Shown: in pieces, positions 1 through 64,000 of the stretch
Position numbering within the stretch: the first letter of the stretch is position 1
Layout: each line of letters starts with the position of its first letter
Assembly: GCA_029953675.1 (NCBI GenBank)
Contig: JAMWBK010000004.1
Coordinates: 2,418,001 to 2,482,000 of the forward strand
DNA length: 64,000 nt
Direction of reading: 5' to 3'
Origin: Rhodosorus marinus CCMP1338
Lineage: Eukaryota; Plantae; Rhodophyta
Position numbers and translations under genes: made by a program
Notes under the pieces: generated by a model
What the model was told of the DNA's origin: nothing
The model's input: the letters and a program-made list of their open reading frames with translations, nothing else
Databases searched by the model: none

Positions 1-1188
1 CCGAGAAGGCTTCCTTCAGAGGAGAAGCGTCCTTGCAGAACTTACTTGAATTATCGAAGGCCATTTTGGATCCTGTTCCACCCTACGGTAGCAAGGAGGT
101 GATAATAGTTTTCAGCTCGCTGTCGACTACAGATCCTGGCGATATAAAGGCTACAACCAACAGCCTCAAAGAAAACGGAATTCGGTGCTCGATTGTCGGC
201 CTCGCAGCTGAAGTTTACATTTTGCGACAAGTCTGTAAGAAGACGGGAGTATGTCGTCTTCACCCTGTTCGTGTAGTTCATAACAGAGTGATTGCTTGAA
301 GCTAACTGTTTATCCCGTTCACGCGTGTTCGCAAACAGGGAGAGTATCATGTAGCTACCAACGAAGAGCATTTCCACGAGCTTGTGAATGCACACGTTCC
401 TCCTCCGCCACTTGCTTCTGACACTCTGAAAGCCTCTCTCGTGGAAATGGGTTTCCCCAAGCTCAAAGTAGGATCCCGCGGACATGTGAGTGCGAGAGTA
501 GTGTTGGGTCCTATCGAACGTGTCTCATCCGAAATTTCATCGCACAGGTCCTGAAATCACCGAGACAGTACTTTGACGTGAACGTTAATCTCAAGGGGGG
601 ACGAACCTCTGGAAAAATTGGTTATGAATGCCCGAGATGCGGTGTAAGTTGTGAAGACCGAACTGTAGTGGCGAGGAGGGGCATACCTTAGATGCACTGG
701 ACTTGTGATCGCGAGCGTTTGTTTCTTGTACATGGCCTGCCTGCTTCAGGCATCGGTTTCGGTAGAAACACAATTTTGCACTGACACTGTGTGCTGACTT
801 CACATGCGTTTTCTCGTAGTCGTGGCTGAACGATGTTCCAGTCGAATGTGTTCTTTGCGGGCTGACACTGATCACAAGCCCTCACCTGGCTCGATCGTAC
901 CATCACCTGTTCCCAATTCCGGCCTTCAAAGATGTTACTCCGACTGATACCAGGTGAGAACTCTTCACGCTTGTCAAAAGCTCAAGGTCAAGACGTTAAC
1001 CCAACCCCTGTGCATCTCCATTGGACAGCGGAGCAACCCGATGTAAAGGCTGTTGCAAACGATTTTTAAGCGGCGATTCAAAAGCCCAATGTACATCCTG
1101 CAAGAACGTGTTCTGCGAAGAGTGTGATGTTTTCATTCACGATTCTCTTCACAATTGCCCAGGTTGCAACTCCATTGATCCAACTTGA
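1..1188 (+). CDS. GTF2H2: TFIIH subunit p44/Ssl1 (vWA domain plus C-terminal zinc fingers); 5' end lies outside the window
   Basis: Spliced translation gives family motifs GEASLQN, SREVII-like [25 protein letters not shown]...[25 protein letters not shown] and C-terminal [22 protein letters not shown] introns at about 249-338, 486-547, 643-810 and 954-1028; TGA at 1186-1188. Confidence 0.93.
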
Positions 1189-1824
1189 GGAACCAACCCT
1201 CAACCCAACCCCGATTGAATATCTTTAATTGGAAATGTTTAAATGATATATATAATAGAATTCCTCGCGAAGAACACGGATTCGGCTGCAGCCCCGTAAT
1301 TTACAGGAATATATTCTCTATCCACCAACCATGCTAAGTACCGGTAAGGATATCAGTCAATTGTTTTCGTGCTACCAATGAAGTTCGATCAAGGGTGAAC
1401 TACGCAATGAATCTTCCAATAATTCAGTAGATATTGGTCCGGACAGTCAATATTAGACTCTGAATAATGGTTTAAATTGATCTCTCCCAACGCTCGGGAA
1501 AAAAGGTTACCAATAGATTTTGCAAGAAGAATGCCAAGGGGTATATGGAAATTCCTGATTCCACAAATGAATTCAATTATGAAAATAAGTTTTAACTTAA
1601 ATTATGGAAAGAGGATATATTCACAGGGGTCTGTCCGTTGGTTGTTTCATGAGGTTGCTGGACTGGGATTGCTGAGATCGGGAAAGCAGAGTCTGGCCGG
1701 TGTTCGAGCGGTGTGGGTCTGTTGAAAGTGGTTTGCTAACAAGCTTGGGAGCGGTCGAGCTGGGGGGTGAAAAAAAGGCAGCCTAGTAGGTTTTGATCTC
1801 TGAAATTTCTTTTGTTTAGCATCG

Positions 1825-2565
1825 ATGGCTTTCGTTTCTGGAGTAAGTGTAAACTGCACGCGGACAAATGGACGGTCCATCTGTTCGTCAAGGACTATGT
1901 TCCTGGGGAGTGGCCTACCGCGGGTGAGGGTGCAAACAGCTAGAAAATCAGCTGGCCAGACCACGATGCAGATGGAGAGGACGTTTATTGCGATTAAGCC
2001 AGATGGAACCAATCGAGGCCTTATCGGAGAGATCATCGCGAGATTTGAGAAGAAAGGCTACAAACTCGTGGCAATGAAAGCCGTTAAGCCCTCTAAGGAG
2101 CTTGCTGAGACGCACTACGATGCACTGAAGGAAAAGCCCTTCTTTGGGCCACTGGTAGAGTTCATTTGCAGCGGACTTGTCATTGCTATGGTCTGGGAGG
2201 GCACGGTAGGTTTCTCAAATGACCAGCTTCTGCTATGTCACAATCTAATTATTTCATGCGTTTATAATGACGCAGGGAGTTGTAAAGACTGGACGCCAGA
2301 TGATCGGCGCGACGAACCCCCTCGAATCTGCCCCTGGAACAATTCGAGGAGACCTGGGCATCGACGTCGGTAAGGTTCCACAAGTCCGGGAGCTCAGACT
2401 TGAATTGTTTTCTGACGAGTTCTTTGGGTCCGAATCTGAACAGGGAGAAACGTCATCCATGGATCCGACGCCGTTGAGACTGCGGAGCGCGAGATCGGAA
2501 TTTGGTTCAAGCCCGAAGAGCTCGTGGACTGGGACCAGACCGTTAAGCAGTGGATTTATGAATAA
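1825..2565 (+). CDS. NDK: Nucleoside diphosphate kinase with N-terminal organellar (probably plastid) transit peptide
   Basis: [27 protein letters not shown] and the catalytic GRNVIHGSD after joining exons across introns 2206-2275 and 2370-2443. N-terminus MAFVSGVSV is S/R-rich. TAA at 2563-2565. Confidence 0.95.
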
Positions 2566-3717
2566 AGCGCTTCATTGGTTCTTGTCGGTACTACAACTAG
2601 ACAGGGAGCGACCAGGCTTTAAGCGGGAAGCTAAGGAAGTCCCTGGAAGCTGCCAGGAGATCTCTGAGGACTTAACGTAGCTCCAGTATTCTCCCAACTA
2701 TTAATATGGAAAGAACCATCAACTCTACCATTGATCTAGTCTAACAAAAATACTCCCGGTTTGATTAACAAGTCCATCGCGAACGCGAGCGATTCCTCTG
2801 GGCTTGACAACAATCTCAAAACATGAAGAAAAAACCAGCGAGCCAGCTTTCGGCTTGGGAACCAGTCTCCTCCTGACAGTAGATCTCATGCAACGCGACA
2901 TTTTCCCACCCATCGCACCTCCCCTCACCCAACTCGACGATCGAAATATCTACATGCCAAGAAAATGACAAAGGCTTGCCAACAACCACATAAGCAACAA
3001 TCCTTAAAATTAGCGAATATTTCGTCCAAAATATAGCAGATTCTCTAAATAAAATGTATTTTCTTAAAAGTTTTTCATCATGATAAACGAAAACTATATA
3101 ATTTCCAAAACATGTCATCGGACGAACGGCTTTCCCGCCTCGGTTTGTAAATGACATTTAATTTGCACGCAAATAACATGCATATATTGTTTTAGATAAT
3201 ATTTTGGTATTAAATTAAAGTAATTTCGTGTGTAATTTTAACTCATGAACCGGTTCGATTTCGACTGGATTTTTGACGTCGTTTGGAGGGTTGCAGCAAT
3301 TTTTTTGCGTTTTTTGGCTTTTTCTTATGGAGCTGGGTTTGTGTGATTGTGAAATCGATCAAGACGAAGATGGGGAGAGGTTTGTCGGGTTACTTGGACG
3401 TTGGAGGTTATCTGCTTTTCAAGGAGACTCATTTAGGCTTGATTGAATCAAGGATCATACAAGATTAGAGTGAAATATAAGCTTGAGAGCTGATGAACGT
3501 GTGAAGTCCACAAGTTGTGAGGTTTCCTTTTGGTAGGAGTTTGAGAGAATCAACTTTTTTTCGCGGTCTTGGATCTGTTGAGGGGGCTTTGTTAGACTTT
3601 TGAGGAGTCTTTGCCTTGGTTTGGTGGCTCCTTGGAGCAGGAGATACATTGATTTGGTGTGATCTGTGAAGAGCTCGGGCCTCTTTGGGTTTTCGGGTTT
3701 TTCCTCAAACTGGCGCA

Positions 3718-5504
3718 ATGAGTGGGGTTTCTGTTGGAAAGCGTTTGTATGTGGAGGAGTACCGCATATGGAAAAGGAACACTCCCTTTCTTTACGATTA
3801 TGTGGTTTCAAAAGCCCTGGAATGGCCTTCTCTTACCTGCGAGTGGTTGCCTGGCCGAAGGAAGGTGACCGGCACAGATTATTTCGCCCAAAGCATTCTT
3901 TTGGGTACTCATACCACTGGCAATGAGCAGAATTACCTGATGATCGCGGATGTACGATCTCCTGATTATGTGGATGAGGACGCAGGCGAACCGCAGGGGG
4001 AAGGAGGTACTTGCCGCACTTCCGACAGGATCCAGACGATGAGGATAAGTGGGTTTAAGGAAACTGACACATCCCTTTTCCGCTCTTGCAGATGGGACCG
4101 TGAAGTCAAAGCTTCAAGAGGTTGAGAAAGTTACCATAGTCCAGAAGATTAACCATGAAGGGGAGGTGAACCGAGCTAGGGCAATGCCCCAAAATTGTTT
4201 CCTAGTGGCAACAAAGAGTCCAAACGGCCAGCTCCTAGTTTTCGATACTTCGAGACATATGCTCAAGCCGTCTATTGCTGAGACGTGTAGCCCCCAGCTT
4301 CGCCTTGGAGGACATAAGAAGGAAGGGTGCGCCTTTGTGATATCCCCACTTCTCCGTCGATTGCCTCGTATGGAATAGCATGCTTCGGTAGACTAAGCGT
4401 TGTCCTTACGTTTGGGTGCAATAGATATGGTATTTGCTGGAACAAGAGAACGGAAGGGCAGTTATTGTCAGGATCAGATGACGCGTTGATTTGCATGTGG
4501 GATATTGCGCATGGAAAGAAAGTTGGCGATGTGATAGATCCTGCGAGGGTGTTCTCTGGGCATCAACAAGCCGTACAAGACGTTGCTTGGCACTATAACC
4601 AGCCGCAAATTTTTGGTTCGTCCTTGTGGAAGAGGTCACAGTGAATACTGAATATTGCAAGAAGACTGACCACTTCTATTCTAAACATCTCAAGGTTCTG
4701 TCGGGGATGATAAGAAGCTCATGCTGTGGGACATGCGATCTCCCGATCGATCAAGGCCATTCAGTTCCGTGCAAGCTCATGAGCAGGAGGTGAACTGCCT
4801 TGCGTTCAATCCTGAAGTGGATTCCGCCGTAGTCACGGGCTCAACCGACTCTACGATCGCGCTCTGGGATATTCGGGCTTTGGATAAGAGCCTGCATACT
4901 CTCAAGGGACACGAAGGCGACGTTTTCCAGGTACAGATGATACCATAAGGAGTAGGAAACTATTGCCAGGAGTTTGGGCGCTAATCAGAACCTGCAACTC
5001 CTCTCCGGCTTCTCGTCAGGTCGCGTTCTCACCTAAATCGGCAGGAATTTTGGCGTCGGCGTCAGCAGACAGGAGGGTCATGGTATGTGTGGGTCTCAAC
5101 ATTCTGAGAAGCAAGTTGTAGTTCCGTGCTGCAGTACTCTTCCGCTTCTGTGCTGTTTCTCAGTGAGCTGTGCTCTTCTCGAATGTCCATAGGTCTGGAA
5201 TCTTGGAAAGATTCAGCAAAACAGTAAGGTGTCTGATGCTGGAGATGAACTTCCGCACGAATTATTGTTCGTACACTCCGGACACACTGAGAAGCTAAAC
5301 GATATTAGCTGGAACCCCGACGATATTTGGTCCCTTGCTAGTGTCGCAGAGGATAATATTGTGCAATGCTGGAGTCCCGGGTCTCACATAACCAATGCTG
5401 AGGAATCTGAAGCTCCAGTGCCGTCTGGGGAGCAAGGGAAACCCAAGGATAGTAAACCAGAGGATCCAAAAGAAGAAACGCGCGACAAAATGGATGAAAA
5501 GTGA
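3718..5504 (+). CDS. MSI1: WD40 histone-binding protein of the MSI1/RBBP4/Mis16 family, 6 exons
   Basis: EEYRIWKRNTPFLYD, ALEWPSLTCEWLP, KINHEGEVNRARAMPQN, HEQEVNCLAFNP and ELLFVHSGHT motifs. In-phase GT-AG introns near 4006-4090, 4327-4425, 4616-4694, 4931-5019 and 5083-5192. Confidence 0.92.
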
Positions 5505-6205
5505 TCTGGAGAGTTGGTTTGTCTACATTTTGGTGACACAATTGGATTTTGCCTTTGTCGCATCTGACTCCCAGGCGCTGCTGGAATTCTGATAGTACCT
5601 AATACCGAGACTGCCCCGACAACTTCACCTGCTTCAGCCGTCCGAAGCTTCCGACGGCTTCCAAGGCACTCCCAGATCAGGACCGTCGCAGACGTAGGGC
5701 AATCGTCTTTTAACAGCTTACCAACTGGCGAGTCGGAAAGATGAGAAAAGGGAGAAGTCCATAGGGAGTCCGCACGTTGCATGGTTGACCTCGCGGATGG
5801 AAGGGGAGCTGGTGGGCGCGTACTAGAATAGTTCTCCTGGTGTGGGGCCAACTAGTATTCTGAACGCTTGAAGAACGTCGCGCTCTGTGAATTTTGTACT
5901 GTATAATATAATTTAGTGGTAGATGTGGAGGACTCAGCAATAGGCTTCACACTGCCAAAATCCTTTTTTGAACTCCTGGCAACGCCCTTGGGAAAGTGCC
6001 GATATGAAAATGAACTGTCGCAGTCAAGAGGGTGGTCTAAATGGTAACCGACTACTACAGTTCCCACGCTGATCGGCTCGCTATATCCGTGGAATCGCTC
6101 TTGCTGTCCCTCTGTTTAGTTTAGTATATCAACATGTATGGAACAAGGAAGGTTCTGATTGCATGCAGGAGAATGTCTCAAAACAAAACGCTACAGAACG
6201 CGCGT

Positions 6206-6582
6206 CTAGTAAAAGGTTGCATAGAAGACAAATGGAGCCAACGCAAGTTCAAACCAATGCTCTTTTGGATCAAAAATTATTCTATATCTATCAATATACC
6301 TCTCCTTAAATCCGCCTGGGCCGGAGTACTCTGGATCACTAGGCGGAGGTAGATTCTCCACTTCACCCCAGGCAGGACCTAGAACACAAAGAAGACACCG
6401 ATCAGAATAAGCACATCTCAAATGCTTTAGGAACATCTTTCTTCAAATGGCTACTTACGATACGGAGGGTTCCCCACGTATTTTCTTCTATACAACTTGT
6501 TCTGCCATGCAGCTAAGCCCCGCGTTTGAACGCGAAACAAGCCCCTCCTACCGGCCGCCTTTGAAAGTAGTCTTCCACTCAT
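6206..6582 (-). CDS. Small protein of unknown function with a mitochondrial-type presequence; 3' end uncertain
   Basis: ATG at 6582 begins an R/G/L-rich, acid-free N-terminus (MSGRLLSKAAGRRGLFRVQTRGLAA). A GTAAGT...TAG intron joins in phase to RPAWGEVENLPPPSDPEYSGPGGFKER. It either reads on to TAG at 6206 or splices again at GTATAT near 6299. Confidence 0.55.
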
Positions 6583-8023
6583 TGACGCGTTGACTTTCTT
6601 ACCGTATATTTCAATATCATCCACTCCACGTCCTTCACCAATCCCCCAATACCTCCTCAAAACACTTCAACGGTGCCCCCTTCCCCCCCCCCGGCTTGAG
6701 CAGAATCCTAGAAAGCCTCTAATAACGCCAAGAATAAAGCTTCCACGCGACCCGAGTACTATTTGGTCCCTAACTCGTCTTTTTATTCGTACCGTTTTTG
6801 GCACGTACAAAGCTCAGCAGCTCGAGTACAAACCAATTTCAATCTAGGTGAGGTAGTGAGTGTTGATTAGTTCAAATGTAACTGAGGATCGTCTGCCTTG
6901 GAAGAGAGTGGGCAATACGTCGCAAAGATCGGATAGGAGGGGGGCGACTATGGTATCAGACTAACCATCGTCCCTATTGGAGCACTCTGTAGTTTGGGCA
7001 CTGGCGAACGCGCACACCCTAGCTTTAAATTCATCCATAACCTTCTGCTTCCACTAGGACAATGGCTTGTCTGATAATCAACGTTGATTTTGTCAATGGG
7101 TGTTCCATGGCATTCACTCTCACGGGACTTGCAAAGATGCTGCTCCGGTATTGACTTTGAACAGCATAATCCATCATCAGCAGCTTTGCAGTTCAGTCAG
7201 TGCTGTCTATGAGTCCGATGGAGGCCTGGTCTTTTAATTCCTTGGGAAAGTCTTTTCGGTGGGGTGCTGATCTCCAGACAAATCCAAGAGGTCGCGTGCC
7301 CCTGACAACAGAGACCGAATATGGAAGGAAAGAGCTAGGTGAAGCCATCACGCAGGGAGGAGGTTGGGCAGCAGCCGGAAAATAATGTGTCCTCTTGATG
7401 TACGATTGGGATACTGTTTAGATTGCATTCTCACCAGTCCTCTGATCAGCGTGTTTTATATGAATCCAAATCCCAGCGACCGAATGTCCTTTTAGTACCG
7501 ATCACTAATCACACTATTGTGACACATGATGTACAAAGCCAAATCTTCAACCAATCATTACGCTTTAAGTTCTTAACCAGCCAATTGTACATACATAAAA
7601 CCGAATTTATAAGAAAAAAAACTTGCCACCACGATCAACTTGCGAATCTGCGTGGCTCTTAGAGATTGATTCAGTCAATATTTTTGAATTATTATATAAT
7701 TTGAGAGCTTTATAAAGACTGAATTCCACTGTTGCTGGATTGGAGATTGTGGAAAATGTTGTCGTTGAAATGGATGCGTCCTTGGGAAAGTGAAGGAACG
7801 GAGCTGATCTTCGTGAAGTCAAAATGCACTAGGGAGGACCATTTCACCCAATTTATTTTCACGATTGCAATATCTGCAGAAAGCTGAGTGGGCAGATCCT
7901 GAGATCGAAAAGCGGTTTTGTTTTGTTTGGACGGTGTGTTTTCGTTAGCGAAGGATCGGGCACCGTCGCGGTATTGGTGAGGTGGTTTTGAGCTGAGCCG
8001 TGCTGGAAGGAGAGTTCGGTTCG

Positions 8024-9409
8024 ATGGCCGCATTCATTGCCTCTCTGGGCAAGGCAAACGTGAGGTTCTCGTCGAGGACTGCTTCGAGGTCGAGAGTCGT
8101 TTGTTCCGCGTCGTTGGAGACGGAGCAGGGGCTGATTCTCCGCGGAAAGAGCTTAGAGGTTGAGGGAGAGCCTGCACTGGGGTCACGAGTCTCCGGACCG
8201 ATTCTTAATAGATATATTCGTGACGATGGCGAAGAATGGATGATTCACTGGACGTTTAGACCTGACTCTGGTTTTGATGAAAAGGTTGTGCCGGGTGCGA
8301 CTACGGGATACATTGGCGCTGGCTTCTCGAACGATGGGATCGCCTGGGATGTTAGCAAAGCAGCTCTGAAACCCAACACAGAAGACTGGTGGTATTTCGA
8401 CACTGTCCATTGTTGTGTTGGTGATGTACAGGTAAAGTGCTGTCCTATATTGCCCAGGCGAGTATAATACACGTCTTGATGACAGTTTCTTCTGCTCTTT
8501 ACAGCTTCTGTCCAGCGATGTCATACGATCCGATGGAAGCGTGTATTTCATGTACTTCCATGGAGGAGACGATGAGATTGTGACCGTTGGATCAGACGAG
8601 GTAAAGGGTTATCGGACTCGCATCGGAGTGGCAGTAAGCCTTGATGGACGACATTGGAGTAGAATAGAGGGGGAACATGCCAACGGCTCAATTTTAGATG
8701 TAGGAGAGGAGGGCTGCTTTGACGCGGAGTTTGTCGCGAGCCCCCAGGTGATCAAACTTGGAAGCGAATATCGAATGTACTATCACTCGTACGATCGGAA
8801 AACGGGACTCTACGGTGTTGGCTTGGCAATTTCTAGCACAGGGCTCGAGTTCAAGAGGGTTCAGAATGGCCCGATCCGATTTCAGGGGGGTAAGAGTCTC
8901 AAGCACGAGGCACTAATCTAAAAGCGTTTCATCAATGCTGACACCTTCATTGCTCGACATCTGCAGAGGACAATGCATTCTTTGCGAAGGGAGTGAGTTC
9001 TCGTCATGTGATTCAGAAGAGGGACGGCACATTTGAGATGTTCTTCGAGGGCGTCAGCGAATCTGAAGAGCACTCGATCTGTAGAGCTATGTCCGCAGAC
9101 GGTATCAGTTGGGATGTCCCACGGAGTTCTCCAATCCTGACAAAGGTACGTCGATCTCGGCACTGTAGAATTGGGACTGTTTTCCGAAAAGAAGCCTGAG
9201 AACGCTGTATTAATGTACAGGGGGAAGCCAGTGACTGGGACGGGGGTGGTGTCGGAAAACCTCGCGTAGTCGTAATGGATGATCAGTCAATTCGACTGTA
9301 CTATACAGGATGGGATTCGGAATCTAGCAGCACAGCTATTGGACTTGCTGTTAGCGATGGTACAGATTGGAACAATTTAGTCCGATACTCAGAGGAGGTT
9401 AGGATGTAA
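8024..9409 (+). CDS. Plastid-targeted glycoside-hydrolase-like five-bladed beta-propeller protein (arabinanase/levansucrase/invertase superfamily fold), multi-exon
   Basis: Transit peptide MAAFIASLGK. Repeated blade motifs IGAGFSNDGIAW, IGVAVSLDGRHW, VGLAISSTGLEF, ICRAMSADGISW and IGLAVSDGTDW, plus YFMYFHG / YRMYYHS / IRLYYTG strands. TAA at 9407-9409. Confidence 0.75.
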
Positions 9410-10850
9410 TATCAGCCTCGGCCTAGCGACAAATCTAGACGTGTGAGGTGTTGGGACTTCCACAATATCTGCCCTGGATTTTTTTGTTGTTGGGAGTGGC
9501 AAAACCGATTGCCTTGTATAGCGAAATTCTGATGGACGATGCACGCTGCGGAAAAGTAAAACTACAAATTCAATTGAGTTATTTTAAAGCCGTCGCATTT
9601 GGCCCAGAATCTGAGGGCGGGGAGCGCCCAAGAACCCTCTGTTGTCAATTCTGGAACTGTAGCTCCAAACATCTTCGTCGGCTCCGCCGGTGACAGAAGG
9701 TTTGTGACAAGAGCCAGTCAAGGTTGCTCTAGTAGAGTTCAGAAGCGAATTCGATGGGCTGGCCGTCCTGGATACATCCAAGACGATCTCTTTGTGGTCG
9801 CCCAGACTCCCTATCGCGGGCTGTACTGAGCTTGGGAACTGCAGGCTCGGGTTGCGGGTAGATATTGTTCGTCCCTGCGCGATCCCGAGGACTTGTCCCT
9901 GCGTCTAAGGCAAAGTTTTCTCCATGAGGCTCTCCATTGTGGGAAGGAATTCGTGTTCAGTTGTTCAGTAGATGCAACGAGGGATTGACCCATGACGAAT
10001 TGTGGAGGAGAACTTGGGGCCATTCCGGCACTGAGGACTACTCATATCCGCAGAATTACGGGCAGGATTTGAAATCATGAAGCATCCCTTTGTGCCAAGG
10101 CTTGCAAGCCCGGAAAGAACTTTGATAGAATCCAGGGGTAGTCAGCTCACATCTCGCAAGGAACGCTTATCCTCAGTGTGGGTTAGTACAATTCACAAGT
10201 TGTGGCTTCCCGCGCAAAGAATTTTGGCAGAGGTTTCTACCCCTGGCAAGCCCAACTCCGACCGCTACACACTAAAGTGATCGTCCCTCCCCCCCTCTTA
10301 TAACTTCGCATTTATTCATAAATTGTAAACATTAACAACTTTTTTCGTTTGCTGATTTTCGATTTCACCCCCCACGCGGAACTCAACCTGAAATAGACAG
10401 TGCGCTTTCCCACCCCCAATCGATGTTAAGAAGAGTAAGCAATATTATAGTAGAATTTTACACCGTCTAAATCTAGATTTTCGCGAAGTTGCTAAATTCG
10501 GTATTATTCTTTAATTTGAACATATTATCTCCAAAATAGAACATCTTGCGCGCTTGAAACGTCTCCACTATTTTCCATTAGCAGAATGTCAACGAAAGTT
10601 TACGTTGTTTTTCCACAAACAGGGACGATTGTACACTCATAATTTTGATAATTTAGTCTAAACAATTTCTTTTTTGGTTAAGTACAGCGCTATTCTACGA
10701 CCATAGAGCTTGAAACTCGCCATCAGGTTATATTTTCCTGAGAAAAAAAATTGGCCTTGCGGAAGAGGAAATGTTGGGATTTAAGATTTGCTTTTTCATG
10801 GGAAAGAGAATCGAAACGGACCTTTTATATTGAAAATGAATTTGTTTAAT

Positions 10851-10860
10851 ATTAGGGTTT
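10851..10860 (-). promoter_or_regulatory. Telo-box-like element (AAACCCTAAT) in the AT-rich island upstream of CENH3
   Basis: Exact ATTAGGGTTT on the + strand, about 500 bp upstream of the CENH3 ATG. Function is assumed from the plant telo-box and is not shown for this organism. Confidence 0.3.
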
Positions 10861-11366
10861 CGATTTTGTACTATATTTTAGATGGGTCGACATAAAGAGC
10901 GGAAAAATTGAGGATTTTCGATTGATGAGGAAGAGATCGGTTGAAAACAATCGATGTTTGGTGAGGATGATGAGGCAAGGCGTTCTAGTGTTCCGAGAGG
11001 GAGCAATCTTCCCTGACGATTGTTTTGTCTTCGTTTTATTGCCTAAAATGAATACTTAGATAAAGAGCAACCCTGGTTGTGAAGCTGAGAGCGAGGATTT
11101 TTGTTTTTTTGGTCTTGTGCCGGTGATTGCTGTTGTTTGTAGTTGTGGCCGTGGTTTCCGGGTGGGGCTGCTGGTCTGGCTGCTGAGTTCCTGAAAGGGT
11201 GGATTGGGCTGTTTTCGGGTCGGTGCGTCTGAAGGTGAGATAGTGTCCAGTGTGGTAGGGGTGAGTGTTCTCCTAGGGGTGCCGCGGGGGTTGAAAGGTT
11301 GATTAATTCGGGGGGAGGTGGGTGCATGGCTTTTTTGGTGAACCTGTTTTGAGAAATACTTGAAAC

Positions 11367-12029
11367 ATGGCTAGGCTTTCCGCATCGAAAAAGGTTGGTG
11401 GCCCAACTAATCGAAGAAGCAGCACGACCCCTCGGCGACGCCCTGGATTGAGCGATGCAGCTGGTTCTTCTCGATCGGGTACGGCGTGCTCACGAACTGT
11501 TTGAACATGTGGCACGAAAGCTAAACCTGGCCACTTTACTACAAAAAACTCTAGGTGCGAAGCGGCTCCCATTTCCATCATCCCGGGGAGGCCGGGGCTC
11601 GTCGCGAGGAGACACGCCAAAGAAGCACAGGTTTCGACCAGGTACTAGGGCACTCATGGAGATAAGGAAGTACCAAAAGAGCACAACACTGCTCCTTAGA
11701 CGACTACCCTTTGCGAGGCTGGTAAAGGAGATTACCCAGCATTACCACCATGACCTTCGGTGGCGTGCGGAGGCTCTTGAGGCTCTGCAAAGCTCCGCAG
11801 AGGATTATCTGGTTGGGTTGCTGGAGGTAGGTTCCAGATTGTTGACGATCTAATGTCATGGCGATGACCCCTCCGATCTCAACCCGTTGACACAAGCTGT
11901 TTGTTTTTTTCTGTCCAGGACGCAAACCTTTGTGCTATCCACTCCAATCGAGTTACTATTATGCCGCGTGACCTTCATCTTGCTCGAAGGATACGAGGCT
12001 ACAAAGATGATCCGCATGCGTTTACGTAG
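11367..12029 (+). CDS. CENH3: Centromeric-type histone H3 variant (CENH3/CENP-A-like), 3 exons
   Basis: Exons 11367-11478, 11555-11826 and 11919-12029 give a divergent tail ([27 protein letters not shown]...) and the histone fold [20 protein letters not shown]...LPFARLV...DLRW...[10 protein letters not shown]. The three classical H3-to-CENH3 changes are present: Q68>A, F84>W, T107>A. Confidence 0.85.
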
Positions 12030-12361
12030 CCTCTACCTCACCCACTATTGAGTTATATACTTCGCAGAAGTCAGTGCAATCAGAGAGTCACAACCGTCTC
12101 GTTGCACTATTCATGGCTTCCTGATGACACACTTGTGAATAGTACAAGGAAAACGATGGCCCGTTCTCTACTGCCGAAGTGCAAAGTGCGTGATAGAGCT
12201 TCCGCGTGAGGATTGATAAGATTAACTGAAGACCTCCTTCACAGTATTCAACAGCTAGCACAACGCAGTCATGATGATGCCATCACGTGAACATCCTGTG
12301 TTCATGGTGAACTTCTTCCTTGTGGAAGGTTGTTTCTGGGTTTGAAGGTGATATTTCATGA

Positions 12362-12389
12362 AGTCAGATCTTGCGAACAAGATCTGACT
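12362..12389. repeat. Perfect 12-bp inverted repeat (hairpin) with a 4-nt loop
   Basis: AGTCAGATCTTG-cgaa-CAAGATCTGACT; the loop reads UUCG on the minus strand. Confidence 0.95.
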
Positions 12390-13012
12390 GCAGCAACCAT
12401 TTTGTCACATTTTGGCGCAAGTAAAACCAAGCATATTTGCTCTGTCCGCTAGTAGAAGCGGCGGACTGCTCCTTTCAATTTGTACCCTCGAATCTGCTTT
12501 GGGTCCTTGGCAGAGCTGAACTTGTAAAGTTTCAAGCATGAACCGGTGGAGATAGCAAGCTTCTTCTGGCGCGGATGCTTCGGATGGGCTTCGCTCATAG
12601 ACAGAGTTAGGACGCCCCGCATTCTCCTTCGGCGACTAGAAACTTCGTGGAAAGTGCTTGTTCAGTAGCTTCTTCTAACTAAAGCCTCAACATCGATTGT
12701 AAGTTGGTCTTGGGTTAGACCAGCACAATGAGGCTACTACAGATGTGAGGCCAGCGATAGACTCCATTATGAAAAGCTGTTTTGGCACCGGCAAGTCCGG
12801 GGTCAAAGGGGGGGAGAGGATTCAGAGCGAAAACGGGTCTCGTGTTAGAAAACTGAATTTCGTCGTGATCTGCTCCGAGGCTTGGGGACTTTGCGCATTG
12901 ACTGTCATCAAAACCTACTGCTGAAGCTGAAAAACGCTGTTTATGATGAATGCGATCAAAAACTCAACGCGGTCGTTACATCCTCTTGATGACAGCCGTG
13001 TGCTTTGCACCT

Positions 13013-13192
13013 TCATCCAGACGATCACGACTTGGAATGGGTAAGATAAACTCACAACAATCCGCGCTGTCCACACGAGCTTTAGAGGAAACAGGATGGG
13101 GTTCCATCTACCTTGAGAGTACAAAACCTCAAAACCACAACACTGCAGTTGTTCCCGTACATAGTATACTCATCCACACGATCGCGACTTGG
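13013..13192. repeat. Dispersed 23-bp direct repeat (21/23 identical), copies 157 bp apart
   Basis: tcatccagacgatcacgacttgg at 13013-13035 and tcatccacacgatcgcgacttgg at 13170-13192. Confidence 0.85.
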
Positions 13193-13816
13193 TACGGTGA
13201 AGTCATAACAAAACCCGGTTTTCGACGAGAAACATTTGAAGAAAAAAGGAATCGTCTGGACTCTCACGGTCGTTCAGCTTAACGAGAAGAAACGTGATCA
13301 TAAACCTCAGCTATCGTCATCGACGCATTTTTTTCTCGTAGCAGTAATTGGCTTCTTCATCCTGAAGATGTTTGCGATGGTTTTTAAGTCACAAGAAAGT
13401 GCACTTTTCGACAAGTTTGTTTTAAGAAAAGACACAACACTCTCGTCTGGATGTGGTCTTTCATCTTTCTTAATATGAAGATTATCTCCATCGTCGTCTA
13501 CAAGAATTTGCTGTAGCAGGTATCTCCTTCAACTTCCGTAAATGACGGAGATGAATAGGGACGGGATGGTTCATGTAGGAGAAGACATGTTTGGGTGGAG
13601 AACAGTGTTCCGCTCGGATGGGGACGCGATCGAAAAAGTATTTGTTTGTTGAAGAAGGTGGAAAGGAGTGATTAAAGAGGTAGTTTTCGTTGCGGCAGAG
13701 TTTGGGGAGTTAGTTTTGAGAGGATTTGCTGTCTTCGTTTGTTGAGTTTAGGGGCAGGTTGTTCGTAGTTTGTTTTGTTGCTTTTTTTGTTCGTGGGTTG
13801 GGTATTTGGCTTTGAA

Positions 13817-13857
13817 GGGGGGGAAGGGCCGAGCGGGCGGGGGGCCCCGGGGCGGGG
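13817..13857 (+). promoter_or_regulatory. Putative G-quadruplex-forming sequence just upstream of the UPF2 start codon
   Basis: Six G-tracts of 3-7 G separated by 1-6 nt loops, ending 20 nt before ATG 13877. Confidence 0.5.
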
Positions 13858-13876
13858 TGAAAGATCGTTATCTGTA

Positions 13877-16800
13877 ATGCGGGCTGATCGGCGATGGCAG
13901 CCGAAGGATCCATCAGCGTTACAATCAGCTGGCGGTCGTGAAGGGGATTGTATTGAGGGAGAGAGAACAGCTGTGGTAGGGAAGGAAGGGAAGGACGGGA
14001 AAGATGGGAAGGACGGGAAGGACGGGAAGGAGAAGAAGGCTGGAGGCGGTAAGGACCGGAGGCGAAAACGCCGGTCAAAGAAGCATGACGGAGGAGCGGT
14101 TGGTGCGGGAGGGGAAAAGCAAAAACAGGCCGAGGCTGAGCAAGCCCAGGCAGAGTTGAATGCTGAGAATGAGAGGCAGGCAAAGAAGAAAGCGGAGGAG
14201 GAGGCCGCGAGAAAAGCTGCAGAGGAGCTTCTTCAGCGACGAATAGTTGAAGGGGTTTCTTGGTACCGATCGCTGTGCAAGGACTATCATCATCGGCTGG
14301 AACTGAGGGAATCGAACGCCAAAGGCTCAGCTTTGTCTGAAGTAGAGCTTCGACAACTCGATTCATCGCTTAAGAAATGCACTGGGTTTGTGAGGAAACT
14401 CCGAGCTGGAGTTATAGAAGAAAGCAAGGATGCGCTTCTATCAGAGGCGCGCAACCTCAACCTCTCCAGATATACCTCTGAGATGGTTTCAGCCATAGCC
14501 GAGAGCAAGCTTCGCACATCAGACGTCGATTTCATTGTCGTTGTAATATCCTCATTGCATCAGCGATATCCTGAGTTTTCCCAGGGCCTCATTCCAGTGC
14601 TGGCGAAGGTTGCGACCGGGTCTGCCGCTGGCGGTCAACCCAGGCCCGATCCCGCAACAAGGAGAGGCGCGCTTCGAGTTCTGTGCGAACTCTTCTGCGT
14701 TGGGATGATTGAGAACGATGAAATTATTGCCACGTGTGTTAGGGACGTCGCAGAGGCCAACAGCAGCGAACGAGACTTCGCGCTGGCGAACCTTTCTGTG
14801 CTGGCCTCGTTCACCAGATACCACGGACGAGAATTCTTTGGTGCAAAGTTGCGCAACCCATGTGAAGATATAATGGACGAAGTGGTCGAGGCTTCAGGGA
14901 AGGAAGAAGATTTTAAGTTGGTTCCAATTGACGAAATAGTGACAACCGAAAACTCATACGCAAGCCCTGCGCTTAAGACCTCCATCAAAAGCTGCCTGAA
15001 AAGCTACTTTGCCCAAGTCGGCCAGAGTCTCGAGACTGCGCACGTTGCTCTTATGAAGGCGGAGGCAGAGGCAATATCTGACAGACACGTGCGAGGAGAG
15101 AACGCCGCAGACCTGGCTTCCGCATACGACCGGGACAAAAAGGTTCACTTTCAGTCGGCAGATGAGAATTGGCCGAATCGCTCAAATCCACTCACTTCGT
15201 GCTCTTGTCATCGTAGGTGTTCGAAAAATTGCTAGCTGGAACAACCTCGCTTGCTGAAAGCCTGGATGAACAGCTGCCAGAGCTTCGGGAAGTTCCAGAT
15301 AGCAAACGGCTGCTTGCCATGGAGTCACGTGGAGCCGCCGCGCAGGCCGCAGCAGCGTCTGTAGCCTCTGAAAAGCAGGAGCCCGTGTTCGATGATGAGG
15401 CGGAGAGGGCGTTCTATGAAGACCTCGTAGATTTGAGCGAATTCCTCCCCTCCGCAGATGCTCAAGACCCGGGTAAGAAGATTCGTGAAGGGAAACCGGA
15501 CCGTCTTCGTATAGGCTTCAGGATTGGTTCACGTTCCGGGAAGTAGAATTTACGAGTGGGAATTTCATGGAGGTTCTGACCGCCAAATGCTTGTTTGATT
15601 TGTTCATCTCAGGAGAAGCCGCAACCCAAAATGCGGAGTCGAAAGACAAGCAGGATGATGGCAACCCCGGGCACTCTTCCCAGGCGCATGAACAGGATCA
15701 ACAAGGAGGGAAAGAGGGTGCGGGCTCCGGGAAGACTGCGAAGAAGAGTGTTGGTCAAGCGGAATCGGAAAGTTGGAGTACGCAAGAAGCACCTGCGGAT
15801 CAAAAAGTCAGTGACAAGAACAAACTGCAGTCAAAGCTACCGTCAGCAACGCAAACGAGGTATTCCAGTTTGAAGAAATCTAAGAACAGCCACGCGGGCC
15901 AAGGCTCCTCGGACCCGCTGCACGTGACATTGAGCGAGATAAATTCAATGGATACAGCAGACCGTTTCGTTGTGTCTTTCGTCCGCGATGCCAACAGAGC
16001 TGCGCGCAGGCGGCTATGCCGCTCTATGCTCGAAACCTCCCAGTATAGGCTCTCCGTGCTGCCCTACTTCGCCCGCGTGGCGGCCACTCTTGACAGAGCT
16101 TTCCCAGATGTGAGTACGAGTCTGGTACAACTCTTGGAAGATGATTTCAAGCAACTTATATCACGAAAGGACCAAAACGAGAAGCTTCTCAACATCCGAG
16201 TTCGAAACGCTCGTTTCATGGGAGAGTTGTGCAAGTTCCGAATGGTTCCAGTCGGAACTGTGCTTGATCTCGGCAACGAGTGCCTGAACGACTTTGTTCA
16301 CCACAACGTGGACGTTGTGTGCAATGTCCTCGAGACCTGCGGAAAGTTTTTGTACAGGAATCCGGAGACTGCGGTAAGGACCGGAAACTTGCTGGACAAG
16401 ATGTGGAGACTAAAATCTGTGAAAATCATGGATGCTAGGCACCGCACTATGGTAGAAACAGCATATTTCGCGTCGCGTCCACCGGAGAGGCAAGGACAGA
16501 AACCGAAGAACAGGGATCCTGTGTGCGAGTATGTGAAACGGAAAATCCTCTATGCTGAACTCACGAAAGCCAATTTCGACTGGAGTCTGAAACAGATGCG
16601 AAAGCTCCCCTGGAGTGAAGAACTGGAACACTATGTTGCTCGGAAAGTTCTCAAGTCGGAGAGGATTCGGTCTAGCTCGCTGAGCTATGTTGCCTTGCTC
16701 GTCGCCTCGATTTCGAAATATCGCGAAGCCGTTGGGATCTCTGTCCTGGATGGATTGCTCGAGTCTATTCGCTTTGGACTGGAGACCAACGATCACCGTA

Positions 16801-18044
16801 TGAGCCAAAGGCGCGTGGCCGAGATAAAACTGTTGGGCGAATTCTACAATTGCCGGAGTATTGATTCAACGGTGATATTTGAGGTCTTGTATTTACTGAT
16901 TACCCTCGGGCATGACCCGAGCTCGGACATCGTTGCCCCGGATCCTGCCGAAGACTTCTTTCGAGCTCGGCTGGTGTGCGTTTTGTTGGACACGTGTGGA
17001 CAGTATTTCCAACGAGGCCTGGCGAGAAAGAGGCTGACCGTTTTCCTTCGCTACTTTGATCGGTACCTTCTTCTTAAAGGCTTACATGCCGGTTATGGTT
17101 TAAACCTCCCATTGGAGGTCCAATTTTTGCTAACTGAGTGTGTCGAGCCTTACCGTAAAGCAAGACGACCGGAAACCCTCGACGAGGCAAATGAAGAGGT
17201 TACCTTAGTCGAGACTTCTAAGAACCTGTCAGCTCTTGTTTCCGTGCCAAGGTTTGAGGTTAAACTGCCACTTCCCCCGGAGAAAGCTCTTGAGCAGAGT
17301 GAGTCAAAGGGCCTTAAGAAATCCACAGATTTTCGGATGGATGAAGAGGAGGATGCGGTGGAGATTGATGAGGACCAGGACGAAGATACAAGCGACGTGA
17401 ATTCAGAAGAAGAGGACTCGTTTGATGGAGAGGACGTCGACTCGAGGGATGATGAGGATGATGAGGATGAAGATGACGACGATGATGCGGATGATGACGA
17501 GGAGGACGACGAAGATGTGGATGTAACGCTGAATGATGCGTCCGCGAAGCCAAAGACTGAGGAGGAGGAGGAGTTGGATCGTGAGCTTGCACAGATGACA
17601 GCGGAATTTATCTCCGTTTCGAAGCCTTCCAAGCCGATAAATGCCCTAGATCGAATGGCGATGCCACTGGGCGTTATGGGTCGGGGAATTGGGAGCGGTT
17701 CTGCCTTGGGCGAAGAAGAAGACGGCCTCTCGAAATCCAAGTCAGCGTCTGAGACGGTGGCCTTTGCTGTTCTTCTCCGACGAGGAGGGAAGAACCAGAC
17801 TAAGGAGCTGGCTGTTCCCGCCGAGAGTGCAATCGCGACAGCCGCCAAGGAAAGTAGATCAACGGAAAGAGCAGAACAACTGGAGTTGAAACGGCTTGTC
17901 CTCAGCAGCAACACTGTCATGAATGCAGAAGCAAATGAGAGGTGGAACGACCGCGGTAGGAACGCCCACACACTTTTTCCAAAAGAGAGGACAATCGAGC
18001 TCGCCAAAGACCTGACCTCGTTGAACGGCTCAAAATGCAGATGA
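13877..18044 (+). CDS. UPF2: Nonsense-mediated decay factor UPF2 (three MIF4G domains, acidic tract, UPF1-binding tail)
   Basis: LDSSLKKCTGFVRKLR, LNLSRYTSEMVSAIAE, NARFMGELCKF, FVHHNVDVVCNVLETCGKFLYRNPET, IKLLGEFYN and DFFRARLVCVLLDTCGQYF, followed by a long D/E tract. Introns about 15143-15216 and 15473-15612. A possible last intron 17956-18040 would move the stop to 18054. Confidence 0.93.
13979..14032 (+). repeat. Coding 9-bp tandem repeat, six copies of GGG AAR GAN (GKE-GKD-GKD-GKD-GKD-GKE), in the UPF2 N-terminus
   Basis: Read directly from the sequence and from the translated ORF. Confidence 0.9.
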
Positions 18045-19221
18045 CCCGAACTAGCAGCGGTGCGTCAATGAAGTTTATACCAGATGTGGAGAGTAGCACG
18101 GGCGCTGATTCTTCTGTTGGATGGGGCTTTCACGAGGAGGACGCCAGCGTGATTAGACAAGTCGAGAAACAATTGTTCTTGTGCATTGGTGGGCGTGAAG
18201 GGTTTCCTCTCCTTCTCCGGCTTAGAAGTGATGAAATGCGTAGCTGAATAGATGAACAGACAATACAAAGGTCCCGAATGTACAGAGCCAGGATCGTCAG
18301 GAGAATCCTGCGGGCAAGGAAGAGGCGAAAAACCAAACTCGGGTGTTCTAGTCCTTGCGGCAAGAGCAAACATCGTAGGCCGTCGCCGGGTGATGGAGTC
18401 CTGGTAATGTTCTTGAAGGACCCATGCTCTTTAAGCTTTCATGGAAGTTGAAACGAAACATATTATATTTTCTGTACTTAAAATTGGACTAACTCGGAAC
18501 CCTGTCGCTTCCATGAACGGTTCGAAGTCTTGCTAGAAACGAACGAGGCGAATCTGGTTCTTTCTACAATTATGGTGCTTTTCGTCTATGTCTCGAGCTA
18601 GAATGGAAGTACGACCATTCCGATATTTTTTTCGTCTGGACGGTAGGGACCTTTTCCCGCAACAAAACGGAAAGCTGGAAACCGCTCCGGACCTCCATTG
18701 GTGGTCAACGCAGAGAGCAGATTTCAGAATGCGTAGTACTAGACGTTGTGATTTGTCCTGTCTTTTCCTCTCGTTCCCACACCTTCTCGTTGACCTTCCG
18801 TCACGACCACAAGTAGTTCCTTCCGAACCCAGTTTTCTGCAGCCAAAGCTCGCTCAGCGATGTCTCGACGTGCTTTAGATGTTCTTCGGCAAAGAACATG
18901 TCCGATCAACAGTTCTTTCCCGCTCAGATGACCATGTCCCTGCTGTAGAATACTAGACGGGTATGAGCTTGTCCCTTCTCTCGACCTCTTCCCTGTGGCT
19001 TGACTTGGCTTTTTTCTCAGTGCTCGGTCAGTGACCGGTTGGAAAGGAGAAGATTTGAGAATTACATTGACCCAGGATTCCAAAATCTGTAAGGTTACCT
19101 TTTCTACTTGGCTGCCCTTTCCAGCGAAGTTTTGATGTAGAATAGACCTAGTTTTCCAAGCTGTCCTAGAAGAAGTCTTCGTATTGACTAATCCCCCCCC
19201 ACGAGCAGGACGTCGAGCTAG

Positions 19222-19250
19222 TCAGCAGGACGTAGAGGACGTCCTGCTGA
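19222..19250. repeat. Perfect 12-bp inverted repeat (hairpin) with a 5-nt loop
   Basis: TCAGCAGGACGT-agagg-ACGTCCTGCTGA; a third partial copy AGCAGGACGT lies at 19204-19213. Confidence 0.95.
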
Positions 19251-19428
19251 TGGTGAGTGCGCTTGGGGAACTGCTGCTTGTTCGTCTGCCTTGTAGATGT
19301 TAAGGTTCAAATCGAGAGCGATCTGAGCAATGCGGAAGAAAAGCATCTTCATCGCCGAATCTGATAGCGGAAGAAAAGGAGCTTCTTTTGTCCGTCGGGC
19401 CTGAGCGGGGTGTTTTGGGGTGAGAACT

Positions 19429-19506
19429 TGTTCTTGTTTACTCTTTAAGTTTGGAGTAGGACGAGGCTGTTCTTGTTCACAATTTGAGTTTGGAGTAGGA
19501 CAAGGC
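19429..19506 (+). repeat. 39-bp tandem duplication (34/39 identical) upstream of the Nup188-like start
   Basis: tgttcttgtttactctttaagtttggagtaggacgaggc followed directly by tgttcttgttcacaatttgagtttggagtaggacaaggc. Confidence 0.9.
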
Positions 19507-19578
19507 TTCCGACTCCTCGTTCGAAGTATGCCCTGTGTAGGATCCGAACAGTCAGATTGAGTCTGGGCGCTGTTAAAG

Positions 19579-22500
19579 ATGGTGCCAACAAAGGAGACGT
19601 TTGGAGACATTTTGGATCGCCTGGAAGCTGGTGGAGAACATGCGATTGGGGACATTTTGAACGACTCCTGGGACGCGATCGTTGAGGTTTTGAAGATAGA
19701 GGACACGAAACCGAAAGATGGGAGCGAGTTGCCGATCGTATGGCGAGGAGGAGCTCGTGAAAAGGAGCAGGAGAAAGGAGAGAAGGAATACGTTAAACAG
19801 ATCAGCAAACGCCTGAATACGTCTTTGCAGGAGGCAAGTGTACTACTTCGGGACTTCATTCTGCTATCCCAGGTTAGAAACGTTGAATGGACAGTGAACG
19901 AGCTGAGCGTCACGGCTCCCATAGAGGAGCTGCGGTTGTTGAGAATGGAAGAAATCCGATCACAATTCGCTTGTTTTGCCACTGTCATACGGATCGCCGA
20001 CGATGCAGAGCACCCTGGCAACGCTGTTTGTAAGCAACGGTTGAAATCAACTGAATCGGGTGCCTTTGGAGATCAGATCGTTGACGCGATTCGGTCTCTG
20101 AGCAGTACCATCTCCAAGAGCGCAATTGATGAATTCGACGACAAGCAGAGAACGCTCCGCTGGGCTGTCGAGCTGGCTTTTATATATTTTTATTCCAATC
20201 CTTGCTCGAAAACGGCACTTTTGAAGCTAGTGGAGCTGATCAGAAGCGGCCGGGTGGAGTGGTCCGCATCGGGCGCGACTAGAACGACTCTGCTCCTGTC
20301 CATGACTTTCGCCGAGATCCTTTCTCTGGAGAGCTTGCTCGGCTCTGACCCCCAATTTTCGAAGAGTTCGATCCTCTCCGACTCTGAAAGCCGTGGCGAG
20401 GTTAGCAAGATGCTGCTGGCGAGTCCCAAAGGCGTTCTTGATATAGGAATCACGTCACTCGCCTGGGCAACTTTTCTGAAGCTAGTACAAGTGAGCGAAC
20501 CTGGAATCGATATCAGGAGTCAGCCATTCGAAGAGCACCTGGAGTACGCCCTCAACGCCGGTGTCCTGGAGGCATTGCCGCCGCTGCTTGACAGATTTTC
20601 GCACGGGGGTGTTGATAGTATCGAGCCCAGTCCACAGAGGTTGGGGGAGGTAGCGGGCGGTTTCGTTCAGTCTTTCTTTGTCGGGTTTCCGCCAGGGATT
20701 CTTTCCAGGGCCCAGATCTGCGCCCTGTCTTACCTTTGTTCACGTGCGTTGCGCTATTCATCGCAGCTGTGTCATATGGTGTTGGATGCAGAAAGGGATC
20801 TAGAGCAACGCAGGGAAGGTATCAACTTAATTATTCGAACGTGCCAGGCATTCTTTCCGCTTGAGGTTAAACCGTACGTCCTTGTCATTGGTGCACTTGC
20901 TGCGGACGAGGAATGCTCCAGCCAAGTGGTGAATATTCTATCAGAGGGACTTGGGACTTATGCGGAGGCATCTCCTGACCGAAACTTGGAATACCCAGTG
21001 CCTGTTGATGACGAAGGTTTCGTAGATGCAAGGCGCGATGTACCGTTTGTTGAGGCGATGGCAAGCGTTTCGATGGGGGTCGTTGTGAGAAATAGAGGAG
21101 ATCCAACTTCAATCGGCGAAGGGACTGTTCTGAGGGATTCAGTGGGTTTCACAACAGATGACATGTCAACAGTGATCTGGCACCAACGATGGAATGGATG
21201 GATCGCGGTTAATCAGAAGTTCCATTCTTTTGCGGAGGAGCTCAGGATGGGTGCAGATTTAGGAGAGCTTTCGGTGATCTCCAGCCTCTGCTCAATGCTG
21301 ATAAGAATATGTCGGCATGCCGATTCTCAAACAAAGTCTTATGTAGCGGACGAAATCGTATCTTCCAATCTTATCGCCGATGTTCTCATGCTTGTCACCA
21401 GAAGGAAAGTGGGGTTCATGCGAAGCGAAAAGGAAAAGCTCATGACCCTCCTTTCCAGGACGCTCTACGAGCTTGGGCGGCAAAATCCAAGGAGATGTGA
21501 ACATGTGCTCACTAGAATTGGTGCCCTGGGACCTGGAGCTCCGCCGTTGAGGGAGATAGCTACTTTTGGAGGAGTGACAACACCGTCGCTAAGGTATATT
21601 CTTCAGGTCGCGGGGGAGGTCAAGGCCTCTAGCCGCTCTTTGGAGCATCTACTCGAGTTCGTGACGTCAGAGATTCTGCCCATGTGGATCAGCTCGAGAC
21701 TCGGAGTCTCATCCCGTGGTGACAACCTGAGAGGATGGAGGTTGATTCAATCCGTTTTCTCGCTCCTACGAAAGCATGTTTCTATCTCCAACGCCAGATC
21801 ATCCACTCTGGCCAAGGCCCTTGGCGTGACGTTATCGGCTAGCGAAGACGGCAAGGCCAAGTCAAAGCCGTCCGCTGCTTACTACTGTTCACTTGGAAAT
21901 GCACTGAAGATGGCAAGCGCCATAATGAAGTTTGAACTGCGAAACATGGAAGGGAAAGACTCGGAAATGTTGGACGACAACAACAGCAAACACGTCGTTG
22001 CCAATTCACTCAGCGTCACCGCGCTGGCTATGATTTCGGCGAATTCCTTCCCCTCCCCAACAATGTCACTCCCAACAGCAGTATATGCAGATGGTGATGA
22101 TGACCTCGACGGGGATAGCCATGATGACGGCCTATCAGATTGGGAACTGACGCCGGAGGACTACGACATGCCCTTGGCGCCTGAGCTACAGGATAGGGCG
22201 TCCCGGTGTCTGGGGCTTCTGTTTCAGGTCGTCGAACGACTGTCTCCGGGCGGTGCAGCTGCCGTGAAGCAAGTACCTTGGCCCACGGGAGACCATGCGC
22301 AGTCAATCCGGACCCGGTTAGCCACTGCCATTTCATCGAGGCAGTCCTTCTGGGCGATGAGCATGGTGTGTGCGGCAATTGTTCACGGCCAAAAAGGTGT
22401 TTCTAGGGCACTTCTCAAGGGTTCACAAAGGATTATCAGGTTTGCACCACCGGCTGGGGGAACCACACAGTCCGGTGTGGAGAAGGAGAAGACGGTTGGT

Positions 22501-25500
22501 GAGGAGGATGAACAGGAATCAATAATCGCTGCTGCCTGTGAAGTGGTTAAAAAGGCAGAGAAAGGCAATCTATCCGGAGAACCGGTCTCCGCGAGGTCAA
22601 CTAACGCCGCAATAAAGTTGCTGCGGATGGCTTGGGACGAGTATGGAGATCTGTGGCTGAAGTCCGTGTACAAGAAGTGCAAGGTGTGGGTGCTGCTGAG
22701 AGAGATGCTATCGAAGCCAGCTAGTCTCAAGAGTCTGACGATGCCAGGGCTGCTCTCGGTTGAGGAGGTCAAGGTTGCTGATTCCACTGGAACCAGCCAA
22801 GATAGTCTCGCGGAGACATCCGATGAGGTCGCTGAATGGCGGCTTGCACTGGCCAATGTCGTGTATACTCTCTCCAGCGAGGCTGTCACGAGTTCTGCGG
22901 GCGATAGGGAGACTCAGGGAACTTCTGATTCGGATCAGACCTCTACTGAAGACTCTAAGAACGCTGCGATGCTGCGCGAAATTTGCAACGAGGGCTGGAC
23001 AGACGTCATCTTCTCTGCCGAAGCACGTGAGGAACTGATGGTGAACTTGGAGGAGCTGTCGGAGTCGATTTCGGAGCTCTCAACCCAGCGTATCGGTTCA
23101 CCGCTAAGCTTTGCGCCCAGTGATGATGGTCAAATGCTGGGGAGAACATATCTCGTCGAGCTCGGGCCAGCGCTTCAAGCTAAGCACGATCAGCGAATTG
23201 ACTCGTCGAGCGTCGATGTCCTCGTTCAACAACTGTCGCACCTAAATCTACTTCTTTCTCGCTCGGAGGCATACTCACAGCTGCTAGGGGCTTTTGCCGC
23301 TGCAAACATTGCCCTGCACCAGATTGAGAACCGGAAGAGGGCTGGTGGAATACTGAGCTCAAACCCTCTGGCAACACCCAACGCAAAAATCTCGCCACGA
23401 TACTTGACAGAACTGTTCTGTCGAGGTTCGAGGATGTTGAAAGACCTTGGACGGAGGCAATCGACGTTAAGAGTGAGGGCAGAGATTGCACTGATGCTTG
23501 CAAGTCTGGCGCCGGTAACGGCAAGTGGCATCGTCCTTGACCGGGAAGTGATTGATGAAGAACACAAGCCAAACGAATTACTTCAGAACATCACTACATC
23601 TCTGAGAAGTTGGTATGCTTCGAGTCCAGCACCGAATGGATCCTTTAAGAAGTATCCACAGTCTCTGCTTTTGGCGGGTGCGAAACATGGTAAGCAGCGT
23701 CCCCCGGAGCGGACCTGTCGGAGTCTGATAGTTCATAAGCTTTATCTGAATCGTTTCTTTTCTTTTTGCTACTGTCCTATGATAGTGCCTTACTGCGGAG
23801 CTGAGGCCGCTGGAGACTTTGTATCTGCAGTGCTCGAAGGTTTTTACAACGATTTGGGTACTAGCGGCGAGTCACTACAGGCTGCGGTTGCTACGCTGAC
23901 GCTTGCTAAAACCTCGAACGAAAGCGGGAGGCTACAGGTGTTGCATCACAGGAAGACCTTATCGCATTTTGATTGAAGCGTATCTCGTTCGCTAACGATG
24001 ATGCGCACTCTACCTTCTCGGTGAATGGATGTGCTTGTTTTCTGCCAGGCAAGCTTGAGAGGGCTCTATCTATGCTCTAAGATGGATGGAATGAGCGCTG
24101 CGGAAACAGCTGACAGCATGCTCTTCCTCATGCTAAGGATGCTCTGCGATCCGTCCATCATGAGCGATCGATTCCATGACGAAGTGTTGCGGAGCTTTGT
24201 CGGAGCGCTGACGACATCGTCCCTGCTGAATGGAGCGGAGATCCCGGGATACGTGGATGAAAATCTTGAGCGGAACCCCCGCCACAAGCTTTATTGCACG
24301 CTCCTCAAGGTTTCCGCGGCGATGATATCGGGCCCGGAAGAAGGGGAGCCGGGGAGCTCGTCAATGGTGGAGCTGTTTTCTTTCCTTTCTCGTCACTTGG
24401 AGTCTCATTCTTTAGACCTTTCGGGTGATTGGCCTCCAAAGTCTCGCTCAACGGCTCAGCACCTTTCCCGACACATTTCTCTGGCAAGGCTATACGAGGC
24501 TGAGGCTGCCCTCGCCCTTTTGTGGGCTTTTTCCGGTTCGCCTTTTGCCACCACTCCTAGACGACGTGTCCCCCTTTCTTAGTCTCACGATTTGCTAAGA
24601 ACCGTGTTAACGTGGTTTTCTTCCTCGCTAGGGCATACCAGCACGTTGAGCACAGAGCTTCCGGCGGTCTTGGACTCGATCATGAAGAGCGCGAAGACCT
24701 TTTTCTATGAAGGCTACCGTTTGCTCCGTGCTGAGCCCATACAGCGCTGGGTAGTTCCGGTCTCAAGCACGGAGGTCAAGGAATCAGCCAGTCTCGGTCA
24801 GACAAGGACTGGCGAGGATACAACTCCTGTGAAGCTCAACGATTTTAGAGGGAGTCCTGCGACTGAATCAGCTAGAGAAGCGGTCGGGAGACGATATATA
24901 TCTGCTGCACCTCCCTCACCGATCATGCCACAAACACCGCTTACCGCGATGAACACTTACCAGACTCCTGACGGGCTCTCGGACCCAAGTCAATCCGAGG
25001 ACAACCTGAAATTCGGCGAGGAAGCTGTTCTGACGATACTCAGAGCTATGCGCAACGCGCTCGCGTGCATAAGGCGGTATAGCTCATACGTGGCGAAACC
25101 ATTGTTTGAACCGACTATGGTCTTATCCGCAGATAGGGCGAGCTTAGGCCTCCTCATTGCCGTACAACTCCATGCTACGCATGAGCTGCAACGTAAGCAC
25201 CAAGGAAATCACAAACAGTTTCTGTCTGGCCATTGTATCCCTTGAAGCTCACGAGAATCAATCCTCCGCATGTTGGGTTAGGTGGTCTTCGCGATGACAA
25301 CAGAGACATAATCCACTCCATTGCAGAAAACGCCTTGGTCATTACGATCAGGCACACGGTTGGGTTCATCAATGAGGTTGGTTTTGAGGCGAAAGTTTCC
25401 ACTTCTATGATTGACAAGTTCGTGTTCTCATCTAGATTTTGCTACTTCTTTTGCACTTGCTTGAACCTAACGTAGGGTACGCTCACCTCGGGAGTCCGGG

Positions 25501-25622
25501 AGGAACTGAGGAAACGATTGCAAACGATCGTGGACAGGCAGAAGCAGCTTGTGCCTCCACTACCCCGAGATTCCTTGATTCACGCTCCTGAAATGTCCTC
25601 TTTTCTGCAGACATTGAAATAA
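19579..25622 (+). CDS. Large (~1900 aa) alpha-solenoid protein, probably nucleoporin Nup188-like
   Basis: A 4.1-kb first exon, then in-phase GT-AG introns (about 23690-23784, 23937-24049, 24536-24631, 25192-25280, 25395-25474) to TAA 25620-25622. Size, L-rich helical composition and weak recalled similarity to Nup188 (GTVL...VIW...GW; SIAENALVI). The gene is solid; the family call is tentative. Confidence 0.5.
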
Positions 25623-26302
25623 GTATTGTAAATAACTGATGCGAACAGGGACAAACGCTGTTTTCGCGTCGCCTCGAAACTATATGCGCATCGTTAAGTC
25701 ACAGATGGGGGGCCAGCCGCATGTCGTATTTGACTCGTTGCAGCATCAATAGTTTACTTCTTTCCTCATAGCCTGTGGGTCTTCAGCGATAGCGGGGAGG
25801 GTGTGTGTTCCACCTCCAAAAATCAGACTGGTGATCACAGCATGTACAAAGATATCCGAAGGGATTACTGCTGTTGAGTACTTTCTAGCACTCTCTCCAT
25901 CGAGTTGCTGTGTAGAAGTGCCATCAGTACAGCAGACAAGCATCAGATCTGCACAAGGTGCTCTCATTGCGCGATGAAAACTCGGTGAGAAAACAATTTC
26001 CCCGTCTCGGGCCATAACGGCGTTCTCTCGTTGTAGCGCTTGAGGTGAAGCTCAACGGAATGATTAGGCTCGTCACGTGTTCTCCTGATTATCACCGGCA
26101 AAAAAGGATCGCTGTTCTTAAAACTCGGCGTCGGCATCATCGTAAGCAGTCGCCTTGGATTTAATATAATCACAGTGACTCGAGTATAAACATCCACCCC
26201 AATCCGGGATGGATGGTTCAAAAAAAAATTAGAATCTTTACGAGCGCTGGAATCTCTTCAAGCCGTTCGTTTTTGTTAGAGCGTGTTTACATGTCCGCAT
26301 CA

Positions 26303-27310
26303 TCAAAGTCCAAGTTCACGCTTCATTCTCTGCAGTTCGTCCTCCACATCCTTTTTAACTCTCTCTCTCTCCTCCTTGACAGTGTTCCGTGCGACTTCAG
26401 TTGCTGTTTTGACGTCCTCCCGAGCTTTGGCCTCGCCTTCCATTGTAGCAAGCTTGGCCTTGATTCGATCGATCGAGACTTTCTGCTTCTCCTTCATTGA
26501 CACAACTTGATTGAGCTTCTTTCTGTCCCTAGTTTGCTCCCGGCTGAAGGCTTCGGCTCTGTCCGCCGCTGCTTTCTTTGCATCGAAGTCGAGGCCTGCT
26601 CTCTGACTTCGTTCTCTCCACTGAATTTCCAATCGCTCCGCCGATTCCAGTTCCTGATGAAGTCTCTTCTCCCTCGCCTCTAGTTGCTCCAGGACGAAGA
26701 CATTATCACTCAACTCCGATTCCAGTTCCTCGATGGTTCCATTCTTCAGCATATCATCCAATCCATCTCCGTTGGAATTAATTCCAACTTGCTTCTCAAG
26801 AAACTCGACAAAATCGGAGGCGATGCCACCCGTACCAGTAGATCCGACGTCCGAAGCTGCCTTCGAGACCGTTGAGAAAAGGTCACTGAAAATGCTCCCA
26901 AAGGAGTCGTTCAGATCCTCGGGGAAAGGTCCATCCCTCTCCGACCACGGACTCTTAAACCCGTTCCCAGCGTTACTAGTTCCGTAGCTTTTAGAGCCCC
27001 CAAAACCGGCTCCAGTCCCCATTCTAATCTTCAGATCATAGGTAGACCTCAGTTTGGGATCAGAAAGCACCTTATACGCCTCCTGTACCTGCATGAATTT
27101 ATCCGAAGCACCAGGATCCTTCGATACATCGGGATGATTTCTCAACGCCTCCTTTCTGTACGCCTTCTTGATCGTCCTAACATCAGCACCCTGTTCAACA
27201 CCTAGGACTTCATAGTATGTCAAACACACCCAAACCCTTCTCGTCGCACATCTTGAAAGCTGACGACCTCTTTTAGGCCCAAAACATATTCCAGAATTCA
27301 CAAAACCCAT
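26303..27310 (-). CDS. Plastid-targeted J-domain (DnaJ) protein with a C-terminal coiled coil, intronless
   Basis: Transit peptide [12 protein letters not shown]-domain YYEVLGV...[16 protein letters not shown]...[15 protein letters not shown] with intact HPD. K/E-rich tail ending [10 protein letters not shown]. Confidence 0.88.
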
Positions 27311-28413
27311 CCCCAAAAACCAACCCCACCCCCACCCAAAAAAAATTTCTCACAAATCCTCCCCCCAAAATCCAAAAACTAGCCCTCCTTCTTATAATCC
27401 ACACAAATCATTTTCCACTCCAAACTCTGCAAAGCCCTCCCCATTTCTCCACCCCCTCCCCTTCCTCCTCCTCCCCCCGCCCCCAATCAAACCTTACCCA
27501 CATTAAATATAATTTGCAGTCTTCCCTCCCCACTGCCATCATCATCACCAAAAACAATCCCATTGCCATTCATTCATAATTCCCCTTTTTCGAATATACA
27601 CAGCAGCAATCCAAAAATCGAACTTTCCAAAGACCAAAATAAATAGACATATAAAAAAAACCCACCAAACTAGCCATGTTTTAAGCGTTTTGGTGGAGGC
27701 ATGGAGCATATGGCCCCCCCGGTCGTGGTTGAGCGTCTGCAGACGATAATAATAAAAATTAGATGTATCCCATGATGTTGGGGCACAGTTTGGGGGCATT
27801 ATTGCATTGAGGCATGTCCGTTGTTCAAATTTATTTTCCATATTCATGAAAAAGATGCCTCCAAGATATACTCATTAGTACAACCAAAATACTATATATC
27901 GAAACTCATTCGTATAATGAAGAAAAAAATAATATCCCCATGAAAATGAATTATTAAACTAAAATTCATTAGAGCCATAAATTTTTAGAACGTGGTCTTA
28001 GAAGATCAAAACGTCTTTCGCATTCACTTTTTCGACATATGCCGAGAAACCACCACTTTGAGAAGCTTGGGTTCACCTACCTGTATAAACGGTCAACAGA
28101 AGGATTTTGGGGTACACGGACGCGTGAGGGGAGGGGGGGGGCAGGCTTGTTGGATGCATCAGCAATCCACACGAATCAGTTGGAATCGTCGATATGGTAT
28201 GCTCCCTGGGCCGGGGTGGGGGAGCGGCATCAAAACCGTTGAAATCCGCTCCATTCTTTAGAAGGGACTAATAGGGGCATGCCCTCGCAATATGATTACA
28301 GTTAGACCCCGACTATTGCCTTCCCCCCCCCCTCCCCCCCACAACCTCCTCTCCGACTCATTTCTAATGCTTGCCTTCATCCCACTTTGCAGTTTTTTTT
28401 TTCCCTAAACCAG

Positions 28414-28490
28414 ATCAGTCAACTAAAAAAGATTGAATTAAACGTAACAGGCCTCATAGAGGTCAACTAGTCTTTCTTTAGTTGACTGAT
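28414..28490. repeat. Inverted repeat with a 14-bp perfect core and three copies of GTCAACTA
   Basis: ATCAGTCAACTAAA at 28414-28427 versus TTTAGTTGACTGAT at 28477-28490; an extra GTCAACTA at 28462-28469. Confidence 0.85.
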
Positions 28491-28949
28491 ATTTTTTTCC
28501 GAGTAAAAGGGGGGGGGGAGGAGGGGGGAGGGTTCCGTGGTGATCAAAACGGAAGACCATTGGTCGGTAAGGGGGGGGAGGGGGGCTGGATGTAATGTTT
28601 TCCGTAATACTTTTGGGGTTAGATTAAATTCAACGCATATTCTTATTTACGTTATATTGTTTTGTCTATATTTTTGGAAAGAGAATTTTTTTGCGTTTCA
28701 CTGGTGGGGTTTGGGAATGGTGGTGGTGCCACTAAAAGGTGATTGACATGGATACATCTGGAACATCGCTGGGAAGGGACTTTGGGTGGGGGATTGTCGG
28801 ATTATCTGTTGTCTTTGGCACATTGTCTGGAGACGGTGTCGTAGCCAATTTTTTCATCGGTGTTCATGATTTACATGTTTTAGTTAGATTGTCAATTTTA
28901 CAAGGATTTGTCCTATTTGGTTGTTAGAAAATATGTGGTTTTCACCACG

Positions 28950-31096
28950 TCACAGCTTGAGTTTTGAGGAGGACGCCTTCTCAGTCGAAATCGGCGCCGC
29001 AGCGTCGAGCGTGCCTTTGATGTGTTCCTGAGCAGATTGCTGTATCGCGGAGAAAAAGTTCTTGCTTTGGTTGAGTTCGCTTCTCTTGCTCTTGCCCTTT
29101 CTTCGGGCCTTTGCGGCAGCTGCGGCGGCAAGCTTCTCTTCCTTGCGAGCCTTTACAAGCGGGTCCGCAGCTTCAATAGCCTTAATCGCGGCTTCCTTCC
29201 GCTGCGTTTTTGTCTTAGCCCTCTGCTTTTTGGCCCTTCTTCGAGCTTTCCGCTCCTCCTTCGTCATTTCGGTTTCTGCTTTAGTAGGTTTTTTGACAGA
29301 ATATACTTCTCGAGGCGCGAGAACCATGGCGTCCGAAACGGCATCAGGTACCGCATCCTCCATGAGCAAAGCGGCCACATTCTGGGTCGGCTGTGGGGTT
29401 TCAGGCACTACCACCTTCGGTGTATAGTGTAGAGCTGTAAGAACGTCCAGTTTCCTACAAAGCTTGTTAAACAGTCGATCGATCTCAACGTGTTTAGGGT
29501 CCTTCGGCGGCCCCTCCGCTGGAACGTCGCCTTCCCTAGGTCGCCGATCTTGCTCTTTAGCAGCAGCGAGGAACTCCTTCTCGTACATCTCCGCAAGTCC
29601 TTCCTTCGGCTTCTCTTGCGAGAGGGCTTCTGAGGCAGCCTTCGTACGTTTTTCAACTGGTGCAGCCTTCCGGACAACATCATCGAAGAGCTCCTCCGCC
29701 ACTCGCTTTCTGATCACGGTCTCGAGCTCCTCAGTCGCTTCCTCTGTTGCAACTGGAATGGGCTTCGAGCCAGCGCTATAATCCAGTGTCGCATCGAGAA
29801 GGCTGTTCACAGGCCTAGAGTCCCCAGTTACCTTCGAAAGACCAAAACAAAACTCGTCGTCTTAATCCTCACAATCAATTTCAAAAAGCGGGTCCAAAGA
29901 CACCTCAGTATTACCTCTCCCTTCATGGCCCAGGACTTCTTCTCAAGCGCTTCCTCTTCGAGTTTAGTTATCTGTTTCCTCAACTTTTCCTGATTCCGCT
30001 TGTAAGAGGTTTGCTCTTCTGCTTCTACTTTATCGTCTTCTGCGTCGAGAAGCAGAGCTCTCTTGCGAACACTACACACAGGATTGAAAGGTCCTCAGCA
30101 ACTACGCAGCAGTAAACCAAGAGCGAAGGTCGCCTCGTCAAAGTGCTCACCTTTCGTGCTCTGCCGGAGATCCAAAGAAATCCGCATACTTCATCTCGGA
30201 GTCTGCCAACTTTGACACCCGCGTTTCGGTTCCAATGCTCGTTTCATCAGGCTGGTCAGCACTGCCTCCAATCTCAAATTCGTCTTCCTCCTCTTCATCT
30301 TCACCGTCCTCATCATCACCATCGGGAAATATCTTGCCTTCTTCATCAAGCTTTTCACTCATTTCCAAGAAGTCCTCCAACTCGTCAACCTTGAAAAATT
30401 CTTTGCCCGTCGAGAGAGCGAAAACAGGACCTCCCCGTAAGGAAGTTGAACAGCAAACCCTCTCGGGATATCCCTCAAAGAGGTACTTGACAATCATCTC
30501 TTACCATCATCAAGCGGCGTCTTCTGCTTTGGTTCGTCCTGCTCGTCATCTTTGACTTTTTCGTCTTCTTCAACTTCAAAGGATACGCTCTTTTTGGGGG
30601 CCTTTTCCTCGTCTGTTTTGGAGGGCAAGTCATCGTCCTGTCCTGGTTCGTCGTCGAAATCTTCTTCGTCGTCGTCTTCGTCCTTATCGTAACCCTCTTC
30701 CGCATTTAATTCCTCATACTCCTCATCAGAATCACCCTCTACCAGTTCTTCTCCGTTCCCATCATCAACTTCTTCAACCTCATCGGATGATTCAGCGCCG
30801 TCTCCTGAAACACATTTAACCAGTTTTTCAACTTCCTCGAGTCTGCAGTTTAAGAAGCTCGCTAAAGGCCGGTTCCTCAACTGAATCTCCTGCCAGACGT
30901 GCTCAGTCGCAAAGGACAGGTCAAGCTCCTCCACAGTCTTCGCCGCAACTGGAACGCCTTCCACTCGAGAATGCCCGTCGAACAAAGACTTAGCGATCGC
31001 CGCACAGGACAAAGACAAAGACTCATCCGGAGAAGCAAACTCCGCCGCTGATAAATCAGCAACTCCTAGAACTTTATCCAAAATCTTTCCGTCCAT
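28950..31096 (-). CDS. MPP10: U3 snoRNP protein MPP10, multi-exon
   Basis: EHVWQEIQLRN, a long acidic tract, EFFKVDELEDFL, KSWAMKGEV, RPVNSLLDATLDY, IRKRVAEELFDDVVRK, MEDAVP and LAPREVY motifs; K-rich end SSKLKL. Confidence 0.93.
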
Positions 31097-32215
31097 TGCT
31101 CTAGCAGGCTTCTTCTTGCTTTACAATTCCTACTCCCTTCAAATATCCAACAGCACCAATCCCAGCCGAAACAAACTCCTACGAGAAAACCCTTAAAATT
31201 CAAATTCTCCTCCTCTCTTGTCTCTCCGTTTTAAAGCTCGCTTTCCAATTCATCTTTCATCTACAAGGAAGATCATCAAGACTTTTGCCAATGCAAATCC
31301 CTGCGATAAGCTTCAACCCCCACCCTAGTTTGCTGGCATCCGCCTTCGCCATCGTCAAACACAAAGACACACCGACCGCGGTGACCGCCTAAGTGACAAT
31401 TAAAGAACTCTTTAACATGTTTTATCAGTTAATGGTCACCTTCTACATTCTTTGCTGAAGCCCACTGTTCAGTATATTTATTAATTATTTGGATATATAA
31501 TATGGACGATTAAATTATAATCTTGTGAATCACATGATTTATACGTCATAAACTCCGACCTGATGGTCGTTTTGTGACGTGTTCTATCGATATAGGCTTG
31601 AATAGAGCTACTTCAATAGAGCCTAGAGTGTTGGGTGGCTGTATCTCTGTTCAAAAACGATGTAAGAAGGTGACAAAGTCTGTACGCGCTCCACCCCGTT
31701 CTAGGGCGTCATCAAGCGTGAAGGGACGTCGACTGAGTATAGCAAGGTCTACAAGTGACGCGGACTGGATTATCTTCCTCAGCATTATCAAACTACCCCA
31801 CACTACTGACGATATGGGACGAGCAAAACGTTGTTGATAGGCTCTGAGGGGTCACCAGCTTCATTGCTTTTCAACCAGGCTCCGCACTCAGAATGAAGTA
31901 CACCATCTGCAGACCTGTTGATCACGAGCCCTCGTCGATGGTTGCAGCCACTTCTCCCGGAATGTCGGCATAATTGAACCCTTCGAACGTTGTGAAGAAT
32001 ACAGAATCACACGCCTATTCCTGCCCCTGGGCTGTCTCTTAAGGGGGCTAAGCTTCGTTAGCATAGGGCTGTCTGTTGCGAATGCCTGCGGAACAGCTTG
32101 TAGCCGACTACTTTTCGGAAGCTAAGGGCTTGAGACGTATGTTCCAAATCAAGGTGTTCTTATTTGCAGAAGTGATGGGCGAGACCCCAGGCCGACTTTG
32201 AACAAGGGATCCCCG

Positions 32216-33328
32216 ATGGGCGACGAGGTCACCACCGAAGAAGCATCTGATCTGGACTTGCTTGTCCACAAGGTAGTTTGGGAGGCGCGACAACACGAGA
32301 AAAGTCGGCTTTCGTCCGCCATTGAACGGGATCTCACCGTTCTTAACAGACTGAAGGAACGCGCGGCGACTGAGCTCCGCCGAGGAGGGAAACACTTGGG
32401 TACGATTGCATCGACGCTGCTGTCTTCCGAGTACGCGGATCCGTTTACCGTCCTCGAGATTGGGAGTGAGCTAGCGCAAGCTGCGCCGGAACTCCTAGAT
32501 GCCGCTCTTGCCGAGCTTGGGAATGAGCCTCAAGCGGCTCTTGCCCTCTGCCTTGGTGCCGATGAAAATCTTTCATGGGCATCATCCAGTCGACTGCAGT
32601 CCTTGATATCAAGAGCTCCTGAGTCAATTCCACAATCCCTAGCTCGGTATTTCTTTTCACGGAGACGAGAGAAATCTTTCCAGCTGGATTTCGGTTCTAG
32701 TCACTCTGATGAAAGTCCTCCAGAGACTGTGAGGCCGGCAAGTAGATGCCACCTGCGGGACGAGCGCGCTTCTCCGGAAGCACTTTGCAGTGACATGCGT
32801 GGGAAACGTACGAAGTTGATGGAACCGTATACCAATCTGTCGCGTGTCTTGGTGCTTGCAGTTTTGCTGGCCTACGAAGCCTTGGATCCACTGGGGCTGG
32901 AAAGAATCTGTGAGGAAAACAACCTGTACAAATCCTCCATCGTATCGGAGCAGTTCAGCTCGTTGACTTTGGCCGAGGCGGCGAGGTTCCGCCTACTCCA
33001 CGCGGGGATCGCGTCCGGACACTTGCCTAGGACTCTAGTCAGACCCCTTTCAAGGAAGTTTGATCCAGTAAGCCAAAGGAAGCGGGAGAGCTCAAGAGCT
33101 ATCCGCAGCTATCTGAACCTGTGCTCTGAATCTGGGACAGTGCCTGACCTGAAAATGCTCGTTGAGGTAGTCGAAGCTGCGATTGTTGACAGACCAGAAG
33201 TCGAAAGCTTCTTTGAAGAATATGAAGCATACTTTGGCCTACCCGACGAACCGCTTACCGTCGGGGAGCGATGGGACAACCTCATTGATGCGCATCGCCG
33301 GAAAAGGCACAGGAGGATTAAACTCTGA
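32216..33328 (+). CDS. Hypothetical alpha-helical protein (~370 aa) with a basic C-terminal NLS-like tail; upstream exons possible
   Basis: Uninterrupted 1.1-kb ORF with typical L/E/A/S/R composition, ending HRRKRHRRIKL. No family recognised. Confidence 0.7.
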   Translation: MGDEVTTEEASDLDLLVHKVVWEARQHEKSRLSSAIERDLTVLNRLKERAATELRRGGKHLGTIASTLLSSEYADPFTVLEIGSELAQAAPELLDAALAELGNEPQAALALCLGADENLSWASSSRLQSLISRAPESIPQSLARYFFSRRREKSFQLDFGSSHSDESPPETVRPASRCHLRDERASPEALCSDMRGKRTKLMEPYTNLSRVLVLAVLLAYEALDPLGLERICEENNLYKSSIVSEQFSSLTLAEAARFRLLHAGIASGHLPRTLVRPLSRKFDPVSQRKRESSRAIRSYLNLCSESGTVPDLKMLVEVVEAAIVDRPEVESFFEEYEAYFGLPDEPLTVGERWDNLIDAHRRKRHRRIKL

Positions 33329-33984
33329 GTAGAATTGGTACCAAGTCCCTAGCCAACTGTTTAATCTATTTATAAGAGCGGTCCAGACGAAACGCTCATA
33401 GAGCTTAACTCGAATTGATATATGACGGACAGTTTAAGGAGTGTTTAAGCACGACGACGTCAGCCAAATCATTCTGACTGAAGCGTCCAGAAAAAGATAA
33501 ACCACAGGAGCAGTTACAAACCTGGAACCGCTGAACCTTGAAACAACATGCCAGGATGCCTCAATACCTACAGCACTACTCGACAACTCCACTCCAAGTC
33601 ACTTTATCTCGTTCTCTAAATGATTCACGAAGAACTAGTATTTCAATTATTCTTACATGGCCTCCGCGGTGGGGACCCAATGTTACGCGAGAGTAGCCAA
33701 TGTTACTTTTGCGAGGAGCTGGGAAACAAAAACAAGGGTTTTGACGGAGTTATAGCTTAGGCACGGACATTTTTGGCGAGGATTGGGAGCTATTATCGCC
33801 GGGCGTATATGATGGGGAAGTAGAACGGAAGAGGGTGAAGACATTGTCGGGTCTGTATGGTGTAGATCTAGTCAGATCTGTTCTTTTGATTCGTAGGGAC
33901 AAGAGTTGGGGCATGTGAGGATATGGCCTTGCGGCCTTGGAATAACTATTGAAATGGGTGCCTGAACATGGTTTCGGAGTTGCG

Positions 33985-36751
33985 ATGGAGCGGATGAAAG
34001 CTATGAGGAGTCTCGGGAGACTTCGAAGCATCAGATGGATTCAATCTCGAGCTCTGAGACTCGAGGTCAGCGAGAGGTCGAAGCGCGCTACGTTCAAGGG
34101 CCAGGAATACTACCGGAAGGAGAACTACTTAATGGGATCCCCCAAGCGAAACATTATCAAGAGCCTGAAAAAAGTGGAGATGCTGAGCGGACCACTTGAA
34201 AGCGAAGACATAATCTTGATATGGAAGAAGCTTGCGATTCGAGATGCTGTTGAAGAAATGATTCAAGTGGCTAAATTCGCCGCGATGAGGGAGGTGAGGG
34301 GGATACGAATAGGAACATGCCAATCGAGTTCATCTCCTGAACAAGCCCGACTCACTCTATGATACAGATTCCTGTAAGTCCTAAGATGCTTGGTCAGTTG
34401 CTCGGAGCTATGTACAGAAGGGAAATGTACGCAGATCTCACCAACATATACGAAAAATATTCAACGATAACCGACTTGAAAACAAAAATTATCGCTATGA
34501 AGTCCCTTGGTTATGTACGGGCCTCTACATCTCATGCGATCTTTCGATCAAACGCCCAAAATTAAGATTGCGTGGCCTGCTCTTCTCTGTTATAGCTTCA
34601 CAGACTCAACGAAGCGATCGCCATATATGAAGAATTGATCGAGGTTGATGATCAGGATCCCAGGATATATGTCGGAATGATTAATGCGTACTCGAAATCT
34701 GAGAAGCCCCTGGACGGAGTCAAAGTCTTTGAAGCCATGAAGCGGGCCAACGTTCCTCCTTCCGTCCGAAGCTACAACTCGGTATTGCATTGCTGCCACG
34801 TTGGGCGGAACATGAACCTTGCGCTCGAGCATCTCGGACAAATGAGGCAAGAGAAGGTACTTGCCTAAGCCAACGAATTCTTCTCCTGCGTACTAAGTTC
34901 ACTTCGAAGGGGAATTTTTCTCAAGTGCTCTGAATCACTATCCATGGTTTGTCGTAATAGATCGAACCCGATTCCGTTACCCTTGGCATTCTTATGGACA
35001 CCGCAGTCAAATGCGGTCGAATCGATGAAGCTTTACAGATGGCTTCCGCGGCTGAAGGCACAAGCTCAGCCCAGAGCGAACAATTTATTGGCACGCTCGT
35101 AAGCGCCGTGGTCAAAGCTGGCAGAACGAACGAAGCGAAGGAGTTGCTTAGGAGAGATTGGGGCGCCGATTTAAAGCCTTCGAACCAAGCGTATTATACC
35201 GTCATTAACAGTTTGGTGAGAGAGGAGGCACTAACAGAGGCAGTCGGGCTTTTCGAAGAGATGAAGAAAAGGAAGATTCCACCCTCTGCGAAAACTTACG
35301 GTTTGCTCATGCAAAGCTTTGCGAGGAAAAGGAAGGGCATTGTCTGCTTAGAGCTTGCTGGAGAGATGATTGAAGGAGGGCTGCAACCAGACGGTAAGTG
35401 GCTTCGGGAAAGAATTGCTACAAGCTCTTGGGCCGTACTGATGTGATTCTTCACGTCTCAGGGCGAGGCCACAAAGCGTTAGTGGCTGTGGCTGCAAGCT
35501 ATGATCGAGCCCTGGAAATCGTTCGAAGCTGGAATATTTCCCCCCTAGAGAGGTACATGCAGCTCTTAGACTACTGTGCTAAGCGCGGAGACGCGGAGAA
35601 GGTTGCGACAACTCTAGACACCATTCGACAGAGTGGCTTTGGAGAATTGATTGACAGGCAGGATCACTCCATCATGGATAAAGTTGTTATGGCGTACGCA
35701 AACGCTAAGAAACCAGAGGTAATTCAGCTTAGTGACGTGCGCGTTGTTTGAAGGGGGGAGCAAAGGGAGCAAAGTGATAACGCAAGATTGTTATCATGCC
35801 GTAGGAAATAGCCGAAGTTATGGAAGGGATGGAAAAGAATGGTATAACGCCGAGCGATGATGCTTATGCGTCGCTGCTGAACCTTTTAATAAGAACGGGG
35901 AACTACGAATCCGGAAAGCAATTGTGGAGGCATCTTGTAAAAAGGAAGGAACCTCCCGCTCAAAGAGTATTTTTGATGGCAATCAAGCTATGCATGGCAG
36001 AGAGGCGCAACTTTCAGGCGGAGCGTGCGGTGAGATCTGTTCCAATCAATCCCAGTCGGGACGAAGAGGAGCTTTCATGTCTAAAGCCCTTGTCTTCCGT
36101 AACCTGCAGCACATGCGGATGATCAGTATTTATGGACCGGATATCACCGCTTTCAATACTATGTTGCTGGGGTACGCCCGGCAGAAGTACTACTATCGCG
36201 AGGTTCTCATGCTTCTAGAAGAAATGAAGATGCGAGGATTGCAGCCTAACGCGATGACTAGGAGAGCCTTCTTTATCGCCACGATACGAAGACGCGACCG
36301 TATTTTGCGAGGAAGGCCATACACAGTATTTTGCGATATTTTGGAGAGGGGAGAAGCAGGCTTGAGAGAGTATAAACTCATTCTCAAACATCTAGTGGAC
36401 AGAAGGTTTTCGAGAGTGGTAGTCGAGCAAGCCCAGGCTGTAATTGCCGAGATGAAGCGGAGGAAAGTGCAACCTGATTCTGAGTTGATGCTGTGGGCTA
36501 GAGTCATAAGAAGAAGGTACGAACCGAGCACGAACTAAACCTGAGGCTCGGCCGGTGTGGTATTTGAATTAAGCCCGGATGCTTATTGGAGAAACATGTC
36601 ATTTTGTCTCCGCAGGCAATCGTGGTATCAACATGAGCAAAGGAACAAGCGAGAAGCGGAAAAGGACGCTGTGGACCAATCTTTGAAGATCCTCGAGGAG
36701 GGTATTACCGAAGCACAGAAATCACCAGAAGGAGAGTTGTCCACTGTGTGA
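33985..36751 (+). CDS. Pentatricopeptide repeat (PPR) protein, probably organelle-targeted, multi-exon
   Basis: 35-aa helical repeats such as IYVGMINAYSKSEKPLDGVKVFEAMKRANVPPSV, AYYTVINSLVREEALTEAVGLFEEMKKRKIPPSA and AFNTMLLGYARQ...LLEEMKMRGLQPNA. R-rich N-terminus. A last intron 36517-36616 joins in phase to an exon ending at TGA 36751. Confidence 0.88.
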
Positions 36752-36994
36752 GCACAGTCATGTCCCTTCTTTATACTAACGTGGATGGAACACTCATAGC
36801 CTGATCGAAATGGGACCGATCGGGTCAGATAAGCTTCGTGGAATTGTTCGGGAGATGATGCGGGGATACTTTAGAGATCGTGGTCTTAGGCAATTGTCTA
36901 TTTTGTACAGGCATTTATTGTTATTGCGCTTAACTGAGTTTTGTAATCACAAACTAACCAGACTTTCGAAATGGAAAAAATATTTTTGAAAACC

Positions 36995-37835
36995 TCAAGA
37001 AGTATCGCCTGGCTTGGATGACCCTCCGGCTTCCAAGCTCGCGCAGGAGGCTGCCAGGCGCCCATTTTTAAATAAGAGCGAGCTGTATCGAGCCCGAAGG
37101 TCTTGAAGCTCCTTTCCATAGCGCAGCTGTTCATTTTTCCTCTTTCTGTTCACGTTCTCCACCTGTTCGTGGTCGTTCGGAGAAAAACCTGATTAGTTCT
37201 CTTCGGGCCGTAAAGCCTGGGGTGAACAGTAGCGGGGAAGCTTCACCACTCACATCCTTTTTGGTAGCCTCGAGCTCAGCCTTTACTCTTGCAATGGCGA
37301 GTTCAATTTCTCTGTTCGCCAGCAGCCAAGAGTTGGATCCGTACTTCTGAAGCAACTCCAAGTTGAGCATCTTTTCAACTCGTGCCTGATACTGTGCGTC
37401 AGCGCTGTCCAATGCAATCTTGGACACGCACGCCGAGACGAAGAGAGATCGTTCAATCATGAGTTTCATTGAATCGCGCTAGGTCGGACGGTTCTATGCC
37501 AGACGGCTGCTGTAGCTTACCTGCCAGGCATCAGCTTGCTTTGAGTTTGCTGCCGGTACCGGGGTGGCGAAACTCCAAGAAAAATCTACTTCGTCAGCAG
37601 GTAGTCCCGCCTCTATTCTCTCCAACTCCGCGGCTGCGAGTGGAGCACTCTTAAAATCTAGCTCCGGCGCCGCGGGCAATTTTCTCCTGACGGGATTTCT
37701 CTTGAACTCATCCTTCACCATTTGTTGCGCCTTGTTTCTCACCCCAGGTTCAAGAAGCTCACTATCAACATACGGAAGAGCATCGATCACCAACCTCTCC
37801 GCCTTCTCTACGACTTTCACAACTGCCAACTCCAT
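36995..37835 (-). CDS. BCAS2: Prp19-complex splicing factor SPF27/BCAS2, 3 exons
   Basis: IDALPYVD, NLELLQKYGSNSWL and VENVNRKRKNEQ motifs across GT-AG introns. Confidence 0.9.
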
Positions 37836-38137
37836 TATCAATCGCCTTCAGGCCACTTTGGATTAATCTTAATAGCCTATCAGCTAGCTCAATCAACGAC
37901 TTTCTTACTAAGCAACACTTTCAATCCCTCAATCCTTCCCTCCCATCCTAATCTGCAAACCATCGTCATCAACTCATTCACCGCCAAAGTTTATGTAGCC
38001 TCAGAGCGGACTGATAGATCAGAATTGGTTCCTGCTCTGTGGTCTGATATCGATCATTCTAGTTCTTTTGCACATGAGATGGAAAGTCCAAGGACATTGA
38101 GCTGGTGAAGAAGTCGATCTTCTCAACTTAAAAGGAT

Positions 38138-39191
38138 TTATAATATCCGTGTTTACTTCCGAACAGAACGAGGCCTCGTAGCAGAACACTAAGGACGTCC
38201 CAGGCAGTAATGGTTGAAGATGATCAGAATGGTTCGTCAACAGGCAGAGCTACGTGTTGCTGTGAAAAGTTTCCGAGTACTCCACTGCACCAAAGACTTC
38301 TGCCTCAACAATAGAACATGGCTTCTGAGCTAGCCGCTACGAAGCGTATGCCTTCTGAGTGCGGATGCGCTAATGAGGGAGGTCGAACATCGATTTCCTA
38401 GTCGAGTTCATCGCTCTATGAACCTCGTCTCGAGACGGAAATCTACATGTAAGTTTTTCTGCATTAGGAAGAGGGCCAGGTGGCTTTTCAGGGTGTCCTT
38501 GCACATCGGGTCACACGGACTTCTGTTAAAAATCAGCCCTGAACAAGGATGGACTGAAGAGGGTGTTAAAGCCACCCTCTTCAGCCAGGCTTCCCATATG
38601 TATTGGATTTTACATAATCTGCGTCGAGAGACTTCGACTATGGTCACTAGTGATCGACGATCTGTCATTTATGCAGAAGCCTTCACTTCGAATCTCGTGA
38701 AGCCTTTCACCCTCAAGAACAGGACTGGGTGTTTGGCCTCAAGCCCGAGTCCCTTCGAACTAGGAGAAGCATAAAGAGCACTTTCGATCTTTGCGGGTCG
38801 GTCAGGATCGTATTCGAGAACGGCGAGTTTGGTCTTGGTAAGCTTTTTGGAGTTGGAGGTAGTGTGCTTGAGGAACCCATAGCACATGACTTCTTCCTGC
38901 TCGTGGGACGCGATTTAACTGGACTTGCCAAAAATCTGGAAGTTTGGGGTTGTCAAGACCTGTTGATTCTTCATCATCATGGGAGCCCGGGGGAATAGTT
39001 TTCAGCCGAATATGCGCCTGTATAAGAAGAGGTTTGGGTTTTTCGCGAGGCTTCGGTACCACCCGCAGCTGGTGAAAGCTGAGCGTTTGAGGAACATCCT
39101 GAGGAAAGGGAAATTCTTTACGAAGAATCTCAACAAGAGGATGGTTAAAGTGTTCAAACCTCCGTTCACGAGGAAAACGGATGAAATCTGA
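38138..39191 (+). pseudogene. Probable decayed protein-coding gene
   Basis: One + frame has about 7 internal stops in about 350 codons (about 16 expected at random), with a 147-codon open stretch at 38334-38774 and a relic GTAAGT donor at 38449. No intact gene can be built. Confidence 0.45.
38554..38584. repeat. Perfect 12-bp inverted repeat (hairpin) with a 7-nt loop
   Basis: CTGAAGAGGGTG-ttaaagc-CACCCTCTTCAG. Confidence 0.95.
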
Positions 39192-39767
39192 TAGTCTGAG
39201 CGTTCGTGATAACCGTTATCATCTACGAAAGAAACGACGGCGAGCACTCGACGAATAGAAATACTAACAAACCCATGAAGGAGGCCATGGTACGTAGGCG
39301 ATGATCACTTCCGCAACTCTATGAAAGCGGATTATCCTTTTTCTACTATAAACAAAGAAAAGCGAGCAGTTAACCCCTGTTAACTCCACAATAGAGCTGT
39401 CAAGTCCGCGTTCACCAGCGTTGTTAACAGTTCGAGAATAAATCTGAGGTCTTGCACCCTCCAAGTTGGTACAGCGAGCCATCTATCTTAGATATTACTC
39501 TCAACACACGTCAAAGCGTCCTATTAGACCTGTACACTTCACTCTTCGGCGTCTAGAGCGAATTCTTTGACCGTGGCCCTAGACGTGATACATATCCCTG
39601 CTTAGTATACGTCTGACACGTGGGGGGAAACCACTACAAGCAGCCCGGCACGCAATTTCGCGAAGATCTTGTACATTGGGATTGTGATTCAGAGCGTCGG
39701 ACTTGGCTCTTGCAACCGGGGGCCCTGCTACTCTTCGCCGTATGCCAATCTCACTTTCACGGAACTC

Positions 39768-41108
39768 TCACCTGCAGAACGCCTGAGCTAGTTCCACTAC
39801 AGTTTCGCCGCGCATGTTCATGTCCTTCTCCGTACAGGTTTCACACAACGGGAGCCTATCCTCACTTCCTTGGGACTTGCCAGATCGATCCGCTTCCTCG
39901 CCAACGAGGACATCTCTACAAGCGCAAGCTGGACACAGCATAGCGGCCTCGTTCTTCCTGAGCTTTGCTGCCGTCCTCAAAACGGTCGTCGAGGTGGACG
40001 GCTGAATACCGACGATACATGGTCAAAAGCGCGGCCTGCTTTGGGTTTCTCGGAAGTCCAACATGAATCATCCCTTACCTGCATCTCCTGCAGTTGGAGG
40101 ACGAACTTCTCGGTGGTTTGGGTTAACGAAGAGTCGAGCGAACTGAAAAACTCCGTGGAGACGGCATACTTATCCACCTTTCTCAGTCGCGCATAACGGG
40201 TCACATGACGCGCACTCAGCTCCATGAATGGTCTGCCGATTCTGACACTTCCATACTCCATGGCTGGCGAGACCTATTCAGAAGGAGAGAGATTCATCCT
40301 TGGTTCCTAGTTTTCAATCCCAGCAGCAAACAGCTTCGAAAGCACTTACCTCGTCAGGGATCGCACCACCTCTGCCTTTGACAGTTTTGGCCATCACATC
40401 GACGGCAAGGTCTGTTGCATTCGAAGAGACGAGCAGTACTGAGCACTCCATAGCCCTTAAATGTCACGGAAAAGACCAGGTTTCAGGGGGGAACTTGTGT
40501 CGGCTTTTAGGGCCTTGGGGCAGTTTGGGTTTACATACTTTGTCTTGTCAATGAGTGAGCTGCGAACGGCACCCTGAACAAGATCAATTCGGTCGTCCAA
40601 GTCACGAATGCTCTTCAAAGTTGTTACAATCGACTCCTCCAGTTGGACCTCCTGGAATTCGAATCCAAACAAATTGGCCAGCGACTCCATAGATTCCTAT
40701 GTATAGGAAACGGGACTTAGATCAACTTAGTCACACGGCTCCTTCACCTTTGCTGCTGGCCGAAGGAGCGCGTATGGTTGCTCTCACCTTTCCCTTCTCC
40801 CCGCTTCCGAAAAGTTCCATAGGCAACTGTACGTGGAGTACTATCACTTCGAAGCTCATCCTCGAGGCTTTTCTCTTCGGGCCAGGCTTCAAGCACTCAT
40901 CCAGAATGGCCATTAGCGCCGCAGACGAGGTGGACGGTGGGTTACTGCTGACGCAAATCCTGCTCTTGAACATGGCAAGCCGATTTCTAGACAAAATCAC
41001 TTTCACAGAGTGCATCGTTACTACACAAAAGCAGTCCTCGCACCTTGCTCCGTCCGTAGTCCATATTATTCCTTCCCCTGTTCTACATTTGCCGCATTTT
41101 CTTTCCAT
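39768..41108 (-). CDS. CTU2: Cytoplasmic tRNA 2-thiolation protein 2 (Ncs2); the 3' end may extend via a GTGAGA intron to about 39635
   Basis: N-terminal CxxC...CxxCF, a degenerate PP-loop (SSNPPSTSSAALMAIL), AVDVMAKTVKGRGGAIP, IGRPF, PSTSTTVLRTAAKL and C-terminal CPAC...LCETC. Confidence 0.8.
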
Positions 41109-41883
41109 CTCACACTCGCGTGCATTGGCAAGGCACTGTCTTGCCTGCAGAAAATCTCAACGCATCAAACAGAAGCACCTAAATCATACCACAAACTCCA
41201 TTGGCAATGCTCGGCACGTTCGCCTCTATCCAATAGCACATGCCTCCAGTTGCTTCCTGGTGATGCAACCATCCCCTAAGCATCGATACAAAACGTTCCG
41301 GCAGCCGGGCAGCAATTGATAGTTGCTCGCATGTAAGGCCAAAAAAGATGCGTTCAGCGATGATGAGTTTACGGAGCACAATCAATGTCAGTATCGTTGA
41401 GCACTTTCAAGAAGTCCAGCTTGTTGGTGGACTATTGCAGGTCGCGGTTCTTGTAGACTGTACGGAAGGAGGTATCAGCTGATCTCATGTCTAGTTTCAT
41501 TGAGCGAAAAGCGTATAAGAAGGCGATAGCTGGGGAACAAGAGACGCTAAGATAGCGAGAGAAGCCCCTGTTCTCAATGAAGAGGCACCAACAACAGCTG
41601 CCCGAGCCCTTGCCCAGCCCCTTGGGGGTATATGGTTCTGTCAGGTCAACGAGGGGAGAAAAGATTTCCCGCTCCGTTCACTGGTTTAGAAAACGTTCAT
41701 GAGCATGTCAGGCCAAAAGAAACGAAAAATATGTTTAGTTTAACAAAATGAGTAAGCTCACGACGGATTCCTGCTCGGAGGAATTGGTCACCTCATGACG
41801 AGAAGGAAGCACCGTATGAGCACATCCAAGAAACTATGGGGAAGATGTGGGAAAAACGTCAAGTTTGGAATATATGACTCTGA

Positions 41884-42480
41884 AGGCAAGAACTCATACG
41901 CCGCAGGCTATTCATCCCACGGAGAAGGGGGCTCCAGGTAACGAGAGTGCTCAAGGTGCGCCGATCCAAAACGCGTTGGATAGATCAGCCCCACCGGTAC
42001 GAGATACATAGAATCCTGAAGATCGCCACCCTCTTGAAAACCTGATCCGAGAACGGCACCACATCAGCGTACCCTGGGAATTACCCGGGAACAGACCAAC
42101 CTACTGAAACGATTCATACGGAGGAAACGCCCTTCGCGACCCGTACCCATGAACAACAAAAAGGGGATCTCGACCTGGACCATAACTTGTTCGATCTATT
42201 AGACAACTACTAAGATCGATGCACAATTCGACAAGCACTTAGTCTACAGAAAGTAGAAGGGCTAAAGATCGCCTAGACACGGCTCGAAAAAAGATGTCAG
42301 CACCTTCAGATCTGTCTCAAATACGACGATGAATCGAAAGGTTTCAAATTCTTTACCGACACATTGAGCGTAAACTTGTAGGAAGTCCTCGGAAGAGCCT
42401 CAGAGCATGTCGCTTACTCAGACTCCCACAATCTGAATTATGAAGACCACAACGATCATTTATCAATGCCAAACCCACCA
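41884..42480 (+). pseudogene. Probable decayed protein-coding gene
   Basis: A single + frame with 4 stops (42043, 42211, 42274, 42379) in about 199 codons and protein-like composition (e.g. DLDLDHNLFDLLDNY*DRCTIRQALSLQKVEGLKIA*). Confidence 0.35.
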
Positions 42481-42958
42481 CCCCAGCTGAAAACAAGTTC
42501 AATCATTCCGCAAATAATGATTATGTTCAATCATTATTACTGGGTGGTAACTGAGGAATCAAAGATACTGCCGAGATGAGATTTGGCATATTTTATTGGT
42601 GAGAGGGTTTGGATATTAACGAATGATAATTCGTCAAACTGGAGCTATTTATGAATTACACTAATATTATTCGTACTACGTTTTTTCTTAGGTAAGTATT
42701 GATTCAGAGATCGAAATGGGCTCTTTAGGTTATTTGAAAAAAAGAAACAAATGTCCAGTGAATATCTGTAAGCAGATGGATTGATTTTTTTTTGTTCGGA
42801 GAGGTCATTGAAAGATTCGATGTATTGGCTGAGGATATGGCCTTTGTGGGTATATAGGGCTGATAGAGCAGTGCCTGTGGACTGAGAATTTGGAACTCAG
42901 AGGAGTGAGTTCTCTGGCCCTTTTTAAAGCGGGTGGTGCTGATAAGCAGGAAACAGAA

Positions 42959-44186
42959 ATGGGACCTGTTGCTTTTGTTGGTCTCGTGAGTTTGGCTGAG
43001 AGAACTGCCGGAAGGGGTCGGAGAAGATCCTGTCTGGTGCGAGCTGCGGATGAGGAATCGAAGTCCCGGGTGGGATACTCGCTTATACAGTTCTTGTTGG
43101 GCCTGCAGCTGGATAGTAGAGTAGGAACTGGCACAGAATGGTCCCCGGAACTCACGAAGCTTACATATTCGGTGTCGTTTGGATGCAAGCGAATTCATCG
43201 GCTTCTAGAAATGGCTGCGTTGCGAGATGAGCAGTTCGTCATGACCAGGGCGAATTCGATAATGAAGAGTTCGCTGTGGAGAAACAATAGGTTAGCAGTC
43301 ATCTCTTCACAGCAGGAATACAAGGCGCTTATGGTTGGCGAAAACTTTCTGGAAGAGTTTGTTTGCGTCTTTAATCCTTTGGATTGCTATGACGGAGTTA
43401 AAGCTGGAATACCCTCAGCGACTACTTTTGGGGTTTACCGCAGGAACCTGAGCTGTCTAGCATCCAACTTTCAGTCAAAAATTAACGAAGAGGAAATATC
43501 TTGTCTCCAGACGACCCTTCAGCCTGGATCTAGCCTACTGCTAGCTGGTTATTGCACATATTCTTCCGCCACCGTTCTTACCCTCTGTGTGGGCTCCAAA
43601 GTTCACATCTTCAGTCTTGACGATGAAATCGGAGAGTTTGTGCTCACAAGGGAAAACGTCCGAGTGCCTGATAAGGGATACACGTATACGTTCGAGGAGT
43701 CCTTAATGCCAACGTGGTCGGGCAACCTGCAGCAGCACATCCTTAACCTACGTGAGCAGGAAGGACCATTCGGCGAGAGCTACGAGAGCAGGTAACAAGC
43801 CAAGACGTAGCCCGACTAAAGATAGACAAGGTGAAGTGGAGGCTCTGCCGCCGGTATTTTATAGTGATCTAATACTTCCCTCACCATCCTCGCCTTCCGG
43901 CAATCTCAGGTTTATCGGATCGTTTGTTGCTGATGCACATCGAATTCTTCTCCATGGCGGTGTGCTTGGTGTTCCTGGTGACGTATTCGACAATCCAAAG
44001 GGCTTTAAACTTTTGGTTTACGAGTGCTCTCCTCTCGCCTATATTTTCAAATGTGCGGGAGGAGACAGTACTGACGGGCGAGGCTCTGTCCTTGATACGA
44101 TTCCGAGCACATTGAAGCAAGTGTCTCCGATATTCCTCGGATCCAAGCAGAACGTACGAGAACTGGTGGCAGCGCTGAAGAGCTAG
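42959..44186 (+). CDS. Plastid-targeted fructose-1,6-bisphosphatase (class I)-like protein, predicted catalytically inactive
   Basis: Transit peptide MGPVAFVG. Collinear FBPase motifs ELTKL, FNPLD, FGVY, LQPG..L.AGY..YSSATVL, FSLDDEIGEFVLT, RFIGSFVADAHRILLHGG, LVYECSPLAY, AGG and IFLGS. One intron at 43792-43909. Confidence 0.9.
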
Positions 44187-44475
44187 AAGTGCTCTAGCAA
44201 AGCTCGCTTCATCGACGAGAACGCCATACTGACTTTGTTCAATTTTATCCTCATCACCTAAAACTTTTAAGATCACGGCTCCAGGCCACAACTCGCTTAA
44301 AGCAAAAACTCGCTCAAAAAGAAAGCACCCCCTAAAAACGTTGGCATCTAAATAAGATCTGTTCAATTTCAACATCCCTCCTCCCCCCTTCCCCACTTTC
44401 TACCAGCCCATTCGGTAGCACAAAAAGTCTTGGCACTCCTTGGGCATCTAACATCTACGGTATGTTGCTGCTTCT

Positions 44476-46283
44476 TCACTTCGGTACGTATGGGAATTCT
44501 GCGTACGTTCGTGATTGCTCCTTGTCTTCGCCTTCAAACCCGAGAGCTCGGCCATAGTTCGTAACTTGACCCCCTTCCGCAACTTCAATGGTAATGTTCG
44601 ACTTGGAGCCAAACTGTATTGCATCAACTGCGAGTTTGGCTATGTCATCTCTGGGCACCTAATTGGGGCCACAATGAACAAGCACGTGAGACTTCAATCT
44701 CTACCGAGCCGCGAAAGGTCTGCGTGACTCGTACTAGCGGACATACCTTTCCTTTCAATGTGTCCCCCTGAGAGTACTGCAGCCTACCAGATGGATTTTC
44801 TTCCGTAAGTGCACATGGTCGAACTATGAGATACGGAACCCCCGCTTGGCGAATACAGTCTTCACCAGCAAGTTTCCAGTCTAAGATCCGTCCGAGCATC
44901 TCGTTCATTCGAACAGCCGGGGGTTCCTTCTCAAGGTCAGGGAATTCGTCCTATGGATAGAGGCGTCACGACTGAGCAGAGCGACAAAAGCGAATTCCGT
45001 CGAGATGTGAAGACGGAAGCAGTGATAAGTACCTTTCGATGTACTCTGGTCACACCAGCAGTTGAGATGTGAACCACCTTCGGAGCGTTCGAGTACGTGG
45101 ATATGCTTTCTACCTCTAGCACGAAACGGCCCGCTGTAAAGTTCGGGTTTAGCTTTCCGTCGTACTCAAACTTGGAAAGCATTAGCTGAAAAGATCGAAC
45201 TTGTCGCGGATCAAATTTGGCGTCAACAGTTTTGGCACGAAACACTGGTGTGAGCTCGTCAAAGGGAACTTGCACGTCTATCCATTGGTCCTGCATTGTA
45301 GGCAGCGAGAGCGTTAGCCAAAGCAGAGGAAAGGAACCTATTTCTTGAAAGGGCGGTGGCCGACTCAAACTTCGTACTTCAACGGTGTCGAACGAGTAGG
45401 AGAAGCCCACTCCATCCCATTTTTCCTCCGTCCTGACGATGAACTTGAACCGATTCCCGTCTCCTTTCACCCTCAAAGAAAACCCGAGCGCGGAAGGGCT
45501 CAGTTGCAGTGGTTTATCGGATGTACGACTTCGGACAGATGCAAAACCTCCATTGTTTGCTGTGGAAACGAATCCATCAAAGACCCCGTTGCCGTCCACG
45601 ATTCGAATATTGCTCTCGCTGACTCCGCCCATTACTATATCGTCAATAATCCCCCACATTTTCTTGGCGTCCTCGACGTTTTCGAAGCTTAGAATCTTGG
45701 TCGTATTCCCTCCCAACAGTTTGGTCTTTTCAGCCAACTCCTTGATGCCTCTGTATTCAACATTCTCTGGAGTATCTTGCAAAATCACTGGCGGGTAGAA
45801 CACGACGCCTTGATAATACTTTTCTCTATCTGGAGTATCATCTGTGGGTCCCACCATAGTTCCCGTACACGAGACAACCGCAGTCGCACCCTTGAAAAAG
45901 TCTTCATGGAGATTGTAAAGGTCTGATACTAGCAGATCAACATTGTCAGCGTCCGCCCCAAGGATCTTTCTCGCCCTCTCCTCTGACCTAACGAGCGCCC
46001 TCACTTTGTATCCCCGTTTCAAAAACTCTCTCACAACCCGCTTACCAACACCACCGGTCGCCCCAGTCACTATAACCGTTCCCTTCTCCCCGGGAGACTG
46101 GAAAGACTTTGGCGGCGGATTCATCATCTCACCGATCGGAGTGAAGAACACAAAATCCTTCAGGAACCTCGCAACCGGCCAAGGTTTCCTCCCCTCCGCT
46201 GCCAGTCTAACACATTTCCCAGCACTTCCACTCCTCACCCCACGATAGATCCCTGTCCCATTCACAAACCCCGCTTCAGCCAT
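44476..46283 (-). CDS. Plastid-targeted NAD(P)-binding Rossmann protein with an inserted CIA30 domain, multi-exon
   Basis: Transit peptide MAEAGFVNG. VIVTGATGGVGKRVV (Rossmann), WGIIDDIVMGGVSES and GFVSTANNGGFASVR (CIA30), then KLAGEDCIRQAGVPYLIVRPCALTE and GDTLKG...RDDIA (Rossmann C-half). Confidence 0.88.
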
Positions 46284-47871
46284 ATCAAACCCCACCAAAC
46301 CACCTTCCCCGCACCCCGACAAAAGGAAACTCTTTCACCGAACCGATCTAACAAAACAACAGTAAATCCATCCAATTCTCCTCTCCGACGCTCTCTCTCT
46401 CTCATCGATCCTCCCCCATTCCAAACTTTCTGCTCCTACCAAAAGCAGTCTTCCCTTCCCACCTCACCCCCACACACAAGTAGTCTCCCTCCTCCCCAAA
46501 TACCCAAAATCCAAATACATTGATTTTTCCATCCAAAACAAATCCCAATCACCAAAATGAAAGATTCATGAGAAGCTCTACAAAAACAAACTCTATATGA
46601 AAATAGTTCAACCAATTCATTAACAGCAAATATTAATTTTCCGCTATCCATTGGATGTAATAATATAAATAAAAGAATAAAATAGAACTCTATTAATTAT
46701 TTAGTACTAAACGTATTCATGTATATTATATTTATGATGTAATTTTAAAATCATGCTGTATAAGATAAGAAAATTTAGATAATCAGTGGAGGACGGTCTC
46801 TTTTGGATTAGCAGTCTGGGAAGCTTTTTTCCATAGAAAGTATATTTTGTAAAACTGAAATACATTTATAGGTTTTTTGTTGTTCGTGGGATAGATAAAA
46901 GGGGGGTTGGGATGAATTGAAGTTTTTTGTCATTGAATTGTAAGTGGAAAACGATTTGTGTCCACATAATCTGATTCGAGGTTGGTTTAACGGAATTTTT
47001 TCATGTCCATCAGGTTGTTTGGCAATGGATATGAGCGGATGGGGATTCTCTTATGTTTTCTTGCGATCGGAAGGCTGGAGTCCAGAGTGAAATCGTCGCG
47101 AAGGGGGTGGAAAGGACGATTAAGGTAGTAGGAGCTGATATAGAGTTACTAGACTGTGCACCAGCAACTTTCCATCCTAACGCAACTTCGTATCTACCAG
47201 CACTACGTTCTTTCCCTTGGGCGAAGGTCTGCCATGAAAACGGGAGCCTTTCGCTTTGAAGGCTTCCGATTAGTAACTAAATCTGGCTTGGAGTGCCTTT
47301 GCAATTGTTTTACTGACTGTCTGGAATATCTGATGCCTTGAGTTGGAGCGCAACGGTAGTACTTCGCTTATAGAGGGTGGCATACCTTTGAATAGTAGCT
47401 CCGTGGTTGCACTTTGCGCTCGAGCCGGCAGCACGTTGGGCCATCATACCGGGCTTTTTTGGGGTTGCGGTTTCCGGGTACTCTAGCGGAGCTGTGACCC
47501 CGGCGGGATAAACAGGAACGAAAGACGCGCCCACGCACAATCCAATCGCACGGCAGGGTTTTCAATTGAATTCGATTGAATAGAGAGTTCCCTCCCTGTG
47601 GACCACATACCGCTCCGCTAAGGTACCCGGCAACCGCGACTCTCCCCTAAAGACCACGCTACTCCGCAAAAGATTCTGAATGGCTAGACACAAGATCGGC
47701 GAATGTTTACATCCCCTGTTTGAGATCCTGCTCTTTTGTCAGGAATCTCCTGGGCAAATCAACGCCGCTTACGGTCTTGAAGCCGTTGTCAAGACTTAGT
47801 TAATGCTATACGGCAGATTCAGCTTTTGAGTAGCGTCGATTCGAAGTATCATATAAGGCTGGTTTGTCAGT

Positions 47872-48306
47872 TCAGCAGAAGCTTTACGAATTGCTGTCGT
47901 GGATGTGCAAAGATTCCTAGGAGAGGTCTGGTGGTTCCGGAACCAATAAAACAGTCCGCTGTACGATTGACTCATGGAAGAGTCTAGTTGTTTTGCGTTC
48001 ATCCCTTTTCGCGTCGAAAATTGTGAGCTTCGAACGGTGTTTAGGATTATAGGTGACGACGTGGATTCAAATACAGGCCTTGATCTCCTCTAGAGCGTCG
48101 ATCAGGCAGAGCAGACAGTAGAAGTGTTCGCGAAAGTGCGGCTCGAAGAATTCGTGAATGACTGCGCAAGCGAAGACGGCTTTTTCTTGTCCGGTGGGAA
48201 CGAGCATCAGGCCGACTAGCGGCAACGGCTCAGTGATAGCCTGCGGCTAGACAAGACCGAGTGACTAGAAGAAGAAAGGGAGGCTTGCAAAAGCCCCTCG
48301 GCCATG
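47872..48306 (+). pseudogene. Probable decayed protein-coding gene (may extend from about 47000)
   Basis: The + frame reads SAEALRIAVVDVQRFLGEVWWFRNQ*...VEVFAKVRLEEFVNDCASEDGFF with 5 stops. By my count 57 of 145 codons start with G (~39%), a coding-type bias. Confidence 0.45.
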
Positions 48307-48451
48307 GGGCTTGGCTCTGTTTCTGCTCTGTGGCTTCAGAACTTGAGACTGAGTTCCGTGATTCCTGCATTGGACCACGGACGGGAATCCTGTTGAAAAA
48401 ATGCCTCTTCTGTAACGCCATTGGCAGTTTCAGTTTAGAGTTTGGACGGAC

Positions 48452-48493
48452 TAGGGTCTTTACGCCTAGATAGGGTCTTTACGCCTAGATAGG
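48452..48493 (+). repeat. Perfect 19-bp tandem duplication
   Basis: TAGGGTCTTTACGCCTAGA twice, followed by TAGG. Confidence 0.95.
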
Positions 48494-48617
48494 CGGACTC
48501 CAGGAAACCGTAAATCTCCCCTCTAAGACAACAGTCGTCCAGTTTCAAAAAAACTTGCCTCTTTCCTCAGCCCGTTTTATTACTTAGATCTTTGCATTGT
48601 CACAGATAAGTTTGAAA

Positions 48618-49151
48618 TTACTCGGTCTCCTCCACGCGGACTCTGGCCTTGGAGTTAGTGACCTTCACATCAAGCTCCGCAGCGCGGGAGATGATTTCCT
48701 TTCGCTTCTTCGAGGATACGTTATGGGCGATCTCAGCAGCGTATGTTCGGTTATGCATCAACAGAAGGTCGAGCTCCTTGACATTATTGACGACAAACTT
48801 ATAGAATCCGTTGGGCATCAAGTGTCGCGTTTTCTTGTTCGAGCCATAACCAATATTAGGCATAAGCACCTTTCCACGGAACTTTCTTCGGACCTATGTA
48901 AACCAAATCAACCGAAAAGAACAGAGAACGCATTAGATCATTTCGACAATTTCAAAGCTCGAACTTTGTAATTATGACAATGCCATGCAACAAATTCCAA
49001 AACAGACGAACGACTCTCAACTTACACATGAGTCAATACCCTTCGGTCTCCTCCAGCTCTCCTTTACCCTCAAGTACCTATCAGTATGATGCCTCTTGAA
49101 CTTCTTCGTCCTCTTCTTGACAACCTTCGGTTTCTCCAACGGAACCGCCAT
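48618..49151 (-). CDS. RPL32: 60S ribosomal protein L32 (eL32), 2 exons
   Basis: [48 protein letters not shown] and [18 protein letters not shown]. Intron 48894-49025. Confidence 0.98.
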
Positions 49152-50930
49152 TCTAATACAAACCACAAGGAGTTACCAAACAAAACTTCAGCCATCCAAA
49201 AACAAACAAAAACCCCAAGCCAAAACAACTCTAGCAGAAGATCTGCAGCAACACTCACCTTCCTAATCCTTCAAAGTCACTCCCCTAAACACTCCAATAT
49301 GCCCTTCCCAAAGGAGCCAATCCTTCCCACATCTTCACCCTCTCCCTCCGACTAAATGCCCCGTTCACTAACCGAAACCAAATACCTTTCTTGCTCGTCG
49401 CGGTCACAAAAGTTAGTCAACTTCTCCATCGCGACGTCCGTCGCCGTCGATAATAACCTACCCCTGGCCAAAGAACTCCGCCAACTTCTCCCCCCAAAAA
49501 GGAGATCGGGCAATACAAATCGACGAATAACCCGGGGTAAATAAACTCATAATACTATAAATAAAACATACTTTCATATTACTACTCCTTCTATTGGGAG
49601 GGGTTCATGACATCCTCAAAGAAGTGCCCTGAAACATCTAAACCCCCCTGCAGGGTTCGGTGAGTAAGACCAAGCGGATGATACAAAAGGGGGGGTACGA
49701 CAGTCTAATTGTGAACTAAAATCGATGAAACTTTTAGAGTTAAATAGACATTGGAGAAGGTTTTTCGTTGGCACAATGCACGGCCCTTTTTTTGCTGAAA
49801 AAGGATCTTCTTGAGCGTCCTTTTGGACAGGCTGTCGAATAGATAAGATGTGTTTTTGCAATGGGGAATGGGGGGATTGATATCGGGGTAGTCGGGCCGA
49901 TGATAGGGTTGATGCATGCGAAGCGTTGAAAGTTAGTAGCAAGTCCCTGGCATATGCTTGGTCGGACTTTTGCAACTAAGAAATCGTGATCATCGGAGTG
50001 CTGCATTTGTGGGAGGTGCTTTCCGCGACACCTTTTTGAGACGTTTATACTGCGCTAAATAGCTTGTCAAAGGCCTGACAACGTGAACGGCAGCATTGGG
50101 CAGTGCTTTCTTCAATGTCTTTCCGTTCGCTCCAGCTTTTTCGTGTGTCCCTGCCGTGTAACCCTCGACCCGCTCGAGGCTTGCATCCCCGATAGGCAGC
50201 CCGCCTAGAGCTCCGAAGGTTCTCGGCCGGTTTTGTCTCTCCTCCCCATTACACTGGTGAATAGTTGACAACCCGTACCGCTGTCTCCAGTGCTGACACT
50301 CATTGTAAAAAATACGAGCTTATAGAAACCTACAGAAGAAGCTCGGGGTCACACATTCGGGTGCCCTCCGTCTGGAATAAAGCCGACGAAATTTCCAGGT
50401 CTTGATTCTCCTGGAACCACTGGAACCACAGAAACCACCATTTCCATGCCGGTCGCGACATCGACGATCCAGCAAGCTCGCGTTCTACCTGATGCTCACC
50501 ACGCACTTCTTTCCCATTCTTGTAGGAGGAACTCCGCCAGGAAGTACTTGCTAAATGAAATAATGATTGAAATCACTCTTTACAACGATATGATTGGATA
50601 TATCCGCAGTTAATAACCAATCACAGATTATATTTTCCAACTGATTTTTAACTTGATTGATTCTCGTCATGGCCGGTGCGCAACCCACACGGGCAAAATG
50701 ACTTAAGTCGACCGAGAGAAAGCTGCAATTCCCTGGAGCTTGAGAAAGAGTGCGGAGTAACGGAGTGAATTTGTTTTGGTTCATTTTAAGGTGTTTTGAA
50801 GAGCTGTGAGTATGCTCAGCGTTTGAGCTTTGACCCACCGTTTTCCGAGAATGTCCGTCGAGGCTTGAGTTGGTGAACGGCAAGGACAGGGTCAGGTTGG
50901 TTTTTTTTTTGTTTGGTAGACTTGGAGGGT

Positions 50931-53798
50931 ATGTCACGGTTGATTGTTAAGGGCTTACCCAAGCACCTAACTGAGGAGAGACTGAAAAATCACTTCTCAA
51001 GTGCTGGAGAGGTCACTGATGCGCGAATACGAAGAACCAAGGATGGTAGGAGCAGACAGTTCGGGTTTGTCGGCTTCAGAAGTTCTGACGAGGCGAAGGA
51101 CGCCAAAAGAATGTTCAACAACTCGTTCTTAGATACGAATAAGGTATCTTTTGTGTCGTATATCCACGTAGTAGTTTCTTATTCAGCCAGGAAGACGTCT
51201 AAGTCTGTTTCTTCTGTATCTCTTCCAGCTAAATATTGAGATAGCACATCCTTACGGAGATAATAGAATTCCTAGAGGTTGGAGCAAGTACACAAAAGGC
51301 ACTTCAGGTTATAGTAAGCTTCATCCCCAGGATGAAGTAGACGGCCAAGAGAAAACGGCCAATGAACCAGGAGATGAGAATGAAAACCGTAAGAAAACCA
51401 CTTCGGACAGGAAAAAGTCAGACAATTTGGAAGAGTTCATCGCCGCTGCGCAGCCGAGGTCGAGGAAATACGTCTGGTCAAACGACGATTCGACGAATTT
51501 CGTCGCGTCTGAAGTAAAAAAAACAGTCAAATCGAAGAAGCGAGGTGGAGAAGGTAGGAAGACCACCAGACAATGAGAAGTTCCCAGCAGTTCACAATAG
51601 GCCTATCCAGACTGTCGCTACTTGAAAGGGTCTAAAAGCCAATTCAGTGCAAAGCAGTCTATTGACTAAGCTCTTCCTCTGGTTTTTTGTCGGGGCAGGA
51701 GTCGCTCTGGAGAGGACTCACGTTACATTCGATGAAGATGAATCCGAAAACGACGAAGTTAACCACAGCGAAGAGAGCGGTGCAGAGGAGAAGCGCAAGG
51801 CCAGTAATGCAGACGCCGATTCATCCCAAGAAGAAAATGTCGCGAGAGATAAAGGTCTTACTGATCTTCAGTACTTCAAATTGAAAAGTGGTACGATTGA
51901 GGATTCTGACGAAGAGACTGATGGATCTCGTCCCTCCAGCGACGACGGAGACGACAACGAGGAGGACGATGCTGGTAGCAAGGATGCTCACGAGAATGCC
52001 CTTGATGATCAGCCTAAAACAGAAGAGATCCCGACCTCGGCGAATCCAGAACGTGCAAGTGCCGAGTCAGATGATGTGGAGCCTCTTTCGGAGAGCGGGA
52101 GGCTCTTTGTCAGGAATCTACCTTACGCAGCAACTGAAGAGGAACTTGAGGAACTCTTTCAGAAATTTGGAGCATTGGCAGAGGTTCATCTCTGTGTGGA
52201 CGCGACCACAAAGGTGTCCAAGGGTATGGCGTTTGTCATGTATGTTATCCCAGAAGATGCCGTGAGGGCTGTGTCGGAACTGGACGGAAGCGTATTTATG
52301 GGTCGACTTCTCCACATTCTCCCAGCGCGGCCTAAGGAGAAGAAAGAAGAGGCTGCTGGCCATGCTGCTGGTGATGAAGAAGGCCAGGGATCCTCATTCA
52401 AAAGAGACAAGCTGAAGAAACTCAAAGAAGCAGCTCGAACGAGATCTGATGTCGTAGCTTACAATCCACTCTTTATGAGCGGAGACGCTGTAGCAGGAGC
52501 CCTGGCGGAACGATACATGGTCGACAAGGCAGAGATTCTCGATGACGAAAACGCCGCGGTCCGCTTGGCATCCGGCGAAGCACAGCTGCAGGAAGAAGTA
52601 CGGGAAGTTTTGGTAAAAGAAGGTGTAAACGTAGAGGCCTTTTCAATGATGGAGAAGACATCGATGAAGACGAAGAGATCTAAAAGCGTTATTCTCGTTA
52701 AGAACCTGCCAGCGGCAACAACCGCAGACCAGATTCGGGACAAGTAAGTACCAAAAGCATGTTCTAGCTGCCGAACGTGAAGTAATGAGACTGACTGGTT
52801 TCTGCAACCCTAGGTTTCTGAAGTTCGGATCACTTGGACGGGTGGTCGTGGTGCCATCCGGTCTGATTGCTCTTGTTGAGTATCTCGAAGCATCTGATGC
52901 GAAGAGGGGCTACAGCACACTTGCTTATTCTAGATTTCGTGAGAAACCGCTCTATCTTGAATGGGCGCCGCTTAACGCATTCAAAACAGAATTGTCTAGT
53001 CCAGCTACCGCCGGTACTGAGCAGCGGGAAGGCCGGCAGCAGGCGTCCAGGAACGTTGAGAACGAGGACCGCGCTCCCGATGAATCGACGAAAACAATTT
53101 TCGTGAAGAACTTGAACTTTTCTACCACCGACGAGGGCCTCCACAGGCTTTTCTCGAAGAAGAACAAGATCAAGAGCGCGAAGATTGCAAAGCGAAAGAC
53201 TGATTCCAAATCCATGGGATATGGATTCGTGGAGTTCGAGGATGGTTCTGAAGCTATGATAGCATTGAAGAAGATGCAAGGTGCTGCCCTAGATGGCCAC
53301 TTGCTGGAGCTTAAATTATCCAGGACGGGACAGAGGGAGACGGGCCTTGCAGGGACAGGATCAACGAGAAATATACGGACGTCAGCGGAGTCAGCGAAAA
53401 GCTCTAAGCTCTTGGTGAAGAACCTGGCCTTTGAAGCGTCGCGAAAGGAGGTCCGACAATTGTTCAGCTCTTATGGTGAGCTGAAGTCGGTTAACCTCCC
53501 CCAAAAGTTCGACGGTACTTCACGAGGATTCGCGTTCGTAGAGTTCAAGTCCAAATCTGAGGCGGCTGCTGCGATGTCTGCGTTGAGGGCCACGCATTTC
53601 TATGCGAGAAGACTGGTCATTGAATATGCTGAGGAAGAAGCAGACGTGTCGACAGAGAATGAAGCTGCCATGGCGCAGAGAATGAACAAAGAACAGCTGA
53701 AGTCAAGGCCAACCAAGCGCCGGAGGACGAACACAACTGCTGAAGACGGGGGGACTATGGATGGAGGCGATGAGGCTGACTACGAGATGTATAGATAA
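50931..53798 (+). CDS. RBM19: Multi-RRM 40S biogenesis factor RBM19/Mrd1, multi-exon
   Basis: MSRLIVKGLP...SRQFGFVGF, ESGRLFVRNLPY, SKGMAFV, FMGRLLHILPA, AVRLASGEAQ, VILVKNLP, KPLYLEWAP, TIFVKNLNFST and SKLLVKNLAFEA...RGFAFVEF RRM signatures. Confidence 0.95.
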
Positions 53799-54170
53799 GC
53801 GAGCAAGGCTGCAAATTGGACATAGTGAAAATGTTCTAGGAAAAATACGGAACTCAATGCCCTGAGTATTGAAGCTAACAATATCATTTTTGTTTTTAAT
53901 TTACTCCCGTAAAATCGAAAAAATTGGCCAAAAAGCAAATTCATGCTTCGGTGAAAACTCGTTCTACATGATGTCACTGATCCATGCAGCTCGTCCTGCG
54001 AAAGCCACCTAACCACTTCGGAAGCTACCACTGCGGTGCGGTTACAAAGTGCACCAAAGGCGGTCTCGTGATCGGGAAGGCGTTACAGCGTGGAGCTTTT
54101 CGGTGCAGCTAAAGAAACAAAATTTTGGCCTTGATGAAAACCCGGCAGCGCCAACGTCGTTGACGACGCT

Positions 54171-56412
54171 TTAGGCAATCGCTTCCGCAATCGCTTCAGG
54201 GCTCGGGGGAGTTGCGTTCGTGTCAAATGACTCTCCTGTGATGAGTTGGTAAAGCATGATGTATCTTCTTCCGAGCTCCACGACCAAGTCCTCAGGAGCC
54301 TCAGGCAAAATTTCGTCCTTGTAAGGGTCGCAATTGTCACTGAACCAGAGTCGGAGGAACTCCTGAACAGGACGCACAGGCATCGTATGAACGCGCTTAG
54401 CTCGAATACAGCCGAAAGCTGGCTGGAACTCAGTCAATTACCTTGTCAACGTTTTCGGGGTTCTCGCCCTTGTTAAATCTCTCGTCAAACGTTGGCGCAA
54501 TCCAGAACCTGGATGAATCAGGCGTGTGGATCTCATCGATCAAGCGAATAACACCATCTGCATCCTTCCCAAACTCGTACTTCGTGTCAACCAGTATAAG
54601 TCCATTCTCTCGAGCAAGCTCCTGTCCATAAGCAAAGAGCTCCATCGATGCCTTGGCGCAAGCCTGCGAGATTAACCATCAAGCAAGAGGCAGCTTCAGT
54701 CAAAAGTAGGTGGGTGGAGTCGTGCTCCAAAGCCTGCAGGTTGTACGCACCTCGAAGTCTTGTTGAGTCATGAGTCCAGAGGACACGATTTCTGCTGGTG
54801 AGATTGGCTTGTCGCCAAACTCTTCCTTTGTCGTTGGAGTAAGAACGTTTTCGTCCAGCTTTTGATTCTTAATGAGGCCCTCCGGGAAATTAATACCGCA
54901 GTAGTTGCGGACTCCGTTCTTATAGTTGGTCCACAAGCTCGTGCTAGTTGAGCCTGTGATGTAGCCACGGACTACGAACTCAACAGGGAACGGAGAGCAT
55001 TTCTTGGCAACTGTGGGCAAGGAAATTTTGTGCTTAGATTTCTTCACCACTCATTTCCTTGATAGTGTGAAGATAACTCTGCCAGCGCTTTCGTACCGGT
55101 AACATACGGATGTGGAACAGACAATACGTGGTTCGGTACAATATGCTCGGTCTTCTTAAACCACCACGCAGACGAAAGGTTCAGGACCTGGCCCTTGAAA
55201 GGGATGGCAGCAAGGACTCGATCGAATGCTGATTGTCGGTCAGTTGTAACCAGATAGATCTTATCCCCAGCATCGTACTGATCCCGAACCTGCGGAAGTG
55301 ACCGAGATGCGCTGAGACTAGGGTTCACGTGACAGATATAGTTTACTAGGACATCACTCGCTGCTAACCTTCCCGCTTCTCTTCTCCGACGCTCCAAAGG
55401 TGGTGCCTAGGTCGGTCTCCGTAATCACATCTTTCGTTTGGTGTCTTGCTTGAATTTCCGGGGTGAGACTTGTGGATGTTGCGAGTACGTCGTCAACAAA
55501 CAGCCTGTGATCAATTTCCAAATTTACGAACTCGATTCAGTCTTGCGAACATCCCTATCAGAAAACATCTGACAAGCTCAGGTCACTACCTCTCGCGATT
55601 TCTGCGCTGCAGGTCGGCAACAGCATCTCTGACCTTCGAGTTGTTGATTCCCAAGATCTTAGCAGCCATAAGAGCTGCTCCCTGTACGCAAAAAGAAACG
55701 TTTGTGTTAGTCATCACGTTCCGGCTTGCTTCAGTTTCTGAAGCACGACTTACTGCAGGGTCGAGAACCAGGGCTGGGGCAACGCCGCCTGGCATGCGAA
55801 TGGAAGAATACAGATCGGTTCCTCCAAAGGCGTCACTGTACGGCGGGCATGAAATCACTGGAGCTGTAGTCTACACATCGAACGAACGCCAAACTTTTGC
55901 ATTCAGATTACAGAAACGCTTTTAGTGATCCCAAGTCGGAACACTTACCGCACAATCAAGGACACCGCTGAGCGCATTCGATCTGCCGGCAACACCAATG
56001 AAGACCTTTGGTCGCGGATCTTCGTTGTACGCTTCGATAACCTTCAATAGCCTCGCGGGAACCTGGAAACCGAAGGAAATTGATGATCTGAGTTGAACTG
56101 TGCGTTCCTCTCATTCGTCCAGAAGGCAGTGAAACAAACCTTATGCGCAGAAGCGATTCGAAGATCGGCATCGATGCCAAACGCTTCGAGGGCCTCCGCT
56201 ATCTTCTTACAACGATCCATATCCGAGGCGGAGCCCATCAGGATCGGACAAACTGGCTTCAACCCTTCACCTGAAGTCGCGTCCATTGTGACAAGCGACC
56301 TGGAACCACGTCTCACTCCTAGTCCGAAGTTCGGTTTCACAGCCTGGCAGCCAAGCGTAGAAGCGCCATTCTTTCCGGTAGCAATACCAGTCCCAGTGAC
56401 AAAACCCAACAT
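54171..56412 (-). CDS. purE-purC: Plastid-targeted bifunctional AIR carboxylase (class II PurE)-SAICAR synthetase (PurC) fusion, multi-exon
   Basis: Transit peptide MLGFVTG. PurE motifs [24 protein letters not shown] and PVISCPP...DLYSSIRMP. In-phase splicing through a linker into PurC motifs [68 protein letters not shown] and EFLRLWF. Confidence 0.92.
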
Positions 56413-57645
56413 CCTTAAGCCCTTTTTCGACCGACAAACCTCCAAACGCCCGTCTTTTCTTTCTCTGAAAGCAAACCAAAAAAGGGCTATCCCCTCCTCC
56501 TCTTCCACATCCACCGCCCACGTGCCCCGATCTCAACCACCACCGTTCCCAACTCACTATATAGATTCCCGGTCACCACCAGTGCAATTGAAAGGGCTTG
56601 CAAAAACTCCAATAGGAAACGACGAAAAACCAGAAAGGAAAGAACTAAAAAAAGGAAAACGAATGGGCCCAATATGATTGTCAAATTCCTCTTGAAACCC
56701 TGCGACGGCCACTCTCTTCTCAAAAATAATTCTTCCCCGGGGTATCGACCCATTTTACACCATCCTAGACATTTATCGACAATCATTTTCACAGTACTAA
56801 CACTAGAAAAAGCAAATTATACCCTCTTTAATTTCATAAAAACATCTTTGTACGTCTTCTATTCCGTACTATAAATCCTATAAACGTCATTGCTGCCGTC
56901 TGCATCGATCTCAGTGGACGGAAGATTAATGTTTTCCGTTAGAAATTAAACATACCGGGGTCAAATTTCTCGAAAAAAGGAGGAATTCGGTTAGCCGTGA
57001 TTTTCAAGGCGATGTCATGGAGGCGATGAATACTGCTATATTTGTTTTATTGTTTCAACCTTTTTGTTTTATGGAGTTCGAATACCCCCCCTCTAGCCAA
57101 AGGGTGGGGGAAGCAACGTTCGGGATCGACGGTGGGACTTAATAAATGGAAATTTATTTTTTAAGTGACACGTGTGAGATAATGAATGAATGATCTACAT
57201 TCCTCAGTAAATGATTCGAAGAAGGATGGGTTCTAAGACACGTGGTATATAATAAAGGGATGTTGGTGGCATAAATTTGTGTTTTTATTGTTTTTTAGTA
57301 CGCTTTGGATGGTGGGATTTTTTTTGCTGGACTATGTTGTTTACAATTGACTTATTGAACAGTATCTGAAGGTCGGAACGGAAAGAAGAAAGCAAAGCTG
57401 ACCGTGTTTCTTGTTTGGTGATAGAGGGTTCTGGCAGATTGCGTGCTGAATGAGCTTGTGCTAGTTTGGGGGGTCTTACTTGGAGCCGCGGTTCTTGGAT
57501 CTTGCTGACCGGTGTGGAGGTGTGAGGTGACCTACCATATGCGTCGTAGTTGGGTTGGGTTGGGGGTTGAACGTACGATTCAATCTTAGGTAACCAACTA
57601 GACCGACTCGCCACTGTGGAGAGCTTGATCTAGTCTTTGGATGGC

Positions 57646-58104
57646 ATGGGATGGATGGAGGCATGGGGTTTAGATGCGGTTTATTGGATCCTGGTGACCA
57701 TGATTGTGTCCGTTTTGCTGCTGTCTTACTTGTACTCGTACCTGCTTTTCAGTGACTTGCAATCTGATATGATGAATCCCGTTGAGCTGTGTGAGAGGGT
57801 GAATGCCATGGTTGAGCCTCAGTACATGTCATCAGCTGTATTTTTGGCCTTGTTGATTCTGAGGGGACAGCTCCTGCTAGCTGCCGTTGCGATTCCAGTT
57901 TTCGCGTCCCATTTCAACATTTCCAGCATGAACCTTCACCGACTTGATACCACCACCATATTATCCACCGTCTCGAGAGAAAAGCAGATGTGTGCCCTGA
58001 GACTGGCTCTTTTGCTTGTCATCTTCTTCTATACTATTTTCGAGCTCCTAAAAACTGTCGTTGGGGTTCAGAGCCATGGCCATGCATGGTCCATCCTCGC
58101 GTAG
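57646..58104 (+). CDS. Cornichon/Erv14-family ER cargo receptor, intronless
   Basis: SDLQSDMMNPVELCERVNAMVEP matches the cornichon DL..D..NP...C..N...P signature; three hydrophobic segments. Confidence 0.85.
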   Translation: MGWMEAWGLDAVYWILVTMIVSVLLLSYLYSYLLFSDLQSDMMNPVELCERVNAMVEPQYMSSAVFLALLILRGQLLLAAVAIPVFASHFNISSMNLHRLDTTTILSTVSREKQMCALRLALLLVIFFYTIFELLKTVVGVQSHGHAWSILA

Positions 58105-58849
58105 TAGTTCTTCCTAAAGAAATCCTAACTCAAACGAACACCGATTCCATCACACAGCGCGGAAGCTCCCAGCCTCCACACAATTTTCCTGCTGTCGAGA
58201 TCCAGAATACAATCAGTAAATGCCTACGTCCGCGCGAGATACAGGCGTACTCGACCCTCTCCGCGATAAACGACAGAAGCGGCATGTTAACCGAATAACT
58301 CCTGCATTCTCGAAATGTGCTAGGAGCGAAACAGTCTGATAAGTGCACAAGGTTTCCGACTTTCACAGGCGCGCCTCAACCTCAACGCACTAGCGACGAA
58401 GATGTGCGATCCCCAAAACCAAACAAAGCGCAATTTCCAGTCCTTCCTGACTGTCAATTATATGCAAATATACCGGCACTCATGATTTCCACTCATCGTT
58501 TATTCTCGGTCTCAGCAAGCAGTAACACAGCCATGGGCTACAAGCCCATCCACGGCATCACCACGACCCGATGCGACTCAATGCCGCGTTCAACGTTTCG
58601 CCTCTTCAGAAATCCGCTCACTGTCCCACACCGTCTTTGAACTCGAAGATCAGTTCTTTACGGACCAGATGTGGGACGTCCGGAAAATGCGTTTAAGGCA
58701 ATTAAAAAAAAAAACAACCATGAATCGCGAGATTGCGGGACAGCGATGGGCTGGTTAAGAGTGGTTGATAAGTTGGAGGTCATGCGGAGGGGGAATGGGT
58801 TGGTCAGATGCATGGCTAGGCAGGGCGTACTGAAGAGTAGTAATACAAG

Positions 58850-60794
58850 ATGGGAGATCTTAGTAAATCTAAGACGGCGTACGGTCATGGCTATGGAAAT
58901 GCTCAACATCAGCCGTGGGATGAGCGGACTGGTCTACTGCAGCGATCACGATCTGTTGCTGTAACGAGTAAGGAGCGATGCGACGCACAAAGGTTCGAAG
59001 ATGTGGACTTGCTGTGTCCCAAGAGCATGGCCGTGGCCAATACGATCAATGGTGGAGGGATGATCGGTATGACTCCGAATGTCATGCCTCTGGTAACAAC
59101 ACTCCGGCAGAGAATCGATCGGCGGATAGCACAGTGGCAGAAGAAACCGGAAGCTGAGCAAGAGATTCCTACAGGACCGGAAGATGAAGTACCAGGAGTA
59201 GTGTGGGCTGTGTACGCTCTCGCGTTCTTCGTTATGATGACAATGACCACGATCTCACCAATTTTGCTGCTGTACACGAACTATCGAGGTTGGACAACAG
59301 AGACCAATCTGACGTTCTTTGCTTCTTTGTCACTAGCGAATGTTGTGGTACCAGTGATTGGAAACATAGCCGTCGGAAACTGGCTTGCCGCTAGTTCGGT
59401 GAGAACTGCGATGATGGGAATGCTTGCGATCACCGCCCTCGGACTGCTCCTGATGATCACCGCAGAAAGTAGTCATGTATTTTTGGCTGGTTACACTCTC
59501 CTATCTTTAAACACATCCAACAGAATTGTCCGGCTGACGTTCCTCAGTGAAATCGTCCCGGCAAAGCAGAAGACTTTCGTGATGGCGAATCACGCTCTAG
59601 CTACTCCACTTGGGGCTATGCTTGGTCCCATATCCTGGCTCGCCCTCGTCAAGTATCAAGCAGAAGCTGGCCCGTGGACGTTCATTCCAGGCTTCATGGG
59701 CTTCAGACTGAATCGGTTCACTCTAGCATTCTCGTGGACAGTGCTGGTTACTTTGGTATGTTGCGAATTCTCCAAATCACACCAGAACGTCGTAGTAAGA
59801 GCTAACACGAAGATTCATGCATGCCAGGGGATGATGGTCCTGGTTTGGATCTACTTCCCTGGGGCGAATTCACAGGACAGAGAAAAGAGCGGAGGGGCTA
59901 GAGCGGCGCCAATCGTTGGTCCAGTTCACCTCTCCCACAACGACACAGAGGAAACTGTCGACTCCGGGCAATTCCGCTACAGGGTGTTCAGATATTTTTG
60001 CGTGGTCATGTTCCTCATCAACTTCTCCGCGGGCTTCTTCCAGGTCGCATTTCAGCCCATTCTAGTGGACTACTTCAAGGTGACCGAGAGCTCCGTCGGA
60101 CTGATTTTTGAGGTAAGGAGTACTAGCAATGCCTGAAAAATATCTGATTGGTGGCTACCGCTGGTGTACAAGGTCCTACTTTCACTCACCACGTTTAATG
60201 GCGAAAAATTGGGGTGTATGCAGACAATAAGCATATTCGCCATTATACCCCCTTTACTCGTTGCTCTTCTCTCAAGATTCTTGGAAGATCGCCAACTGAT
60301 GCTCGTTGGTATTTGCGCGAAGATGCTCGGCATGTTTCTGTACTGCTTCCCCTTTGGGAAGATGCACATCTGGCAACCCGTCGTTGGCAATATCTTGATT
60401 ATCAAGGTGCGACCGTCGCAGTTTGGATAGACTATCGTGTCCCTCTCCTAATCAGCTCATTGAGCCGTGTGATTCCAATATGACTTTCTGTTCTGACTAG
60501 GCCTCGATCTTCTTCTTCACGAGCGCCATGTCGCTGTTCACCAAAATCCTTGGACCCCTGAGCGGGGGGCCTATGATTGGAATTCTATCTTCGGTTGCAG
60601 CAGTTGGACCCGCAATTGCGCAGTTGCTTGCGCTGAGACTTGTCCTCACGATCTACGGCACCTACTGGTATTTGCTTTTCTCCGTTCCGGCAGTTCTCGG
60701 TTTCTTCCTAGTCGCCCACCCGTGGTTTTACGCCACTCTTGACCCCGATCGAGAGTTCATCAAGCAATTGCATACCGCCGTGGCACAGCCATGA
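58850..60794 (+). CDS. Major facilitator superfamily transporter (MFSD8/CLN7-like), multi-exon
   Basis: About 12 hydrophobic segments. Motifs RLTFLSEIV...MANHALATPLGAMLGP, LSRFLEDRQL and SLFTKILGP...MIGILSSV...GP. GT-AG introns near 59758, 60112 and 60407. Confidence 0.75.
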
Positions 60795-60916
60795 CCATAT
60801 CATCTCCTGCATGCTCTTTTATAACTAAAGGATATTATGTACGTCGCGTAGAATGATCTGCGCATAATATTAAATACAGCAAACTGCGCTTTGAACGCCC
60901 ATCCGATATAACGTTC

Positions 60917-62575
60917 CTATTCCGTCAATTCAGACGCTAAAGCGATGAAGGAGTTGTCGATGGAACTTAGTCTTGCAACGCTACTTTGAGGCTCTATTTC
61001 GCTCCGGTTGCCATCTGGATTCTTTCCAGGGCATGCGGTGGGCTTAATTCCCGGCGCAGTTGTTTCACAGTCCGTTGAAAGTTCCGCGCATTTCTCAGGG
61101 TTGACTTCTGGAACAGTCTCCTGATGATCGTCCGTCGTTGTGCCTGCTTTATGGACAACCGCTGGTGTGGAGTGGTACGGCTCTACTTTCGGTATTACCT
61201 CGGAGACCTCTACTTCGACCACATCACGGTGTTCCACATTCTTGGCCCCTTTAGGCATTTCCGTCCCTTCTTCTAGAACAGTATCCACTTCCAGTCCCTT
61301 GTCCATTTTGTTGGTTGCGTCGACTCCTTGTTCGGCTATCATCTTTTCAAGAAGCTCACAATTGATTGTCACCGTATCCGGTCTGCAGGTGCATGCCTTT
61401 GCCTGTTTTGCGGAATTGCTCATTCTGGTCAGTCCTCGAGTCCTCATTGAGGGTGAGTGTCGTACATACCTTTTTACCCCATTCTAGCCATGATTCGCTC
61501 CCAAAGTTTACGCTCTCCGCGCAGTTGAAGCCTTCGTTAAATCCTGCGTGGTATACGCCAGGGAATACTACGGCGAACTCTCCAGCTTTGTGATTTACCT
61601 TTCCATATCTGGCCATGGAAAACCACAGGGCTTTCAGCAATCTAGTTCCCCAGACGAATCGGTTCCTAGTTTTAACTTACGTCACTCCGTTCCTGGTCAG
61701 CACCTCAGGCGCCAGCATAGCGAGCTTATGTCTGAGAAATTGTTTGCACTCATCGAAGTGTGAGGCGTACACTTTTCGCGCCAGCAACTCAAATCTTTGC
61801 CGCTCGCTGGTGGGAACGTAATACCAGCTCTTCGGGGCACCGAAGTGAATGTAGTTAATGCTGTACAAGTCCATGTCCTCCGTGTGCCACGCAAAAGACG
61901 CGCCGTACATACCAAAATATAGATATGGGACTGTGACGCCTGGCATCCCTCCTACTAGGTCCAGCACAGTGTTTAGATGAGATGGGTTCCATGTTGTCAC
62001 GTCTTCATCAAAGAGAGAGCCTTGTATATCAGCTCCGTAAGTAGGCCTACGAAACCGTATGTTTCGCCAATAGTAGCGCTCCTTATCCTCCTCAGAAAGG
62101 TCTAGCAAAATATACAGAGAAAAAACAACACATACAAAAAGACCTTCAGCGTCCACAAACAGTTGTTTATCTGACTGGGGGGGGATGGGGGGGGGCCTCC
62201 CCCCTCATAGATCTTACCGTTCTTTCCTCTCAAGTTGTTTTCCGGTGCATACTGTTTCTGAAAGGCCTCCGCTGACTTCCTGAATTTCTTGAGGTTTTGA
62301 GACCGGGATTCAAGAAGAACACAATAGTAAACACCCTTTGAGCCAGTGAACTCCTGCCTAATCGGTTTCTGTACCACCAGCTCTTCCACATCATCGTAGC
62401 TCGTATTCTTCCTCGGGGACCAGCCTTCGGGAGGAACTACAATGCACATTCCGTGCGCATAGGCTTCAGCTTCAATCTTTTTCACGTAGCCATTGAAGTC
62501 TGCAAACTCTTCAGCCGTTGGGTAGAACCGTGGGGCCTCCAAGCTATCAACAACCTCCTCATTCGTTCTCTTCAT
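60917..62575 (-). CDS. KDM4: JmjN-JmjC histone demethylase of the KDM4/JMJD2 type, multi-exon
   Basis: JmjN APRFYPTAEEFADF...GMCIVVPP. JmjC PYLYFGMY..SFAWHTEDMDLYSINY with Fe ligands H-x-E, YHAGFN.GFNCAES, and zinc-site residues C..FLRH and CTC all intact. Confidence 0.93.
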
Positions 62576-64000
62576 TTCTGTACAGCCGCTCACCTCAAAA
62601 ACAATCCCAAACCACCTCCAAAAACTGCACTATCCCCGAAAGACCAAGCCCAGGAACAATCAAAAAAACTTCCTGTCACGGCAGAGAAACCGACTCTTCC
62701 AGTCTCCTCGCTTAAGAAGATGTCATACCGGCACAGAGACAAAAATTTACGCGCCTCATGAATGCCAAACTTTTCCACTTCCTCCTCGCGCTCCCTTTGA
62801 AACAGAACAAGTCGTCACATAACTCCCGCATTCAATCCCCCCCAATCAATCCGACTTCAGTTTCTTAACACACATCCTCCCCAATCTCTCCAAACAGCCC
62901 CAGTTTTTTACTAGCACTCACGCACACCAAACGAATAATTGAAACACGTAAATAAAATCCGGGCCCAAATGAAACGGCTGATGTTACAAACGGAGCCTCT
63001 GAGGGCTGAAGCCTTTCAAAATAACCAGAAAAAGAGTCTGTTTTTCCAGAGCGAATCCGGACGCTCACCACGCGCTAGTTCAGTTGAAGCTTATGATTCA
63101 TCCCTTGCCGGAAGCCATCAGGCGAGGCCGCTTATGTGCAGGGGTTTCGGAACAGGATGATGTCTTTGATAGTTAACAAGATGACCAGAGATCGTGTTCG
63201 TCCGGTTTCACCGAGTGCCAAATCTTCGTCAAAGAACGAAACCGATCGGCTCTTAAAAAGGCTATGAGCCAGGCCCCACCTAATCGATATGAAAACTAAA
63301 AAAAAAAACAAGAACAGGAAAACTTACACAAACAGATTCTTTAAGAGTAAGAGATGTGGATTTTCGATAGTTTTTAGGCTGATGGGTTTGATTTTTTCGT
63401 AGTTTTGGATTGAACAGCTGTCCGATTTGTTGTTTCCCAATCGAGTCTCGGTTGTCCTTCATGTCGATGGCATCTCACTCACCGGAACTGAATAAGGGAT
63501 AGAGGGGACGATTCGCAGACGGTCAAAAGAGTTCAAGGTATAGGTAGAGCTGGGAGGTCTGTGAAGTTTTTTTGGAGAGAGAAATGCCAGATACCGCTGC
63601 TGGCGAGCGATCGACCTTGCTCCTGCCATGCAGAGGTTAAGAAACTTCGAATTGACGTCCTTGAAGGCAGTGTTCCGATCCTCGTCTCTCATCCTTGTGA
63701 GGGAATCGAATCTATGAGAAACCCGATCTCTGGAACAAACTCTCCGATCACCTCAATTCCCTTCCCTACCCTTCTCTTGAGACGAAGCGTTTTGAAGGAT
63801 AACCAGGGTTAGACTCTATTATCAAAGAGTCCTGTCTAATCAATTTTTTGTGCAGTATACGTCTAAATATAGGATATAAGGCATTAATTAGATTCATTTA
63901 GAGTAGTTTTGACCTATTATTAGTGCTTCCGCGAAATAAAATTAAACGACTACGCGAAAATAGCGTCATTAGCTGGTATTTAGCGCATAGGAGTCATAAT

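What the first reader, a model, noticed from the sequence alone, without database searches (positions are those of the whole stretch)
42959..44186. Plastid FBPase pseudoenzyme: metal-binding and substrate-binding residues are lost
Seen, against the canonical class I FBPase motifs: VSEED becomes SSQQE (E97/E98 to Q, 43310-43315), FDPLDGSSN becomes FNPLDCYDG (D118 to N at 43373-43375; G122, S123 and N125 changed), the mobile catalytic loop (NVTGDQVKKLD) is essentially deleted, SLNEG becomes TFEES (N212 lost), RYVGS becomes RFIGS, and GKLRLLYE becomes GFKLLVYE (K274 and R276 lost). Established: these residues bind Mg2+ and fructose-1,6-bisphosphate. The ORF, intron and transit peptide are intact and the fold motifs are preserved, which points to selection for a non-catalytic role. 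I know of no described inactive FBPase-fold regulator in algal plastids, but I could not search the literature.
Basis: partly seen in the sequence, partly recalled or inferred. Interest (0 to 1): 0.72.

Follow-up and report, generated by a model that had tools for sequence, protein, structure and literature searches.

The report
Catalytically dead plastid-type FBPase paralogue
The red alga Rhodosorus marinus keeps, under strong purifying selection, a copy of the Calvin-cycle enzyme fructose-1,6-bisphosphatase that has lost nearly all of its catalytic and substrate-binding residues, so it almost certainly does something other than catalysis.

Summary
The gene (42959-43791 + 43910-44186, one GT-AG intron) encodes a 369-aa protein identical to the unnamed Rhodosorus marinus protein KAJ8906032.1. 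It has a confident FBPase fold and resembles pea chloroplast FBPase most closely. It lacks the catalytic loop and carries E97Q, E98Q, D118N, GSSN->CYDG, N212E, Y244F, Y264V, K274F and R276L.

It is not a decaying pseudogene. A spliced mRNA exists in a second Rhodosorus strain. dN/dS among three strains is 0.06-0.14, about 0.09 for the mature part, and the intron diverges much faster than the exons.

A syntenic orthologue has the same intron position, the same loop deletion and a different set of active-site losses. It lies in an unidentified relative and is 46% identical. Only L120 and R243 of 18 conserved active-site positions survive in both orthologues, against 47 of 77 other conserved positions.

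Rhodosorus also has a fully canonical plastid FBPase.

Best reading: a pseudoenzyme, probably plastid-targeted, derived from the redox-regulated plastid FBPase. It possibly acts as a partner subunit of the active enzyme, but this is inferred, not shown. No such protein is described in the searchable literature. Similar dead FBPase homologues appear in brown algae and Cyanidioschyzon.

The parts
42894..42958 (+). 5' UTR (minimum extent)
   Evidence: The spliced transcript contig L001 from a second Rhodosorus strain aligns from window 42894.
42959..43791 (+). Exon 1 of the CDS (aa 1-277 plus two bases of codon 278)
   Evidence: Gene model. The product is identical to KAJ8906032.1.
42959..43063 (+). 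Presumed plastid transit peptide (aa 1 to about 35, MGPVAFVG...)
   Evidence: pLDDT is below 50 for residues 1-33. dN/dS is 0.85 here against 0.09 in the mature part. The N-terminal x-F-V-G/S motif is shared with the orthologue and with canonical Rhodosorus and Purpureofilum plastid FBPases. The assignment is inferred; no targeting predictor was available.
43214..43234 (+). Site of the deleted catalytic (dynamic) loop, aa 86-92 AALRDEQ joining helix 2 to helix 3
   Evidence: The alignments show that 14-17 residues corresponding to pig 52-72 are missing. The AF2 model shows helices 63-88 and 91-107 joined directly. The same deletion is present in orthologue L002.
43304..43318 (+). SSQQE: E97Q and E98Q (metal ligand and catalytic-water residues lost)
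43370..43396 (+). FNPLDCYDG: D118N, G122C, S123Y, S124D, N125G (metal and 1-phosphate site); D121 kept
43445..43528 (+). 'Loop 170' insertion typical of redox-regulated plastid FBPase, with C166 (43454-43456) and C182 (43502-43504)
   Evidence: The two Cys align with pea C153 and C173. The C153S mutant 1DBZ differs from 1D9Q at exactly that column. Both are kept in all three Rhodosorus strains. The second Cys is Ser in the L002 orthologue.
43691..43708 (+). FEESLM: N212E and Y215L (6-phosphate and sugar site lost)
43792..43909 (+). Intron (118 nt, GT-AG, phase 2, inside the codon of R278 = pig R243)
   Evidence: It is removed in transcript L001. The orthologue L002 has an intron at the same position and phase (131 nt). 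It is 77% identical between strains, against 91-94% for the exons.
43910..44186 (+). Exon 2 of the CDS including the stop. Contains RFIGS (R243 kept, Y244F), GVLGVP (Y264V) and GFKLLVYE (K274F, R276L, E280 kept; 44001-44024)
44187..44369 (+). 3' UTR (minimum extent)
   Evidence: L001 aligns to 44369. The region is 82% identical between strains.

Best explanation
This is a real, expressed nuclear gene of Rhodosorus marinus. It encodes a pseudoenzyme that arose by duplication of the redox-regulated plastid-type class I FBPase.

Shown:
- The protein keeps the two-domain FBPase fold.
- The mobile catalytic loop is deleted.
- Most metal ligands and nearly all fructose-1,6-bisphosphate contacts are replaced.
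- The two orthologues have lost different subsets of these residues, so the old active-site pocket is not under constraint.
- The rest of the protein is under strong purifying selection.

Inferred:
- It cannot hydrolyse FBP or SBP and works non-catalytically.
- It is imported into the plastid, because it has a red-algal type presequence with an N-terminal Phe motif like that of the canonical paralogue.

Most likely mechanism (inferred, about 0.35 on its own). It assembles through the conserved FBPase dimer/tetramer surfaces, either with itself or, more interestingly, with the canonical plastid FBPase. In that case it would be a non-catalytic partner subunit that modulates activity or regulation. 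In FBPases R243 reaches into the neighbouring subunit's active site. It is one of only two conserved active-site positions kept in both orthologues, alongside L120, which contributes only a backbone carbonyl. It is also retained in nearly all other degenerate FBPase homologues seen here. In Rhodosorus the thioredoxin-target Cys pair of loop 170 is also retained, so the protein may still respond to light and redox state.
For: - Fold: Pfam FBPase and FBPase_C; best PDB match is pea chloroplast FBPase, E 7e-62; AF2 pLDDT 84, pTM 0.83; Foldseek TM about 0.9 to FBPases.
- Active-site loss. It is selective: 2 of 18 against 47 of 77 conserved columns kept, p = 1.4e-4. WIN and L002 differ at almost every lost position.
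- Selection: dN/dS 0.136 for the full length, 0.092 for the mature part, and 0.10 and 0.064 for the other strain pairs. 70 of 99 differences fall at third codon positions. The intron is 77% identical against 91-94% for the exons.
- Expression and splicing: spliced transcript L001.
- Orthologue: it has the same intron phase and loop deletion. It sits in collinear synteny with the CIA30/NAD-binding, RPL32e and RRM genes.
- Canonical paralogue in the same species: P0339 has all motifs intact and is 37% identical.
- Origin: the pseudo clade is monophyletic (100%) and lies inside the plastid-type FBPases (100%). The loop-170 Cys residues are in register with pea C153 and C173.
- R243 is kept in nearly all degenerate homologues. 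The segment pig 241-260 is among the best conserved.
Against: - No biochemical assay, localisation or interaction data exist.
- D121, E280 and R243 remain in Rhodosorus, so some residual or altered chemistry cannot be formally excluded for that species.
- R243 and the 241-260 segment may be conserved for folding reasons alone.
- The Cys pair is not conserved in the L002 orthologue.
- The N-terminal (AMP-domain) helices, which also form tetramer contacts in canonical FBPases, are the most diverged part.
- No orthologue was detected in other red-algal classes, so the function may be lineage-specific and minor.
- Part of the transcript evidence (L004, L005) is probably antisense read-through from the neighbouring gene.
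Confidence: 0.6

Rival explanations
1. The gene is a recently inactivated FBPase copy that is decaying neutrally and merely still has an open frame.
For: Many catalytic residues are lost at once and the loop is deleted. The protein evolves faster than its neighbours: 46% aa identity to the L002 orthologue, against 60-79% for the flanking genes.
Against: dN/dS is 0.06-0.14 in three strain pairs with dS of 0.26-0.52. The ORF, the intron position and phase and the synteny are all retained in a relative whose protein is only 46% identical. The intron and UTR diverge faster than the exons. A spliced mRNA is present. The fold is predicted with high confidence.
Confidence: 0.03
2. It is a neofunctionalised enzyme. 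It still catalyses a reaction on a different substrate or with a different metal geometry, using the remaining D121, E280 and R243 or a newly formed site.
For: D121, E280 and R243 persist in Rhodosorus. The protein is under strong constraint. The FBPase/IMPase superfamily is catalytically versatile (general knowledge).
Against: In the L002 orthologue D121 is N and E280 is Q, while E98 and D118 are present. No acidic metal-binding set is therefore common to both. The catalytic loop carrying D68 and D74 is deleted in both. Pocket residues differ at 16 of 18 positions between or within the orthologues.
Confidence: 0.1
3. It is a non-catalytic ligand sensor. It still binds FBP, F6P or another sugar phosphate in the old pocket without turnover and signals metabolite status. 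Catalysis-independent signalling by Arabidopsis cyFBPase/FINS1 is the analogy.
For: There is a precedent for catalysis-independent signalling by an FBPase (PMC8787203). The fold and pocket architecture are retained.
Against: All 6-phosphate contacts (N212, Y215, Y244, Y264, K274) and the 1-phosphate contacts (G122-N125, R276) are replaced in Rhodosorus. They are replaced differently in the orthologue. A conserved ligand site in the old pocket is therefore unlikely.
Confidence: 0.07
4. It is a non-catalytic protein whose function is unrelated to FBPase. The stable fold would have been recruited as a scaffold or binding module for another plastid or cytosolic process, without association with the active FBPase.
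For: Clade-specific conserved motifs are absent from canonical FBPases: RANSxxKSSLW, KALMV, PGDxFDxP, TDG and H311K. The N-terminal domain is strongly remodelled.
Against: There is no positive evidence for any particular partner. Retention of R243 and of the 241-260 segment fits oligomerisation of the FBPase type at least as well.
Confidence: 0.2

Closest known systems
Redox-regulated chloroplast FBPase (cpFBPase1), e.g. pea 1D9Q/1DCU; Rhodosorus marinus A0A7S3A1T8 (P0339)
   Same: It is the best sequence match (E 7e-62). It shares the two-domain fold and the loop-170 insertion, with two Cys in register with pea C153 and C173. It has an N-terminal presequence with an F-V-G/S motif. It nests inside the plastid-type clade.
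   Different: The catalytic loop 52-72 is deleted. It carries E97Q, E98Q, D118N, GSSN->CYDG, N212E, Y215L, Y244F, Y264V, K274F and R276L. It is only 37% identical to its own canonical paralogue, while canonical enzymes of two stylonematophytes are 89% identical.
cpFBPase2 / cpFBPaseII, the redox-insensitive plastid FBPase (Serrato et al. 2009; Li et al. 2020, PMC7195585)
   Same: It is a second plastid-predicted FBPase paralogue coexisting with cpFBPase1. It is reported in one red alga (Porphyridium) and in Ectocarpus.
   Different: cpFBPase2 is described as an active enzyme that lacks the conserved loop-170 cysteines. The Rhodosorus protein has those cysteines but lacks the catalytic residues. 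Clade membership could not be tested because no labelled cpFBPase2 sequence was retrievable.
Arabidopsis cytosolic FBPase FINS1 (fructose signalling independent of catalysis)
   Same: It is a precedent that an FBPase-fold protein can act non-catalytically (PMC8787203).
   Different: FINS1 is a fully active cytosolic enzyme that moonlights. The protein studied here has lost the catalytic machinery and appears plastid-targeted.
Toxoplasma gondii TgFBP1 (paralogue with minimal in vivo FBPase activity next to the essential TgFBP2)
   Same: It is a paralogue pair in which one copy contributes little or no FBPase activity and cannot replace the active one (PMC7729029).
   Different: TgFBP1 is cytosolic and is reported as an isoenzyme with measurable kinetics. 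No loss of catalytic residues is described in the text read.
Other degenerate FBPase homologues found here: Ectocarpus CBN77737.1, Discosporangium CAM9795000.1, Cyanidioschyzon merolae XP_005535415.1
   Same: They are FBPase-fold proteins of red-lineage algae in which several metal and substrate residues are replaced while R243 is kept. Databases annotate them simply as 'fructose-1,6-bisphosphatase'.
   Different: They keep a catalytic-loop-length segment or a differently shortened one, and they have different substitutions. There is no supported phylogenetic link to the Rhodosorus clade (NJ support 2-12%). The C. merolae protein has neither a presequence nor a loop-170 insertion.

Membership tests
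Class I fructose-1,6-bisphosphatase (EC 3.1.3.11; Pfam PF00316 + PF18913) | Two-domain FBPase fold and sequence homology | tested here: met
   FBPase_C scores 99.7 bits and FBPase N 65.1 bits, both above their cut-offs. Forty-one PDB FBPase/SBPase sequences match. AF2 gives pLDDT 84. Foldseek TM is about 0.9.
Class I fructose-1,6-bisphosphatase (EC 3.1.3.11; Pfam PF00316 + PF18913) | Acidic metal ligands and catalytic residues (pig D68, D74, E97, E98, D118, D121, E280) | tested here: not met
   E97Q, E98Q, D118N and D74M; only D121 and E280 are kept. In orthologue L002: E97G, D121N, E280Q.
Class I fructose-1,6-bisphosphatase (EC 3.1.3.11; Pfam PF00316 + PF18913) | Mobile catalytic loop (pig 52-72) | tested here: not met
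   It is deleted in both orthologues. The Pfam N-domain match starts only at profile position 68.
Class I fructose-1,6-bisphosphatase (EC 3.1.3.11; Pfam PF00316 + PF18913) | Substrate phosphate and sugar contacts (G122-N125, N212, Y215, Y244, M248, Y264, K274, R276; R243 from the neighbouring subunit) | tested here: not met
   All are replaced except R243.
Class I fructose-1,6-bisphosphatase (EC 3.1.3.11; Pfam PF00316 + PF18913) | Mg2+-dependent hydrolysis of fructose-1,6-bisphosphate | not testable with these tools
   This needs a recombinant enzyme assay.
cpFBPase1 (thioredoxin-regulated plastid FBPase) | Loop-170 insertion with the regulatory Cys pair (pea C153, C173) | tested here: met
   C166 and C182 align with pea C153 and C173. 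Both are conserved in three Rhodosorus strains. This is not met in orthologue L002, where the second Cys is Ser.
cpFBPase1 (thioredoxin-regulated plastid FBPase) | Plastid transit peptide and stromal location | tested here: inconclusive
   There is a disordered, fast-evolving N-terminal extension of about 25-35 aa, with the F-V-G motif shared with canonical red-algal plastid FBPases. No predictor or experiment was available.
cpFBPase1 (thioredoxin-regulated plastid FBPase) | Phylogenetic placement within the plastid FBPase clade | tested here: inconclusive
   It lies inside the plastid-type group (100% NJ bootstrap). Its position relative to red and stramenopile cpFBPase1 has only 55-65% support, and the branch is long.
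cpFBPase2 (Li et al. 2020, PMC7195585) | Plastid-predicted, loop 170 without the conserved Cys, and monophyly with Arabidopsis/Fragaria cpFBPaseII | not tested
   No labelled cpFBPase2 sequence could be fetched. The presence of the Cys pair argues against membership.
Pseudoenzyme (catalytically dead homologue maintained by selection) | Loss of residues essential for catalysis | tested here: met
Pseudoenzyme (catalytically dead homologue maintained by selection) | Evolutionary maintenance (purifying selection, orthologues, expression) | tested here: met
   dN/dS is 0.06-0.14. A syntenic orthologue exists. A spliced mRNA exists.
Pseudoenzyme (catalytically dead homologue maintained by selection) | Demonstrated absence of catalytic activity | not testable with these tools
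   This needs an assay.

The most novel reading that the evidence does not exclude
The protein is a light- and redox-responsive dead subunit. It would co-assemble with the active plastid FBPase into hetero-oligomers, donate R243 to the partner's active site and tune Calvin-cycle flux. It would also be one example of an overlooked, recurrently evolved class of dead FBPase regulators in red-lineage algae. Independent cases would be those in brown algae (Ectocarpus CBN77737, Discosporangium) and Cyanidioschyzon (XP_005535415). The natural tandem fusion of a degenerate domain and a canonical domain (P0096 family) would be a further example.
Probability: 0.2. Interest if true: 0.75.

Novelty: new variant of a known kind. 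Interest (0 to 1): 0.52.

Why it matters
Plastid FBPase is one of the main flux-control and redox-regulated steps of the Calvin-Benson cycle. No non-catalytic FBPase-fold partner has been described for it in the searchable literature. A conserved dead paralogue would add a new kind of regulator to carbon fixation in red algae.

It also bears on annotation. This protein, and similar degenerate homologues in brown algae and Cyanidioschyzon, are labelled 'fructose-bisphosphatase' in databases or counted as isoenzymes in comparative studies such as PMC7195585. This can mislead metabolic reconstructions.

The limit on its importance is the narrow distribution found so far: Rhodosorus plus one relative.

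Tried and rejected
- **Searches for more orthologues.** I ran a word-indexed search with the single protein and with a three-sequence profile. I also ran a full HMMER scan of 1.84 billion representatives. Beyond Rhodosorus strains and P0097/L002, only canonical or independently degenerate FBPases appeared.
- **Link to Cyanidioschyzon merolae XP_005535415.** It shares an N-terminal SLIQ[FY]L motif found in no other of about 420 sequences. I rejected the motif as evidence of orthology. NJ support is 12% and prone to long-branch attraction. The C. merolae protein also lacks the loop-170 insertion and a presequence, and its loop shortening differs.
- **Link to the N-domain of the tandem P0096 family.** It is unsupported (2-4% bootstrap).
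- **Placement relative to cpFBPase2.** It could not be tested (no labelled sequences).
- **Interface-conservation analysis on the AF2 model.** It was not possible because coordinates are not exposed. Only a sequence-window conservation profile could be made.
- **Identity of the organism behind SRR22824290/SRR22824282.** It was not resolved. It is not mentioned in the Rhodosorus genome paper.
- **L004/L005 as independent evidence of sense expression.** I rejected this. They are spliced for the minus-strand neighbour's introns and retain the FBPase-like intron.
- **Literature searches.** Searches for FBPase pseudoenzymes or inactive plastid paralogues returned nothing relevant.
- **tRNA scan of the window.** It found no tRNA genes.

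Full report
**Observation**

The region contains a two-exon gene on the + strand. The CDS is 42959-43791 plus 43910-44186, with a 118-nt GT-AG intron, and encodes 369 aa. The translation is identical to GenBank KAJ8906032.1, 'hypothetical protein NDN08_002532 [Rhodosorus marinus]'. The window is therefore nuclear DNA of this unicellular stylonematophycean red alga. The genome is that of strain CCMP1338 (PMC10250338).

Pfam finds both FBPase domains, but the N-domain match begins only at profile column 68. The best solved relative is pea chloroplast FBPase 1D9Q (E 7e-62).

I mapped the alignment onto pig-kidney numbering. The recalled reference sequence was validated because all landmark residues fall at their literature numbers. 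The mobile catalytic loop 52-72 is deleted. D121, R243 and E280 remain.

**It is not a decaying pseudogene**

Evidence from other Rhodosorus strains:
- A 1367-nt transcript contig from a second strain (JGI 3300017118, L001) carries the same 369-codon ORF with the intron precisely removed.
- A third strain (JGI 3300016967, L004/L005, linked to MMETSP by P0099) supplies a further allele.
- Nei-Gojobori dN/dS is 0.136 for the full length. It is 0.092 for the mature part and 0.85 for the first 36 codons. The other two strain pairs give 0.10 and 0.064, with dS of 0.26-0.52.
- 70 of 99 differences lie at third codon positions.
- Exons are 91-94% identical, the intron 77% and the 3' UTR 82%.
- The degenerate motifs themselves are conserved among the three strains.

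**A deep orthologue exists**

A full HMMER scan of 1.84 billion representative proteins returned one further orthologue-like hit, P0097. It comes from Logan assemblies of SRR22824290 and SRR22824282.

Its 7.6-kb contig (L002) shows the following:
- It has an intron at the same codon and phase (131 nt).
- After splicing it gives a 367-aa protein that is 46% identical to the Rhodosorus protein.
- It is collinear with window 43.2-51.4 kb. The shared genes are the convergent NAD-binding/CIA30 gene, RPL32e and an RRM gene, at 60-79% aa identity.
- It shares the loop deletion but has lost a different subset of residues. E98, D118, Y244 and K274 are present. D121 is N, E280 is Q, R276 is N, Y264 is S and E97 is G.

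Among 95 columns that are near-invariant in 21 canonical FBPases, both orthologues keep 2 of 18 active-site columns (L120 and R243). They keep 47 of 77 other columns (Fisher p = 1.4e-4). The old active site is therefore released from constraint while the scaffold is not.

No orthologue was detected in other red-algal classes.

**Structure and origin**

AlphaFold2 with a 41-sequence alignment gives pLDDT 84 and pTM 0.83. Only residues 1-33 are disordered, and helices 63-88 and 91-107 are joined directly where the loop should be. Foldseek matches pig and human FBPases with target-normalised TM of about 0.9.

Rhodosorus marinus also has a canonical plastid-type FBPase (UniRef A0A7S3A1T8, P0339) with every motif intact. 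It is 37% identical to the dead copy. It is 89% identical to the enzyme of another stylonematophyte, Purpureofilum.

In an NJ tree the three dead sequences form a 100% clade on a long branch. This clade lies inside the plastid-type FBPases (100%). Its position next to the red-algal and stramenopile plastid enzymes is only weakly supported (55-65%).

The protein carries the 'loop 170' insertion, with two cysteines in register with pea C153 and C173, the thioredoxin-regulated pair. The C153S mutant structure 1DBZ identifies the column. Together with the tree, this points to origin from the redox-regulated plastid isoform.

The N-terminus (MGPVAFVG...) resembles those of the orthologue and of canonical red-algal plastid FBPases (x-F-V-G/S), and it evolves nearly neutrally. 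This is consistent with a transit peptide, but that assignment is an inference.

**Mechanism**

It is shown that the protein lacks the loop and most ligands needed for the established three-metal FBPase mechanism, and that it lacks the FBP contacts. It follows from established enzymology of class I FBPases that it is catalytically dead.

What it does instead is inferred. The pocket residues differ between the orthologues, so a conserved ligand site in the old pocket is unlikely. The same argument makes a new catalytic activity there unlikely.

Three observations bear on the alternative:
- The best conserved segments are pig 151-170 and pig 241-260. The latter includes R243.
- In canonical FBPases R243 inserts into the adjacent subunit's active site (established knowledge; Giroux, Williams and Kantrowitz 1994, recalled from memory).
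- R243 is also retained in nearly all other degenerate FBPase homologues seen here.

I therefore favour a non-catalytic subunit that oligomerises through FBPase-type interfaces, possibly with the active plastid enzyme. In Rhodosorus it may still be redox-responsive. I put about 0.35 on hetero-assembly specifically. I put about 0.8 on 'non-catalytic function maintained by selection'.

**Comparison with what is known**

- A study of FBPase isoforms in photosynthetic eukaryotes recognises cyFBPase, cpFBPase1 and an active, Cys-less cpFBPase2. It does not consider catalytic-site loss (PMC7195585).
- Catalysis-independent signalling by the active Arabidopsis cyFBPase FINS1 is a functional precedent (PMC8787203).
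- The low-activity Toxoplasma paralogue TgFBP1 is a second precedent (PMC7729029).
- Searches for an FBPase pseudoenzyme or an inactive plastid paralogue found nothing.

The protein fails the defining catalytic features of an FBPase while being an unambiguous homologue. It is best filed as a new, non-catalytic variant of the plastid FBPase family.

**Wider pattern and caveats**

The representative search also surfaced other degenerate homologues:
- In brown algae: Ectocarpus CBN77737.1 and Discosporangium CAM9795000.1, whose degenerate motifs are conserved between the two.
- In Cyanidioschyzon merolae: XP_005535415.1.
- In insects.
- A metagenomic tandem protein with one degenerate and one canonical domain.

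None is demonstrably orthologous to the Rhodosorus clade. Together they suggest that dead FBPases arise recurrently.

Caveats:
- There are no experimental data.
- The known distribution is narrow.
- The NJ phylogeny is limited by the long branch.
- The relation to cpFBPase2 is untested.
- The species of the L002 orthologue is unidentified.
- Part of the transcript evidence (L004/L005) is probably antisense read-through from the downstream gene.

Noticed in passing
P0396 (= XP_005535415.1 / BAM79129.1, Cyanidioschyzon merolae); not in the window: The protein annotated 'fructose-1,6-bisphosphatase' in C. merolae has no presequence and would count as its cytosolic isoform. It is itself degenerate: D121T, S123R, S124A, N125Q, N212D, Y244R, K274H and a shortened catalytic loop. 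It shares an N-terminal SLIQYL motif with the Rhodosorus clade. The sequence is at least 90% conserved across 25 cluster members from hot-spring metagenomes.
   Followed up: partly
P0406 (Ectocarpus siliculosus CBN77737.1), P0118, P0119 (Discosporangium CAM9795000.1); not in the window: Brown algae carry a plastid-type FBPase homologue with D118N/A, D121V, GSSN->GAGG/GASG, N212D, K274G and R276T. These degenerate motifs are conserved between two deeply diverged brown algae. This looks like an independent dead FBPase.
   Followed up: partly
P0096 cluster (91 members, metagenomic contigs up to 960 kb); not in the window: This is a natural tandem FBPase of about 730-766 aa. The N-terminal domain has a loop shortened by about 10 residues plus D74N, E97D, S123V, S124T and Y264Q. 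The C-terminal domain is canonical. The organism is unknown.
   Followed up: partly
window 43313-45064 (both strands); loci L004, L005: Transcript contigs from a third Rhodosorus strain are spliced for two minus-strand introns of the downstream gene (window about 44659-44746 and about 44959-45031; CT..AC on the + strand). They retain the FBPase-like intron. The convergent neighbour's transcript therefore seems to run antisense through the FBPase-like gene, unless the assembler merged overlapping convergent transcripts. The 44659-44746 intron is retained in L004 and spliced in L005.
   Followed up: partly
window 44470-46322 (-): The convergent downstream gene encodes an NAD(P)-binding (NmrA/NAD_binding_10) plus CIA30 domain protein. 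Its adjacency to the FBPase-like gene is conserved in the L002 relative, together with RPL32e (about 48618-49127, -) and an RRM gene (about 50918-51387).
   Followed up: partly
window 19579-23976 (+): An uninterrupted 1465-aa ORF has no Pfam match at E <= 1e-4.
   Followed up: no
window 13775-18044 (+), 26303-29810 (-), 51647-53798 (+), 58850-60136 (+): These are ordinary housekeeping genes: a MIF4G protein and UPF2, a DnaJ protein, Mpp10, two RRM proteins and an MFS transporter. There are no tRNA genes in the window.
   Followed up: no
L001, L004 versus the window (whole gene): The three 'Rhodosorus marinus' strains differ by dS 0.26-0.52 at this locus. The name probably covers several cryptic species.
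   Followed up: no
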